A stretch of DNA of 64,000 nt, taken from contig CAKOMD010000001.1 in NCBI GenBank assembly GCA_934096555.1, forward strand, positions 27,474 through 91,473, in the 5' to 3' direction. Within the stretch, counting starts at the first letter, position 1. The number at the start of each line of letters is the position of its first letter. The notes beneath the pieces were generated by a model. The model was not told the DNA's origin and made no database searches. It saw nothing but the letters and a program-made list of their open reading frames with translations. A program made the translations under genes and the position numbers. Shown in pieces: positions 1-64,000 of the stretch. The stretch is from an uncultured Bacilli bacterium. Lineage in GTDB: Bacteria > Bacillota_I > Bacilli_A > RF39 > UBA660.

Positions 1-841
1 GAAAATTTTTCTTTACATTTTCAATAGCGGTATCTACTGCTTCCATATAATCATCATAATTATATCTACTAGCTTGCTTAACAAAAGTGGCATAAATATA
101 TCTAACATAAGAATACTCTAATTCATTTTTATATTCTTTATATAAATTATTTTTTTTATAATATTCTATTATACCATTCCAATTATCAATATAATGATAT
201 ATCTTTCTATTTATAGTATTAGTTATAGAACCATCTCTTTGAACATATTGATTAAAATGTTCATGAATAGTTCCTATACTTTTTACACTTGGTAATAATC
301 TATATATAAATTCAACATCTTCAAACCATACACCCTTTTTAAATTCAATACCATTATCAAATAGTTTTCTCTTAAAGATCTTATTCCATGCCGCAGGGTA
401 TATATTTAACATACATTTTTTTATATTTGTAGTATCAGTAGGAACATTAGAAGAAGCTGGTATAACCTTATCAGGATATATATAATTTAAATCACATACA
501 ACCATATCAAAGTTTCCACTTTTAGCTTTTTCATACATTTTTTTATACATATCTTCAGTAACATAATCATCACTATCCAAAAATGCTATATACTCACCAT
601 TGGCCTTCTTTATACCATAGTTTCTTGCATCAGATAATCCACCATTTTCCTTAATATAAGATTTCATATTAGAATATTTTTCTGTATATTTGTCAATAAT
701 CTTTTGACTATTATCTGGTGAGCCATCATTAACAATTATTATTTCAATATCTTTTAATGTTTGCCTAGCTAACGTATTCAAACACTTATCCAGATATTTT
801 TCAACGTTATATACTGGTACTATTACACTAACTTTTATCAT
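1..841 (-). CDS. Family 2 glycosyltransferase, partial (3' end runs off the window); paralog of the next gene
   Basis: Minus-strand translation begins MIKVSVIVPVYNVEKYLDKCLNTLARQTLKDIEIIIVNDGSPDNSQ...DSDDY, with AGGAGA 6 nt upstream of the ATG at 841. The GT2 motifs (VPVYN, DGS, DSDD) are present. The ORF is open to position 1. Confidence 0.8.
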   Translation of the reverse strand, partial: MIKVSVIVPVYNVEKYLDKCLNTLARQTLKDIEIIIVNDGSPDNSQKIIDKYTEKYSNMKSYIKENGGLSDARNYGIKKANGEYIAFLDSDDYVTEDMYKKMYEKAKSGNFDMVVCDLNYIYPDKVIPASSNVPTDTTNIKKCMLNIYPAAWNKIFKRKLFDNGIEFKKGVWFEDVEFIYRLLPSVKSIGTIHEHFNQYVQRDGSITNTINRKIYHYIDNWNGIIEYYKKNNLYKEYKNELEYSYVRYIYATFVKQASRYNYDDYMEAVDTAIENVKKNF

Positions 842-870
842 TGTTCATCTCCTAACTATTTATAATATAA

Positions 871-1812
871 TTATTTATTAGTAACTTTTTTAATTAATTT
901 CAATAGCAAAATATTTTTATTATAAGCCAAAATACAAATTAACTTTAATTTAAAACTTGACTTTTTATAATACACATTATTTTTCCACTTTGGAAAATAT
1001 TCTTTCATAATGTTGTGTATTTTGTATATGTACTCTTTTCCATTATCATAATTTAAAAATCTTAATGATGCTGTTCTAAGTAAATGAGTAATATACATAT
1101 ATTCTATTTCCTCAGGAAATTTGTCTTCTAGTAAATCCTTATTAGATTTTAAAACATCAAATATATTTAATAGTTTTTTATTGAAGACATTTTGCTTCAT
1201 TATAGAACCATCACGTTGTACATAATAATATAGTCCTTCTGAAACAAAGCCAATTTTATCAGTTATATTTACTACTTTTGGAGTCATTTCTAAATCTTCA
1301 TAATAAATATTTTTTTTAAATTGTATTTTATCAAAAATAGTTTTTTTAAAAAGTCTAGTACAAGCCATTGGTGGAGAAATAATGTAATTACGAACATCAT
1401 TATCAGAATAATTATTATTTGATTTTATAAGTATTTCACTACCATTGTCATATACATTTATACTATCACATACAACAACATCTAAATCTTCCTTAATAGC
1501 ATAATTATACATTTTCTCAAGCATATCCTTTTTTATATAATCGTCACTATCAACAAAAGAAATGTATTCACCCGTTGCCTTCTTTATACCATAATTTCTT
1601 GCATCAGATAAGCCCCCATTTTCTTTTATATAAGATTTAACATTTTTATATTTTTTTGTATATTCGTCAATAATCTTTTGACTATTATCTGGAGAGCCAT
1701 CATTAATAACTATTATTTCTACTCCATCTAAAGTCTGATTAACTAGTGAATCCAAACACTTTTTTATATATTTTTCAACATTATATACTGGTACAATTAC
1801 ACTAACTTTCAT
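871..1812 (-). CDS. Family 2 glycosyltransferase
   Basis: MKVSVIVPVYNVEKYIKKCLDSLVNQT...VINDGSPDNS...DSDDY. The longest ORF starts at 1836, but GGAAGGAAA followed by an 8-nt spacer precedes the ATG at 1812, so the MKVSV start is preferred. Confidence 0.8.
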   Translation of the reverse strand: MKVSVIVPVYNVEKYIKKCLDSLVNQTLDGVEIIVINDGSPDNSQKIIDEYTKKYKNVKSYIKENGGLSDARNYGIKKATGEYISFVDSDDYIKKDMLEKMYNYAIKEDLDVVVCDSINVYDNGSEILIKSNNNYSDNDVRNYIISPPMACTRLFKKTIFDKIQFKKNIYYEDLEMTPKVVNITDKIGFVSEGLYYYVQRDGSIMKQNVFNKKLLNIFDVLKSNKDLLEDKFPEEIEYMYITHLLRTASLRFLNYDNGKEYIYKIHNIMKEYFPKWKNNVYYKKSSFKLKLICILAYNKNILLLKLIKKVTNK

Positions 1813-3325
1813 ATTTTTTATTTCCTTCCCGTTCAATGCATAAAGTCAAAGACAAAATCAGCATTGGACTTGTCCATCCAAATAAATGACCTGAAAAATA
1901 ACATAGCACTAAGCCAAAAAACGAAGATATTAGACATAAACAATACTCATATCTAAAATTATATTTATTAAATGCATTAGCAAAATTATACATAAATAAT
2001 GCAATATACGGACCAACAAGTAATAAGAAACCTAATATTCCAAATAGATAATATTGATAAACATAATCTCTCTCTATATCCATAAAGTCTATTGTGTAAC
2101 CTAATCCTAAAAGAGAATCAAATTTATTATCATTTCTTTTTTCTATTCTTTCAATAATATCCACTTTTAATATCCTATAATCATTATTTAATTTTTTATC
2201 TCTTTTTGCCATATTATACCAAAAGTCACGATCGTTTTTAATAGGATATAATTCATAAAAAACTGTAGCAATTTTAAATGTTCCATTATTATCACTAAGT
2301 AATTTTTCAAACTCATCATCAGATAAATCACTATCTAATTTTTGATAAATTAATTTTTCATCCTCTGTTGTCTTCTCTCCCTTATCACTTACTCCTGAAC
2401 TAAATGAAACTCCGCTTGATAACATATGTCTAAATGGTGATATATAAAACCATGTAGCAGAAAAAATTGCAATAAACAAGTACATCAGTAGATACTTCTT
2501 ATCAAATTTTTCTTTAAATAAAAATACAAAAAATAAATATATTATTAAAGAACCAAATACTACAAGTAGTGATCCAATTGAAGCTACTTTAGTACCAACA
2601 ATTATCATAGAGGTTATCTGTAATATCACTAATAATAAGTCCTTAATTTTTTTATTAGTATATAAATTATAAATATTTATAGGAAGTAACATTACAAGTA
2701 TAATTGAAATTTGATTTGCTGATGGAAATAATCCCATAGTAAACAAATGTCTAAAATTATCTTTATAGATAAATACATCAAAGAAATTAGTACTATTAAC
2801 AAGATAATTAGCAGTATTTTCAGGATAAGAACTATAAGAAATTCTAAATATATTTGAAACAACTATAAGTCCAGAAATAAAACATACCAAATATTTTACT
2901 ATTCCTAAATAATATTGTTTATTAAATATATCCTTATTTTTCCACAAAGTAATAATTAACATAAGTGGAAGCATATAAACTCTAAATATATAATAAAGTT
3001 CAACAAAAAAGTTTGGATTAGCCTTCTCATAAATACTAGTATTAAAATTATAAATATGCAAACAATGTAACACTAAGTATATACCCAGAAATATTACATA
3101 CAAAATAGCACCTTTTTTAAAGTTAAATTTATTTTTAATAATCGAAGTGATAAAAGCAAGTGAAATCAAAAATATATTTACAAATTCAATCAAAGCAATA
3201 TTAAATATTTCAATATCTTTTAAATCAGTACCTCTAATTATATCAATCAAAGGTAATAAAATAAATACTAAACTTATAGAATATTTAATAATTCTATCTT
3301 TAATTTTCATTCTTATCATCTCCAA
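1802..3325 (-). CDS. Polytopic membrane protein, Wzy / O-antigen-ligase-like, with a large acidic extracytoplasmic loop
   Basis: 507 aa with more than 10 hydrophobic helices and one long hydrophilic D/E-rich loop. It lies between glycosyltransferase genes. Confidence 0.45.
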   Translation of the reverse strand: MEMIRMKIKDRIIKYSISLVFILLPLIDIIRGTDLKDIEIFNIALIEFVNIFLISLAFITSIIKNKFNFKKGAILYVIFLGIYLVLHCLHIYNFNTSIYEKANPNFFVELYYIFRVYMLPLMLIITLWKNKDIFNKQYYLGIVKYLVCFISGLIVVSNIFRISYSSYPENTANYLVNSTNFFDVFIYKDNFRHLFTMGLFPSANQISIILVMLLPINIYNLYTNKKIKDLLLVILQITSMIIVGTKVASIGSLLVVFGSLIIYLFFVFLFKEKFDKKYLLMYLFIAIFSATWFYISPFRHMLSSGVSFSSGVSDKGEKTTEDEKLIYQKLDSDLSDDEFEKLLSDNNGTFKIATVFYELYPIKNDRDFWYNMAKRDKKLNNDYRILKVDIIERIEKRNDNKFDSLLGLGYTIDFMDIERDYVYQYYLFGILGFLLLVGPYIALFMYNFANAFNKYNFRYEYCLCLISSFFGLVLCYFSGHLFGWTSPMLILSLTLCIEREGNKKYES

Positions 3326-4154
3326 AACTTAAGTAAACTTTGCCATGTCCAATTCTATCTTCTTCTGGAGGAAGTTTCATATAATCACCAAATATTTCAG
3401 TTAAATTTTTATGATATCCACTAGGAACAGTAAATTCAGTATCTTCAAATTTAACTTTTTCCATACTATTGAATGGTTCTTTTGAAAACTTAATTTCCGT
3501 TCCACCATCCAAAGAGTAATAATACTTAGAATTAGATTTATATAAACAAAAACGTTCTATGTTTTTTATTACTATTTTATTTCTTACTTTTTGTGGCAAA
3601 ATTCTAACAACAATTGATAATATTTTACCAATAGTTCCATAATTATTATATCTACTTTTATTATTTTTAATATTAGTTTCAATTAATAATCGAAGAAACT
3701 TATATCTTCTAGCAAATTTCTTTTCTTCCCTTTTGTTATCTGGATATTCAAGTAATGGAAAAACATCAACAAAAATACCATTATTAATATTATTATTTTC
3801 CCATCCATCTTCAACAAAAATAGTGTTGTTTAATCTAACTTTATCCCAAAGTAAGTAATAATTTTCTTCTGTTTTTAAAGTTTGATAGAAATATTTAGTA
3901 GTGTCTGCTTTTTCATTAAATATTTTTTGTAATTTTAAAAAATCTTCACCACTTACAAGCACATCAACATCATCATCCCACGGAATGAATCCATGATGTC
4001 TTATAGCACCTAATAAAGTACCATAAGCTAAATAATATTTAATATTATTTTCTTCACAAAATTCAGCGAAATATTTCATTATTCCCAATTCTTTTTTATG
4101 CAACTTATCAATATTTTTATTTTTATCTATAAATTTCATCTTGTTTACCTCCAT
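3300..4154 (-). CDS. licD: LicD-family phosphotransferase (phosphocholine / phospho-alcohol transferase to glycans)
   Basis: YYLAYGTLLGAIRHHGFIPWDDDVDV matches the LicD signature (YGTLLGAVRH..IPWDDDxD). Confidence 0.8.
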   Translation of the reverse strand: MEVNKMKFIDKNKNIDKLHKKELGIMKYFAEFCEENNIKYYLAYGTLLGAIRHHGFIPWDDDVDVLVSGEDFLKLQKIFNEKADTTKYFYQTLKTEENYYLLWDKVRLNNTIFVEDGWENNNINNGIFVDVFPLLEYPDNKREEKKFARRYKFLRLLIETNIKNNKSRYNNYGTIGKILSIVVRILPQKVRNKIVIKNIERFCLYKSNSKYYYSLDGGTEIKFSKEPFNSMEKVKFEDTEFTVPSGYHKNLTEIFGDYMKLPPEEDRIGHGKVYLSFGDDKNEN

Positions 4155-4165
4155 TTATGTAACAA

Positions 4166-5416
4166 TTACCCTATATATTTAATAAAATCATTCATCGTAG
4201 TATAAGTTACGACAACAAACCTTGGAAGTCTAAATTTATCACTTCCTACTTTGGTTAAATTATCACTTTTACTACTTTCACCTGCAAAAGCCATATTAAA
4301 TCCAGCTTCTTTTGCTATTTCAATTGAATAATTATTATACTCATAAAATGGATAACATAAAACTGTCGAACCATTTAACTTTTCTCTACTAGTTTTTAAA
4401 TCATTTAATATTTGATTTCTTGGTAAGCACTTAATTCCCCCACCTTGTCCACCAGGACACTTACCACCAGTATGTAATTTATCTGTATGCGAATGTAATT
4501 CAACATATTCACTTTCATAATCCTTAGGATTATAATCTCCCGTTATCAAAAATAATGTACCATTTAATTTATATTCATTTAGTAGTTCTATACCAAGTTT
4601 TGATCTCCAGCCATCATCAATAGTAATAACAACACTCTTAGGAAGTTGTAACTTACCATCAATATATAATTCTAACTCTTTCATTTTCAAAGTAAATATA
4701 TTATTATCACGAATATAATCTAAATGTTTTTTAAATTGACTTTTTGAATGACAAATCTCTTGATTACATTCAGATTGCTTTTCAGTATCGTCATCCCAAA
4801 AGAAGTGATAATTAAATGTACCAATTCCCTTAGTATTTGTTTCATCCGTATTATGATTTTCTATAACCTCTACTTCATTCTTTTTAACTTCATATAATTC
4901 ATTATTATATTCTACATAATACTCATTATCTTCTTTTATATAAATTGGTAGAGACATTTCTTTATTAAAAGTATAAATCAAATTTCCATCTTTATATAAA
5001 CTAACACTATCACTTTTAACATTCTGATTAAAAGGTATATATCTCTTATATCTAGTTTCTTTTTCAGGAAGACTTTCACTACTCTTATCGACACTATCAT
5101 AATCAATATAATATTCTTCATCCAAACTATCAATAGTAAAATACTTCGTATTTTCATCTATTTCTTGCTCTTTTAAAGATAATAACACACCTTTTTCAAT
5201 AGTACCTACCTTATTATATTCCTTATCATATATTGCACTATTTTTATTAGTTATTACAATCTGATTAAAATGAGAATTAATATCGCTAATTCTTTCCTTT
5301 AACTTATTTTCTTTATTACTAATATATAAATATCCCAAAATACCAATTATTAAAATAACTATTAATAATATAATCAAAGTTACTACTATTTTATTTTTTT
5401 TATGATAATTTCTCAT
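4166..5416 (-). CDS. Membrane-anchored polysaccharide deacetylase (NodB homology domain)
   Basis: There is an N-terminal TM helix, and the C-terminal part carries VVITIDDGWRS...HSHTDKLH...LCYPFYEYN, which is the NodB catalytic motif pattern. Confidence 0.7.
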   Translation of the reverse strand: MRNYHKKNKIVVTLIILLIVILIIGILGYLYISNKENKLKERISDINSHFNQIVITNKNSAIYDKEYNKVGTIEKGVLLSLKEQEIDENTKYFTIDSLDEEYYIDYDSVDKSSESLPEKETRYKRYIPFNQNVKSDSVSLYKDGNLIYTFNKEMSLPIYIKEDNEYYVEYNNELYEVKKNEVEVIENHNTDETNTKGIGTFNYHFFWDDDTEKQSECNQEICHSKSQFKKHLDYIRDNNIFTLKMKELELYIDGKLQLPKSVVITIDDGWRSKLGIELLNEYKLNGTLFLITGDYNPKDYESEYVELHSHTDKLHTGGKCPGGQGGGIKCLPRNQILNDLKTSREKLNGSTVLCYPFYEYNNYSIEIAKEAGFNMAFAGESSKSDNLTKVGSDKFRLPRFVVVTYTTMNDFIKYIG

Positions 5417-5512
5417 ATAAACTCTCCAATCATTATAACAAAATTATACTATATATTTTCATTATTAGCAAGGCAAGAAAAAAAGATATTTATAATTAGT
5501 AGTTATAAATAT

Positions 5513-5537
5513 CAATATTGACAAATAGATTGTCAAT
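5513..5537. promoter_or_regulatory. Perfect inverted repeat ATTGACAA-atag-ATTGTCAAT about 100 bp upstream of the deacetylase gene start; candidate operator overlapping a TTGACA -35-like hexamer
   Basis: The two 8-bp arms are exact reverse complements and sit in the 5' region of the minus-strand gene starting at 5416. Confidence 0.35.
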
Positions 5538-5612
5538 TTAAAATTATCCAAAGAATACATTTTTACATTTTTGTATACTATATTCTATATTTTTTATCAT
5601 CGAATAATATTT

Positions 5613-6506
5613 TTATACATCATAAGTTTTATCTATTGCTTTTAACTCATTAAAAGTATCTATTTCTATTATATCCTCTTTTTTACATTCTCTTAAATAT
5701 ATTTTATAATTACTTTTTTTCACATCAAGCATTACTTGTTCCCAATATTTCTCCTTACCCCCAGGAGACATAAATACTTCTTCTATATCAGTTTCAATCT
5801 GCTTACCATCTTTTGCATCATAATAAGATATACCACACATCTGATAACAATCTAATCCGCCTAATTTTTCTTTAGTAATAATGCCATTTTTAGTTTCAAG
5901 ACACCAATCATCACTTCTATCTACTTTAAATCCTAAAAAGTTAGAATGATACTCATATTTTCTTATTAAATTTTGATTATATAAATATAGATCTGATTCT
6001 AAGACATATGAATTAGAAAACATCCCTCTTACCAAATAAGCCGAAGAAATATTATTTGCTTCATTGTACTTTTCATTATATATAAATTTTATATTAGGAT
6101 ATTTTTTTAACAATATTTCAAATTGTTCATTTAAATATCCTGTTATAATAATTATTTCTGGAATTTCAGCCTTCACAACAGCATCTAACAATGTCTCAAT
6201 TATTTTCTTGCCATTAACTAATACTAATGGTTTTGGTGTATTAAGAGTTATTGGTACCAATCTTGAGCCAAAACCAGCCGCTAAAAATATAGCTCTTTTT
6301 ACTCTATATGGTTCTAATTCCTCTAATCCTTTTTTTGTTATGGTATTATTTTCGTCTATTAGCTTATTAGCTAACAAATAAGAAATAGTTTTATTTACCG
6401 TTCCCAAAGAAAGATTAGTTATCTTAGATATTTCTCTTTGAGATAATATTCTTTTTTCTTTTTCAATACAAACCAATATTTCAAATTCATTATATGTTAA
6501 TTTCAT
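5613..6506 (-). CDS. Winged-helix HTH fused to a LicC-like nucleotidyltransferase (CTP:phosphocholine / phospho-alcohol cytidylyltransferase family)
   Basis: Residues 1-60 look like an HTH (REISKITNLSLGTVNKTISYL). They are followed by AIFLAAGFGSRLVPITLNTPKPLVLVNGKKIIETLLD, the NTP-transferase G-rich loop typical of LicC. Confidence 0.7.
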   Translation of the reverse strand: MKLTYNEFEILVCIEKEKRILSQREISKITNLSLGTVNKTISYLLANKLIDENNTITKKGLEELEPYRVKRAIFLAAGFGSRLVPITLNTPKPLVLVNGKKIIETLLDAVVKAEIPEIIIITGYLNEQFEILLKKYPNIKFIYNEKYNEANNISSAYLVRGMFSNSYVLESDLYLYNQNLIRKYEYHSNFLGFKVDRSDDWCLETKNGIITKEKLGGLDCYQMCGISYYDAKDGKQIETDIEEVFMSPGGKEKYWEQVMLDVKKSNYKIYLRECKKEDIIEIDTFNELKAIDKTYDV

Positions 6507-8076
6507 ATTTCCACTTCTTTCTATCTTCTTTTCTATTTATTAAATAAATAGTTCCTTTTACTATTAAATTAAAGAATAATATTATTAATGATACAATAGC
6601 GGCCTCTCCTAGCATCATATTGCCTTCATAAGTATTTATCATTAATGACAAAGGCATTGTATCAGTATTAAACAGAAATGTTACTGCCGATATTGTTACC
6701 ATTGAATTAATAAAGAAATATGTTACCATTTCCCTTATTGTTATCTTACTACATGGTATTATTACATCTTTTATTATTCTAAATGTACTTATATTACAAG
6801 TTTTTGCCACTACTTCATAATTGTGATTTATTTTCTGTAAGGCATTATATGCCATTAAATATGGAGAAGCAATAAAATGTATTATATTTACAATAATCAT
6901 TATGATAAATGTATTATAAATAAAACTATCTTTAAAACTTATAGTATATGATAATCCAAGTACTACGCCGGGTATAGCAAGCGACAATATTGCTAATATA
7001 TGTATTACCTTTGCCATTTTACCCTTTATTCTAGCAGTTACATAAGCCGCTAAATATGCTATAAATGTACCAAATATTGCAACTAAAGCAGCTATTAAAA
7101 GCGAATTAAATATATACTTCCCAATATCATTTGATAGTACATACTTAAAGTGTTTTAAAGAAAAACTTCTATTAATAACAAAATTATCTATAAATGCATA
7201 ATAAACAAATGAACCTATTACCATAAAAATAAAAATTATTATTAAATATAATAACACAGTAAATATTATATCTCTTATTTTGTTATTAGTTATATTATAA
7301 CTCTTATCTTCAAATTCTCCACTACTATAGTCTTTAGAAAAACTATCAAACAAAAATGATATAATTGCTGGTATTAGCAAAAATAATCCTATCATTGTAC
7401 CCTTTGAAAAATCTAACAATCCAATTACTTCTTTATATAAAAATACTGGTAATGTCAAAAATTTTCCTCCAATCGATAGTGGCACGCCATAATCAGTAAA
7501 TATTAATGTAAATACTGCAAATAATGCTGATAATAAAGGTTTTTTTAGATAACATAAAGTCACTTTTTTAAATGTTTGCCAACCATTTAGTCCTAACACC
7601 TTGGCGGTATTATACATATTATTATCTATATAATTAAAGCCATCATCAAGCATCAAGAAAGCCACTGGAAAAGAATACATTATTGATCCCAATATCACTC
7701 CAGGAAAACCAATTATATTAAAACCAAATATTTTTGAAATTATCCCATTAGTTCCAAATAAATTAATTAAACCAAGCCCATGAGATATAGAAGGAATCAG
7801 CATTGGTATTGTTAATAATACTTTTAATACTGCTCGATGCTTTATATTAGTTCTATTTAAAGTATACGCAAGTAAGTATGCAATCATTATTGATATTATA
7901 GTAGATATAATAGTGACAAATAACGAATTAGTTAAAGCCTCTTTAAATGCCTTTGAAGTAATTAAACTGCCAAAATTAGACCATTCTACTCTCAGAAGCA
8001 TTCCAACCAAAGGATAAAAAACAGTTATCAAAAAAAATATTAAAACTAAAATACTAACTTTACTTTTCTTTTTCAT
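6490..8076 (-). CDS. ABC transporter permease, fused two-domain (FbpB/PhnU-V-like, about 12 TM)
   Basis: 528 aa and highly hydrophobic. Its ATG overlaps the ATPase stop at 8076, and it lies in an operon with the SBP and ATPase genes. Confidence 0.7.
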   Translation of the reverse strand: MKKKSKVSILVLIFFLITVFYPLVGMLLRVEWSNFGSLITSKAFKEALTNSLFVTIISTIISIMIAYLLAYTLNRTNIKHRAVLKVLLTIPMLIPSISHGLGLINLFGTNGIISKIFGFNIIGFPGVILGSIMYSFPVAFLMLDDGFNYIDNNMYNTAKVLGLNGWQTFKKVTLCYLKKPLLSALFAVFTLIFTDYGVPLSIGGKFLTLPVFLYKEVIGLLDFSKGTMIGLFLLIPAIISFLFDSFSKDYSSGEFEDKSYNITNNKIRDIIFTVLLYLIIIFIFMVIGSFVYYAFIDNFVINRSFSLKHFKYVLSNDIGKYIFNSLLIAALVAIFGTFIAYLAAYVTARIKGKMAKVIHILAILSLAIPGVVLGLSYTISFKDSFIYNTFIIMIIVNIIHFIASPYLMAYNALQKINHNYEVVAKTCNISTFRIIKDVIIPCSKITIREMVTYFFINSMVTISAVTFLFNTDTMPLSLMINTYEGNMMLGEAAIVSLIILFFNLIVKGTIYLINRKEDRKKWKYEINI

Positions 8077-8836
8077 TATAAATCAATTCCTGTACATTTT
8101 TCTATTGAAGATACTTTTTCTATTAAATGATTTGTTACAAAATTTCTTACATAATCATTTTTAGGATGATTAAATATTTTATTTGGAACATCTATTTGCT
8201 CTATTTTACCATTATTCATTACCATTACTCTATCAGATAAAGAGAAAGCCTCCTCTTGATCATGAGTAATATATATCATTGTCGTTTTAAATTTCTTTTG
8301 AATATCTTTCAATTCTTTTCTTAACCCTAATCTATTATCAGCATCTAAAGCACTCATTGGTTCATCAAACAATATTATATCAGGATTTAAAGCCAATGTC
8401 CTTGCTATAGCCACTCTCTGCTGCTGTCCCCCTGATAATTCATGAGGATATTTTTTAATATGTTCTTCCATATTCACTACTTTTATCATTTCTAATGCTT
8501 GTTTTTTTGCCTCTTCCTTATCTTTTAATTTTAAATTTAACGCATACATAACATTATCTAAAACTGTCATATTAGGAAATAAAGCATAGTTTTGAAAGAC
8601 TATGCCCATTCCTCTTTTTGCTGGATCGACCTTTGTTATATTTTCTTTTTTCTTAAATATTTGTCCAGAAGTTGGTTTTTCTATTCCAATTAAAATTTTT
8701 AGCAATGTTGTTTTACCACATCCTGATGGTCCTATATTGATAAAAATTCTCCATCATTTACTTCAAAACTAATATTGTCTAAAACTATTTTTTTATTATA
8801 TACTTTAACTAAATTCTTTATTTCAAGATTAACCAT
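8076..8836 (-). pseudogene. ABC transporter ATP-binding protein interrupted by a -1 frameshift inside the Walker A region
   Basis: Minus-strand translation from the ATG at 8836 gives MVNLEIKNLVKVYNKKIVLDNISFEVNDGEFLSI and then a stop. The shifted frame continues GPSGCGKTTLLKILIGIEKP...LSGGQQQRVAIARTL...ILFDEPMSALD. The expected ATA-TTA-GGA reads ATATAGGA near 8733-8738, so one T is missing. Confidence 0.65.
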
Positions 8837-9806
8837 TTACTTCTCCCCATTTCTCAATTAATCTTTCTTTTACTTCTGTACTATCGATTCCTTCCATATT
8901 AGCATCTTTTAAATTTTCTGGATAATTCTTTATTTTATTTTCTTGATCTTTTAATATTTTATCTGGCATATAATTTTCCTTATCAAATCTACCATAATCT
9001 TTAATTAACCAATTAAACACTTTTACTACATCTTCGTTAGTTTCTCTTCCTTTAATAATACCACAAGAAGTTGTATTATAAGGAGAACCAGTATCTAATT
9101 CTATAATACTAAAATCATATCCCGCATTAATTGCTTCAACGCCTTGAGCAGTCATTCCCATCGCTATTGCTATTTCACCTTGTTTTAATAAATTTGTAGG
9201 GCCTGATCCTGATGTTGTAAATTCTCTTAAATTATTCTTTAATTTTTTAAAATACTCTATAGCGTTATCTTCACCCATAATATTTACTACATTTAGATAG
9301 AATGCATACCCAGTTCCAGATGTCTTTGGATCAGGCATTGCAATTAAATCTTTATATTCTGGTTTCAATAAATCTTCATATGTCTTTGGTACACTCAAAT
9401 TATGCTCTTCAAAATATTTATTATCTATAATCAAATTCATAGTATACTTAGTCCAAGTTAAATAATTAGTTGCTGTATTTACCCCATCTAGATAAAAACT
9501 TGTATCAAAACTTGATAAATTTGCAAAATTATCTTGAACTCCTTTTATATGAGCCGTTTCTAAATCTAACACTATATCTGCTTCAACCTTTGAACCTTCG
9601 TTTTTTATTTTAGCAGCACTATTTCCAGTTGCCATATATTGAACAACAACATTTAAATCTGGAAATTCCTCTTTAACCATTTCAATCAACTTTTGATTTC
9701 TTTCTTCTTCCATACTAGTATATATTACTACCTTGTTTTTACTTTCACAACCAGTTAATAATACTAATACAAAAAGCATTGCTATTAATAAAATTTTTTT
9801 CTTCAT
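8829..9806 (-). CDS. ABC transporter substrate-binding lipoprotein (family-1 SBP; Fe3+ / 2-aminoethylphosphonate / polyamine type)
   Basis: The protein starts with a lipoprotein signal, MKKKILLIAMLFVLVLLTGC. Its stop overlaps the ATPase start (ATGGTTAA). Confidence 0.65.
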   Translation of the reverse strand: MKKKILLIAMLFVLVLLTGCESKNKVVIYTSMEEERNQKLIEMVKEEFPDLNVVVQYMATGNSAAKIKNEGSKVEADIVLDLETAHIKGVQDNFANLSSFDTSFYLDGVNTATNYLTWTKYTMNLIIDNKYFEEHNLSVPKTYEDLLKPEYKDLIAMPDPKTSGTGYAFYLNVVNIMGEDNAIEYFKKLKNNLREFTTSGSGPTNLLKQGEIAIAMGMTAQGVEAINAGYDFSIIELDTGSPYNTTSCGIIKGRETNEDVVKVFNWLIKDYGRFDKENYMPDKILKDQENKIKNYPENLKDANMEGIDSTEVKERLIEKWGEVNG

Positions 9807-9979
9807 ATCTGTTCCTACTTTCTAGAACTAATTCGTTCATAATTAGATTATACCATCTTTTTTTGAACATAGCAATATAATTAAAAAATATATGTATAAT
9901 TCTTAATCAGTACAGCTGCTATTTTTATCACACACACAGTAAAATAAAAAGAATAGAAAAACTCTATCCTTTATTTAAA

Positions 9980-11350
9980 CTATCTTACTTTACACTTTAT
10001 TTTAGAACTATTATCTACAACTACCCTACCAATAGAGTTATAATATACATTATACTTTTCTATATCTGATAGTTTATAACAATTTCTACCATCATAAATT
10101 CTTGGAGTTTTCATTAATTCCTCATACTTGGATATGTCATATTCTTTAATCGTAGGCCATTCAGTCATAATAAGAACTGCCTCAGTATCCATAATAGTAC
10201 TATCAATATCAGTAAAATAACTAATACTTCCTACTGTTCCATCGTTCTCCAATTTATATGAAATTCTCTTTTTAAAGCTTTCGATAGATATTGGATCATA
10301 TGCTTTAATTACTGCACCAGCATCTAATAATAATTCAATATTATATATAGAAGGGGCTTCTCTCAAATCATCAGTACCAGGTTTAAAAGTTAAACCAAGT
10401 ACAGCTATATTTTTACCTTTTAGATTACCAAAATCACCTAATAACTTTTCATATAATTTAATTTTTTGACTTTCATTAACATCAATACAAGCCTTAACAG
10501 TTTTAAGTTCTGCACCAACTTGTGAACTCAAATAATGAAGAGCTTTAGTATCTTTAGGAAAACAGCTTCCGCCATAGCCTATACCAGCATTTAAAAATTT
10601 ATTGCCTATTCTAGAATCAAATCCCATTCCCTTCGATACATCTTCAATATTTGCGCCAAGCTTCTCACATAAGTTTGCAATTTCATTAATATAAGAAATT
10701 TTTAATGCCAAGAAATCATTAGAAGCATACTTAATCATTTCTGCACTTCTTCTATTTGTAGATAATAAAGGCACATTATATGGTTCTTTAGTTAATGGTT
10801 CATACATTTTTAGTAATGTCTCTTCTGCTTCCTTGCATTGAGTACCAATTACAATTCTTGAAGCATAAAGCGTATCTCTTACTGCAGTACCCTGAGCTAA
10901 AAACTCTGGATTACTAGCAACATTAATGTTAATTCCATCTCTAACATTATTTTTTAAGTATCTTTCAACTTCATCATTAGTACCAATAGGTACAGTAGAT
11001 TTAACAACTACAACTACATCTTTTTCTACTGATTTAGCAATTTGTTCACACACACCATAAACATAATCTAGATTAGCAGAACCATCCTTTCTTTCAGGAG
11101 TACCAACACCAATTATAATAACATCTGCATCCTTATATGCACTCTTGTAATCAGTAGTATAATTAAGCCTATTACTATTTTTTTGCATAAGTTCTTCCAA
11201 TCCTTGCTCATAAATAGGACTTATACCACTTCTCATCTTTTCTATTTTCTTTTCATCAATATCAACACAAGTAACATTATGTCCAATATTAGCTAATGCT
11301 ACACCTGTTACCAACCCTACATATCCTGTTCCAGCTACTGCTATTTTCAC
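9980..11350 (-). CDS. ugd: UDP-glucose 6-dehydrogenase
   Basis: KIAVAGTGYVGLVTGVALANIGHNVTCVDID...GGSCFPKD. GGAGG plus 8 nt precedes a GTG at 11350, whereas the longest ORF starts at 11368. Confidence 0.85.
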   Translation of the reverse strand: MKIAVAGTGYVGLVTGVALANIGHNVTCVDIDEKKIEKMRSGISPIYEQGLEELMQKNSNRLNYTTDYKSAYKDADVIIIGVGTPERKDGSANLDYVYGVCEQIAKSVEKDVVVVVKSTVPIGTNDEVERYLKNNVRDGININVASNPEFLAQGTAVRDTLYASRIVIGTQCKEAEETLLKMYEPLTKEPYNVPLLSTNRRSAEMIKYASNDFLALKISYINEIANLCEKLGANIEDVSKGMGFDSRIGNKFLNAGIGYGGSCFPKDTKALHYLSSQVGAELKTVKACIDVNESQKIKLYEKLLGDFGNLKGKNIAVLGLTFKPGTDDLREAPSIYNIELLLDAGAVIKAYDPISIESFKKRISYKLENDGTVGSISYFTDIDSTIMDTEAVLIMTEWPTIKEYDISKYEELMKTPRIYDGRNCYKLSDIEKYNVYYNSIGRVVVDNSSKIKCKVR

Positions 11351-11407
11351 TTCTATTACCTCCATCATGTATATACATCATAACATTATTTAGCCTTGAA
11401 ATCAACC

Positions 11408-12457
11408 CTAATTAATACTTAAATTACCACTAGTAGGATAAATTTGAATATAAGTATTACCATCATTAACAACTAATTCTTCACCACTAGATTTTATTTT
11501 ATAGATAGTTTTATCATTTTTACCACTCTTACTCCAAGTAATAGGTATACTATAACCATTAGATACATAGTATCCTTCTCCACTACCAACATTATCTATC
11601 TTTTGATAAGCACAGTACCCATGATCACAATAATTAGAATAATTAACACTATATATAATAATATTTTTAACCTTATATTGCTCTCCAGTTACTAAATCAA
11701 CATTCTTAGTATCATTCATACTTCTTAAATACACTTTATTTTCACTATCATAAGTATAATTAGAAGTTCTATAATCAGAATATTTAATACTAACATTATT
11801 AGCTACACTACTACCATCTAATTTAGATAAATCTATTTCTTCAGCACTATATTTAAGTAAACTCTTAGTTTCGGTAGTAGTCCTATACTTTCTATTATTT
11901 GTTCCTTCACCTAATAACTTGGTAGAAGTAAATAATTTATGCTCCCAAGCTCTATTTAAAGAAGTATCTCTAAATCCATATTGACCATCTACATCGACAT
12001 CATTAATACCTTCACTAGCTATTCTCTTTAAAGCATCTTCTGCTCCTCCAGCATGACCATATATAGCGTCATTTTCATATACATAGTCCAAATACTGTAT
12101 TCTCGCACTTCTAACAGAACCGATTTTATCTACATCTGTATCTTTAAATAAAGCCATCATCCTAGTAATGCCACCCTCAACCATAAGTTCATATACAATA
12201 TATGCCTTATCAAGACCTGCTTGAGGTAATGCCTCATTATGACAATTAATCATAATAGCATAAGGTCTAGTATCACTATCAACATCAATTATAGTAACTT
12301 TCTTTTCTTCTTTTACTTCCTCATTAACATTTTCTTTTTTATCAGGAATTTTTTTATTATTATCAATAACAAAATATACTCCTATACCAATACCACATAA
12401 CACAATAACACCAAGTATAATAAATAAAATTAGTTTGTTATTTTCTCTCTTTCTCAT
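11408..12457 (-). CDS. DUF3048-family (YerB-like) membrane-anchored protein
   Basis: There is an N-terminal TM helix, and PYAIMINCHNEALPQAGLDKAYIVYELMVEGGITRMMALF matches the conserved DUF3048 N-domain pattern. Confidence 0.5.
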   Translation of the reverse strand: MRKRENNKLILFIILGVIVLCGIGIGVYFVIDNNKKIPDKKENVNEEVKEEKKVTIIDVDSDTRPYAIMINCHNEALPQAGLDKAYIVYELMVEGGITRMMALFKDTDVDKIGSVRSARIQYLDYVYENDAIYGHAGGAEDALKRIASEGINDVDVDGQYGFRDTSLNRAWEHKLFTSTKLLGEGTNNRKYRTTTETKSLLKYSAEEIDLSKLDGSSVANNVSIKYSDYRTSNYTYDSENKVYLRSMNDTKNVDLVTGEQYKVKNIIIYSVNYSNYCDHGYCAYQKIDNVGSGEGYYVSNGYSIPITWSKSGKNDKTIYKIKSSGEELVVNDGNTYIQIYPTSGNLSIN

Positions 12458-12497
12458 AATACCTCCATAACAATATTTTATCTACTTTAAGTATATC

Positions 12498-12532
12498 ATA
12501 TAAAAGAAAAAATACAAACTAATTTTTGTATT
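12498..12532 (-). terminator. Rho-independent terminator downstream of the epimerase gene
   Basis: A 9-10 bp perfect stem (AAAATACAAA / TTTGTATTTT) is followed by a T-run on the minus strand. Confidence 0.5.
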
Positions 12533-13501
12533 TTATTCTTGACTATTATTTTTATACCAATTAATAAAGTTTTTAATTCCTTCTTTAAAACTAGTTTTAG
12601 GTTCATATCCTAATAGTTTTTTAGCTTTTGATATATCAGCATAAGTTCTATCAACATCACCAGGTTGCATAGGCAAAGTATCAATATCTGGAGTTACTCC
12701 AAGTACATCACCAATAACATTAATCATATCTTTCAAACTAATAGGATTATTACTACCCAAGTTAATTATTTCATAAACATTATCATTATTCATTACATAA
12801 TCACAAGATCTACATATACCATCTACTATATCATCAACATAAGTATAATCTCTGGAAGTACTACCATCACCATACATAGGAATAGATTTACCATCAAGCA
12901 TTAATCTTGTAAATTTATTAATTGCTAAATCAGGTCTTTGTTTAGGTCCATATACTGTAAAGAATCTAAGCATTATAATATTCATATCATTAAGTTTATG
13001 ATAAACATGAGCCATTACTTCATTAGCTTTTTTAGTAGCGGCATAAGGACTAATAGCATAATCAACTATCATATCTTCTCTAAAAGGAACTTCCTTACAA
13101 TTACCATAAACACTACTACTTGATGCCATAACCAAAGATTTTACATTATGTAGTTTAGCTTCTTCAAGAATATTTTGAGTGCCAATACCATTAACTTCTT
13201 GATATAATAAAGGATTTTCAATAGAAGGTCTAACTCCGGCCATCGCAGCAAGATGCATAACAACATCAATATGATTTTCATCAAATACTTTCTTTACGTC
13301 TTCTCTATTTCTAATATCTCCCCTATATAATTTATAATTATCATTATTAATAAAATCTTTAATATTCTTTTCTTTAATTTTAGGATCATAATAATCACAA
13401 AAATTATCAATAGTAACAACCTTATTTCCCTCTTTTAATAATCTTTCAGTAAGTGTAGAACCAATAAATCCAGCTCCGCCTGTAATAAAATACGTTTTCA
13501 T
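12533..13501 (-). CDS. NAD-dependent epimerase/dehydratase, most like UDP-glucuronate 4-epimerase
   Basis: MKTYFITGGAGFIGSTLTERLL...IDNFCDYYDPKIKEKN...YxxxK. It is adjacent to ugd. Confidence 0.7.
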   Translation of the reverse strand: MKTYFITGGAGFIGSTLTERLLKEGNKVVTIDNFCDYYDPKIKEKNIKDFINNDNYKLYRGDIRNREDVKKVFDENHIDVVMHLAAMAGVRPSIENPLLYQEVNGIGTQNILEEAKLHNVKSLVMASSSSVYGNCKEVPFREDMIVDYAISPYAATKKANEVMAHVYHKLNDMNIIMLRFFTVYGPKQRPDLAINKFTRLMLDGKSIPMYGDGSTSRDYTYVDDIVDGICRSCDYVMNNDNVYEIINLGSNNPISLKDMINVIGDVLGVTPDIDTLPMQPGDVDRTYADISKAKKLLGYEPKTSFKEGIKNFINWYKNNSQE

Positions 13502-14904
13502 TTTTTCTTTCTCCTTTTAGTATTGTTTTTTTTATCATTAGTAGTAAGATAATCTATCCAGCCATCGGTAGGAATGAAATTTTTATTATATTTTTCCTCA
13601 CTATTTATTCCATTTTGATCAATAAATTTATATTCCATTAATGAAGATATTTTAAATTTTTTTAATTTGTATCCCTCATTAATATATTTAATTTTTTTAG
13701 GATCAAACCCCATTATTTTGCAAATAGACCTATCCATATTTAATTGATTAAAGCTAGCTACTATTAGTCCGACTTCTTTATTCGATGGAATAAGTGGGCC
13801 TTCTTTTTCACCAGAAATAATCATATCCGCAACATTAAAAATAATTCTCTTTTTATTATTAGACAAAACACCATTTTTATCAGAATATAATAATATTTTA
13901 TTTATATCAAGTATAGTTCTCCATATTGTATCATTTCCATACCAACTTCCTTCTTGAAATCTTTCTTTATGAGTTAAAACCATCAATTTATAAAATACAC
14001 CATTTATAAGGTAAATTATTTTGCTATGTGTATAAGAATAATTCTTAGCAACAGAACGACAATATTTAATAAAACTACTTTCTGGATATTCATCACCATG
14101 ACTAGCAACACTACCATTCCTATGATGTGGTAAATACTCTTTTTTACTATTCACACCAACAAAGTTTTTCATAGAGGCAGTGATACCAGCTTTTCTATGA
14201 CATTTTGGCTTTGGAACATTAATTATAACATCAGCATCAAGAATATCTTTAGCAATTAAATATTCATGTTTTCCTTGACAATGATGACTATGCATATACT
14301 TTAAATTGTAATTTGTAATAGCATACTTTTTATAATATTCATCAGTTTCAACCAAAGAACTATTTTCTCCAATATCAACTACAGTACATTCAATTTTTGG
14401 ATTACTATTCTTTCTAAAATCTTTTAATTCAACCTTATAATTAAAATCATTATATTTTTTTATTGCCTCTTCTAAATTATATAACTTTATAACTTCAGCA
14501 AAATTGCATTCTTGTACAGGAGCATCGCCAACGATAATACTACCAGTACCATTTAAAGCAATTATTGTATAATCAATAATTGGTCTAATTACAGAAAAGT
14601 TAGTTATTAATGAATCGGTATTACCATCCAAAGATTCATTAATATGTTTCACTAAATTAGGTTTTATCACTACTTTATTATTTTTTTTAATAAAATCACC
14701 AAAAGGATTCCAATTTTTTTTACCAATATTCCCTTTATCAAGCCCCATTTGAATAAAAAGTCTACGAACACAATCGTATATATTAGAATCACTCTTAATA
14801 TCAATGTTTAATCCCTCTGGATACACTGTTGATGGATTAAAAAAATTATCATTACTATATTTATATATTTTTGTATCAACAACATATACATCGTTATTTT
14901 TCAT
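13498..14904 (-). CDS. DUF362-domain protein
   Basis: KVVIKPNLV...IVGDAPV resembles the DUF362 core. The start overlaps the epimerase stop (ATGA). Confidence 0.45.
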   Translation of the reverse strand: MKNNDVYVVDTKIYKYSNDNFFNPSTVYPEGLNIDIKSDSNIYDCVRRLFIQMGLDKGNIGKKNWNPFGDFIKKNNKVVIKPNLVKHINESLDGNTDSLITNFSVIRPIIDYTIIALNGTGSIIVGDAPVQECNFAEVIKLYNLEEAIKKYNDFNYKVELKDFRKNSNPKIECTVVDIGENSSLVETDEYYKKYAITNYNLKYMHSHHCQGKHEYLIAKDILDADVIINVPKPKCHRKAGITASMKNFVGVNSKKEYLPHHRNGSVASHGDEYPESSFIKYCRSVAKNYSYTHSKIIYLINGVFYKLMVLTHKERFQEGSWYGNDTIWRTILDINKILLYSDKNGVLSNNKKRIIFNVADMIISGEKEGPLIPSNKEVGLIVASFNQLNMDRSICKIMGFDPKKIKYINEGYKLKKFKISSLMEYKFIDQNGINSEEKYNKNFIPTDGWIDYLTTNDKKNNTKRRKKK

Positions 14905-16405
14905 TGCTATTTTTCCTTTCCCTAATCATTTTTATTATATCATTAAAATCATTTCTAAATAAGATAGTATTAACTAAAAGTACAAAGACTGTAATTACTA
15001 CAACAGTTATAACTGCCAAAATCACCCATTTAATATAAGTATCAATATTAATATTAATACAAAAAATTTGAAATAACATAACTATTACCATTTCAATAAA
15101 TGAAACAATTATTATTTTTAAAGAATTAATAAACTTAGTTTCTAATATTTTTGTAGAACCATAGTATATAAACCCAAATGTTCTAATTGGCATAGATATT
15201 AAAGTACCAATAGCAACTCCTACTAAACCATATTTTTTAACTAGTAACACAGAAATTATTATATTAACCACTGGTTCTATAATAGAAAAAATTTTAGTTT
15301 CCTTAAAATGACCCTTAGCATATACAATAGTTGAATATGGATATCTTATAACAAAGAAAAACTCAGCAAAAACTAAAATATAGGCAAAAGTAGGAATAAC
15401 ATAATTAGCATCAACAAAATTTTTAGTATAAACTGAAACAAAAGGAACTATCAATATTAAAGTTGAAGCAAGCAATATTGTTGTCAATGTATAAAAAATG
15501 AAAGAATACAAACTAAACTTATGTCTTACTTGTTCTGAATTCTGTGTAATTAGTGTTTTGCCAAAAAAAGCATCAATACCATTAGTTAAAGAGACAATCA
15601 AAGCACGAATACCATTCGTAATCAAAGCATAAACTGAATATATTGAAATATTTGTTAAATTACTAAATATAGTTAATAAAATAACATCTATACTAGATTG
15701 CACAGTTGATGCAATATGATGAATTAGTCCATCCCATTGTTTATCAAATTTATAAGTTGAATTATTGTTTATTTTATAATTATACTTTTTGTTAAAATAC
15801 ATTCGCATTATAATCGGTTTAATTACATATATAATTGAACCTGCTAACTTTACACATTGAATATTACAATTTAGTTTTATCAAAATAACAATAACAAGTA
15901 TGTTAACAACATAGCCAATTGAATTTATATTATCAATAAAATAATTTTTTTGATCGGATTTCAAAAACAAATTATACGTCATACCTAAATAATATTCAGA
16001 AAAATATCCTATAGCAATAATCAATATTAATGATACAGTATATAAATATGAATAACTACTATTTATAAACTTTGGATATATAACACAAAGAAACAAAATG
16101 TATGCTAAAAGAACATATGATATTCTTTTAAAAAATAAATTAGCTTTACCCAATATATTTCCAACCTCTTCTTTATTTTTTTCTACCAAAGGTTTATAAA
16201 GAGCATTTTTTATAACAGGTCCTATACCGCCTTCTAATAAAGAAATATAAGCTAAAAACTGTGCAATCGAAGAAATAAGGCCATTGACTTCAGAACCAAA
16301 TTTTTTTATTATCATTACAGGAACGATAAATCCATATACTATAGTAATTGCCTGATAAATAAACGAAGAAAGAATATTTTTAATTATAGTTTTTTTATTA
16401 TTCAT
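14894..16405 (-). CDS. wzx: Oligosaccharide flippase (Wzx, MOP superfamily)
   Basis: 503 aa with about 12-14 TM segments. The N-terminus has the typical polysaccharide-biosynthesis-protein pattern (FGSEVNGLISSIAQFLAYISLLEGGIGPVI). Confidence 0.75.
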   Translation of the reverse strand: MNNKKTIIKNILSSFIYQAITIVYGFIVPVMIIKKFGSEVNGLISSIAQFLAYISLLEGGIGPVIKNALYKPLVEKNKEEVGNILGKANLFFKRISYVLLAYILFLCVIYPKFINSSYSYLYTVSLILIIAIGYFSEYYLGMTYNLFLKSDQKNYFIDNINSIGYVVNILVIVILIKLNCNIQCVKLAGSIIYVIKPIIMRMYFNKKYNYKINNNSTYKFDKQWDGLIHHIASTVQSSIDVILLTIFSNLTNISIYSVYALITNGIRALIVSLTNGIDAFFGKTLITQNSEQVRHKFSLYSFIFYTLTTILLASTLILIVPFVSVYTKNFVDANYVIPTFAYILVFAEFFFVIRYPYSTIVYAKGHFKETKIFSIIEPVVNIIISVLLVKKYGLVGVAIGTLISMPIRTFGFIYYGSTKILETKFINSLKIIIVSFIEMVIVMLFQIFCININIDTYIKWVILAVITVVVITVFVLLVNTILFRNDFNDIIKMIRERKNSNEK

Positions 16406-16407
16406 AT

Positions 16408-17328
16408 CTAATCATTCCTTTTAGAAGGTAATTTAATTAAATCACCTATTTTTTTATCCCATTCTAATGGTTTAAACTCCTCATATCCATTTCCAGGATA
16501 AAAAGTCATTTCACCAAAATATAATTTCCCATTAATTTCATACCAATCAACTCGTACAAAAGGAATATTATCGGACAAAATCTTTGAAAACTTTAACATT
16601 AAGTTATAGTTAAAAGGCTTTTTAATTTCTTTATTTGATGAAGGATAATGTCTTTCGAAAGGCAACCTGTTCCAATCTAAGTCAAAAAAAGTAACCTTTA
16701 AACCATCTTTATACCGCTCACTACATGTAAAAGATAACTTAGGCTCTCCATCAAAACACATAAACTTATAATCAATTAACTCCTTATTTCCATTATCTTC
16801 CATATATTTTTCGATTATTATTTTAGGCTTAACTTTCTTATACGGCCATTCCCTACCACAATAATAATAATTTCTTTTCAAAGAAGCATTGATTTTTTTT
16901 CTTGCAGAAACTATATCAAAATTACTTTTATCTCTACATATTGCTAACCCACCAGAATCATGATTACATTTAATTACAAATTGATTAGGTAATTTATCAA
17001 AATCAATATCATCAAAATTATCATATACTCCAATTAAAGGTATTAGATATTCTTCACCAATTTTTTCTTTTATATACTCTCTAACTTCATACTTGTCTAC
17101 CATCTTAGTATACTCTGGATTTCTATCATAGAGTTTTAACCATTGTAACTTTTCATTAAAAGTTTGTGGATTTTTCAAGTTTAATTTATATCCCATTTTA
17201 TATTTAAAATATATCTTCAAATATGTTTTATCAGATAATATTTTTGAAAGTTTACTATTCATTACTCTTAACACAAGTTTTGAAGGATTAAGTAAATAAT
17301 ACTTTAACTTTAACAATTTATTTTTCAT
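16408..17328 (-). CDS. TupA-like ATP-grasp amidoligase (teichuronopeptide-type)
   Basis: KNPQTFNEKLQWLKLYDRNPEYTKMVDKYEVREYI is the hallmark N-terminal motif of the ATPgrasp_TupA family. It has a paralog at 18384-19298. Confidence 0.6.
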   Translation of the reverse strand: MKNKLLKLKYYLLNPSKLVLRVMNSKLSKILSDKTYLKIYFKYKMGYKLNLKNPQTFNEKLQWLKLYDRNPEYTKMVDKYEVREYIKEKIGEEYLIPLIGVYDNFDDIDFDKLPNQFVIKCNHDSGGLAICRDKSNFDIVSARKKINASLKRNYYYCGREWPYKKVKPKIIIEKYMEDNGNKELIDYKFMCFDGEPKLSFTCSERYKDGLKVTFFDLDWNRLPFERHYPSSNKEIKKPFNYNLMLKFSKILSDNIPFVRVDWYEINGKLYFGEMTFYPGNGYEEFKPLEWDKKIGDLIKLPSKRND

Positions 17329-18412
17329 TTTTTACACCTACAAAATAATCATAATATTTTTTATATATCGTATTGGCATCTAATTTTTTTCTTATTTCTA
17401 TAGCATTTTTTTCTATATTTCTTCTGACAGTTTCATTTTTTATTAAGAATAATATTTTTTCTGATAAAGTTCTAACATCATCAACCGGTATCAATAATCC
17501 ATTCTTACCATCGTTAATTAATTCAGAAGGACCAAATTTACAATCAGTAGAAATGCAAGCAGTCCCAGCAGCCATCGCTTCAATTAAAGCATTCGGCATT
17601 CCCTCATATCTAGAACTCAATACAAATATTTTTGAATTTGCAACATCATTAATTGCATCACTTTTAGCACCACACAATTGTACATAATCATGAAGGCCCG
17701 CATTATCAATTAAATTTTGCAAAGTATCCCTATCAGAACCTTCGCCAAAGATTTTAAGAATATAAGAAGAATTCTTTTTATTTACTATGGAAAATGCCTT
17801 AATTAATGTATCAAATCCTTTTTGACTATTAAGTCTACCCATTGCAGTAATAACATTTTCTTTATTATGTACATTAATATCATAGACCTTTTTATTACTA
17901 ATAGCATTAGAAATTACAATGGAATTCTTTTGAACTTTAATAGGAAATGTTTTTTTTATTCCTTCAGTTTGAAAAATAAAACCATCACATTTTTTAGCAG
18001 CATAATATGTAATATGTTTTTTCAAATTGCTTAATTCAAGCACATTACATCTTTCAGATCCTATTACTTTGCAATTGCAAGGTTTTGAAAAATATGCATA
18101 CAATTCAGTTTGGTAAAACATTGCAAAAACTAAATTAGCATTTAGTTTTTTAAGATTTTTTTTACAAAACCTATATCTATTAATTATTGCCATAACCCTA
18201 TTGCTTGAATTTTTTTCAAAATTGATTACATTAACTCTATCATCTAATTCATATGCAGAATCATCATTATCAAACTTCAATATTGTAACTTTATCATTTG
18301 TATTTTCAACAATCCAATTGCAAAAAGAAACAGCAACTCTCTCTGCACCCCCAAAGCCTAATCTAGACATAATTAGTACTATATTATTTTTCATTTGTAT
18401 TACCCTCACCAA
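17318..18412 (-). CDS. GT4 glycosyltransferase
   Basis: The C-terminus carries EGMPNALIEAMAAGTACISTDCKFGPSELINDGKNGLL, which is the GT4 EX7E region. Confidence 0.8.
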   Translation of the reverse strand: MVRVIQMKNNIVLIMSRLGFGGAERVAVSFCNWIVENTNDKVTILKFDNDDSAYELDDRVNVINFEKNSSNRVMAIINRYRFCKKNLKKLNANLVFAMFYQTELYAYFSKPCNCKVIGSERCNVLELSNLKKHITYYAAKKCDGFIFQTEGIKKTFPIKVQKNSIVISNAISNKKVYDINVHNKENVITAMGRLNSQKGFDTLIKAFSIVNKKNSSYILKIFGEGSDRDTLQNLIDNAGLHDYVQLCGAKSDAINDVANSKIFVLSSRYEGMPNALIEAMAAGTACISTDCKFGPSELINDGKNGLLIPVDDVRTLSEKILFLIKNETVRRNIEKNAIEIRKKLDANTIYKKYYDYFVGVKNEK

Positions 18413-19298
18413 GTTTTAAGTAATTACCTAATGTAATTTCATAATCTTTTGGTTCAAATTTAGTAAAACCAGCAAAATGGAAAAAAGTTAATTCTCCTAA
18501 ATAAATCTTATTGTTACACAAATAAAAATCAACTCTCAAATGTGGAATATTTTTGCTTAAAATACTAGCTATTTCTTTCATTTTATCAAATTGTTTAGGT
18601 TTGTCAAAAATCACATTTGATGCATTATAAATACATTTCAAATCTAATTTGTTGAAATCAGAATCATAAAAGTCATTAAACCTATTCTTTTCTTTGTCAC
18701 CATAGCAAACAGACACTAATTTAGGAATACCATTAAAGCAAAAAATGTTATACTCCATTAAATCACTTTTGTCTTTATTTTCAATATATTTTTCAATGAC
18801 AATTCTTGGTTTAACATTTTTATAAGGCCACTCTCTATGTACTTTGTAATAATTTCTCTTCATGAATTTATTGATTTTCTTTTTTGCTGCCTTCATATTT
18901 AAAGTATTTTTATCCTTACAAATAACTAATCCTCCAGAATCGTGTGTACACTTAATTACAAATTGATTCGGTAATTTATCAAAATCAATGTCATTAAAGT
19001 TATCATATACACCAACAAGTGGAATTAAATATTGCTTTCCTATTTTATTTTCTATATAATTTCTAACTTCATATTTATCAACCATTTCAGTATACTCTGG
19101 ATTTCTATTATATAATTTTAACCATTGAAGTTTCTCACTAAGTAGTTTAGGATTTTTTAAATCTAATTTTTTTCCAATCAAAAGTTTATATTTCCATTTC
19201 AGATATAGCTTATCAGGGAGAAAGAAAAAGAAATTTTTATTCATCAAACAAATTAAAGCCTCCCTTGGATGAGTTAAATATTTAATTATTTTTTTCAT
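18384..19298 (-). CDS. TupA-like ATP-grasp amidoligase, paralog
   Basis: KNPKLLSEKLQWLKLYNRNPEYTEMVDKYEVRNYI. It is roughly 55-60% identical by eye to the ORF at 16408-17328. Confidence 0.6.
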   Translation of the reverse strand: MKKIIKYLTHPREALICLMNKNFFFFLPDKLYLKWKYKLLIGKKLDLKNPKLLSEKLQWLKLYNRNPEYTEMVDKYEVRNYIENKIGKQYLIPLVGVYDNFNDIDFDKLPNQFVIKCTHDSGGLVICKDKNTLNMKAAKKKINKFMKRNYYKVHREWPYKNVKPRIVIEKYIENKDKSDLMEYNIFCFNGIPKLVSVCYGDKEKNRFNDFYDSDFNKLDLKCIYNASNVIFDKPKQFDKMKEIASILSKNIPHLRVDFYLCNNKIYLGELTFFHFAGFTKFEPKDYEITLGNYLKLGEGNTNEK

Positions 19299-20373
19299 TT
19301 TTATACACTTCCTTCATAAATTCAAACCATTTACTAACTATCTTATCACAAGAATAATTATTCATATTTTTTTTAGCAGACATTGCTATTTTTTTACACA
19401 TTTTATCATTTTCAATAACTTTATACATTGCAGATACAAGTTCATTCTTATCATTGCTTTTAACAAGTAATCCATTTATATTATTTTTTATTAATTCACG
19501 TGGTCCCCCGCAAGGACAATCTGTTGAAATGCACGGCACACCGACTGCCATAGCCTCCATCAAAGCATTAGGCATTCCTTCATATTTAGAAGATAAAATA
19601 AAACATTTTTTTTCTTTTAAGACATTTTCAATATCATCTACATTACCACATAACTTAACATTATCATCAAGTTTATTATTCTTTATATACATATCAAGTT
19701 CATTTTTTAAATTTCCATCACCATAAATAAGTAATTTATAATTTGGATATTTCTTAATAACATCTTTGAAGCTTTCTATTAAAAGCACTTGATTTTTTTG
19801 CTCGTTCAATCTGCCAACATTAATAAATTCTTTACTTTCATTTCCTATATATTTAGTTTTTAAAAATCTATCATCAACCGGATTAGCAATAACTATAGAT
19901 CTATCTTGAATTTTTTTGCAGAAATAATCGTGCGCTTCTTCTGTCTGAAAAACAAAGCCATTAGCTCTTTTATATAAAATTTTCATTATAATTCTACTTT
20001 TAAAAGATGCATATTCCATCTTCGGATCATTCCTATCAGAAATGATTACAGGAGTTTTAATAAATGGTTTCAATAAAAGTAATCTATAACTCGGTTCAGG
20101 TAAAAAACATAAAATAATATCAGGATCAATATCTTTTATATAGTCTTTTAATCTCATTAAATATATAATGTTCTTTACTAATGGATTCTTATTACCATCA
20201 AAATTTTTCAAATTAAAGAGTTTAATACTTTTATTAAGACTATATTCTATTTTTTCGTCAGTAGTAGTAATAATAGTAACTTCATTTTTTTCTACTAGTT
20301 TATTAGATAATGTAGCAACAACTCTCTCCGCTCCACCTTTTCTCAAATTACCTATATAAAATAATATTTTCAT
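19282..20373 (-). CDS. GT4 glycosyltransferase
   Basis: EGMPNALMEAMAVGVPCISTDCPCGGPRELIKNNINGLLV. Confidence 0.8.
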   Translation of the reverse strand: MKILFYIGNLRKGGAERVVATLSNKLVEKNEVTIITTTDEKIEYSLNKSIKLFNLKNFDGNKNPLVKNIIYLMRLKDYIKDIDPDIILCFLPEPSYRLLLLKPFIKTPVIISDRNDPKMEYASFKSRIIMKILYKRANGFVFQTEEAHDYFCKKIQDRSIVIANPVDDRFLKTKYIGNESKEFINVGRLNEQKNQVLLIESFKDVIKKYPNYKLLIYGDGNLKNELDMYIKNNKLDDNVKLCGNVDDIENVLKEKKCFILSSKYEGMPNALMEAMAVGVPCISTDCPCGGPRELIKNNINGLLVKSNDKNELVSAMYKVIENDKMCKKIAMSAKKNMNNYSCDKIVSKWFEFMKEVYKNEKNN

Positions 20374-20381
20374 ACTTCCTC

Positions 20382-21440
20382 CTAAAATAATGTATAATTA
20401 ACATAAACAGAATTTGTAAATATCTGATATATATAAAACAAAAATAATGAAATATAAAATATTGGATACATGAATTTACGATATTTTAAATCCAAAGCCT
20501 CCAAATTATTTGGAATTAAAATTATAAATGAATAAGTAAAATATAAAACTATTCTTGCAACCAACCCTTGAGTAGTTGAAAGAATTTGAAATGGTAAAGC
20601 TAATAATAACATACCAACAAAGTATTTATTTTCATTTTTATTTATATCAAATTTTTTATTTATAAAGCATACACCAACTATTATTAAAAATATCAATAAA
20701 AGCATTGTATAGCCACTACCACTAGTATCACGATAGTCAAGGTATTGACTGTAAATTAATTCAGTTATAATATTAAGAATTGGATTTTTAATTATAAATA
20801 AAACTATGCATAAACTCATAAAGCGAAATATTTTATTAGTAGTAAATTTAATATGTTTAAATACTGGTAAAATTAAAAATACCAATGCTGTTTTATGAAA
20901 TAAACTAGCAATCATAACCATTGCAATATACCAAAGTAAACTTTTTTTATCCTTAGCTAACAATAGTGGAAAAGCACACAATAAAATTGATATAGCTAAA
21001 CACTGTCTTAATGTGCAAGTATAATAGATAAAATAATTAAAAGTTATAAATAAGAAAATACTTGCAAAATAATTTCTAGAATAATTTTTAATAAAGTTAT
21101 ATATACCTATCATAGAAAGAATTGAAATAACAAATACGTAAAATCTAAAATCGTAAAAAATAAAGCTTATAAATTTTGTGAACATTTTAAATCCCAACTC
21201 AAAATCGTAATGAAAATATAAATATTCTATAGTACTATTTTTAGTGGCCACAAAAAATTTATAATAATTAATCATGTCAAGTCCAACTTTAGGACCTCGT
21301 AATCCTAAAAATAAAGTTAAAATAATAATTATAGTTAAAAGGTATTGCCTATTGTTTTTGATATTAACTCCACATATTTTAAATATTAAGGATAATAAAG
21401 TCAAAGAAAGCAATAATATTATATATTCCAATACAATCAC
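20382..21440 (-). CDS. EpsG-family / Wzy-like polysaccharide polymerase (polytopic membrane protein)
   Basis: 352 aa with about 10 TM segments. LRGPKVGLDMINYYKFF is an EpsG-like motif. Confidence 0.55.
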   Translation of the reverse strand: MIVLEYIILLLSLTLLSLIFKICGVNIKNNRQYLLTIIIILTLFLGLRGPKVGLDMINYYKFFVATKNSTIEYLYFHYDFELGFKMFTKFISFIFYDFRFYVFVISILSMIGIYNFIKNYSRNYFASIFLFITFNYFIYYTCTLRQCLAISILLCAFPLLLAKDKKSLLWYIAMVMIASLFHKTALVFLILPVFKHIKFTTNKIFRFMSLCIVLFIIKNPILNIITELIYSQYLDYRDTSGSGYTMLLLIFLIIVGVCFINKKFDINKNENKYFVGMLLLALPFQILSTTQGLVARIVLYFTYSFIILIPNNLEALDLKYRKFMYPIFYISLFLFYIYQIFTNSVYVNYTLF

Positions 21441-21455
21441 CTCCCTATTGTAATA

Positions 21456-22490
21456 TTAGTTGTAATATAAATCTAATTCTTTTTTATATTTTTTTATATC
21501 GTTAATTTTGGTTGAATCATCATCTGCATTATTTGACATTTCCTGTAGTTCGCTGTCACTAGTAATTAATTCTACAATATAATTAATAAGTTCAGCATCA
21601 TTATCACTTAGAAAGCCATTAAATCCTTGCTTAATAAGTTCCTTCATACCATCAGTTGGCGTAGACACGATTGGTTTGCCCAAACATAGTGCCTCCAAAG
21701 CGCACATTGGTGTTCCCTCATATATCGAAGTTAAAAGCATGATTTTAGAGTTTTTAATATATACATACGGATTTGCTTGAAATCCCAAAAGAAAAATATT
21801 ATTATTTAATTTGTTTTCTTTAATGTACTCATTGAGTTCATCATACATTGGTCCATTTCCTACTATTGCTAGTTTTGCATTAGGAACCTTATCAGTAACA
21901 GATGCAAAAATACTCAAAAGTCTTTTAGGATTTTTTAATTCCACCAATCTTCCAACAAAAATAGCATCATATTTTTCGTCTATATCATTCTCTTTACTAT
22001 TATGAATAATCTTTTTTTTATCAACTACATTAATAAGAACACTACTTTTAGAACATACTTGCTTATAAAATTTATACTGATTTAAACTGCTATCAGAAAC
22101 CCAAAAGATATGTTCTACTTTTTTTACTGCAGCAAGAAAAAGTAATGATTTTAAAGATAATTTTCTCATATCTAGGCTGTTGCCATGAACATGTGAAATA
22201 ATCTTACACTTCTTAGAAAATAAACTAGCATAAATAGTAGCCTTTATATCATGTGCGTGTATAATATCGGGTTTAAATTCCATAATAGCCTTTTTTATAC
22301 TAGAATAACTTAATTTATCAAGAGGATAAAACTTTATATTTTTTTCTACCAATTTATCTTTTATTTTGCCATTTGGAGAGCAATAAATCATATCAATATT
22401 CTCATCATTTTTATACATATCAATAATTTGACATACCACGTTTTCAGCCCCAGAAAAAGAATCAGTAGCCAACAAATGCATAACTTTCAT
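21456..22490 (-). CDS. GT4 glycosyltransferase
   Basis: MKVMHLLATDSFSGAENVV...EGTPMCALEALCLGKPIVSTPTDG. Confidence 0.75.
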   Translation of the reverse strand: MKVMHLLATDSFSGAENVVCQIIDMYKNDENIDMIYCSPNGKIKDKLVEKNIKFYPLDKLSYSSIKKAIMEFKPDIIHAHDIKATIYASLFSKKCKIISHVHGNSLDMRKLSLKSLLFLAAVKKVEHIFWVSDSSLNQYKFYKQVCSKSSVLINVVDKKKIIHNSKENDIDEKYDAIFVGRLVELKNPKRLLSIFASVTDKVPNAKLAIVGNGPMYDELNEYIKENKLNNNIFLLGFQANPYVYIKNSKIMLLTSIYEGTPMCALEALCLGKPIVSTPTDGMKELIKQGFNGFLSDNDAELINYIVELITSDSELQEMSNNADDDSTKINDIKKYKKELDLYYN

Positions 22491-22496
22491 ATTTAT

Positions 22497-23606
22497 TTAC
22501 CTCTCATATATTTTAATAATTTCATCCAAAACAGAATCAAGCATATATTTATTTACTTCTTCCTTATTAGTTTGAATAAATTTTTCTGCCTTTTTCTTAT
22601 TTTTATATATTTTTTCTATTTTTTGAGCAAATTCATCAGCTCTATAGCTATCAACTAAATATCCATTTTTTCCATTCTTTATTAAATCTCTATTTCCCCT
22701 GCAATTAGTAGCAACTATTGGAAGGCCTACATACATTGATTCAATTATATTTATAGGAAGTCCTTCTCTTTTACTAGAAGAAACAGCCATATTTGAAATT
22801 CTCAAAAGTTGTGGAATATCTTTCCTATATCCTAAAAAACGCACATTATCAGCAATTTCATTTTGCTTTGCATATTCTTGAAGTTTGCCTTGTAATAAAT
22901 CATATCCAGGTAATAATAGTACAATATTTGATATTTTTTCTTTTAATATTTTAATAGTATTTAATAATAGTATTTGATTCTTATTATTGTTAATTTCTCC
23001 CGGAAAAATCAAAACAAAATTACTATCATCAATATTTAGTTCCTTACGCAATTTCTTTTTTTCACTTGCAGACATTTTAACATCAAACTTTTCTCTGCTT
23101 ATACCAATACCATGTACCTTATAAACCTTTGATTTCATCTTTTTCTTAGCGGTATCATAATCTTCATCATTTATAGTAATAATTGAATCAGTATATCTAG
23201 ATAAATATTTTTCCATTGGATAATAAAGTAACCAATTAATCAAAGGTGCGCCTTTATAAAAATGAAATCCATGTGCAGTATAAACTATTTTTGATTTAAA
23301 ATTTTTTATTCTACTAGCAGCCAATCTTGGAATTGCAGCACCAAAAGGTGTATGACAACTAATAAGTTCATAATCATTTTCAATCAATATTTTTTTAATT
23401 GTTTTATATGATCTAATTATATCCTTTATATTTAAACTTCTCGTAAAACAAACATCAAATTTTTTATCACAATAAGGAATTTCAATTCCTTGATCCTTTG
23501 ATGCAACATGAACTTCATATCCGTTTTCCTTAAAATATTTTAATTGAGGTATTAAAAACTTTATAAAAAACGAATCTAAATTTGCAGTAAATAAAACTTT
23601 TTTCAT
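22497..23606 (-). CDS. GT4 glycosyltransferase
   Basis: REGLPINIIESMYVGLPIVATNCRGNRDLIKNGKNGYLV. Confidence 0.75.
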   Translation of the reverse strand: MKKVLFTANLDSFFIKFLIPQLKYFKENGYEVHVASKDQGIEIPYCDKKFDVCFTRSLNIKDIIRSYKTIKKILIENDYELISCHTPFGAAIPRLAASRIKNFKSKIVYTAHGFHFYKGAPLINWLLYYPMEKYLSRYTDSIITINDEDYDTAKKKMKSKVYKVHGIGISREKFDVKMSASEKKKLRKELNIDDSNFVLIFPGEINNNKNQILLLNTIKILKEKISNIVLLLPGYDLLQGKLQEYAKQNEIADNVRFLGYRKDIPQLLRISNMAVSSSKREGLPINIIESMYVGLPIVATNCRGNRDLIKNGKNGYLVDSYRADEFAQKIEKIYKNKKKAEKFIQTNKEEVNKYMLDSVLDEIIKIYER

Positions 23607-23643
23607 TATAGCACTACTCCCTTATATATTACATTTAACCATT

Positions 23644-25095
23644 CTATTTATTTAAATGCCCTTTTATCTTTTCACTGGCAGTTTCCACAGATTTTTTATC
23701 TTGTTTCATTACATATAACTTTAAGTTTGGATATGTATAAGTTTCTTTAGTATACAAGTCCGTACCAATTAAATTCTGACTTTCTATGCTCCAGCCTCGC
23801 ATATCATTAAGTTGCATCTTTATAAATCTATTAATACTTTTAGTTTCCATATTTGTTGAAAAACTGTTTCCAACACTATCTAATATTTGTGAAAAATTAG
23901 TAACTAAAGTTGTCGAAGATGTAACTTTCTTAATAATTGCTGTAAGTACTTTCTGCTGATCTTTAACCCTCTGTACATCGCCATCTTTAAATGCATATCG
24001 CTCTCTTGCAAACATAAGCGCATGAAAACCATCCATATGATTATTTCCTTTTTTGTAGCAGATATCAGGCCTTCCATTAGCACAAAAGCTATAATCCGAA
24101 TAAACATCTACACCTTCTATTGCATCAATAACTCCTTCTATCGTAGAAAAATTAACCTTTACATAATAGTTAATATCAGTATCAAGTAAATTCTCTATAG
24201 TCTTAACAGACTCCTCAATACCATAATATCCAGCATGAGTAAGTTTATCATAGGCATCTTCGCCAAATGAAGGCAAATTAACATAATAATCTCTTGGTAT
24301 TGAAGTAAGTAATACTTTTCTATTAACAGGATCAACTGTAATAATCATATTAACGTCAGTATTAGTAACATTATCAATACTACCATAAGCATCCCCACCT
24401 GCTACATATATATTAAATGGTTTCTTAGTAATATCAACTACTTTTACTATATCCGTCTTTTCTATTTTAACATATACTTTATATATTTCCTTTAATTTAA
24501 GTTTCATATCAGCTAAATCAGTATCAAGTAAATTCTTCGTAGATTCATTAATTAATACAGCATCTATCTTATTATCTTGTAAATCTTCAAATAATTCCAC
24601 AACATTCTTATACTCTTTAGAAATATTCTTTATCTTTTTATTTAATTCATTACTAGCTTTAGTACTATTCTTAGAACTATATATGCCTATAGACTTACCA
24701 TTTAAATCTTTAATATCTTTATATTTAGAATTTTCTAAAGTCATAACATAATATACTTCTTTTTGAAGTAAATCTTTACTAACTAATCCAACAAAGTCCA
24801 TAGTATCATTCAAATACTTAATACCGACACCAAATATAGCACCAAAAAGTACTAAAAACATACAAGAACTAACCTTAAATTTATTCTTTATTTTCTTATG
24901 AAAGGAAGTAAAGAATAAATATAAATATAATAATCCAAATACTATATAAAAGATAATTAAATATTTAAATGGTATCATATCAAGTACATACAACATAATA
25001 CCAAATACTATAAATATAATCGTTGATATTATAGCTATTGTTCTAAAAAACCAAATACCCTTACCACTCTTTCTTTTCCTATTATTTTTCTTCAC
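23644..25095 (-). CDS. LytR-CpsA-Psr (LCP) family glycopolymer-peptidoglycan ligase
   Basis: There is an N-terminal TM helix. MIITVDPVNRKVLLTSIPRDYYV...YGIEESVKTIENLLDTDINYYVKVNFSTIEGVIDAIEGVDV matches the LCP core. Confidence 0.8.
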   Translation of the reverse strand: MKKNNRKRKSGKGIWFFRTIAIISTIIFIVFGIMLYVLDMIPFKYLIIFYIVFGLLYLYLFFTSFHKKIKNKFKVSSCMFLVLFGAIFGVGIKYLNDTMDFVGLVSKDLLQKEVYYVMTLENSKYKDIKDLNGKSIGIYSSKNSTKASNELNKKIKNISKEYKNVVELFEDLQDNKIDAVLINESTKNLLDTDLADMKLKLKEIYKVYVKIEKTDIVKVVDITKKPFNIYVAGGDAYGSIDNVTNTDVNMIITVDPVNRKVLLTSIPRDYYVNLPSFGEDAYDKLTHAGYYGIEESVKTIENLLDTDINYYVKVNFSTIEGVIDAIEGVDVYSDYSFCANGRPDICYKKGNNHMDGFHALMFARERYAFKDGDVQRVKDQQKVLTAIIKKVTSSTTLVTNFSQILDSVGNSFSTNMETKSINRFIKMQLNDMRGWSIESQNLIGTDLYTKETYTYPNLKLYVMKQDKKSVETASEKIKGHLNK

Positions 25096-25182
25096 AATAT
25101 CACTGTCCTACCAATAAAAAGTATAACACATTTCAAAGCCATAGTCTAGGTTAAAAAGGCTTTTTTAGCCAAATATCTACAT

Positions 25183-25210
25183 AAAAAGAACATTTTCATG
25201 TTCTTTTCTT
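25183..25210. terminator. Bidirectional rho-independent terminator
   Basis: An 8-bp perfect stem (AAGAACAT tttc ATGTTCTT) is flanked by T-runs on both strands, just 3' of the 1255-aa gene. Confidence 0.6.
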
Positions 25211-25211
25211 A

Positions 25212-28200
25212 TTATTTCAAGTAACTAAGTATCTTTGTTTTCGTAGGCATATCAGAAGAATATATACTAGATAATAAACTATTTTTATTAAATGGTACAT
25301 ATACTTTTTCTATATCATATCCGCCTATTTTCTTTTCTTTTAAAACTATATAGTATGCCATACTTTTCTTATTTTCTTCTAATTCTCCCATACCAGCTCC
25401 CCTTAAAGTATGAATATTAATATCATTAAGTTTATCTTCTAATGCAAAGTGAACATGTCCTTGAAATACTTCATCATATGAAGTAATAAGGTTTCCATCA
25501 AACATAGGAGTATTCTTACTAGATAAATATCCCTGTACCTTAGGATCATCAATACCATATTTATTTATCATATATTCTACTTCTTTATTATATTCATCAC
25601 TATTAGTAAATAAGAATTGATTAGCAGAATCTCCATTACCTATATTATCTTGATACATCCAAGTACTATGTTTATTAAAATCCCATCTAATATCATTACC
25701 AAAGTGACATAGTGCTATCTTCTTACCTCCAAGTAGTAAATCACAAGAAGGTTTATATAATTTTAAGTTATTAATATAACCCTGTACTTTATCATTAGTC
25801 CAATCTAAACCCTTTTCTCTTTCTTCATTCCAATAACTAAATGGACTACCACCAAAAGTTAAATAATATTCACTATTACCCATAATTTGTTTTACATTAT
25901 ATTTATCCATCAAATCAAGAACTTCTCTGGGATTAGGTCCAAGTGAGGTATTATCCCCTAGTGAATAGATTTCATTAATACCTCTATATCTAATATCTTC
26001 AAGTATTGCAATAGTAGGTTCATACATAGCATGAGTATCAGTAAATATAGCTACTTCTCTACCAGTATATATATCATTTTCTTTCTTAATGACTAGCTTA
26101 CTATCTATATACTTTCTAACTTCATCTAATTCTTTTATCTTATCTTCATCAATATATTTACCTTTTTTAGAAGTAAATACCCTCTTAGGATTGTCAATAG
26201 CGGTCTCTTTCTTTTGTGTAATAATAAATGGTAAATTATATTTATTATGATACATAATCTCTTCAGGAGTAGGTTTTCTACCATCCGCAAGTATAAGACC
26301 ACATGGTTTAAGACCCTCTCTATATAATAATGTTTCAGCATTTTGTACTTTTACTGAACTAGTCTCCAATATACCTCTTTGTTCTCTACTTCTTTCTGAT
26401 ACAATAGCACTATTTTTAGTTATCATACTATGATTACTTCCCATATTAGATAAAGAACTACATATAAAACTATTATTAGGTATAGTATCATACGCCAATA
26501 CACCATTACAATAATCATAATAATACTTCTGCCCCCTATAACTAATTGGACTAAAAGAAATAAAATTATTATTACCATTACTATATCCATTTACTAATTC
26601 TTCAATACTTTCTCTACTACTTATAACATGTGCATATAAAACATAATTTTTATCACTAAAATCAAAGACTTCGCCACCATAAATAGTCATATATTTTTCA
26701 TCATATATATTTGGTATTTTTCTTGCTTCTTCCAATGTTGTCAAATTATACATACTATCTAGTTCATATAACTTTCTAATTTTATCTTTAATAACTACAA
26801 TATTATTTATCATTCTATTAATCAAATTATTATCACCTTCTATATAAGAAACAACAATTCCAACTAATTCTTCTCTATCATTAGTGGTAACTAATTTATT
26901 AATAAAATCCATACTAGTAATAATCTCTTCAATTAAATAAACCATTTCTTTATTATCATTATTATCTTTTTGTAATATTTTTAATAAAGATGTATTACCT
27001 ACATTATCAAAAACTTCCCTATCAAGAGCTATAATACTATCAAAGAAAATATTTTTAATAGTATTAATATCAGTATACGTATTTAATATCTTATCTCTAA
27101 ATTTATTAAAATAATTCTTTTTTAATTCATTAAGTTCATATAAATTTAAAGGTATCTTTTCAGGAGATAATTTACCATTAAAAAGTAAATTTAAATTAAT
27201 TCTATCAATATTACTAAGTTTAATATTCTTATCAGTTATATCTAGCATTAGAGCATTATATATTCTATAATTTTTTATTATCATATTTAAATTAATTATT
27301 AAAGAAGCATTATTAAAATCATTATCAAAATAATTACTAAATAAATAATTTTTTACTTTAATAAAATTATTTATTTCATTATTATTAACAATATATATAA
27401 TATCTCCTATTAAGTTGTTGCAGAAGTCATAACTGCTATATTGAAAAAACATTTCTATACTCATATCAATACTATCAAAAAATAATTCTAGTTTTTTCAA
27501 TATATCTAACATATTTTCACTAATACAATATTTAGCTATTGTTTTACAATAATTAATCTTTTCACTACTTACACCAAACATCTTTAATATAGTATTTTGT
27601 ATATTTACTATAAATCCATTTTTAGAAGTACCATCACTATTCAAAAACTCTTTCAAAATATTTTTATCATACTTATTTAAAATTTCTTTAATAAGTACAC
27701 TATTTCTTTTACATATTTTATTTTGTATATTTGAAGAAAGAGAATTAAGAATATTAACATATTTATCATTTTTATTTTTATTATAAAGTAAATTATCCCA
27801 ATCAATATTAGTTAAAATACTTTTTATATAACTACTCTTATATTTTAATATAATATTAACAACATCTTTATTGTACTCATATTTCTTCAAAGTACTAACA
27901 ACATCTTCATCTAAAACCTTATTATTTATAGTACTAGCAATTAAATTATCATTATAATAATATGAAACAATATAATCAAAATATTTTTTAAAATCATATT
28001 CATTTAACATTTTAATTAAATCATCTAATCTACTATTAACAATAAATTCTTTAAATATTTCATTTTCTTCTCCATAGATAGATAATTTTTCCAGTACTTC
28101 ATCAATAGAAAATCTACTAATATATTTATTTAAATATTTATAATTATTATTAATTATAGTTTGTGCATATTCTCTAGGTAATTTTTTTACATTAAGAACT

Positions 28201-28979
28201 TTAATAGCTTTTCTTCTCCTTATATTATTAATAACTTTATTTATTTTAGGCTGATTAAATTCTAATATTGTATTAACCAAAGCTTCATTCTTATCTGATA
28301 AATAATAGACATCTCTAATATAATCAGCAGTAATATATCGTGATGTTTTCTTTAAAAGATTAGGTCTATATTTTTCTATAAACTCAACATTATCATACTT
28401 ACAATAATAAAAAGAAAGACTATTTACTAATTCTCTATTTGAAGTATTTAAAAGTACATAAAAAAACTTTATTTTTTTTCTAGATATAATATATTCTCTA
28501 CTTTTATCATTAGCGGCATCATTTAAAAGTGTCCCAAGTATATTAATACTAGATATGTTTTTCATAGTGCAATAATTTTTGAGTTTATCATTAATCATAT
28601 CGTCATTAAGTATTTGTATAATTCCTCTTGGATAGTCAAAATTTTTTTTTATAATATATCTTTTTAAATCTTCAGATATATTTTTCTTTAATAAAGCTTG
28701 TAATTCGTCATCATCAAATCCATATTTTAAAATATATTTCTTTATATATCTAGGAAACATATTATTATATAATAAATAACTTTCTATATTTTCATCTTTT
28801 TTTAAGTTTGAAAAGAAACTTCTTAATTTACGAGAGTTTTCAAAATAACTATAACTACTATTTATTTTTTTGCGTAAAAAATAATTTATTATTAACTTAT
28901 TACTATTAGAAACATTCTTATCAAGTAAAAGTGCCATTAGTTCTTTAATATCTTTTTTCTTTATATCATTTATTTTCAT
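25212..28979 (-). CDS. Very large (1255 aa) Asn/Lys-rich protein with a C-terminal calcineurin-like metallophosphoesterase domain
   Basis: The C-terminus has VAIFTDTHAMYEP...SLGDNTSLGPNP...GNSEYY...GHVHF, which covers the D-x-H, GD, GNH(E) and GH metallophosphatase motifs. The first roughly 900 aa have no motif I recognise. GAGGGG lies 8 nt before the ATG. Confidence 0.6.
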   Translation of the reverse strand: MKINDIKKKDIKELMALLLDKNVSNSNKLIINYFLRKKINSSYSYFENSRKLRSFFSNLKKDENIESYLLYNNMFPRYIKKYILKYGFDDDELQALLKKNISEDLKRYIIKKNFDYPRGIIQILNDDMINDKLKNYCTMKNISSINILGTLLNDAANDKSREYIISRKKIKFFYVLLNTSNRELVNSLSFYYCKYDNVEFIEKYRPNLLKKTSRYITADYIRDVYYLSDKNEALVNTILEFNQPKINKVINNIRRRKAIKVLNVKKLPREYAQTIINNNYKYLNKYISRFSIDEVLEKLSIYGEENEIFKEFIVNSRLDDLIKMLNEYDFKKYFDYIVSYYYNDNLIASTINNKVLDEDVVSTLKKYEYNKDVVNIILKYKSSYIKSILTNIDWDNLLYNKNKNDKYVNILNSLSSNIQNKICKRNSVLIKEILNKYDKNILKEFLNSDGTSKNGFIVNIQNTILKMFGVSSEKINYCKTIAKYCISENMLDILKKLELFFDSIDMSIEMFFQYSSYDFCNNLIGDIIYIVNNNEINNFIKVKNYLFSNYFDNDFNNASLIINLNMIIKNYRIYNALMLDITDKNIKLSNIDRINLNLLFNGKLSPEKIPLNLYELNELKKNYFNKFRDKILNTYTDINTIKNIFFDSIIALDREVFDNVGNTSLLKILQKDNNDNKEMVYLIEEIITSMDFINKLVTTNDREELVGIVVSYIEGDNNLINRMINNIVVIKDKIRKLYELDSMYNLTTLEEARKIPNIYDEKYMTIYGGEVFDFSDKNYVLYAHVISSRESIEELVNGYSNGNNNFISFSPISYRGQKYYYDYCNGVLAYDTIPNNSFICSSLSNMGSNHSMITKNSAIVSERSREQRGILETSSVKVQNAETLLYREGLKPCGLILADGRKPTPEEIMYHNKYNLPFIITQKKETAIDNPKRVFTSKKGKYIDEDKIKELDEVRKYIDSKLVIKKENDIYTGREVAIFTDTHAMYEPTIAILEDIRYRGINEIYSLGDNTSLGPNPREVLDLMDKYNVKQIMGNSEYYLTFGGSPFSYWNEEREKGLDWTNDKVQGYINNLKLYKPSCDLLLGGKKIALCHFGNDIRWDFNKHSTWMYQDNIGNGDSANQFLFTNSDEYNKEVEYMINKYGIDDPKVQGYLSSKNTPMFDGNLITSYDEVFQGHVHFALEDKLNDINIHTLRGAGMGELEENKKSMAYYIVLKEKKIGGYDIEKVYVPFNKNSLLSSIYSSDMPTKTKILSYLK

Positions 28980-29050
28980 AATATTCCCCTCAAAACAGCC
29001 ATTATTATATAAAAAAAGACATTAAATGTCAAATTTAATATCTTTTTCAA

Positions 29051-30085
29051 TCATTCCACTACTACAAATCCACTTGCTATAGGTCTTGTCTCTTCTCTAT
29101 TATCCCAGTTAAATGGATGATTAATAATCTTATCATTTACTACCATAACACTAGAATTACCGCCATCTAAATTTGAAGCATTATATGCATGATACCTAAG
29201 TAATATTTTTACTAAATCATTCATATCAGCACCTTTACTATTTAGACTTCTACCATCTATAACTAGAAATAATACTATACCATCTTTTCTCTGTGCGATA
29301 GCGGTTCTCGGATGGACTCCATACCCACCATTACCATTTATAAATGAACTCTTACCATTTACTATTAGAAATGGTCCAAATTCTACTGCATCTCTAATAC
29401 CCATTGCTATAGCTTCATTTGCACTAATTTTACCAAGATATAATTTATTATCATTAGTAAATCCAACAATCCCTCCGCCATAGTGGCTTCTTCCATAATT
29501 ACTTACTATTTTACCATTAGAAATTACTGTTCCGAGAGCTTGTCCACCATTACTTTTTCCTTCTATATCAACAAAACCGCCACCATTAATAGCAAGGACT
29601 GCTCCTTCTCTCTTAGCCATATCAACTAGATACTCTCCAGTAACTCCCAAATTCTTACTATAAGTAACTTTTATTTTTGAAGGGTCATACACCGCAGCTA
29701 AATATCCCGAATAACCATCTTCATCTATTTCAATAATCTTATACACATCATTCTTATTTCTATCCAGTATCTCTCTATCATAATCATCAATATATTCATT
29801 CTCATCAGCAGTAATTAAACTAGTATCGGTATCAAAGTCAGGTTCCACCGTACTATGATGTGATAATATTTCTTCTATTCTATCCATATTATAAAAGGTA
29901 GTGGCCAAATACTGATGATTCATTGTCCCCATCGCCGTTGTAACTAGCCAGTCTCTAAACCCATTATAAGGTCCATATAAAAGAAATAAAACCGTAATAG
30001 CTATAACATCACCAATAGATAGAATAATCATAAATATGTTATCTCTCTTCTTAGTATCTTTATCCTTCTTATCCTTATTTTCCAT
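29051..30085 (-). CDS. Phosphodiester glycosidase family protein (NAGPA/DUF2233 domain), membrane anchored
   Basis: There is an N-terminal TM helix, and the C-terminus carries NASNLDGGNSSVMVV, which is the NAGPA-domain DGGGSS signature. Confidence 0.6.
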   Translation of the reverse strand: MENKDKKDKDTKKRDNIFMIILSIGDVIAITVLFLLYGPYNGFRDWLVTTAMGTMNHQYLATTFYNMDRIEEILSHHSTVEPDFDTDTSLITADENEYIDDYDREILDRNKNDVYKIIEIDEDGYSGYLAAVYDPSKIKVTYSKNLGVTGEYLVDMAKREGAVLAINGGGFVDIEGKSNGGQALGTVISNGKIVSNYGRSHYGGGIVGFTNDNKLYLGKISANEAIAMGIRDAVEFGPFLIVNGKSSFINGNGGYGVHPRTAIAQRKDGIVLFLVIDGRSLNSKGADMNDLVKILLRYHAYNASNLDGGNSSVMVVNDKIINHPFNWDNREETRPIASGFVVVE

Positions 30086-30113
30086 ATTATACTTCCCAAC
30101 TACTATTATATTG

Positions 30114-31130
30114 CTATTTATTATCTATAATATACTCACATACTCTTTCTATCTCATCATCTTCTATCATAGGAATACTCATTCTAATTAAATTTTTATC
30201 ATTATCTAAATACATTCCATCTTTACCCAAGTTATCTCTGATAGCCTTACCTAAAAACATATTATATTCACCTCTTGAAGTAAGATAAAAACTAATCTTT
30301 GATACATTATCTTTATTAAATAAATCATATGTATCGTCTTCAAGTACACTATCCGTAGATACTACTAAATATATCCCCATAGTACTACCTACTTCTAATA
30401 AATAATTAATATCATCCTTAACACTATTATCAAGTTTTAATATTTCATATATCTCATCAATAAATATTACCATCTTATCTCTAGTATTATTCTTTACTCT
30501 ATCTTCAAATTCTCTTCTAAGTAAATTAATCTTTACAATAATATCTTCTTCTTTATTAACAACTTCACACACATCACTATATAGATTATAATTAATACCT
30601 TGTGAATCAAGTATAACTACTTTAACATTACTATAATTAATTAAAATATTCATAATAATATCATTAAATAAATTAGTTTTGCCAGTACCACTAACACCAG
30701 TAACCAATAGACTCTTTTCCTTATCAAAATCAAAAGTAACTAATTTATCATATTCATCAAGGCCTAATACTACTTTAAAATCATCATCTACTTTATAATC
30801 CTCTAATACTTCTTTTAGACATAAAATATCTTTCTTCATATTATCAACTTTAATAAATATCTCATTATCTTTTACTTTATTCATAACTAGTTCAGATACA
30901 TTAATTCCTAAAGATAAAGCAATTTCTTTCTTTAATTCTAAAATATCATCATAAGTCTTATCATCATTCCAAGTAACATGATAAACAGTAATACTCCTAT
31001 AAACTTCATAAGTAACTTTTGGATTAAAGCCAAAAGCCTTCAAAGTATTATGTAAATTACTAACAAATAAATCAGCATTTAATATATTTCTAGTATTATC
31101 TGACTTAGGATTATTAAGTAACTTTAACAT
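30114..31130 (-). CDS. FtsK/SpoIIIE-family ATPase domain protein, with no TM segments and no gamma domain
   Basis: KVVLGLDEYDKLVTFDFDKEKSLLVTGVSGTGKTNLFNDIIMNIL...VKVVILDSQ...KMVIFIDEIYEIL parallels the FtsK segment LGKDI...HLLVAGTTGSGKS...IDPK...VIVDEFADLM. Confidence 0.5.
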   Translation of the reverse strand: MLKLLNNPKSDNTRNILNADLFVSNLHNTLKAFGFNPKVTYEVYRSITVYHVTWNDDKTYDDILELKKEIALSLGINVSELVMNKVKDNEIFIKVDNMKKDILCLKEVLEDYKVDDDFKVVLGLDEYDKLVTFDFDKEKSLLVTGVSGTGKTNLFNDIIMNILINYSNVKVVILDSQGINYNLYSDVCEVVNKEEDIIVKINLLRREFEDRVKNNTRDKMVIFIDEIYEILKLDNSVKDDINYLLEVGSTMGIYLVVSTDSVLEDDTYDLFNKDNVSKISFYLTSRGEYNMFLGKAIRDNLGKDGMYLDNDKNLIRMSIPMIEDDEIERVCEYIIDNK

Positions 31131-32644
31131 TATTTAACCTTCTTTCTATTTTTAATAAGTATATTACCAGTCATCTCCTTAGGTATATCAAGTCCCATTA
31201 AAAATAATACACTAGGAGCTATATCGCATAAACTACCATCTAATAATTTTAACCTTTTATCTGTAATAATAAATGGTACTTTATTAGTAGTATGACTAGT
31301 ATTAACACTACCATCTTTATTTCTCATAACTTCACAGTTACCATGATCTGCTGTAATAATCATCGTATATTCATCCAATGATATATTATCAAGTATCTTA
31401 CCAATACAAGAATCTACTGTTTCAACTGCTTTTACCGCAGCATTATAATCACCAGTATGACCTACCATATCACCATTAGCAAAATTAAGTATTATTAAAT
31501 CTTCTTTATTTTCCGTAATTTCTTTTACTAAAGAAGCTGTAATCATATTCGCAGACATTTCAGGTTCTAAATCATAAGTAGCCACTTTAGGACTAGGTAC
31601 TAATATTCTTTTTTCACCTTCAAATATTACATCATTACCTCCATTAATAAAGTAAGTAACATGAGCATACTTCTCAGTTTCTGCTATTCTAAGTTGTGTA
31701 AGACCTTTACTAGATATATATTCACCAATAGTATTATTAAGTACAGGATGTTCAAAAGCCATAGGACAAAGTACTGTATCAGTAACTTTCATCATTGTAA
31801 CAACTTTTAAATTATTAATTTTATTTCTCTTAAAACATTCATAATTATCATTAGTAAATATACTACCGAGTTCTCTTAATCTATCAGGTCTAAAGTTAAA
31901 GAATATAATACCATCATTATCTCTTATTAAACCATTTCTATCAGTAGTCGTAGGTACTATAAATTCATCAGTAATATCATTCTTTTGACTATCATACCAA
32001 ACCTTTTTAACATCTCTTACTTCAGTACCAATAACCATCGCATTATATGCCTTTTCTACTCTATCAAACCTATTATCTCTATCCATACCATAATATCTAC
32101 CACCAATTGAGGCAATACTACCTATACCAATAGTTTTAAGTTTCTTTTCCAAAGCCTCAATATATTTAATTCCACTAGTGGGACTAACATCTCTACCATC
32201 AGTAAATATATGAATATAAACATTCTTAACACCATTATTCTTAATCATATCAAGTAAAGTAAATAAATGATTAATATGTGAATGAACTCCTCCATCAGAA
32301 AGAAGTCCTATTAAATGAATATTAGAATTATTATCTTTAACATGATTAATTACTTTTAATATTTCACTATTATTATAAAAACTCTTATCTTTAATCTTAC
32401 TATTTATAAGTTCTAAAGACTGATATACTACTCTTCCTGCCCCTATATTAGTATGACCTACTTCACTATTACCCATTTGCCCTCTAGGAAGTCCTACATA
32501 TGTTCCTGAAGCTTCAAGTTCACTATGTGGATATGTCTTCCATAATTTATCTAGATTAGGAGTTTTAGCATTATATAAAGCATTATATTTTTTTTCTTTA
32601 GTAAGACCTACTCCATCCATAATACAAAGTAATATTTTCTTCAT
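31130..32644 (-). CDS. gpmI: 2,3-bisphosphoglycerate-independent phosphoglycerate mutase
   Basis: MKKILLCIMDGVGL...NSEVGHTNIGAGRVVYQ...TADHGN. Confidence 0.9.
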   Translation of the reverse strand: MKKILLCIMDGVGLTKEKKYNALYNAKTPNLDKLWKTYPHSELEASGTYVGLPRGQMGNSEVGHTNIGAGRVVYQSLELINSKIKDKSFYNNSEILKVINHVKDNNSNIHLIGLLSDGGVHSHINHLFTLLDMIKNNGVKNVYIHIFTDGRDVSPTSGIKYIEALEKKLKTIGIGSIASIGGRYYGMDRDNRFDRVEKAYNAMVIGTEVRDVKKVWYDSQKNDITDEFIVPTTTDRNGLIRDNDGIIFFNFRPDRLRELGSIFTNDNYECFKRNKINNLKVVTMMKVTDTVLCPMAFEHPVLNNTIGEYISSKGLTQLRIAETEKYAHVTYFINGGNDVIFEGEKRILVPSPKVATYDLEPEMSANMITASLVKEITENKEDLIILNFANGDMVGHTGDYNAAVKAVETVDSCIGKILDNISLDEYTMIITADHGNCEVMRNKDGSVNTSHTTNKVPFIITDKRLKLLDGSLCDIAPSVLFLMGLDIPKEMTGNILIKNRKKVK

Positions 32645-32817
32645 TTATCATCACCTATTTTCCTACCTAATTATATCTAATTATTTATAGTTTTTCAATA
32701 TATTAGATATAAATTTACATTATTTTTATTCTAGTGAAGCCTAGGGTCTTCCCTAGCAATTTAGAGCCCATAGTCTCTAAATTGAATCTTTCGGGATTAT
32801 TAATTACCATAAAAGAA

Positions 32818-32842
32818 AAAAGCAAGTTTTTTACTTGCTTAC
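32818..32842 (-). terminator. Rho-independent terminator overlapping the stop codon of the lipoprotein gene
   Basis: An 8-bp stem (AAGCAAGT ttttt ACTTGCTT) is followed by a T-run on the minus strand. Confidence 0.6.
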
Positions 32843-33889
32843 TGGTAATACTGATATACTTCTTGCTATATCAAGTAATTCACTTTTAGATAGTTTATCA
32901 CTAACTACATAGTATTCTATATTATTATCAATCCAATTTACTGAATTATCATTAACTATAGCTACAGTTGAAGCCATTAATTCAAGTTCACCATATGTAG
33001 GAACTATTAAATGTTCTTTTTCATAAGTAACTGTCTCTTCAATTAACATAAATGGATTATCTCCATCAAATGTAAGAATTAATCTTTCTCCATTATCTTT
33101 ACTTACTTTTTCTTTATTAGAAAGATAAGTATTAACCGGTAAATACATTGGATAAATAACATCCTCTATTGTACTAGTTTGTTTAGTTTCCGTAGTCTTA
33201 TCTTTATCAGTATTTGTATTAGTATTATTTTCAGTAGTCTTATTGTCGCCAGGAGTTTCTTCTTTAACATCTATGATTTCTTTTAAGTCAAAATAATTAT
33301 CATTAAATTTACTACTTAAATCTATCTTATCAAAATTCATAGTAATTTGTGCAGTTCCATTAGTATCCATAACAGTAACTTTCTTTATATTAGCATCTTT
33401 ATCTAGTAGTATTTCTTGTTTAACTAGTTTTTCATTATTTGGATAATTAGCACCTACTACTATCTTATAATTATCACCATCTTTAGTAAATGTCCTATTT
33501 TCATCACTTAAAATATCGTCAAGTAATGGTTTAAGTAAATAAACTTGTGAATTATTATAAGGCCAATCACTTTGAAATTTAAAACTCTTGTTAATTCTCG
33601 GAGTAACAACATATACACCATCAGAATTACGAAGAATTATTTGTTCATGATTATTAACTTTATTAGTTAAATTAACCTTATAATTATCACCTTTAGCATA
33701 AGATACTTTAACATCATAAGTATATAAATCTTCATTATTAACTATCTCTAAAGTACCCTCAATATAGTAAGATTTAGAATTATTAATCTTCTTTTCTAAA
33801 TCTTTTATAATACTACTTTCACTAGTCTTACCACATCCTGATAGTAGAAACACTCCCACTAGTAGTATAAACAAAATTTTCTTTTTCAT
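32831..33889 (-). CDS. Lipoprotein of unknown function with a T/N/D-rich linker
   Basis: A lipobox is present (LLSGCGKTS), and there is a low-complexity TENNTNTNTDKDKTTETKQT stretch. Confidence 0.55.
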   Translation of the reverse strand: MKKKILFILLVGVFLLSGCGKTSESSIIKDLEKKINNSKSYYIEGTLEIVNNEDLYTYDVKVSYAKGDNYKVNLTNKVNNHEQIILRNSDGVYVVTPRINKSFKFQSDWPYNNSQVYLLKPLLDDILSDENRTFTKDGDNYKIVVGANYPNNEKLVKQEILLDKDANIKKVTVMDTNGTAQITMNFDKIDLSSKFNDNYFDLKEIIDVKEETPGDNKTTENNTNTNTDKDKTTETKQTSTIEDVIYPMYLPVNTYLSNKEKVSKDNGERLILTFDGDNPFMLIEETVTYEKEHLIVPTYGELELMASTVAIVNDNSVNWIDNNIEYYVVSDKLSKSELLDIARSISVLPVSK

Positions 33890-33992
33890 TAGTCCTCCTT
33901 CTTTCTAATGAATTATATTAATTAAAATTTCTAATATGATGAATAAATTAACAATTTTTGTACAAAATAAAAGTAAAAAGGAGGATAATTAT

Positions 33993-34187
33993 ATGAATAC
34001 ATTATACAAAATAGCCTTAGCCTTAGGTATTATAGGTTGTATAAACTGGGGATTAGTAGGAATATTTAATTTCAATCTAGTAGAATACCTATTTGGTGAT
34101 GGTACTCTTCTTACAAGAATAATATACATACTAGTATTAATATCTGGTCTCATTAGTCTTGGTATATTTACTAAAGATTTAGATTAA
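33993..34187 (+). CDS. DUF378-family small membrane protein
   Basis: MNTLYKIALALGIIGCINWGLVGIFNFNLVEYLFG matches the DUF378 consensus (ALNWGLVG..FNLV). AAGGAGG lies 9 nt upstream of the ATG at 33993. The ORF-track start at 33936 lacks an RBS. Confidence 0.65.
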   Translation: MNTLYKIALALGIIGCINWGLVGIFNFNLVEYLFGDGTLLTRIIYILVLISGLISLGIFTKDLD

Positions 34188-34315
34188 AATAAGATAACTA
34201 TTAAAAGTTATTTTGCATAAAGCAGGATAACTTTTTTATTTATACAAATGTCAATTTTAAATTATTTATTAAAGTTATATAGATTTTTTCCATAATATAT
34301 AGTATAATTAAATAG

Positions 34316-34870
34316 GTGATATTTTTGAATATTAGGACAAACTTTAATAGTACATTTGCTAATCGTGGTATGTCATTAGAAAATGATATAAATGAAACAA
34401 ACAAATACTATGTAGACTATGATATCGCTTTAATATATAAAAAGCCTACACCTATTAGAATAACAAAAACCAATTATAAAAATATGCGAATAACTGATGG
34501 TTTCTTTGAAAGTCCATCTACTCTCGATTATAATGGTGTATACAAGGGATATTATATTGAGTTTGATGCTAAGGAAACAAGAAGTAAAACTAGTTTCCCA
34601 ATAGATAATATTCATAAACATCAAATAGAATATATAAGGAAAGTAATAAAACATAATGGCATTGTCTTTTTAATAGTAAGATTTTCTACTTTAAATAGAG
34701 ATTTTATTATAAAAGGAAAAGACATAATTGATTACATAAACAATGATGAGAGAAAATCAATACCACTATCCTACTTTGAAAATAATGCTTATGAAATAGG
34801 AATTAAATATGCTCCAAGACTAGATTATATTAAAATTGTAGATAAACTAATAAATGAACATAATAATTAG
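34316..34870 (+). CDS. recU: Holliday-junction resolvase RecU
   Basis: FANRGMSLENDINETNKYY...YNGVYKGYYIEFDAKETRSKTSFP..NIHKHQIEYIRKV is near-collinear with B. subtilis RecU. It is followed by the class A PBP gene, as in the conserved recU-ponA arrangement. The start may be the GTG at 34316 or the TTG at 34325 (AGGTGA 5 nt upstream). Confidence 0.85.
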   Translation: MIFLNIRTNFNSTFANRGMSLENDINETNKYYVDYDIALIYKKPTPIRITKTNYKNMRITDGFFESPSTLDYNGVYKGYYIEFDAKETRSKTSFPIDNIHKHQIEYIRKVIKHNGIVFLIVRFSTLNRDFIIKGKDIIDYINNDERKSIPLSYFENNAYEIGIKYAPRLDYIKIVDKLINEHNN

Positions 34871-35057
34871 CATACTATTTGCAATAATAACTATTTTAAG
34901 TATTATAATTTTCAAAGTAAAAGGATTACTTATATTAATTATTACTTTACCATTATATATTATATACCTTAATTCAAATAAAATAATAGATATCATAAAA
35001 AAGAAAAAAGAAGGTAATAATAAAGATAATTTATTAGAAAGAAAGGAAGTTGAATTT

Positions 35058-37925
35058 GTGAGTTCAAGCAGTAGAAGAGGAAAAGTAAACGACGATAAAA
35101 ATAAAAAGAAAAAAGTCAAGCCTCAAAATAAGAAACAAGCAAACAAGTCAAGAGACAAGAAAGAAAAAAGTAGTAGTAAAAAGAAAGGTATTGTTAGAAA
35201 GATATTAACTATCTTATTAGGATTTGCTATCTTCTGTGTATTTGCAGCAGCGGCATTTATGATTTATATTGTAATTAGTACATCAAACTTTGATCCTAAT
35301 GCATTAGTAAATCAAGACCAAACAGTATTATATGATAAAGATGGTAATGAATTTGCTACACTGGGAGTACAAAAAAGAGAATCAGTAACCTATGATCAAT
35401 TACCACAAGTACTTGTGGATGCTATCGTGGCTACTGAAGATTCTAGATACTATCAACATAATGGCGTTGATATGGCAAGATTTTTAAAGGCAACTGCATT
35501 AAACTTAATTGGTAGAGATGATGCCGGTGGTGCCTCTACCCTAACCATGCAGACCGTAAAAAATAATCTTACAAAAAAAGATAATCTAGAAACAAGTAAA
35601 ATTAAAAAAATAATAAGAAAGTTCCAAGACGTATATCTATCAGTATTCTTCATGGAAAGAAAATATTCTAAAGAAGAAATATTAGAGTTCTATGTAAATG
35701 ATAGCTGTCTTGGTGGTAATGTTTATGGAGTTGAAGAAGCTAGTAAATACTATTTTGGTAAAGATGTATCAGAATTAAGTCTTCCTGAAGCCGCTATGAT
35801 AGCAGGTATGTATCAAGCTCCAAATAAATACAACCCATATAAAAATCCAGATAAAGCAGCTGAAAGAAGAAATACCGTTTTAAAATTAATGGTTAGACAT
35901 GGATATATAACTGAAGACGAAATGAAAATGGCACAAGCTGTATCAATAGAAAGTATGTTAGTAGGTGCTAAAGCTGATACTAATTATCAAGGCTATGTTG
36001 ATACAGTAATTGATGAAGTAGAAAAATTAACTGGAGATAACCCTGCTGTAGTACCAATGAAAATATATACAGCACTTGATAGAAGCATTCAAGATGGCAT
36101 TAATGATGTATTAAATGGAACTTCTTACACTCGTTGGGCAAATGATTCGGTTCAAGCAGGTATTGCTGTAACAAATGTTAATGATGGTACAATCGTTGCC
36201 GTAGGTGCAGGAAGAAATCGTGAAGGAGAAAGAACATTTAACTTTGCTACTCAAGCCTATAGACAGCCAGGAAGTACAGCTAAACCATTATTTGATTATG
36301 GTCCAGGATTTGAATATAATGATTTTTCAACATATACCCTATTCAACGATGAGCCTTGGACATATACCAATGGTCCATCAGTAGGAAACTGGGATAATAA
36401 ATATCAAGGATTAATAACATTAAGACAAGCACTAAGCGTATCAAGAAACGTTCCAGCGTTAAAAGCTTTCCAGCAAGTAGATAAAAAGAATATTGCAAAA
36501 TTTGTTAGTTCTTTAGGAATAGATATTGCCTATAGTACAAAAGATGAAAATTATAAAAAATACGATAATGGCGGAGATAACATATTAAATGAAGCTTACT
36601 CAATTGGTGGTATGTCCTTCGGTGTAACTCCACTACAAATGGCTGAAGCCTATGCTACTTTTGCCAATGGTGGTTACCACATTGAATCTCATGCTGTAAT
36701 TAAAATAGAATATCGTAATTCAGATGAAACTATAGTAACAAGTGAGCTTAAAGAATATCAAAAAGAAAAAGTAATGTCAGATTCAACTGCTTACTTAATG
36801 AATAATGTTCTTCAATATGCTGTTGAACATGCCTTTAATGGAGGAGCTAGAGTTTATGGTTCCACAGTAGCAGCTAAAACAGGTACTTCTAACCTAGATG
36901 AAGCAACTTGTAGAGCAAAAGGTATTCCAATTGGATCAGTTGGTGATCTTTGGACAGTAGCCTATACTCCAGAATATTCAGTAGCACTATGGTATGGTTA
37001 TAAAGAAAATGATAGTACTCACTACTTAGGTAGTGCAAGTTATCCTAAAGATGACTTAATGAGTGCAGTTATAAAAACAATACCTAAGACTACTAAAAAA
37101 TGGGAAATACCTTCTTCAGTAGTTGCAGTAACTGTTGAAAAAGAAACATGGCCCGCACAATTAGCTAGTGAATATACACCAGATAATATGAAAATAACTG
37201 AGTATTTCAAAAAGGGAACTCAACCTACTGAAGTATCACAAAGATATGCTAAATTACCTGCAGTAACAAATCTAAAGAGTACAAAAGAAGGAAGCAGCTA
37301 TAAATTAACTTGGAATTTCAAAACTCCTGATGTATTAGATAGCGCATATTTAAGTAAATATTTTAGTAATTCTGTATATGGTAATCAATCAGCTAACTAT
37401 CTTCAAGCAAGATTAGATTATAATAATAATACTCTTGGAGGATTTGGCTTTGGTATCTATCAAAAAACAAGCACTGGCAATCTTGAATTAATAGATTTCA
37501 TAGATAGCAAAAGTACTGAATATACTTACAAACCAACTTCAAATGGTAGTGTAGATATCATTGTTCGTGCAGAATATAAAAACTTCAAAGATAATGCTAG
37601 TGACGAAACAAAAATAACAATAAGCACTAATGGCATCATCAGAAATGATAAAGAACTAGAGATTTCATTATCAGGTAATGAATCAATATCAGTAACCAAA
37701 GGTAGCTATAATGAAAAAGGAATAATAGTAAAATATAATGATAAAAATGTAACTCTATTAAGTGATATAACATATACATTTAATGGTAATACATATAAAT
37801 CAAAATCAGATTTAGAGTCTGAAATAAATAAGCTTGATGTTGATAAAGAAGTAGAAATAATCTACTCTGCTACATATAATAAGATAACTAAAACAATAAC
37901 AAGAAAAATAAAAATCGAGGAATAA
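35058..37925 (+). CDS. ponA: Class A penicillin-binding protein 1A (glycosyltransferase plus transpeptidase) with a roughly 250-aa C-terminal extension
   Basis: GT51 motifs are present (EDSRYYQHNGVDMARFLKA, ...) together with the transpeptidase SxxK (GSTAKP), SxN and KTGT. The ORF is open from 34854, but GGAAG with an 8-nt spacer precedes a GTG at 35058. That gives the canonical basic cytoplasmic tail plus a single TM, so the start is uncertain. Confidence 0.8.
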   Translation: MSSSSRRGKVNDDKNKKKKVKPQNKKQANKSRDKKEKSSSKKKGIVRKILTILLGFAIFCVFAAAAFMIYIVISTSNFDPNALVNQDQTVLYDKDGNEFATLGVQKRESVTYDQLPQVLVDAIVATEDSRYYQHNGVDMARFLKATALNLIGRDDAGGASTLTMQTVKNNLTKKDNLETSKIKKIIRKFQDVYLSVFFMERKYSKEEILEFYVNDSCLGGNVYGVEEASKYYFGKDVSELSLPEAAMIAGMYQAPNKYNPYKNPDKAAERRNTVLKLMVRHGYITEDEMKMAQAVSIESMLVGAKADTNYQGYVDTVIDEVEKLTGDNPAVVPMKIYTALDRSIQDGINDVLNGTSYTRWANDSVQAGIAVTNVNDGTIVAVGAGRNREGERTFNFATQAYRQPGSTAKPLFDYGPGFEYNDFSTYTLFNDEPWTYTNGPSVGNWDNKYQGLITLRQALSVSRNVPALKAFQQVDKKNIAKFVSSLGIDIAYSTKDENYKKYDNGGDNILNEAYSIGGMSFGVTPLQMAEAYATFANGGYHIESHAVIKIEYRNSDETIVTSELKEYQKEKVMSDSTAYLMNNVLQYAVEHAFNGGARVYGSTVAAKTGTSNLDEATCRAKGIPIGSVGDLWTVAYTPEYSVALWYGYKENDSTHYLGSASYPKDDLMSAVIKTIPKTTKKWEIPSSVVAVTVEKETWPAQLASEYTPDNMKITEYFKKGTQPTEVSQRYAKLPAVTNLKSTKEGSSYKLTWNFKTPDVLDSAYLSKYFSNSVYGNQSANYLQARLDYNNNTLGGFGFGIYQKTSTGNLELIDFIDSKSTEYTYKPTSNGSVDIIVRAEYKNFKDNASDETKITISTNGIIRNDKELEISLSGNESISVTKGSYNEKGIIVKYNDKNVTLLSDITYTFNGNTYKSKSDLESEINKLDVDKEVEIIYSATYNKITKTITRKIKIEE

Positions 37926-37944
37926 AAAATTCTTCGATTTTTAT
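37914..37944. terminator. Bidirectional terminator between ponA (+) and murF (-)
   Basis: The hairpin ATCGAGGAAT/ATTCTTCGAT (one mismatch) has T-runs on both sides. A second palindromic hairpin, AGCTAT-gt-ATAGCT at 37966-37979, overlaps the murF stop. Confidence 0.55.
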
Positions 37945-37977
37945 TTCTAAAAAAAATAGTTATACAGCTATGTATAG

Positions 37978-39348
37978 CTATTTTTGATTATCTACTAAAT
38001 ATTTAATAATATTAGATAGATGCATACCATGTGATCCCTTAAATAATACCAAATCACCATCTTTAAGAAGACTATCTATATATACATAAGATTCATTTTC
38101 ATTATCAAAATGTTTTAAATTATCATAATTATTATTTTTTAAATACTCATCAGTATACTTAGTTTCATTACCAATAGTAACAATATAATTTAAATTACTA
38201 TTAAGTAATACCTTACCTATTTCTTTATGAAGATTCTTACTAAAAGTACCAAGTTCCAAAACATCACCAATTATAGCAATTTTTCTCTTACCTTCTCTTT
38301 TAACTAAAATCTCTAATGATGATTTAATAGAATCTAATGAAGCATTATAAGTATCATCTATCAAAGTAGCTCCATTATTTAATTTTTTAAACTCCAATCT
38401 ATTACTAGTAAGTTTAAAGTTCTCAATACCTTTTTTAATATTTTCTATATCAACATTACATAATATTCCCATTACATAAGCCACTAAAGAATTATATATA
38501 AAAGCCGTATTACCAATATTACATTTAATATCATTATTATTAATTTTAAACTCAGTTAAATCACTATTAATATCTTTAGCCATATAATCACTATCATTAT
38601 CTATACCAATAGTAATAACCTTATTTAAAGACTTAATATATTCAATATTATCATGTAATATATCATTATCATTATTAATAACTAAAGGTCCATTAAGTCC
38701 TTCAATTATTTCTAATTTAGCTTTCATTATATTTTCTCTAGAACCCAAATTACCAATATGAGCAGTCCCTACATTAGTAATTACCGCCATTGTAGGTTTA
38801 GCTATATTAGTAAGAAAAGATATCTCACCAAAATTATTCATACCCATTTCAATTACCATAATATCTTCATCTTTTAATCTAAGTATTGTAAAAGGAAGAC
38901 CGATATGATTATTGTTATTACCTTCAGTCTTAAGTACTTTATACTTAGTACTAAGTACTGAATATATCATATCCTTCGTGGAGGTCTTACCTACACTGCC
39001 GGTAACACCAACTACTGGAATATCATATAAACTTCTTTTATATCTAGCAAGATCTTGTATACATTTTAAAGAATCCTCTACTAAAACAATAGTTCTATCT
39101 TTATACTCTACTGGAATATCATTAATATCAATATTATCTAATATACAAGCCTTTGCCCCTTTATTAAATGCATCTCTATAAAACTTATTACCATCAAAAG
39201 CTTCACCCTTAATACCAACATAAATATCCCCTTTTTGAATAGTTCTAGTATCATGAGAAAAATTATCGAGTACTAAATTAATATCACCACATAATAATTT
39301 ACCATTAAATTTATCAATTATATCTTTTACATAAATCATATATAACAC
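37978..39348 (-). CDS. murF: UDP-N-acetylmuramoyl-tripeptide--D-alanyl-D-alanine ligase
   Basis: GVTGSVGKTSTKDMI...Mur ligase middle and C-terminal domains. The length (456 aa) is typical. Confidence 0.85.
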   Translation of the reverse strand: MLYMIYVKDIIDKFNGKLLCGDINLVLDNFSHDTRTIQKGDIYVGIKGEAFDGNKFYRDAFNKGAKACILDNIDINDIPVEYKDRTIVLVEDSLKCIQDLARYKRSLYDIPVVGVTGSVGKTSTKDMIYSVLSTKYKVLKTEGNNNNHIGLPFTILRLKDEDIMVIEMGMNNFGEISFLTNIAKPTMAVITNVGTAHIGNLGSRENIMKAKLEIIEGLNGPLVINNDNDILHDNIEYIKSLNKVITIGIDNDSDYMAKDINSDLTEFKINNNDIKCNIGNTAFIYNSLVAYVMGILCNVDIENIKKGIENFKLTSNRLEFKKLNNGATLIDDTYNASLDSIKSSLEILVKREGKRKIAIIGDVLELGTFSKNLHKEIGKVLLNSNLNYIVTIGNETKYTDEYLKNNNYDNLKHFDNENESYVYIDSLLKDGDLVLFKGSHGMHLSNIIKYLVDNQK

Positions 39349-49477: not shown

Positions 49478-51013
49478 ATGAAAAAATATATAAAATTAAA
49501 TAATAACGATAATCATCTATCATTAGGTAACTTTACCAGAATAATAAAAGAAAATACTATCAATAAAACAAGTGCTCTTCAAACAGAAGTATTTAGTACT
49601 CTATTTAATACTACTAATATAAATGATACTACAATAAATAACTATTGTATTGGTATAAGAAGTATAAATAATGATTATAAGCAGCAGTATATAATATATA
49701 AAAAGAACTATCCAAAAGATAACTATATATTATTAGATATTATAATAAATTTATTAACTATAATCACTGGTAATATCTATTCAAATCTAACTAAAAAAGA
49801 AAAGATAGATTTAATAAATAATAATACCTTATTAAAAACAGTAACTATAAAATTATATAATATTAGTAAAAATGATAAAGAAGTATCTAAAGAACTATCA
49901 AGTAATCTATTAGAACTAATAAATAATAACAATCTATGCATTGCCCTTACTGAAATATTATTCTTTATCATATTAGATAAAAAACAACCTATCTATGAAG
50001 ATAATATCAAAAAAGAAATAATAGAAAATCTTCTAAGTAACACTCTAGTATCCCCTCATGAACTCGAAGAATATCTAAATCTAAAACTAAGTGAAGGTAT
50101 AAATTATAATTACTCATTAAATACCCTAGCCCAAAACAATAATCCCTATGCTCTATATGAATTAGGAAGAGAAGAATACAAAGGTTATATCAAAGGCTAT
50201 CCAAGATATGATATAAGTTATAACTACTTCATTAGAGCCTCTTTAAAAGATCATCCAAGTAGTTATTATATGCTAGCTAAAATGTTAATAAATAAAAATA
50301 TTGGAAATGGTACCAACAAAGATTTAAAACTAGCCTATGAATATCTAAATAAATCAACATCTCTAGGTAATATAGCCTCGGTTAATCTATTAGGAAATAT
50401 GTATAAAGAAGGATTATATGTAAAAAAAGATATAAATAAAGCTATATCACTATATGAAGAAGCATCTTCACATAACTATGTTTATGCTTATAATAATCTT
50501 GGTAAAATATATGAAAATAACAAAGATTATCAAAAAGCCTTCAAGTGCTTTGAAAAAGCCTCCCTACTTGGAGAATCATATGCCCTAAATACACTTGGAG
50601 AATACTATCGTAAAGGAATATATGTAGATATAGATTTAAATAAAGCCTTCACTCTATATAATAAAGCCATTCAAGTACCAATAGATAATATCTATTACTA
50701 TGCTTATTATAACCTAGCCAAATACTTCTATTTAACCGGAGATATTGTCTTAGTAAAAGATATAAATAAAGCAATTAACTATCTCACACTAGCGGGTACT
50801 AATAACATTATCGAAGCCTCTATCTTATTATTATATATTTATGTAGATAAATACCTAAAAGAACTAGATACCAGTATCATACCCAAGATAAAAGAACTAA
50901 TTCTAACTATTGAAAAACATCCTAAGTATAATAAAGAAATAAAAAAAGAAATAGATAGCAATCTATTAAAACTAAAGCAAAATAAAAAAATAAATATAGA
51001 TATTATATTCTAA
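49478..51013 (+). CDS. Sel1-repeat (TPR-like) protein
   Basis: It has at least 6 Sel1 repeats (AYEYLNKSTSLGNIASVNLLGNMYKEGLYVKKDINKAISLYEEAS...). Confidence 0.7.
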   Translation: MKKYIKLNNNDNHLSLGNFTRIIKENTINKTSALQTEVFSTLFNTTNINDTTINNYCIGIRSINNDYKQQYIIYKKNYPKDNYILLDIIINLLTIITGNIYSNLTKKEKIDLINNNTLLKTVTIKLYNISKNDKEVSKELSSNLLELINNNNLCIALTEILFFIILDKKQPIYEDNIKKEIIENLLSNTLVSPHELEEYLNLKLSEGINYNYSLNTLAQNNNPYALYELGREEYKGYIKGYPRYDISYNYFIRASLKDHPSSYYMLAKMLINKNIGNGTNKDLKLAYEYLNKSTSLGNIASVNLLGNMYKEGLYVKKDINKAISLYEEASSHNYVYAYNNLGKIYENNKDYQKAFKCFEKASLLGESYALNTLGEYYRKGIYVDIDLNKAFTLYNKAIQVPIDNIYYYAYYNLAKYFYLTGDIVLVKDINKAINYLTLAGTNNIIEASILLLYIYVDKYLKELDTSIIPKIKELILTIEKHPKYNKEIKKEIDSNLLKLKQNKKINIDIIF

Positions 51014-51019
51014 CTATAT

Positions 51020-51646
51020 TTATTTTTCTTTTATATATTTATCACTAATATAAGTAAATAGTAGTAAATAAACAATACCAAGAAGATAACCTCCTAGTAC
51101 ATCAGAAGTATAATGAACTCCTAGATATATTCTAGTTAAACCAACTACTAGAATAAGTATTGATAATATACTAATTAATAAATATTTTATCTTTTTATTC
51201 TTAATATAATTATAAGTTAAATATATTAAATATCCATATACTACCATACTAACAGCACTATGTCCTGAAGGAAAACTCTTACCAGCCTCAGTAATAATAT
51301 TAATACCACTAGGTCTATCTCTACCAATAATATTTTTAATTATTACATTATTAAGTACTACAATACCAAGTAAATTTAAAATAATACAAATATTAATCTT
51401 CTTATTTCTAAATATAAATAAAGATATAATAGTAACAATACCAATAACAATAGTACCACCTATATTAGTAATAATCTTCACTATCTTATCCATATTATTA
51501 CTTCTTAATTTAGAAATAATATTATATCCAATATCATCTATATATAATTTATTCTTAGTAATAACAAATATCATAATAGTAGTAAATAATATTAAACACA
51601 CTCCAAGTATTATCCATCTAATTTTCTTCCCTTTAATTATAATCAC
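51020..51646 (-). CDS. PAP2-family membrane phosphatase (PgpB / UppP-type)
   Basis: KSFPSGHSAVSMVVYGYL...RIYLGVHYTSDVLGG are the PAP2 motifs 2 and 3. Confidence 0.8.
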   Translation of the reverse strand: MIIIKGKKIRWIILGVCLILFTTIMIFVITKNKLYIDDIGYNIISKLRSNNMDKIVKIITNIGGTIVIGIVTIISLFIFRNKKINICIILNLLGIVVLNNVIIKNIIGRDRPSGINIITEAGKSFPSGHSAVSMVVYGYLIYLTYNYIKNKKIKYLLISILSILILVVGLTRIYLGVHYTSDVLGGYLLGIVYLLLFTYISDKYIKEK

Positions 51647-52202
51647 CCTCTTTTAACTTATCAACAAGTTTAGCATATACCTTCTTCATATGATCTTCAC
51701 TTGAAGAACTAACCATTTTATCAATATCTATCCAGTTAACTCCGCTATTCTCATCTTCTTTAATTAATAACTTTTCATTTTCATCAGCCTCAAAAATATA
51801 AGTAGCATTTAAATGAATATGACTAGAAACAAATTTACCTCTCTTAATATGGCTTTTAACAGGTAATACATCTATAGCATAAAAGTCTTTAGATAAAGGT
51901 TTTAAGTTCTTAATACCAGTCTCTTCCATAACCTCTCTCATAGCCACATCAAGTAAATCACTTTCACCGTCAGCATGACCTCCCGGCCAAGCCCAAGAAT
52001 TATAAATGTTATGATATATCATAAGTACTTTACTTCTATTCTTATTAACAACAAAAGCCGAACTACAAAAATGACCAAATATATTCTTCCTAGTTAATAC
52101 ATCATCAAAAGTATCTATAAACTTCAAAATATATTCCTTATCACTCTCTTCTTGCTCATCATAAGGTATATAATTAACAATTCTTTCTCTTAACTCATTC
52201 AT
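51633..52202 (-). CDS. NUDIX hydrolase
   Basis: The Nudix box is GGHADGESDLLDVAMREVMEETG. Confidence 0.8.
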   Translation of the reverse strand: MNELRERIVNYIPYDEQEESDKEYILKFIDTFDDVLTRKNIFGHFCSSAFVVNKNRSKVLMIYHNIYNSWAWPGGHADGESDLLDVAMREVMEETGIKNLKPLSKDFYAIDVLPVKSHIKRGKFVSSHIHLNATYIFEADENEKLLIKEDENSGVNWIDIDKMVSSSSEDHMKKVYAKLVDKLKEGDYN

Positions 52203-52218
52203 AAATCACCACTCCATT

Positions 52219-52956
52219 TCATTTATCATTTATTTCTATAAGATTTTCAAAATATCTAATATTATTATCTAATATAATTTTAATTTTTTTATTTTCAATT
52301 AATCTATCTATCAAATAAACCCACATATTATCACTCAAATATATATCTTTCATTAATTTTTCTACTAGTTTGTTCATTTTAACTTTGCCTATTGATTTCA
52401 AATTTTCTAATATATAATTATCATAAAAATCAATTGAAACAGATTTTACATAGCCATCACTAATTATTCTAAAATCAGAGTTTTTACTAACTAAATCATT
52501 CCAAATTTTAACATTATTATCTATCTCTGTTTCTGTTAACTTATGTTCTAGTTTAGATAGTTCTTCTAACTCTTCCTCTCTCATTACACTAGGTGATAAA
52601 TAATCTCTATTGTATTCATCACTATAAAGAACATATAGTTCATAATTATATTTTTTTATAATACTACAAATATATAACATAATTAAACTTGAATAAATAT
52701 CTTTTCTACCTACCCAAACTCTTATTTTATTCTTCTTTATTATATTATCAATAATTGTATTATACTCATTTTCAAAATTAGCATCACTCTCTTCAAAATA
52801 TAACTCTTCAGGTATCTTAATTTTATGATTTACAACATTAGATAAATCACCAATATTAAATTTAACATTAAACATTAAAATTCCCTCATTATTAAGTTTA
52901 CTCTTTTTCATAGTAAAATAACAAGATCTACCAAACACTATATTTAATACATTCAT
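52219..52956 (-). CDS. Hypothetical protein (possibly DUF1835/DUF3658-like)
   Basis: It is an ORF with a coding-like composition and no motif I can recognise with confidence. Confidence 0.4.
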   Translation of the reverse strand: MNVLNIVFGRSCYFTMKKSKLNNEGILMFNVKFNIGDLSNVVNHKIKIPEELYFEESDANFENEYNTIIDNIIKKNKIRVWVGRKDIYSSLIMLYICSIIKKYNYELYVLYSDEYNRDYLSPSVMREEELEELSKLEHKLTETEIDNNVKIWNDLVSKNSDFRIISDGYVKSVSIDFYDNYILENLKSIGKVKMNKLVEKLMKDIYLSDNMWVYLIDRLIENKKIKIILDNNIRYFENLIEINDK

Positions 52957-53055
52957 TAATTTAACCTCCTAAAGCTTTAATAAATACTTTTTCCTATTTT
53001 AAACAACAATTTTAACTGGTTACAATTTGTAACCATTTCATTTTCTAATTTACAA

Positions 53056-53622
53056 TTACTTATATAATCTTAAAACTTGATATTGATATACTTCATCATT
53101 TTCTGTATAACCAATTGAAATACCCTTTCCATTATTTGCTGGTTTACCAGAGTTAGGTTTTGTTTTTGCATCTTCTAGCAAAGTATCAATTTCCGAATCA
53201 GTAATTTGATTATTATTTGCTCTAATTAAATATTTAATATATGAAGTTGCATTATCTTCATACTCACCAGTTTTATCTACATACAAAAGCGTATAATTTA
53301 CAATTTCAGTAGACTTATCTCCAGTATGTTCTTCTGGAACCACTACTAAATAAATACCCTCAATTAATCCATACCAATACTGATTATTACTTTCAGTTAA
53401 ATAATCAGGTGATGCAGGATTTAATGAACTATTATCTACTACTTCAGTATTAAACTTTGCCACCAAAACATCCACTGTTTCTTTTTCTACAAAGCCATTC
53501 TTTTCTTGACTTTCCTGTAAATCTTTCTTAGTCTCTTCAATATCAGATTTACCACATCCAGTTACTCCAAGCACCATAACCCCACACATTAAAATAGCCA
53601 ATATTGTCTTTTTCATATTCAT
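53056..53622 (-). CDS. Lipoprotein of unknown function
   Basis: The lipobox is MVLGVTGCGKSD. Confidence 0.55.
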   Translation of the reverse strand: MNMKKTILAILMCGVMVLGVTGCGKSDIEETKKDLQESQEKNGFVEKETVDVLVAKFNTEVVDNSSLNPASPDYLTESNNQYWYGLIEGIYLVVVPEEHTGDKSTEIVNYTLLYVDKTGEYEDNATSYIKYLIRANNNQITDSEIDTLLEDAKTKPNSGKPANNGKGISIGYTENDEVYQYQVLRLYK

Positions 53623-53676
53623 TCCTCCATTCTAACAAATCACTATTATACATTAAACTATCATTCACTACTTACA

Positions 53677-53702
53677 CTTGAGATCACAATTTGTGATCTC
53701 AA
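53677..53702. promoter_or_regulatory. 12-bp perfect inverted repeat TTGAGATCACAA-tt-TTGTGATCTCAA about 55-80 bp upstream of the lipoprotein gene; candidate operator (or terminator of rlmD-like gene)
   Basis: The arms are exact reverse complements. No T-run follows on the minus strand, which favours a protein-binding site. Confidence 0.35.
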
Positions 53703-53783
53703 ATTAACCATTTTATTTTTCTCTTTTCGAACTAATTCCATTTTGGAATAAGTTGAACTTTTATCTAATTAATTTTTTATATT

Positions 53784-54974
53784 TTATCTTTTTTCTAACA
53801 AACACACACTCTCCACATGTTTCGTATTAGGAAACATATCAAATAAAGTAATATCTTTAAGTTCATACTTACTCTTTAACACATTAATATCTCTAGCCAA
53901 AGTAATAGGATTACAAGATACATAAACTATTCTCTTAACATTACTATTACAAAGTAACTCAGTAGTAGTCTTATCAAGTCCACCTCTCGGAGGATCAACA
54001 ACAACTACTTCCTCATTAATACTATTAATATCACTAGCCCTTTTACATTCAAAACTAATATTATCTATATCATTAATCTTTTTATTTAAATTAGCCCCTT
54101 CTACTGCATCACTATTAATCTCAATACCCCTTACTCTATTAAAATTATCTGCTAAATATATACCTATAGTACCAGCACCACAATATAAGTCAAGTAGGCT
54201 TTCCCCCTTACCCGCAGATTCCTTAACTTTATCATATAGCTTACTAATCATATCAGTATTAACTTGAAAGAAAGATTTGGGATATACTGCATACTTATAT
54301 TTATCTACATTAATAGTAATATAATCATTACCATATATAACCTCATCATTAAGTACTATACTTTTAACCATACCTTTAAGACTATTTATAATCATATCTT
54401 TATCAGTATCCCCACTTAATATAACCATAATCTCATTAGTACCTTTAATAATAACATCATTTATTCCAGTTAAATCAAGTTTATTAAGAGTATCAATAAC
54501 TCTATTAATATTATCATTAACTAAATAACACTTATCAATATTAACAAGATTATTACTCTCTTCCTCAGTTAATGAAACCTTACCATTAAATACCTTTAAC
54601 CCAATCTTATTGCGGTATCCATATTCCTTATAATTAGAAATAATCTCTGGATTAACATCATATCCAGCATATCTCTTCATAATATCTATTACAGATTCCT
54701 TCTTATATACCAAAGCCTTATCATACTTAATATACCCAGTACTACATCCACCACAAGTATCAAAATAAGGACATATACTCTTTCTTCTATTACTACTTTC
54801 CGTAATAATATTCATAGCCTTACCAATAGAATAATTCTTCTTATCTATAGTAATTCTAACATCAACAACTTCTTCAGGTAATACTGAAGGAACAAATAAT
54901 ACCTTATCATTAATTCTACTTATACCTCTAAAATCATGAGATAACTTATCAATTTTCACTATCATAAACATCAC
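53784..54974 (-). CDS. 23S rRNA (uracil-C5)-methyltransferase, RlmD/RumA family (TRAM + Fe-S + SAM-MTase)
   Basis: The Cys cluster is ICPYFDTCGGCS. The SAM-binding motif is LLDLYCGAGTIG, and the catalytic motif is VVVVDPPRGGLD...VSCNP. Confidence 0.75.
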   Translation of the reverse strand: MMFMIVKIDKLSHDFRGISRINDKVLFVPSVLPEEVVDVRITIDKKNYSIGKAMNIITESSNRRKSICPYFDTCGGCSTGYIKYDKALVYKKESVIDIMKRYAGYDVNPEIISNYKEYGYRNKIGLKVFNGKVSLTEEESNNLVNIDKCYLVNDNINRVIDTLNKLDLTGINDVIIKGTNEIMVILSGDTDKDMIINSLKGMVKSIVLNDEVIYGNDYITINVDKYKYAVYPKSFFQVNTDMISKLYDKVKESAGKGESLLDLYCGAGTIGIYLADNFNRVRGIEINSDAVEGANLNKKINDIDNISFECKRASDINSINEEVVVVDPPRGGLDKTTTELLCNSNVKRIVYVSCNPITLARDINVLKSKYELKDITLFDMFPNTKHVESVCLLEKR

Positions 54975-55006
54975 ATATATATCATAACATAAAAAGAAAA
55001 AGAAGT

Positions 55007-55939
55007 CTACGACTTCATAAGTTCATTAATAATATCTTCCATAGTAACAATACCAAGAAAATTATTCTCTCTATCAGTAACAAGAGCCATATGTGCTCTA
55101 GCACCATGTAATACCTCAAGACAAGATGTCAAATTAGTATTCTTACTCACAGTAACAGGTTCCTTAACATTTCTCTTAATACTAATAGTCCCATCATTAA
55201 GTATCTCATCAAGTAAATCAACCTCATATAATATACCAACAATCTTATTATCTTTAGTAATTATAGGTATTCTATCATGATGATCTCTAAAAATACATTT
55301 CCTTACCTTGAAAGAAGAATCAGTATCATATAAATAAGAAACATTCTCTTTACTAATCATAATATTCTGTACTCTTAACTTCTTTAATATAACAGCCTTT
55401 TGAATAAAAGCACTCTCTTTCTCTTCAATAACACCCTCATCTTTAATAGTCTTAACTATCTCAACAAGTTCATCTTTAGTGGCAGTTACTTTATGTTTAT
55501 TTTTTACTTTCCTTTCAAATTTAGAAATTATCTTGTTTATTGGAGTAAGAATAAACATTATAGTTTTTAATACTAATGCTAGTCTTATTGCCACCACTTC
55601 TGAATATTCTCTTCCCAATATTTTAGGAGTTATCTCTGTAAATATTAAAATAATCAAAGTAAGTATAATTGTAACTAGTGTTACAGAGCCATCACCATAT
55701 AAATTAGAAAAATAATAAGTAGTAAACGAACTTACCATAACACTACATACACAGTTAACTACAAGTATTGAAGTAATAGCCTCCGAATACTTAGAATATA
55801 ACTTATATACCATCTTAGCCTTCTTATTCTTATTTTCCATAAGTTTCTTAATTCTAATAATATTAAGAGAAGAATAAGAAGATTCAAGTAGTGAAGTAAT
55901 AACAAGTGCACATAATAAAAATATAATAACTAAAATCAT
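55007..55939 (-). CDS. CNNM/TlyC-family membrane protein (DUF21 TM domain plus a CBS pair), lacking a CorC_HlyC C-terminal domain
   Basis: There are 4 N-terminal TM helices, then two CBS-like segments (VQNIMISKENVSYL... and GILYEVDLLDEI...GIVTMEDIINELM). Confidence 0.65.
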   Translation of the reverse strand: MILVIIFLLCALVITSLLESSYSSLNIIRIKKLMENKNKKAKMVYKLYSKYSEAITSILVVNCVCSVMVSSFTTYYFSNLYGDGSVTLVTIILTLIILIFTEITPKILGREYSEVVAIRLALVLKTIMFILTPINKIISKFERKVKNKHKVTATKDELVEIVKTIKDEGVIEEKESAFIQKAVILKKLRVQNIMISKENVSYLYDTDSSFKVRKCIFRDHHDRIPIITKDNKIVGILYEVDLLDEILNDGTISIKRNVKEPVTVSKNTNLTSCLEVLHGARAHMALVTDRENNFLGIVTMEDIINELMKS

Positions 55940-56979
55940 AACACTAACCTACTTTCCTTACAATAAAAGTCCTCTCCTTTATAAATACCAATCTTATTAT
56001 TCTTAATATTCTTAGTAATAACATCATAGCTCATTTTAATAAAACATCCTTTACTATAATTATAACTATAAAAACTATTATCATAACTAATAACAATAAA
56101 ATGTTCCTTACTCTCATCACTATCAAGTAAAAATAAATTATTAATTCTTATATCATAATTAGGAGTATACTTATCAAAAATATCTTTACATATCTTTGCT
56201 AATTCAATAACACCAACATTACTAATATTAGTACTTCTTTCAAGTACTCCAAGTATATCACTAAGCATATTATCCTTAGTATAATCAAGACCTCTAAGTT
56301 CATTATCAATAATCTCATTAGTATAACTATTCTTTATATAAAATATCTTTCTATCAATATCTTTATTATCATTATACTTATCAAAATACTTAGTACTAAA
56401 ACCACCTTGTATATTATATAAATCATTATATAAATCTACAATTAAAAAGCTATCATCAACATATATTTTATTACCTATATTACCATTAATATCGCTATTA
56501 ATAAGTTCTGACTTAATACCTATTCTAGAACATAAATACATAAGTAATTTAGATATACAAGCACTAGTAGTCTTACCACTAGTAATAGAACCCCAAATAT
56601 TATTAATAATACTAACACTACTAAAAGATATCTTTTCATTCTTATTATCCATAGTATTAATATCTGCACTAAGTATTTTACCTAATGCTATATATAAATA
56701 TCTAACCTTCTCTATATTAGATAAATTATTAGGTATATTATTAATAATACCATTAATAATATTCTCACTATTCTTAAACATACTATAAGTAGCATATATA
56801 AATCCATTCTTATTATTAATAGTATCAGTATAAGAATATCCTTTTCCATATTCTAAAAAATAATTAATAACATCACTATTAAAAGAATCTATAGATAGAT
56901 TAATATATTTAGTATTATTATTAATATTACTAATATCATTCATAGTATTAACACTTACAATAACATTTGTATTATTCAT
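55936..56979 (-). CDS. Hypothetical Asn-rich protein
   Basis: 347-aa ORF whose start overlaps the preceding gene's stop. I found no recognisable motif. Confidence 0.4.
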   Translation of the reverse strand: MNNTNVIVSVNTMNDISNINNNTKYINLSIDSFNSDVINYFLEYGKGYSYTDTINNKNGFIYATYSMFKNSENIINGIINNIPNNLSNIEKVRYLYIALGKILSADINTMDNKNEKISFSSVSIINNIWGSITSGKTTSACISKLLMYLCSRIGIKSELINSDINGNIGNKIYVDDSFLIVDLYNDLYNIQGGFSTKYFDKYNDNKDIDRKIFYIKNSYTNEIIDNELRGLDYTKDNMLSDILGVLERSTNISNVGVIELAKICKDIFDKYTPNYDIRINNLFLLDSDESKEHFIVISYDNSFYSYNYSKGCFIKMSYDVITKNIKNNKIGIYKGEDFYCKESRLVL

Positions 56980-57094
56980 ACTATCACCATAATAATTGTA
57001 CTACATAAAAAGAAAAAAAGAAAGTAAATAAACTATATGTTTACTTATTTTCTTTATATTTTATTCACTATAAGCCTTATTCTAAGTCTTATTA

Positions 57095-57159
57095 GTGTTA
57101 TTCTTAGCCTAATTCTTAGTCTAAGAATAATTCTATTATATATAAGCCATATCTATATA
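57095..57159. repeat. About 70-bp intergenic repeat, copy 2, immediately 3' of the DGR reverse transcriptase gene
   Basis: See copy 1 at 48016-48088. It contains the internal palindrome ATTCTTAGtcTAAGAAT. Confidence 0.6.
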
Positions 57160-57191
57160 CTTAGATATTACTTAGTATATTTATAACTATA

Positions 57192-58262
57192 TTATTTAGT
57201 ATATTTATAACTATTATTATAATTATTCATACTATTAAAATATTTTTGATAAGAAATATAATTATTCTTATATAAATAATTTATCTTTTTAATATTATTA
57301 TCTCTTCTCCTTTTATTACTACTTTTTATCTTAATAATAGTTTTATTATTTCTAATATAAAACATATAACCTAAATATTCAAAACCATGATAACTATCAT
57401 ATATATTAGTTTTATTTTTATTAATATTTAATTTATATTTTTTATTTAAAATATATTCTATTTCTTTTAATGATTTCTTTAATCTATCTTTATCATTAGA
57501 TATAATAATATAATCGTCCATATATCTTACCATATATTTTAAATTTAAATTATGTATAATATAATGATCTAATTTATACAAATAAAATATAGATAATATT
57601 TGACTAGTCATATTACCTATAGGTAATCCTTTATTATATTCATATAATGGTAACTTATTTATTTCTTCACTTCTATTTTTATCTTTAATTAATAAATTAT
57701 TTTTAACACTATTAATTACTTCATTAATATATTTTTCATTAGTACTATCTATTATACTACTTACTATTTTATATTCTTCTTCATTTAATTTATCTTTTAA
57801 TAATTTTTTTAACACATCATGATCTATACTATAAAAATATTTACTAATATCTATTTTTAGTATATAAAATCTATCATATTTTTTATTTAATTCAATATAT
57901 CTTTTAAGTAATTTAATAGCATAATCATATTCCATATTCTTTCTAGTAGCACAATTTCTCATATCTAAATATTTATTTAATCTATGTAACAATATAAATC
58001 TAGCTACATAATGATTAATAATCTTATCCTTCATATTTAAACTCATAACTATTCTATATTTAGGACTATTAATAGTAAATATATTATATCTTTTAATTTT
58101 ATAATTATTATTCTCAATTATATTCTTAATATCATAAATATTTTCTATCTTATTCCTCTCAAAATTATAAACTTTATTCTTATTTTTAGTATTAACACTT
58201 ACTTCTTTTTCATAAATATCTATTATATCATTAACACTTACTTTCACTCTTAATCCATCCAT
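57192..58262 (-). CDS. DGR reverse transcriptase
   Basis: RT motifs are present: SPKYRIVMSLNMKDKIINHYV (motifs 1/2), LKIDISKYFYSIDHDVL (3), GLPIGNMTSQILSIFYL (4, the DGR-diagnostic IGxxxSQ), and RYMDDYIII (5, YMDD). The 356-aa size is typical of DGR RTs. Confidence 0.85.
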   Translation of the reverse strand: MDGLRVKVSVNDIIDIYEKEVSVNTKNKNKVYNFERNKIENIYDIKNIIENNNYKIKRYNIFTINSPKYRIVMSLNMKDKIINHYVARFILLHRLNKYLDMRNCATRKNMEYDYAIKLLKRYIELNKKYDRFYILKIDISKYFYSIDHDVLKKLLKDKLNEEEYKIVSSIIDSTNEKYINEVINSVKNNLLIKDKNRSEEINKLPLYEYNKGLPIGNMTSQILSIFYLYKLDHYIIHNLNLKYMVRYMDDYIIISNDKDRLKKSLKEIEYILNKKYKLNINKNKTNIYDSYHGFEYLGYMFYIRNNKTIIKIKSSNKRRRDNNIKKINYLYKNNYISYQKYFNSMNNYNNSYKYTK

Positions 58263-58569
58263 ATATCATTTTAGTAATAACAAGTAAATTATTACTTAAT
58301 TTTTCACAAACTTTATTATTAATATATTTATTCTTTAGACATCTTTCTAAATAAAAATCTAACATACTAATCTTACTCAATATATCTTTATAGTATTCAT
58401 TTTTATTATCACTATTATAATTACATCTATATACTAAATATAATATATCATAACTAGTATTATATAATCTTTCCTTAATTACTCTATCTTTATTTGGAAT
58501 ATTAATAACTATATTATCTATACTATATATAAATAATTTAATATTTTTTACTATCTTAAAATCATTCAT
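58231..58569 (-). CDS. avd: Avd-like accessory variability determinant (four-helix-bundle family)
   Basis: 112 aa, basic, with predicted helices. The pattern NIPNKDRVIKERLYNTSYDILYLVY...LSKISMLDFYLERCL resembles the four-helix-bundle / Avd family. It overlaps the RT start by 32 nt. Confidence 0.6.
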   Translation of the reverse strand: MNDFKIVKNIKLFIYSIDNIVINIPNKDRVIKERLYNTSYDILYLVYRCNYNSDNKNEYYKDILSKISMLDFYLERCLKNKYINNKVCEKLSNNLLVITKMIYGWIKSESKC

Positions 58570-58928
58570 ACATTTTCCTCAATCAAATCTAATAATTTAC
58601 TAACTTCTTCTTCAGTCATATTATTAACTTTATTTATAATCTTACTTACTCTATAATCTAAGTCTATTTTCTTTTTACCTTTTTCTAGATAACATTTATA
58701 TTTATTCTTATTACCATACATCTTCTTATTTACATCTTCCATATTTTCTTTAACAATATAACTAACACTATTATTTTCTAATATATTAATAACTTTATTA
58801 ATAGTATTAAGTGGAAAACCTACTTTTCCATTATTTATTTTATAATTACATAAATATGATAATACAATAGCATCATCATCAAAACATATATAAAACCCAC
58901 CTGATTTTCTTAAAATTACACTATTCAC
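58566..58928 (-). CDS. Small protein with a MutS-domain-I-like (mismatch-binding-domain-like) sequence; DGR accessory candidate
   Basis: RKSGGFYICFDDDAIVLSYLCNYKINNGKVGFPLNTINKVINILENNSVSYIV parallels MutS domain I (RMGDFYELFYDDA...L.L...GE.IPMAGIP.H....YL.KLV..G..VAI). It is translationally coupled (ATGA) to avd. Confidence 0.4.
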   Translation of the reverse strand: MNSVILRKSGGFYICFDDDAIVLSYLCNYKINNGKVGFPLNTINKVINILENNSVSYIVKENMEDVNKKMYGNKNKYKCYLEKGKKKIDLDYRVSKIINKVNNMTEEEVSKLLDLIEENV

Positions 58929-59217
58929 TTCTTATACTCCTTTTTACTTCTAATAATATATCTTTTATATAAGACATATATAAATATTTATAATAATTAT
59001 TTACTTCATAGTTATTTATACTAAGTATTTCTAAATTATCTAATACTATAAAATTAATACTATATTTTTTTAATAAATATAACTTATTATCAAAATTAAT
59101 ATAATCTAATATTCTCTTATCCTTATCAAAAGAATAATAATTTTTATTTTTCATTATTAATACTATATAATCTTTATATATATTCTTAGTAAATTCATAT
59201 CTATTTATCATACTCAT
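58921..59217 (-). CDS. Hypothetical 98-aa protein inside the DGR cassette
   Basis: The ORF overlaps the next gene and I found no recognisable motif. Confidence 0.35.
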   Translation of the reverse strand: MSMINRYEFTKNIYKDYIVLIMKNKNYYSFDKDKRILDYINFDNKLYLLKKYSINFIVLDNLEILSINNYEVNNYYKYLYMSYIKDILLEVKRSIRSE

Positions 59218-59465
59218 AATTTTTACCCCTTATTTTATTCCATAAAAAATAGTGCTAATATAGGCATAAAGAAAATGATTCAATTTCTTGAATTATTTTC
59301 TATAAAAGCCTATACTAGCACTTTTATTAATAATATCTATAGTTCTAGGTATACCCGTAGATATAATCCATCTATAGTCTAACATTTAGAGATAAATATC
59401 TCAAGGATAATTTCTGTCCTTTAAAGCCCTGTCATACTAAGCCTTAACCTAGTAGAAACCCACTA

Positions 59466-59574
59466 CATAAAGGGCTGGACGCACGCCATTGTTCGAATTA
59501 TACGCATTGTTGTTATTCAAGTTGCCGGACGAATTCACATTGAACACATTGTTCGCATTGCTGGAATTAGGGGT
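59466..59574 (-). repeat. DGR template repeat (TR), noncoding, 146 nt downstream of the target gene stop
   Basis: In the target reading frame the TR reads TPNSSNANNVFNVNSSGNLNNNNAYNSNNGVRPAL, with 13 AAC/AAT codons. It is about 85% identical to the VR, and nearly every mismatch falls on a TR adenine. Confidence 0.85.

Positions 59575-64000: not shown

Follow-up and report, generated by a model that had tools for sequence, protein, structure and literature searches.

In Campylobacter jejuni, the C-terminal TupA-like domain of Cj1438 was shown biochemically to amidate glucuronic acid (GlcA) at its C6 carboxylate in an ATP-dependent reaction, and the glycosyltransferase fused to it accepts amidated GlcA only (PMC11800379). 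Cj1438C thus provides a precedent for an earlier note on the DNA studied here, which had TupA-family ligases act on uronic acid carboxylates. Other family members, WemR of Proteus mirabilis (PMC13419641) and the ATP-grasp amidoligase orf2 of the Vibrio alginolyticus CPS locus (PMC11382117), are predicted to add amino acids to glycans. [quoted passage not shown]

The locus belongs to an uncultured low-GC gut bacterium and lies in a window of 64,000 nucleotides, the whole stretch of DNA that was analysed. A unit of about 15 kb on the minus strand (9980-25095; Table 1) probably constitutes one operon, whose gene content points to a Wzx/Wzy-dependent, peptidoglycan-attached heteropolysaccharide with uronic acid C6 carboxylates turned to amides. 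No terminator-like sites were found within it, its gene layout is common in gut Firmicutes, and the operon is also kept in Clostridium sp. CAG:302 and UMGS1185. All ORFs named previously were found where they had been placed, on the minus strand, and profile searches matched every family of the proposed combination, namely a UDP-glucose 6-dehydrogenase (UGDH), an SDR and two pairs of GT4 and TupA-like genes. The span of 9980-20373 given in the earlier note is too small. Its lower limit is right, since two related genomes (L001 and L005) lose colinearity at 9981-9991, at the stop codon of the UGDH gene, but its upper limit splits the operon, which continues through 20382-25095 with the EpsG/Wzy gene, two more GT4 genes and the LCP ligase gene. 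Related loci L001, L002 and L004 keep the LCP gene in its position and also carry the DUF3048 gene, which is present in L005 and L076 as well. Overall, the earlier reading was right at the level of annotation and borne out in part in its details.

Table 1. Genes of the predicted glycan operon, in order from the first gene.
Feature	Coordinates	Strand	Evidence
LCP (LytR-CpsA-Psr) glycopolymer-to-peptidoglycan transferase, Cps2A-like; operon's first gene	23644..25095	-	PF03816, E 7e-39
GT4a, retaining, Glyco_trans_4_2 + Glycos_transf_1	22497..23606	-	E 2e-40
GT4b glycosyltransferase	21456..22490	-	E 8e-36
EpsG-family multi-pass membrane protein, presumed Wzy-type polymerase	20382..21440	-	PF14897 EpsG, E 7e-42, above cut-off
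GT4c glycosyltransferase, module 1 with TupA2	19282..20373	-	Glycos_transf_1, E 5e-41
TupA2, TupA-like ATP-grasp amidoligase	18384..19298	-	PF14305, E 1.2e-67, full length
GT4d glycosyltransferase, module 2 with TupA1	17318..18412	-	Glycos_transf_1, E 3e-40
TupA1, TupA-like ATP-grasp amidoligase	16408..17328	-	PF14305, E 1.2e-76; AF2 pLDDT 92
Divergent Wzx/MOP-type flippase, 503 aa, multi-pass membrane (predicted)	14894..16405	-	Relatives' PF01943 matches and gene position
DUF362 protein, LarA-like fold	13498..14904	-	PF04015, E 3.5e-23; AF2 pLDDT 94
SDR, predicted UDP-glucuronate 4-epimerase (UDP-GlcA <-> UDP-GalA)	12533..13501	-	Epimerase/GDP_Man_Dehyd domains
DUF3048 protein, N-terminal membrane anchor	11408..12457	-	PF11258 + PF17479; hydrophobic N-terminus in translation
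UGDH, makes UDP-GlcA; last gene of conserved block	9980..11368	-	UDPG_MGDP_dh domains

The assignment of the ATP-grasp ORFs to the TupA family held when the HMM search was run: both match PF14305 over its whole length (1-241 of 241), and the AF2 model of TupA1 has an ATP-grasp fold, with PurK, D-Ala-D-Ala ligases, ArgX/LysX and RimK as best Foldseek matches. The motif NPxTFNEKLQWLKLY, reported for both, is exact in TupA1 (NPQTFNEKLQWLKLY), but TupA2 reads NPKLLSEKLQWLKLY instead. TupA2 contains FVIKCTHDSGG, IEKY, RVDFY and GELTF, and because the invariant family motifs (Lys/His-Asp-Ser-Gly-Gly, Glu, Arg-x-Asp and Glu) are kept in both proteins and the model shows an ATP-grasp fold, TupA1 and TupA2 look competent. 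They are 52% identical overall and just 30-47% identical over residues 181-300; since the divergence is mainly in the C-terminal halves, the two ligases most likely have different acceptor sugars and/or amines.

Each ligase gene follows its own GT4 gene, with overlaps between GT and TupA genes of 11-29 nt at the locus, 17 nt in the case of the GT4c stop and the TupA2 start. GT4d probably begins with the ATG at 18394, to judge from a 99%-identical contig in which the gene was called at 358 aa. Among 80 related loci, a GT4c-like gene precedes TupA genes more often than any other gene does (a GT4 lies immediately upstream of 32 of 105 TupA genes and a GT2 of seven), and 21 loci carry two or three TupA copies. 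Across many Firmicutes genomes, one to three GT-TupA modules occur in tandem, and natural fusions include a GT4-TupA protein 69% identical to TupA1 as well as GT2-, GT8-, TOD1- and Wzy_C-TupA proteins. Judged by these gene overlaps, upstream glycosyltransferases, multi-copy loci and fusions, GT and TupA belong together as a functional module. The two modules at our locus, which had been described as a duplication, are old divergent paralogues from different clades and not a recent tandem duplication; GT4c and GT4d are 35% identical.

In the pathway that we propose, UGDH would oxidise UDP-Glc to UDP-GlcA and the SDR would equilibrate UDP-GlcA with UDP-GalA. The window ORFs that were tested yielded no priming phosphoglycosyltransferase, and the undecaprenyl-phosphate-linked primer would come from an enzyme encoded elsewhere. 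On the cytoplasmic face, the four retaining GT4s would assemble a repeat unit of about four to five sugars, while TupA2 and TupA1, each translationally coupled to a GT4, would form the acyl phosphate of a sugar carboxylate and join an amine to it, presumably acting on the lipid-linked intermediate between glycosyl-transfer steps by analogy with Cj1438. The divergent Wzx would then flip the unit, the EpsG-type Wzy polymerise it and the Cps2A-like LCP enzyme move the polymer onto peptidoglycan, as their family roles suggest. The LCP ORF matches NCBIfam LCP_trans_Cps2A over its full length at 315 bits, under the equivalog cut-off, and passes the cut-off of TIGR00350. Pfam and NCBIfam searches with the putative flippase gave no match; its tblastn relatives in related loci (23-31% identity) match PF01943 Polysacc_synt, one of them above the cut-off at 39.7 bits, and in two further loci (L082 and L084) its slot is filled by PF01943/PF13440 flippases. 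In NCBIfam, GT4a has no equivalog assignment, and GT4c is nearest to the alpha-1,4 transferases PglH/PglJ and more weakly similar to TviE and TuaC, all below cut-off. We counted against the scheme that just sub-threshold NCBIfam matches bear on the donor sugars of the GT4s, and that the one TupA-like ligase characterised so far, a remote relative, uses phosphorylated amino alcohols, not amino acids.

The amine is the weakest step of the scheme. An amino acid is plausible, most probably an abundant cellular one, and no amine-supply genes were found in the operon. Amino-acid amides are the commoner natural decoration of uronic acids in bacterial glycans, which counts against a possible, if doubtful, alternative, in which the pathway is unchanged but the amine is non-proteinogenic (ethanolamine-P, serinol-P, 2-aminoethylphosphonate, a polyamine or another small amine), comparable to C. 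jejuni HS:2. The sole biochemically defined TupA-like ligase indeed takes ethanolamine-P or serinol-P (PMC11800379), and a role for the conserved DUF362 partner in the synthesis or processing of an unusual co-substrate is conceivable, but neither a PLP aminotransferase nor a HAD phosphatase resembling Cj1436/Cj1437/Cj1435 is encoded in the locus. Directly downstream lie ABC importer genes whose binding protein is closest to putative 2-aminoethylphosphonate binders (PhnS2, 155 bits); however, this score is far under the cut-off of 393, and the ABC cluster is non-colinear in the closest relatives.

Two different amidated residues in the repeat unit, as suggested previously, are plausible as one of several readings. 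Both ligases could instead serve one uronic acid, adding a dipeptide in succession or alternative amines as a non-stoichiometric mix, which we regard as rather unlikely. TupA-TupA fusions (P0361 and P0363) and adjacent TupA genes with no GT between them (L026, L031 and L011) do exist, and in C. jejuni a single GlcA bears either of two amines (PMC11800379), but most multi-copy loci, ours included, pair every ligase with a GT4 of its own, which fits better with one ligase per glycosylation step.

Family membership and conserved residues give good support for the conversion of UDP-Glc to UDP-GlcA by UGDH and the interconversion of UDP-GlcA and UDP-GalA by the SDR. UGDH has three UDPG_MGDP_dh domains (E 5e-62, 9e-37 and 3e-29) and the active-site motif GGSCFPKD, and passes the TIGR03026 cut-off; among equivalog-type models it scores highest on TuaD (500 bits against a cut-off of 700), with just 56 bits for TviB. 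Among solved structures, the SDR is closest to 5u4q (285 bits), which we take to be the K. pneumoniae GalA epimerase and which its depositors labelled a dTDP-glucose dehydratase, along with B. cereus UGAepi (198 bits) and MoeE5, whereas E. coli GalE scores about 119 bits over an alignment limited to the N-terminal half. Residues Ser128/Ser129/Ser130/Thr182/Arg189 of the SDR align with Thr126/Ser127/Ser128/Thr178/Arg185 of BcUGAepi, the first four of which make up its carboxylate network, and Tyr153/Lys157 align with Tyr149/Lys153; the BcUGAepi residues have described roles (PMC7984243, PMC12338863). These matches uphold the earlier call of a UDP-GlcA-4-epimerase-like enzyme, not GalE. A general UDP-hexose/HexNAc 4-epimerase, giving a polymer with GlcA only or without GalA, is improbable: the SDR scores 201 bits on the NCBIfam GalE model, but below the cut-off of 262, and although the title of reference 22 in PMC7984243 attributes an "extended substrate specificity" to GlaKP, the far better scores on UGAepi-type than on GalE structures, the retained carboxylate-binding residues and Arg185 equivalent, and the tight co-inheritance of the SDR gene with UGDH and TupA argue against it. 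In 20 of the 80 loci, TupA genes occur together with an SDR orthologue (74-79% identity), and within 10 kb a GlaKP-like epimerase was present in 46 of the 80 and UGDH in 38, many loci being truncated.

It is highly improbable that the TupA proteins are mere passengers of a glycan operon that modify a protein or other non-glycan target, as with Klebsiella fimbriae and the TupA-like CfmP, which functions independently of surface polysaccharides (PMC13419641), since the type IV pilus genes of the window lie about 25 kb off, the ligase genes overlap GT4 genes within the glycan operon, many relatives are fused to glycosyltransferases and TupA co-occurs with UDP-GlcA genes.

A new point is that the DUF362 subfamily usually adjoins TupA genes: of five homologues sampled independently, four come immediately after a GT4-TupA pair. 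Every one of the best 18 Foldseek matches of the DUF362 model in the PDB is a LarA-type nickel-pincer racemase (E 2e-5, TM about 0.3). The DUF3048 protein is probably extracytoplasmic, to judge from its sequence. Both conserved genes have no place in the proposed scheme, which we counted against it.

Compared with known systems, the locus resembles streptococcal-type Wzy capsule loci and B. subtilis tua in having a Cps2A-like LCP gene first, GT4s, Wzx, Wzy and a TuaD-like UGDH, but is without a CpsB/C/D tyrosine-kinase module and a CpsE or TuaA priming transferase. To our knowledge, tua and classical cps loci have no TupA ligases. Gram-negative O-antigens and capsules with amino-acid amides of GalA/GlcA also have TupA-family genes within their Wzx/Wzy loci, with predicted amino acid addition, but there the polymer is ligated to lipid A-core, not transferred to peptidoglycan by an LCP enzyme, and PMC13419641 and PMC11382117 describe no tandem GT4-TupA modules. 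TupA of Bacillus (Halalkalibacterium) halodurans C-125 is the founding member and namesake of PF14305, and the teichuronopeptide of this strain is likewise a wall-associated acidic polymer with glucuronic acid in a Gram-positive. However, no polyglutamate synthetase gene was found in the operon, and four GT4s and a Wzy indicate a heteropolysaccharide repeat unit, not polyglucuronate; the description as teichuronopeptide-like is thus not supported for a locus of Wzx/Wzy/LCP heteropolysaccharide type. The C. jejuni HS:2 capsule locus, with Cj1438 (GT2, linker and TupA-like ATP-grasp) and Cj1432/Cj1434/Cj1435, shares a TupA-like ligase tied to a glycosyltransferase, a UDP-GlcA precursor and the amidation of a uronic acid already in the glycan, interleaved with glycosyl transfer (PMC11800379). 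In contrast to HS:2, where ligase and GT2 form one protein, the pathway is ABC-transporter dependent and Gram-negative, and dedicated PLP enzymes supply serinol-P/ethanolamine-P that are later dephosphorylated, our ligases are free-standing, GT4-paired and encoded in two copies, and the Wzx/Wzy/LCP pathway is that of a Gram-positive-type cell, with no supply genes and with a UDP-GlcA 4-epimerase and a DUF362 protein in addition. Of these systems, Cj1438 rather than the Bacillus teichuronopeptide is the best mechanistic counterpart of the ligases described here.

Both ATP-grasp ORFs, for which the earlier note had suggested an HMM search as a check, matched the TupA-like ligase family PF14305 over the full profile (positions 1-241 of 241; TupA1, 257.8 bits, E 1e-76; TupA2, 228.4 bits, E 1e-67; cut-off 25). 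The motif NPxTFNEKLQWLKLY, quoted for both ligases, is exact only in TupA1. The residues K120, H123-D-S-G-G, E173, R259, D261 and E273, invariant in family alignments, are present in both proteins and by analogy may bind ATP and Mg; both ligases are probably active, judging from these sequences. A PDB sequence search with TupA1 gave nothing useful; no structure of the TupA family has been solved. The AlphaFold (AF2) model of TupA1 (pLDDT 92) returned PurK, D-Ala-D-Ala ligases (Ddl), LysX/ArgX and RimK as top Foldseek matches (probability 1.00), so that, according to the model, the nearest folds are those of carboxylate-amine ATP-grasp ligases. The ATP-grasp fold, in the TupA1 model, and the invariant residues of the family, in both ligases, are thus present.

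The two ligases are 52% identical overall, with 83-87% identity at residues 61-120 and 30-47% at residues 181-300. Since residues 181-300 are well conserved among TupA1-like homologues (0.72-0.80) and diverged between the two copies, TupA2 is specifically different in its C-terminal half, a divergence that would fit a different acceptor and/or amine. The term "duplication", previously applied to the ligase module, is loose, as the copies are not recent duplicates: recent tandem duplication or gene conversion was rejected because their DNA identity is 77% over 300 nt and because a tree built from 99 related-locus TupA ORFs and the window's two puts them in separate clades. In the same tree, the copies in other multi-copy loci are likewise split between clades.

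A glycosyltransferase and a TupA ligase together form a functional module. In the window, both ORFs directly upstream of the TupA genes are GT4 glycosyltransferases (E about 1e-40), and in a sample of 80 related loci with 105 TupA ORFs the gene directly upstream encoded a GT4 in 32 cases and a GT2 in 7. Two TupA genes were present in 17 of these loci and three in 4 (e.g., Tetragenococcus muriaticus L064, L022, and L074). A scan of 1.84 billion cluster representatives (E<=1e-3) found 11,633 TupA relatives, and among those examined were fusions with TupA at the C-terminus, joined to a GT4 (P0362, 69% identical to TupA1; P0402 and P0408), a GT2 (P0400), a GT8 (P0419), a TOD1/MUCI70 GT-like domain (P0384) or Wzy_C (P0374), and complete TupA-TupA tandem fusions (P0361 and P0363). 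In many homologues of about 450 aa (P0002, P0004, P0039, and P0056), the C-terminal half of the ATP-grasp domain is duplicated internally.

Concerning the supply of uronic acids, UGDH, the predicted UDP-glucose 6-dehydrogenase, contains three UDPG_MGDP_dh domains and the GGSCFPKD catalytic Cys motif and scores above the cut-off of TIGR03026. Its scores with TuaD (500 bits, under the equivalog cut-off of 700) and AglM (366 bits) compare with 185 bits for UDP-ManNAc dehydrogenase and 56 bits for TviB, thus fitting UDP-Glc far better than UDP-HexNAc dehydrogenases and supporting the prediction. The SDR, predicted to be a UDP-glucuronate 4-epimerase, was compared with solved structures and scored 285 bits with 5u4q (K. 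pneumoniae), 198 bits with BcUGAepi and 161 bits with MoeE5, versus 158-162 bits with WbgU/WbpP and about 119 bits, over the N-terminal half only, with E. coli GalE. The entry 5u4q is deposited as a "dTDP-glucose dehydratase", and a literature search on it found nothing relevant; we take it to be the Uge/GlaKP-type GalA epimerase of K. pneumoniae. With this identity, the closest characterised relatives of the SDR are UGA epimerases and not GalE, WbpP or dehydratases. In a tblastn search of plasmids with the epimerase, the only labels obtained were automatic ones ("GDP-mannose 4,6-dehydratase").

In BcUGAepi, Thr126, Ser127, Ser128 and Thr178 bind the substrate carboxylate and Arg185 binds the carboxylate of UDP-GalA (PMC7984243, PMC12338863). 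A HMMER alignment placed Ser128, Ser129, Ser130, Thr182 and Arg189 of the SDR at Thr126, Ser127, Ser128, Thr178 and Arg185, the change of Thr126 to Ser being conservative. The catalytic Tyr and Lys (Y153/K157) are kept and the Glu that marks decarboxylases at position 128 (BcUGAepi numbering) is absent, giving the SDR the residue set of a UGA epimerase. Moreover, epimerase orthologues (74-79% identity) accompany TupA genes in 20 of the 80 related loci. A GalE-type enzyme with no uronic acid specificity, which had been named as a finding that would overturn the prediction, is therefore not borne out, because the UGA epimerase relatives score best, the carboxylate-binding residues are kept and the orthologues accompany TupA. 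The core of the earlier note, uronic acid supply combined with TupA-type carboxylate amidation in two modules, stands as a prediction from family annotation.

All ORFs named in the earlier note were recovered at their coordinates; the locus had been drawn as 9980-20373, of which the lower end was confirmed and the upper was placed too low. DNA colinearity with two related loci, L001 and L005, breaks off no more than a few bases from the UGDH stop codon, showing that the lower boundary was right, and the operon runs up to the LCP gene (9980-25095). From GT4c to the epimerase, genes overlap by 17, 29 (or 11), 11, 11 and 4 nt, with one gap of 2 nt, and the gene order is the same in L001, L002 and L004. 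A promoter and terminator scan, uninformative in DNA of 25% GC such as the window, gave no terminator-like site within the operon block, and searches of the window for Rfam families and tRNAs returned no matches.

Features of the glycan operon, in gene order, and of other regions of the window
Feature	Coordinates	Strand	Remarks
LCP	23644-25095	minus	Cps2A-like; first gene
GT4a, GT4b		minus	between LCP and Wzy
Wzy polymerase	20382-21440	minus	EpsG family, E 7e-42
GT4c	19282-20373	minus	family match
TupA2	18384-19298	minus	family match
GT4d	17318-18412	minus	family match
TupA1	16408-17328	minus	family match
Membrane protein		minus	503 aa
DUF362 protein	13498-14904	minus	468 aa
Epimerase (SDR)	12533-13501	minus	
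DUF3048 protein		minus	
UGDH	9980-11368	minus	
Second surface-glycan cluster	871-9806	minus	
Region upstream of LCP	25212-30085	minus	
Mur-ligase-family gene	37978-39348		
Type IV pilus/T2SS-type genes	43034-45123	minus	
Diversity-generating retroelement (likely)	57192-61264	minus	
Reverse transcriptase	57192-58262		RVT_1 E 3e-21; PADLOC generic RT
Small ORFs	58231-58569, 58566-58928		
ORF of 514 aa	59720-61264		no Pfam match
Repeat, spacer copy	59467-59574		downstream spacer
Repeat, ORF copy	59789-59896		3' end of the 514-aa ORF

Nearly all genes of the window lie on the minus strand. Among public sequences, it is most closely related to Clostridium sp. CAG:302 (L001) and the "uncultured Tenericutes" gut MAG UMGS1185 (L002), both of them uncultured Bacilli-like organisms of the gut with low GC. 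Genes for a class A PBP, a Mur ligase, MreC and the LCP enzyme are present in the window, and the host therefore makes peptidoglycan. Type IV pilus/T2SS-type genes (a T2SSF platform protein and an A24 prepilin peptidase) also occur in this organism, which has a close relative labelled "Tenericutes".

Downstream of UGDH lies a second surface-glycan cluster, which encodes an ABC importer, a wHTH-nucleotidyltransferase, a polysaccharide deacetylase, LicD, an O-antigen-ligase-like membrane protein and a GT2. The closest relatives show no colinearity with it, and as colinearity ends at UGDH, this ABC/LicD cluster was ruled out as part of the unit. The importer's binding protein most resembles putative 2-aminoethylphosphonate binders (PhnS2, 155 bits, under the cut-off), and the cluster may be a pathway for decoration with a scavenged phospho- or phosphono-amine. 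On the other side of the operon, upstream of LCP, are genes for a 1255-aa protein, whose sole match, to Metallophos_2, is weak, and for an NAGPA-type phosphodiester glycosidase; close to where the large gene ends, shortly before LCP, L001 contains about 1.2 kb of sequence that has no match in the window. Further away, a reverse transcriptase gene and a 514-aa ORF likely belong to a diversity-generating retroelement. Its two copies of a roughly 100-nt repeat differ by 14 mismatches, 13 of them at positions where the spacer copy has an adenine, as is classic for a TR/VR pair.

A flippase, a polymerase and an LCP transferase in one operon indicate a Wzx/Wzy-dependent pathway for an LCP-attached wall polysaccharide. 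The assignment of the 503-aa membrane protein as flippase rests on distant relatives, since the protein had no Pfam match even at E<=10 and no NCBIfam match, and none of its top 120 homologues carried a precomputed Pfam match; a PDB search with its profile gave nothing useful. More distant relatives in related loci match PF01943 (Polysacc_synt), in one case above threshold, and in L082 and L084 canonical flippases stand in the protein's slot. We infer by this transitive and weaker route that it is a divergent Wzx. The window ORFs scanned included no initiating phosphoglycosyltransferase of the Bac_transf or WecA/TagO type, and the priming enzyme is presumably encoded elsewhere; in L083 and L086 a Bac_transf gene lies beside GT4-TupA.

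Comparison with L001 revealed where the operon varies. Protein identities were 67% for GT4d, 75% for TupA2, 81% for GT4c and 84% for GT4b, versus 95-99% for the flanking genes, with TupA1, Wzx, the DUF362 protein and the epimerase at 98-99%. In L005 the epimerase, DUF3048 protein and UGDH were 94-97% identical in protein to those of the window, the flippase was different and DUF362 was absent. The pattern suggests that the operon middle (17318-20373) is a mosaic shaped by serotype-like recombination.

The DUF362 protein is the newest lead of the locus. The best 18 PDB Foldseek matches of its AF2 model (pLDDT 94) were all LarA-type nickel-pincer racemases/epimerases (E 2e-5, TM about 0.3), and Pfam groups DUF362 in one clan, CL0471, with the LarA N-terminal family (PMC11770544); PDB searches with the single sequence and with a profile gave no sequence-level match to LarA structures. 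Five homologues (39-46% identity) were picked solely by DUF362 similarity, and four of them (L082, L083, L084, and L086) lie directly downstream of a GT4-TupA pair, while the fifth (L085) is flanked by a CapK_C gene and an Asn-synthase-type gene, whose products are possible candidates for carboxylate-amidating enzymes. Because only 14 of the 80 TupA-selected loci contain DUF362, it is an accessory and not an obligate partner. No clear pattern linked it to a particular TupA clade. An extended proposal, which we consider unlikely to hold as a whole, is that DUF362 is a dedicated, newly seen partner of enzymes amidating glycan carboxylates, that the cassettes constitute a code and that GT4d/TupA2 act as a switch. 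If so, DUF362 might make a co-substrate, invert its stereochemistry or act on the uronic acid once it has been amidated or activated, [GT-TupA(-DUF362)]n cassettes would write differing non-sugar substituents on successive uronic acids in the wall polysaccharides of gut Firmicutes, and the fast-diverging GT4d/TupA2 (67-75% identity, against 98% for flanking genes) would be a strain-level antigenic switch.

Family membership and conserved residues strongly support the predicted assignments of UGDH, epimerase, ligases, GT4s, Wzy and LCP. In the proposed pathway, UGDH and the epimerase would supply UDP-GlcA and UDP-GalA, and the four retaining GT4s would build, on a lipid carrier at the cytoplasmic side, a repeat unit of roughly 4-5 sugars, two ATP-dependent amidations taking place between glycosyl-transfer steps. 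The putative Wzx would then flip the repeat unit, Wzy would polymerise it and LCP would transfer the polymer to peptidoglycan. In this scheme we infer how the steps are ordered, which sugars serve as acceptors and that the enzymes act on a lipid-linked intermediate. If Cj1438 of C. jejuni is taken as the model, the partner GT4 of each ligase could either be the one that adds the uronic acid or act in the following step and need the amide. As no amine-supply genes are present in the locus, the default prediction for the amine is one that is plentiful in the cell, an amino acid being the simplest choice.

Amidation makes anionic uronic acids neutral, zwitterionic or cationic and thereby alters the charge and antigenicity of the cell surface and its recognition by phages or the immune system. 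The locus adds one more case to a kind that is known and very widespread, and its prediction follows from existing family annotation; TupA-family proteins make up at least 11,600 sequence clusters and are abundant in polysaccharide loci of gut Firmicutes. Here, a compact operon of a common uncultured human-gut lineage (CAG:302 type) holds two separable GT4-ligase modules with strain variation in one, making it tractable for rules of amine and acceptor specificity, for sequence-based prediction of glycan decoration and for the role of DUF362.

Among known systems, the label "teichuronopeptide-like" does not suit the locus. [quoted passage not shown] The predicted amino-acid ligases WemR and V. 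alginolyticus orf2, from Gram-negative O-antigen or capsule loci, are similar and are also predictions, and our literature search found no paper on an amidoligase gene cluster adding an amino acid to galacturonic acid. Klebsiella CfmP shows that members of the TupA family can act on targets other than glycans, a role that is made less likely here by the setting in a glycan operon and by the GT fusions. The closest precedent is Cj1438 of C. jejuni, in which a GT is fused to a C-terminal TupA-like domain, the architecture of the natural GT-TupA fusions. This domain performs ATP-dependent amidation of the C6 carboxylate of GlcA, the N-terminal GT2 then accepts amidated GlcA only, and Cj1438C is the only case where TupA-like uronic acid amidation has been shown (PMC11800379). 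The amines in that account are phosphorylated amino alcohols (PMC11800379), so this single biochemical case speaks against the amino-acid default. The ligases of the window belong to PF14305, and the locus probably works like the Cj1438 system.

Follow-up and report, generated by a model that had tools for sequence, protein, structure and literature searches.

A DGR from an uncultured gut bacterium with two accessory proteins probably derived from MutS domain I

The minus strand of the window (the whole 64,000-nt stretch of DNA analyzed here) carries a complete DGR, consisting of a target gene with its VR, a TR, a conserved non-coding element, two small genes (ORF98 and ORF120), avd and RT (Table 1). 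Very probably, the element is chromosomal, comes from an uncultured gut bacterium of the Bacilli/'Tenericutes' type with very AT-rich DNA, and encodes, in addition to avd, two accessory proteins derived from the mismatch-recognition domain (domain I) of MutS. The best explanation for the cassette as a whole combines this identity with a role for the two proteins against host mismatch repair, and on that combined account we are evenly divided.

Organization of the cassette and its two small genes

The DGR is genuine: it has an adenine-biased TR/VR pair, its RT is of the DGR type, and the target gene carries the VR at its C-terminal end. Of the 15 mismatches between TR and VR, 13 are at TR adenines; the two repeats share the GC-rich 3' end of the TR (GGCGTGCGTCCAG), which resembles an IMH, the start site of mutagenic homing. 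Residues 450–503 of the target gene product gave weak matches to DUF6273 (E = 0.0017) and phrog_9958 (3.4e-10), and homologues of the target gene were found upstream of the cassette in related loci. Pfam and PHROG searches of the cassette gave no match to an HRDC gene.

Table 1. Features of the DGR cassette, with positions in the window.
Feature	Position	Strand	Description
DGR target gene	59720..61264	-	514 aa ORF; N-terminal signal or anchor sequence, C-terminal variable C-type-lectin-like domain
VR	59789..59896	-	108-nt repeat at the 3' end of the target gene, 86% identical to TR
TR	59467..59574	-	108 nt; A = 33/108 bases
Structured non-coding element	59234..59486	-	Directly 3' of TR; based on conservation, nhmmer and RNAalifold
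ORF98	58921..59217	-	ATG start; 98 aa; pI 9.1 (9.12)
ORF120	58566..58928	-	GTG start; 120 aa; pI 8.7 (8.66)
avd (accessory variability determinant)	58231..58569	-	112 aa; bAvd Pfam 8.1e-8; phrog_3206 'Avd protein of DGR' 1.9e-12
DGR reverse transcriptase (RT)	57192..58262	-	356 aa; RVT_1 2.7e-21; phrog_1423 4.6e-58; IGNMTSQ and YMDD motifs in the translation

The non-coding element was detected by nhmmer in 14 loci, and blocks of it are almost unchanged between loci with a protein identity of only ~70%. RNAalifold predicted 56 base pairs, six of which had compensatory changes, and the 3' part of the element forms a predicted long hairpin followed by a T-run, just ahead of the ORF98 ribosome-binding site. 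The region had no match in Rfam. Most likely, it is the spacer part of the DGR RNA.

The first-pass annotation had reported two extra ORFs of 98 and 120 aa between the TR and avd, translationally coupled into the avd–RT operon. Both ORFs are present exactly as described, and the coupling is borne out by the gene junctions. The end of ORF98 and the start of ORF120 share 8 nt, and an AAGGAG Shine–Dalgarno sequence precedes the GTG by 8 nt; the next two overlaps are 4 nt (ATGA, ORF120 and avd) and 32 nt (avd and RT). No terminator-like sites were found inside the ORF98–ORF120–avd–RT block.

Both small genes are real and conserved. At the 25.9% G+C of the window, an estimated ~8.6% of random codons would be stops, giving chances of ~1e-4 and ~2e-5 for open frames of 98 and 120 codons, respectively. 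Single-sequence searches with the two proteins returned 44 and 57 homologues. Pairwise dN/dS values of 0.18–0.45 for ORF98 and ORF120, taken from the less saturated comparisons, indicate that both genes are under purifying selection, and the two diverged in parallel across loci, with paired identities of 87/89, 70/69, 59/64 and 49/45%.

The genes nearby are chromosomal in type, for example parC and PBP1A. A viral origin was considered and rejected: no relatives of ORF98 or ORF120 were detected by sequence in IMG/VR contigs or GenBank phages (by tblastn for the phages), and the neighbours are chromosomal.

Relationship of ORF120 and ORF98 to MutS domain I

ORF120 was predicted by AF2 with a pLDDT of 94.1, and the model has the fold of MutS domain I. 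The best 50 Foldseek matches in the PDB were all MutS or MSH chains, led by 7ou4_B (E = 4.9e-4, rmsd 1.1 Å over 57 columns); 1wbd_B superimposed with an rmsd of 1.4 Å over 69 columns. By sequence, ORF120 alone fell below the threshold for Pfam MutS_I (E = 0.0027; bit score 18.3, cut-off 20.6), but 94 of 131 diverse members of its family matched the model, the best at 2.1e-11. The resemblance to MutS domain I proposed from the sequence alone was thus upheld by both structure and family.

The motifs on which that proposal was based are also correct: GGFYICFDDDA in ORF120 aligns with GDFYELFYDDA in E. coli MutS, which places F12 at the position of the mismatch-stacking F36, and the family consensus, GkFYevYdeDA, aligns with GKFYELYHMDA in MSH6. 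The stacking Phe, equivalent to F36 in MutS and F432 in MSH6, is kept in 127 of the 131 family members, and the GFP motif (G-(F/I)-P in MutS/MSH) is near invariant. However, the Phe-X-Glu motif is not complete in ORF120, where Phe is present and Glu is gone: Glu38 is replaced by Ile, and the residue differs widely among family members (N 28, E 18, Y 13, H 13, R 12, others). A direct hhalign comparison between the ORF120 clade and the single E. coli MutS domain I sequence gave a probability of only 6.6% and served for the alignment register alone, which the MSH6 alignment confirms. When the broad family profile was run against PDB sequences, MSH6 and MutS came out on top, though with E-values of 0.018–0.5. 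A profile of the narrow clade, which is shallow and of low diversity, gave CDK12/13 (E = 0.07) and no MutS in the same search; these were rejected as chance matches.

The ORF120 family comprises 1014 clusters at 50% identity, with matches that span the full length of proteins that are nearly all 105–165 aa. The domain I core occupies residues ~3–70 of ORF120 and is followed by a three-helix tail (77–119) that occurs across the family and is specific to it; Foldseek alignments with MutS reached at most ~80 columns of the model and left the tail uncovered. Pfam and NCBIfam gave no other domain in ORF120 or ORF98, and NCBIfam has no model for either.

A gene of this type is not new to DGRs, and it no longer holds that avd and HRDC are their only accessory genes. 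Among 372 DGRs, 16 had a MutS-like ('MSL') accessory gene, an arrangement named 'Architecture D' (Wu, Gingery et al., Nucleic Acids Res 2018, PMC5758913), which leaves most DGRs without one; they were also reported as Msl in the Bacteroides Bfr, Bth and Bun DGRs (bioRxiv 10.1101/2024.11.15.621889), and are mentioned in DGR reviews. ORF120 matches the published description as a small stand-alone homologue of MutS domain I next to avd and RT in a cassette without HRDC, and falls inside the published ranges for size (112–283 aa) and pI (7.2 ± 1.7; PMC5758913), whereas ORF98 lies outside both. These ranges are descriptive and do not define the family. As judged by the published description, ORF120 is a short-form member of the MSL family, which also has long forms; the 16 published proteins are probably included among the 1014 clusters. 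The VR of the MSL-bearing Legionella DGR is of the DUF1566 type, while the one described here is of the DUF6273 lectin type; we suspect that the two are related.

ORF98 had been regarded in the first-pass annotation as an unrelated extra ORF. Instead, profile and structure comparisons indicate that it is itself a more degenerate, Phe-less, MutS-domain-I-like paralogue of MSL, for which homology to MutS was detected only indirectly. By hhalign, ORF98 matched the broad MSL family at 96.9% (E = 1.9e-10, 82 columns) and the ORF120 clade at 86% (E = 4.7e-6). The MSL HMM matched ORF98-type proteins at 1e-4 to 4e-8, and, conversely, the ORF98 HMM matched long MSLs at 1e-7 to 3e-4. The AF2 model had a pLDDT of 93.6, with only two of five models confident. 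Its top Foldseek matches in the PDB were all MutS or MSH3, with weak E-values (0.05–0.8), and its top viral matches in BFVD were small phage 'MutS domain I' proteins (A0A8S5PL02, A0A8S5PPT8 and A0A8S5L9N2; 74–153 aa, similar in size to ORF98), also weak (0.25–0.43). The ORF98 family, with 165 clusters, has neither a Pfam nor an NCBIfam model. Of 119 members, 112 have Lys or Asn at the F36-equivalent position, and none has an aromatic residue there. ORF98 retains an N-terminal helix that is missing from ORF120 and has one long C-terminal helix in place of the MSL three-helix tail; it is ~15 residues shorter than MSL in the β3/GFP-loop region, yet the GFP Phe is kept.

Such a second, far more divergent MutS-domain-I-like gene, below the MSL size range, distinguishes this cassette from the published ones. 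No mention of an ORF98-type paralogue was found in the searchable paper texts, a search that did not extend to the supplement of Wu et al. with its 'PAG1-4' candidates. ORF98 does not correspond to other DGR accessory proteins either. CH1 proteins are 160–169 aa, with a pI of ~4.7, and occur only in DGRs without avd or MSL, while ORF98 has 98 residues and a pI of 9.1 and occurs with both; HRDC (PF00570) is all-α, while ORF98 had no HRDC Pfam match and has a predicted α/β fold.

The resemblance of both proteins to MutS/MSH proteins (E. coli MutS, 1e3m/7ou4; human MSH6/MSH2; MSH3) is confined to domain I; ORF120 shares its fold (rmsd 1.1–2 Å over 57–72 columns) and the G-x-F-Y...DDA motif. The connector, core/lever, clamp and ABC ATPase domains (II–V) are absent from both, so that repair signalling is not possible, and ORF120 further differs from MutS by the missing N-terminal helix and the added tail. 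Functionally, ORF98 and ORF120 do not belong to the MutS repair family. Like Avd of Bordetella phage BPP-1 and the HRDC proteins of the Treponema/Legionella type, they are small, basic proteins of a nucleic-acid-binding type, encoded and transcribed together with a DGR RT; however, Avd is a pentamer of four-helix bundles and HRDC is all-α, and the two proteins are additional to Avd, not substitutes for it.

Linkage to avd and RT in related loci

Whether homologous DGRs carry the same ORFs had been put forward as a check on their relevance. Both were present in every related DGR locus with enough sequence. The ORF98-type gene was found inside MSL–avd–RT cassettes in all examined loci with enough flanking sequence, although its place varied (Table 2). 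This linkage and the purifying selection on ORF98 exclude the possibility that it is an incidental ORF.

Table 2. Gene orders in the window and related loci (O98, ORF98-type gene).
Order	Loci	Remarks
TR-O98-MSL-avd-RT	window, L001/10, L002, L011-19	
O98-MSL-avd-RT	L003, L020	target/VR beyond the available sequence
O98-TR-MSL-avd-RT	L004	TR at 1007-1109
O98, MSL, avd, RT in L004 gene order	L009	343-nt O98-MSL gap; TR not located there
MSL-avd-RT-O98	L024, L025, L029	
MSL-avd-RT-TR-O98-target2	L030	
Three MSL-type genes	L028	

MSL was followed directly by avd in seven of nine diverse representatives that were looked up; in the other two, either the contig stopped right after MSL or the downstream short ORFs matched neither avd nor RT. 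We regard the linkage of these proteins to avd and RT as obligatory. One protein (P0194) is a fusion between RT and MSL, and Wu et al. (2018, PMC5758913) listed three RTs with C-terminal MutS_I extensions, which suggests that MSL acts physically with RT. The close overlap between ORF98 and ORF120 is not conserved elsewhere, which makes an obligate heterodimer of the two proteins less likely. The distribution of ORF98 (eight cassettes versus one) suggests that it accompanies short-form MSLs; two long-form MSL contigs were too short to show its presence or absence. Some cassettes (L005, L028) also carry HTH genes.

Possible roles of the two proteins

The model that we favour, while leaning slightly against it as a fully correct account, is that MSL proteins bind the cDNA:VR heteroduplex and shield it from host mismatch repair. 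The RT–Avd complex would copy the TR RNA into adenine-mutagenised cDNA, which would pair with the VR to form a heteroduplex dense in mismatches. The MSL proteins, brought along with or beside RT, would bind this heteroduplex through the domain I surface, with stacking of the Phe in the case of ORF120. They would sit on the mismatches without triggering repair because the clamp, connector, ATPase and MutL-activating parts are absent, and, up to the point where the change is fixed by replication, the new sequence would be hidden from host MutS/MutL or protected against MutS-dependent rejection of homeologous pairing. ORF98 and ORF120 may form an asymmetric pair in which ORF98 does not stack; a Phe-bearing and a Phe-less protein recall the unequal copies of domain I in the MutS dimer, or MSH2 beside MSH6.

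Mismatch binding at A:N heteroduplexes, which the first-pass annotation had suggested, is a plausible proposal. MutS depends on Glu38 to discriminate mismatches; this residue is not conserved here, making specific mismatch recognition uncertain, and an isolated domain I is not known to bind DNA tightly when the MutS clamp domain is missing, which argues against the mechanism. The shielding model would also hold only if the host has mutS and mutL. In favour of the model, deletion of host mutS raised retrohoming of Bacteroides DGRs 5–10 fold, in an all-or-nothing manner (10.1101/2024.11.15.621889), and dominant-negative MutL was used to suppress mismatch repair in E. coli DGR reconstitutions (10.64898/2026.07.21.739853). 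The two constitutively active Bacteroides DGRs, Bov and Bfi, are those without Msl (10.1101/2024.11.15.621889), showing that Msl is not required for high activity. No biochemical or genetic work on any MSL protein was found in the literature searched.

Alternatively, MSL proteins might be cofactors for cDNA synthesis in an RT–Avd–RNA particle, where they would bind the RNA:cDNA hybrid or primer terminus, stabilise A:N mispairs for extension, or hold the TR/spacer RNA. The constant position of MSL beside avd–RT, the RT–MSL fusions, the basic character that ORF120 and ORF98 share with Avd, and the highly conserved structured RNA element directly beside the genes are all consistent with such a role. 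We nevertheless consider it unlikely, since most DGRs do without MSL, and the gene lies on either side of TR and RT, showing that it need not hold a set position in cis to the RNA. MutS domain I reads mismatches in B-form DNA from the minor groove, and an A-form hybrid is a different substrate. In addition, RT–Avd of BPP-1 reportedly carries out adenine-specific misincorporation in vitro without any MSL.

Slightly less likely still is that MSL promotes integration independently of host mismatch repair, either by stabilising the pairing of cDNA with an imperfect VR (homeologous annealing or a D-loop), or by marking the heteroduplex for resolution biased to the cDNA strand. The retained stacking Phe and GFP loop would fit binding to a distorted duplex, the genes are conserved in a small-genome lineage (1.36–1.41 Mb contigs) in which repair pathways may be reduced, and the linkage evidence applies equally to this proposal and to the shielding model. 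However, Pfam, PHROG and NCBIfam gave no domain for strand discrimination, nuclease activity or annealing, and the two proposals are hard to separate without genetics.

A more specific form of mismatch binding, in which ORF120 and ORF98 make up an asymmetric 'mini-MutS' devoid of ATPase and signalling parts that clamps the A:N mismatches of the cDNA:VR heteroduplex, hiding them or biasing fixation to the new strand, seems improbable to us. Finally, we consider it very improbable that either ORF, or both, encodes a small DNA-binding protein regulating transcription of the DGR operon, or that ORF98 has no function in the DGR: there is a terminator-like hairpin just upstream of ORF98, HTH genes occur in the cassettes noted above, and ORF120 has a weak PHROG match to a 'transcriptional regulator' family (phrog_18104, E = 6e-4, 30 residues), but this match covers only residues 23–52 and is far weaker than the MutS_I evidence, neither AF2 model has a helix-turn-helix, and ORF98 is constrained and linked as described.

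MSL genes were catalogued in DGRs in 2017/18. In the eight years since, host MutS has emerged as a major brake on mutagenic retrohoming, and those who engineer DGRs now switch mismatch repair off by hand. If neither protein binds mismatches, the cassette is one more MSL-type DGR and nothing beyond that. If the 'mini-MutS' proposal is true, it would be a retroelement-encoded, mismatch-specific anti-repair device made from the sensor domain of the repair protein itself. The locus adds to what is known of MSL that the family is large (at least 1014 clusters at 50% identity), has short and long forms, and keeps the Phe and not the Glu, and that in one gut Bacilli lineage a Phe-less MSL paralogue follows the cassette through rearrangements. 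The Phe-plus/Phe-minus pair offers a testable asymmetric-heterodimer hypothesis along with a natural mutant series. If MSL is the element's own answer to mismatch repair, it would provide a compact (~100–120 aa), portable part for directed-evolution tools based on DGRs or retrons, and would explain how dense A-to-N changes become fixed in repair-proficient cells.

The DGR in the window and its coding capacity

A complete DGR was found on the minus strand at 57192–61264, in which two genes of 98 and 120 aa, referred to in the following as ORF98 and ORF120, lie between the TR and the avd–RT pair. Of the 108 TR/VR positions, 15 are mismatched, and 13 of these are adenines in the TR. The other two are a C-to-A change at TR position 84, with A-to-T changes on both sides, and a C-to-T change at position 101, adjoining the GC-rich 3′ end, which may represent an IMH/IMH* difference. 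The G+C content of both repeats is far above the 26% of the genome.

Successive genes of the ORF98–ORF120–avd–RT block overlap by 8, 4 (ATGA) and 32 nt, a Shine–Dalgarno sequence (AAGGAG) is located 8 nt upstream of the ORF120 GTG start, and a simple terminator scan found no terminator-like sites inside the block. The first-pass annotation, which described two ORFs between TR and avd coupled into the avd–RT operon, was therefore accurate on this point.

Features of the DGR in the window, and gene order of the cassettes in the window and related loci (L numbers); MSL, MutS-like accessory gene; O98, ORF98-type gene
Feature or gene order	Locus	Position	Strand	Remark
Target gene	window	59720–61264	minus	514 aa
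VR	window	59789–59896	minus	inside target gene
TR	window	59467–59574	minus	
Non-coding element, TR to ORF98	window	59234–59486	minus	~250 nt
ORF98	window	58921–59217	minus	
ORF120	window	58566–58928	minus	
avd	window	58231–58569	minus	matches bAvd and PHROG "Avd protein of DGR" family
RT	window	57192–58262	minus	matches RVT_1; IGNMTSQ and YMDD motifs
TR–O98–MSL–avd–RT	window, L001/10, L002, L011–19			
O98–MSL–avd–RT	L003, L020			sequence available without target/VR
O98–TR–MSL–avd–RT	L004			TR at 1007–1109
O98–MSL–avd–RT	L009			343-nt O98–MSL gap; TR not located
MSL–avd–RT–O98	L024, L025, L029			
MSL–avd–RT–TR–O98–target2	L030			
long MSL (127 aa)–O98 (92 aa)–TR–short MSL (119 aa)–avd–RT	L028	3634–6252		

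ORF98 and ORF120 are real genes. The window has a G+C content of 25.9%, and the chance of an open frame was estimated at ~1e-4 for 98 codons and ~2e-5 for 120. Both proteins have numerous homologues and diverge in parallel from locus to locus, with dN/dS values, measured against progressively more distant loci, of 0.18–0.45 for ORF98 and 0.18–0.38 for ORF120 (avd, 0.08–0.2). The most similar loci come from MAGs of uncultured "Tenericutes" and Bacilli of the human gut. The neighboring genes in the window are chromosomal, including parC and a PBP1A-family gene, and searches of viral collections (IMG/VR contigs and GenBank phages) yielded no relatives.

Immediately 3′ of the TR, the non-coding element is better conserved than the genes on either side of it; one 41-nt block, CTATAGATGGATTATATCTACGGGTATACCTAGAACTATAGA, is unchanged between loci with ~70% protein identity. 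The element was detected in 14 loci by nhmmer and had no match in Rfam. RNAalifold predicted four to five hairpins with 56 pairs, six of them with compensatory changes. Probably, the element is a spacer-like part of the DGR RNA for cDNA priming. Its last hairpin (~59245–59320, minus strand) is a long inverted repeat with 15 predicted pairs followed by TTTTTT, ~25 nt before the start codon of ORF98. This looks like a terminator or attenuator, missed by the simple scan because the stem is AT-rich, and could determine how much TR RNA is made relative to accessory/RT mRNA.

Directly upstream of the target, on the same strand, are genes for proteins of 183 aa (61666–62217) and 198 aa (62222–62818) without Pfam or NCBIfam matches. 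At their N-termini they have similar signal/anchor sequences, which end in a YAY/YAW motif. The 183-aa protein resembles the target (phmmer, 4e-9), as does the equivalent of the 198-aa protein in a related locus, L012 (1.2e-7). Together with the target, they look like a small secreted or surface family with one diversified member. A 74-aa ORF between these genes and the target (61476–61700) may be a remnant.

ORF120 and the MSL family

When ORF120 alone was compared with Pfam MutS_I, residues 2–85 matched with E = 0.0027 and 18.3 bits, below the cut-off of 20.6. Foldseek comparison of an AF2 model (pLDDT 94.1, 21 homologues in the input) with the PDB was positive for the domain I fold: the best 50 matches were all MutS, MSH3 or MSH6 chains. 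The model aligned with 7ou4_B at E = 4.9e-4 and 1.1 Å rmsd over 57 columns, and with 1wbd_B at 1.4 Å over 69 columns; alignments to MutS chains covered at most ~80 columns. An ORF120-clade profile, searched against 1.84 billion cluster representatives, retrieved 1014 clusters at E ≤ 1e-3 (409 at E ≤ 1e-10), nearly all of them stand-alone proteins of 105–165 aa matched over their full length. Among 131 diverse members of the family, 94 matched MutS_I individually, the best at 2.1e-11. The likeness to MutS domain I suggested by the first reading was thus borne out by the model, the Foldseek matches and the family as a whole.

ORF120 is a MutS-like (MSL) protein as named by Wu et al. (NAR 2018, PMC5758913), whose main text reports MSL proteins of 112–283 aa in 16 of 372 DGRs, always with avd and never with HRDC. 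Msl has also been recorded in Bacteroides DGRs (10.1101/2024.11.15.621889) and in later reviews and surveys. The premise of the first-pass annotation, that DGRs have no accessories besides Avd or HRDC, was therefore outdated, and ORF120 is a further member of a known family. The MSL architecture is a domain I core with a family-specific three-helix tail (ORF120 residues 77–119). About half of the members have a short N-terminus (~12 residues before the Phe) and about half a long one (~23–25 residues, with an N-terminal helix).

In an alignment with E. coli MutS residues 1–118 (identical to 1e3m), G34-D35-F36-Y37-E38, which contains the Phe and Glu of the Phe-X-Glu mismatch-recognition motif, corresponds to ORF120 G10-G11-F12-Y13-I14. 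The MSL consensus GkFYevYdeDA likewise aligns with MSH6 GKFYELYHMDA. The stacking Phe is found in 127 of the 131 members and the GFP loop is nearly invariant, whereas the Glu38 position is unconserved (N 28, E 18, Y 13, H 13, R 12, I 9 and others). Thus, MSL retains the mismatch-inserting part of MutS, but lacks the residue for discrimination and signaling and everything beyond domain I.

ORF98 and the cassettes of related loci

ORF98 had no assignment in Pfam, PHROG or NCBIfam, and the sole name given to proteins of its family by any source is "hypothetical protein [Bacilli bacterium]". Profile–profile comparison connected the ORF98 family with the ORF120 clade (86%, E = 4.7e-6), and more strongly with the broad MSL family (96.9%, E = 1.9e-10, 82 columns). 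By hmmsearch, the MSL HMM found ORF98 proteins at 1e-4 to 4e-8, and the ORF98 HMM found long-form MSLs at 1e-7 to 3e-4. The AF2 model reached a pLDDT of 93.6, with two of five models confident. Its best 19 PDB matches were all MutS or MSH3, with weak E-values (0.05–0.8) and TM ~0.55, and its best four BFVD matches were small "MutS domain I" proteins from phages. Taken together, these results identify ORF98 as a degenerate second paralogue derived from MutS domain I.

The two proteins share an N-x-Y motif. ORF98 keeps the N-terminal helix of MutS and long-form MSLs, which is absent from ORF120, but is ~15 residues shorter in the β3/GFP region and ends in a single long helix instead of three. 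At the Phe36 equivalent, 112 of 119 ORF98-family members have Lys or Asn, and none has an aromatic residue. An alignment-based search gave 165 clusters; the 120 listed were all small (55–130 aa) and none was Pfam-annotated.

In every related locus with enough flanking sequence, the O98 gene lies within an MSL–avd–RT cassette, although its position varies. That O98 was kept despite these rearrangements argues strongly for a functional link with the DGR. L028 has three MSL-type genes. Short-form MSLs accompany O98 in eight cassettes, and the only cassette with a long MSL alone (L005) lacks it; these few cassettes are suggestive of O98 accompanying short rather than long MSLs. Among nine diverse MSL representatives looked up, avd directly follows MSL in seven; one of the other contigs ends after MSL, and in the other (L032) the short downstream ORFs match neither avd nor RT.

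Several cassettes had further peculiarities. L023 (480–2922) has an extra, apparently frameshifted MSL upstream of a second target gene. One protein from the ORF120-family search (P0194, 322 aa) is an RT–MSL fusion, in which a MutS_I domain (5.3e-8) is attached to the C-terminal portion of an RT (RVT_1, 2.3e-8); three RTs with such fusions are mentioned in the main text of Wu et al. (PMC5758913). In L003 (968–3905), a contig binned as Paludibacteraceae, the RT gene is split (968–1729 and 3573–3905) around an ORF whose product is a maturase-containing group II intron RT (RVT_1, 2e-25; GIIM, 2e-5), apparently by intron insertion. Target number and arrangement are highly variable within this lineage: two target genes flank the L030 cassette (2–811 and 3194–4327) and are 86% identical to each other over an 839-nt stretch, and upstream of MSL in L029 (160–801) there is a direct repeat of 314 nt with 94% identity.

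Possible roles of the MSL proteins

No function of MSL has been reported in the searchable literature. Mutagenic retrohoming is predicted to give a mismatch-dense cDNA:VR heteroduplex. In Bacteroides, deletion of host mutS increased diversification 5–10-fold in an all-or-nothing manner (10.1101/2024.11.15.621889), and builders of E. coli DGRs suppress mismatch repair for activity (10.64898/2026.07.21.739853).

We tentatively favor a role in which MSL proteins would bind this heteroduplex non-productively and, pending its fixation, shield it from MutS/MutL or from the rejection of homeologous pairing by MutS. The proposal is based on the Phe-bearing and Phe-less domain I proteins, the absence of repair-signaling domains, the obligatory avd–RT linkage and the occasional fusion of MSL to the C-terminus of the RT. 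ORF98 could be the non-stacking member of an asymmetric pair, as MSH2 is next to MSH6. Against shielding, Glu38 is lost in MSL, and an isolated domain I may bind DNA weakly. Furthermore, the most active Bacteroides DGRs lack Msl (10.1101/2024.11.15.621889).

We consider it rather unlikely that MSL proteins act instead in cDNA synthesis, inside the RT–Avd–RNA particle, and slightly less likely again that they assist annealing or bias the strand outcome during integration, independently of repair. A regulatory role, or no function at all, is highly improbable.

The MutS-like interpretation of ORF120 is supported, yet was published before as MSL, and nothing at this locus is categorically new. 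What is new relative to the main text of Wu et al. is the second paralogue, which lacks the Phe, and the architecture of cassettes with several MSL genes. What the MSL proteins do matters directly to the question of how DGRs escape mismatch repair.
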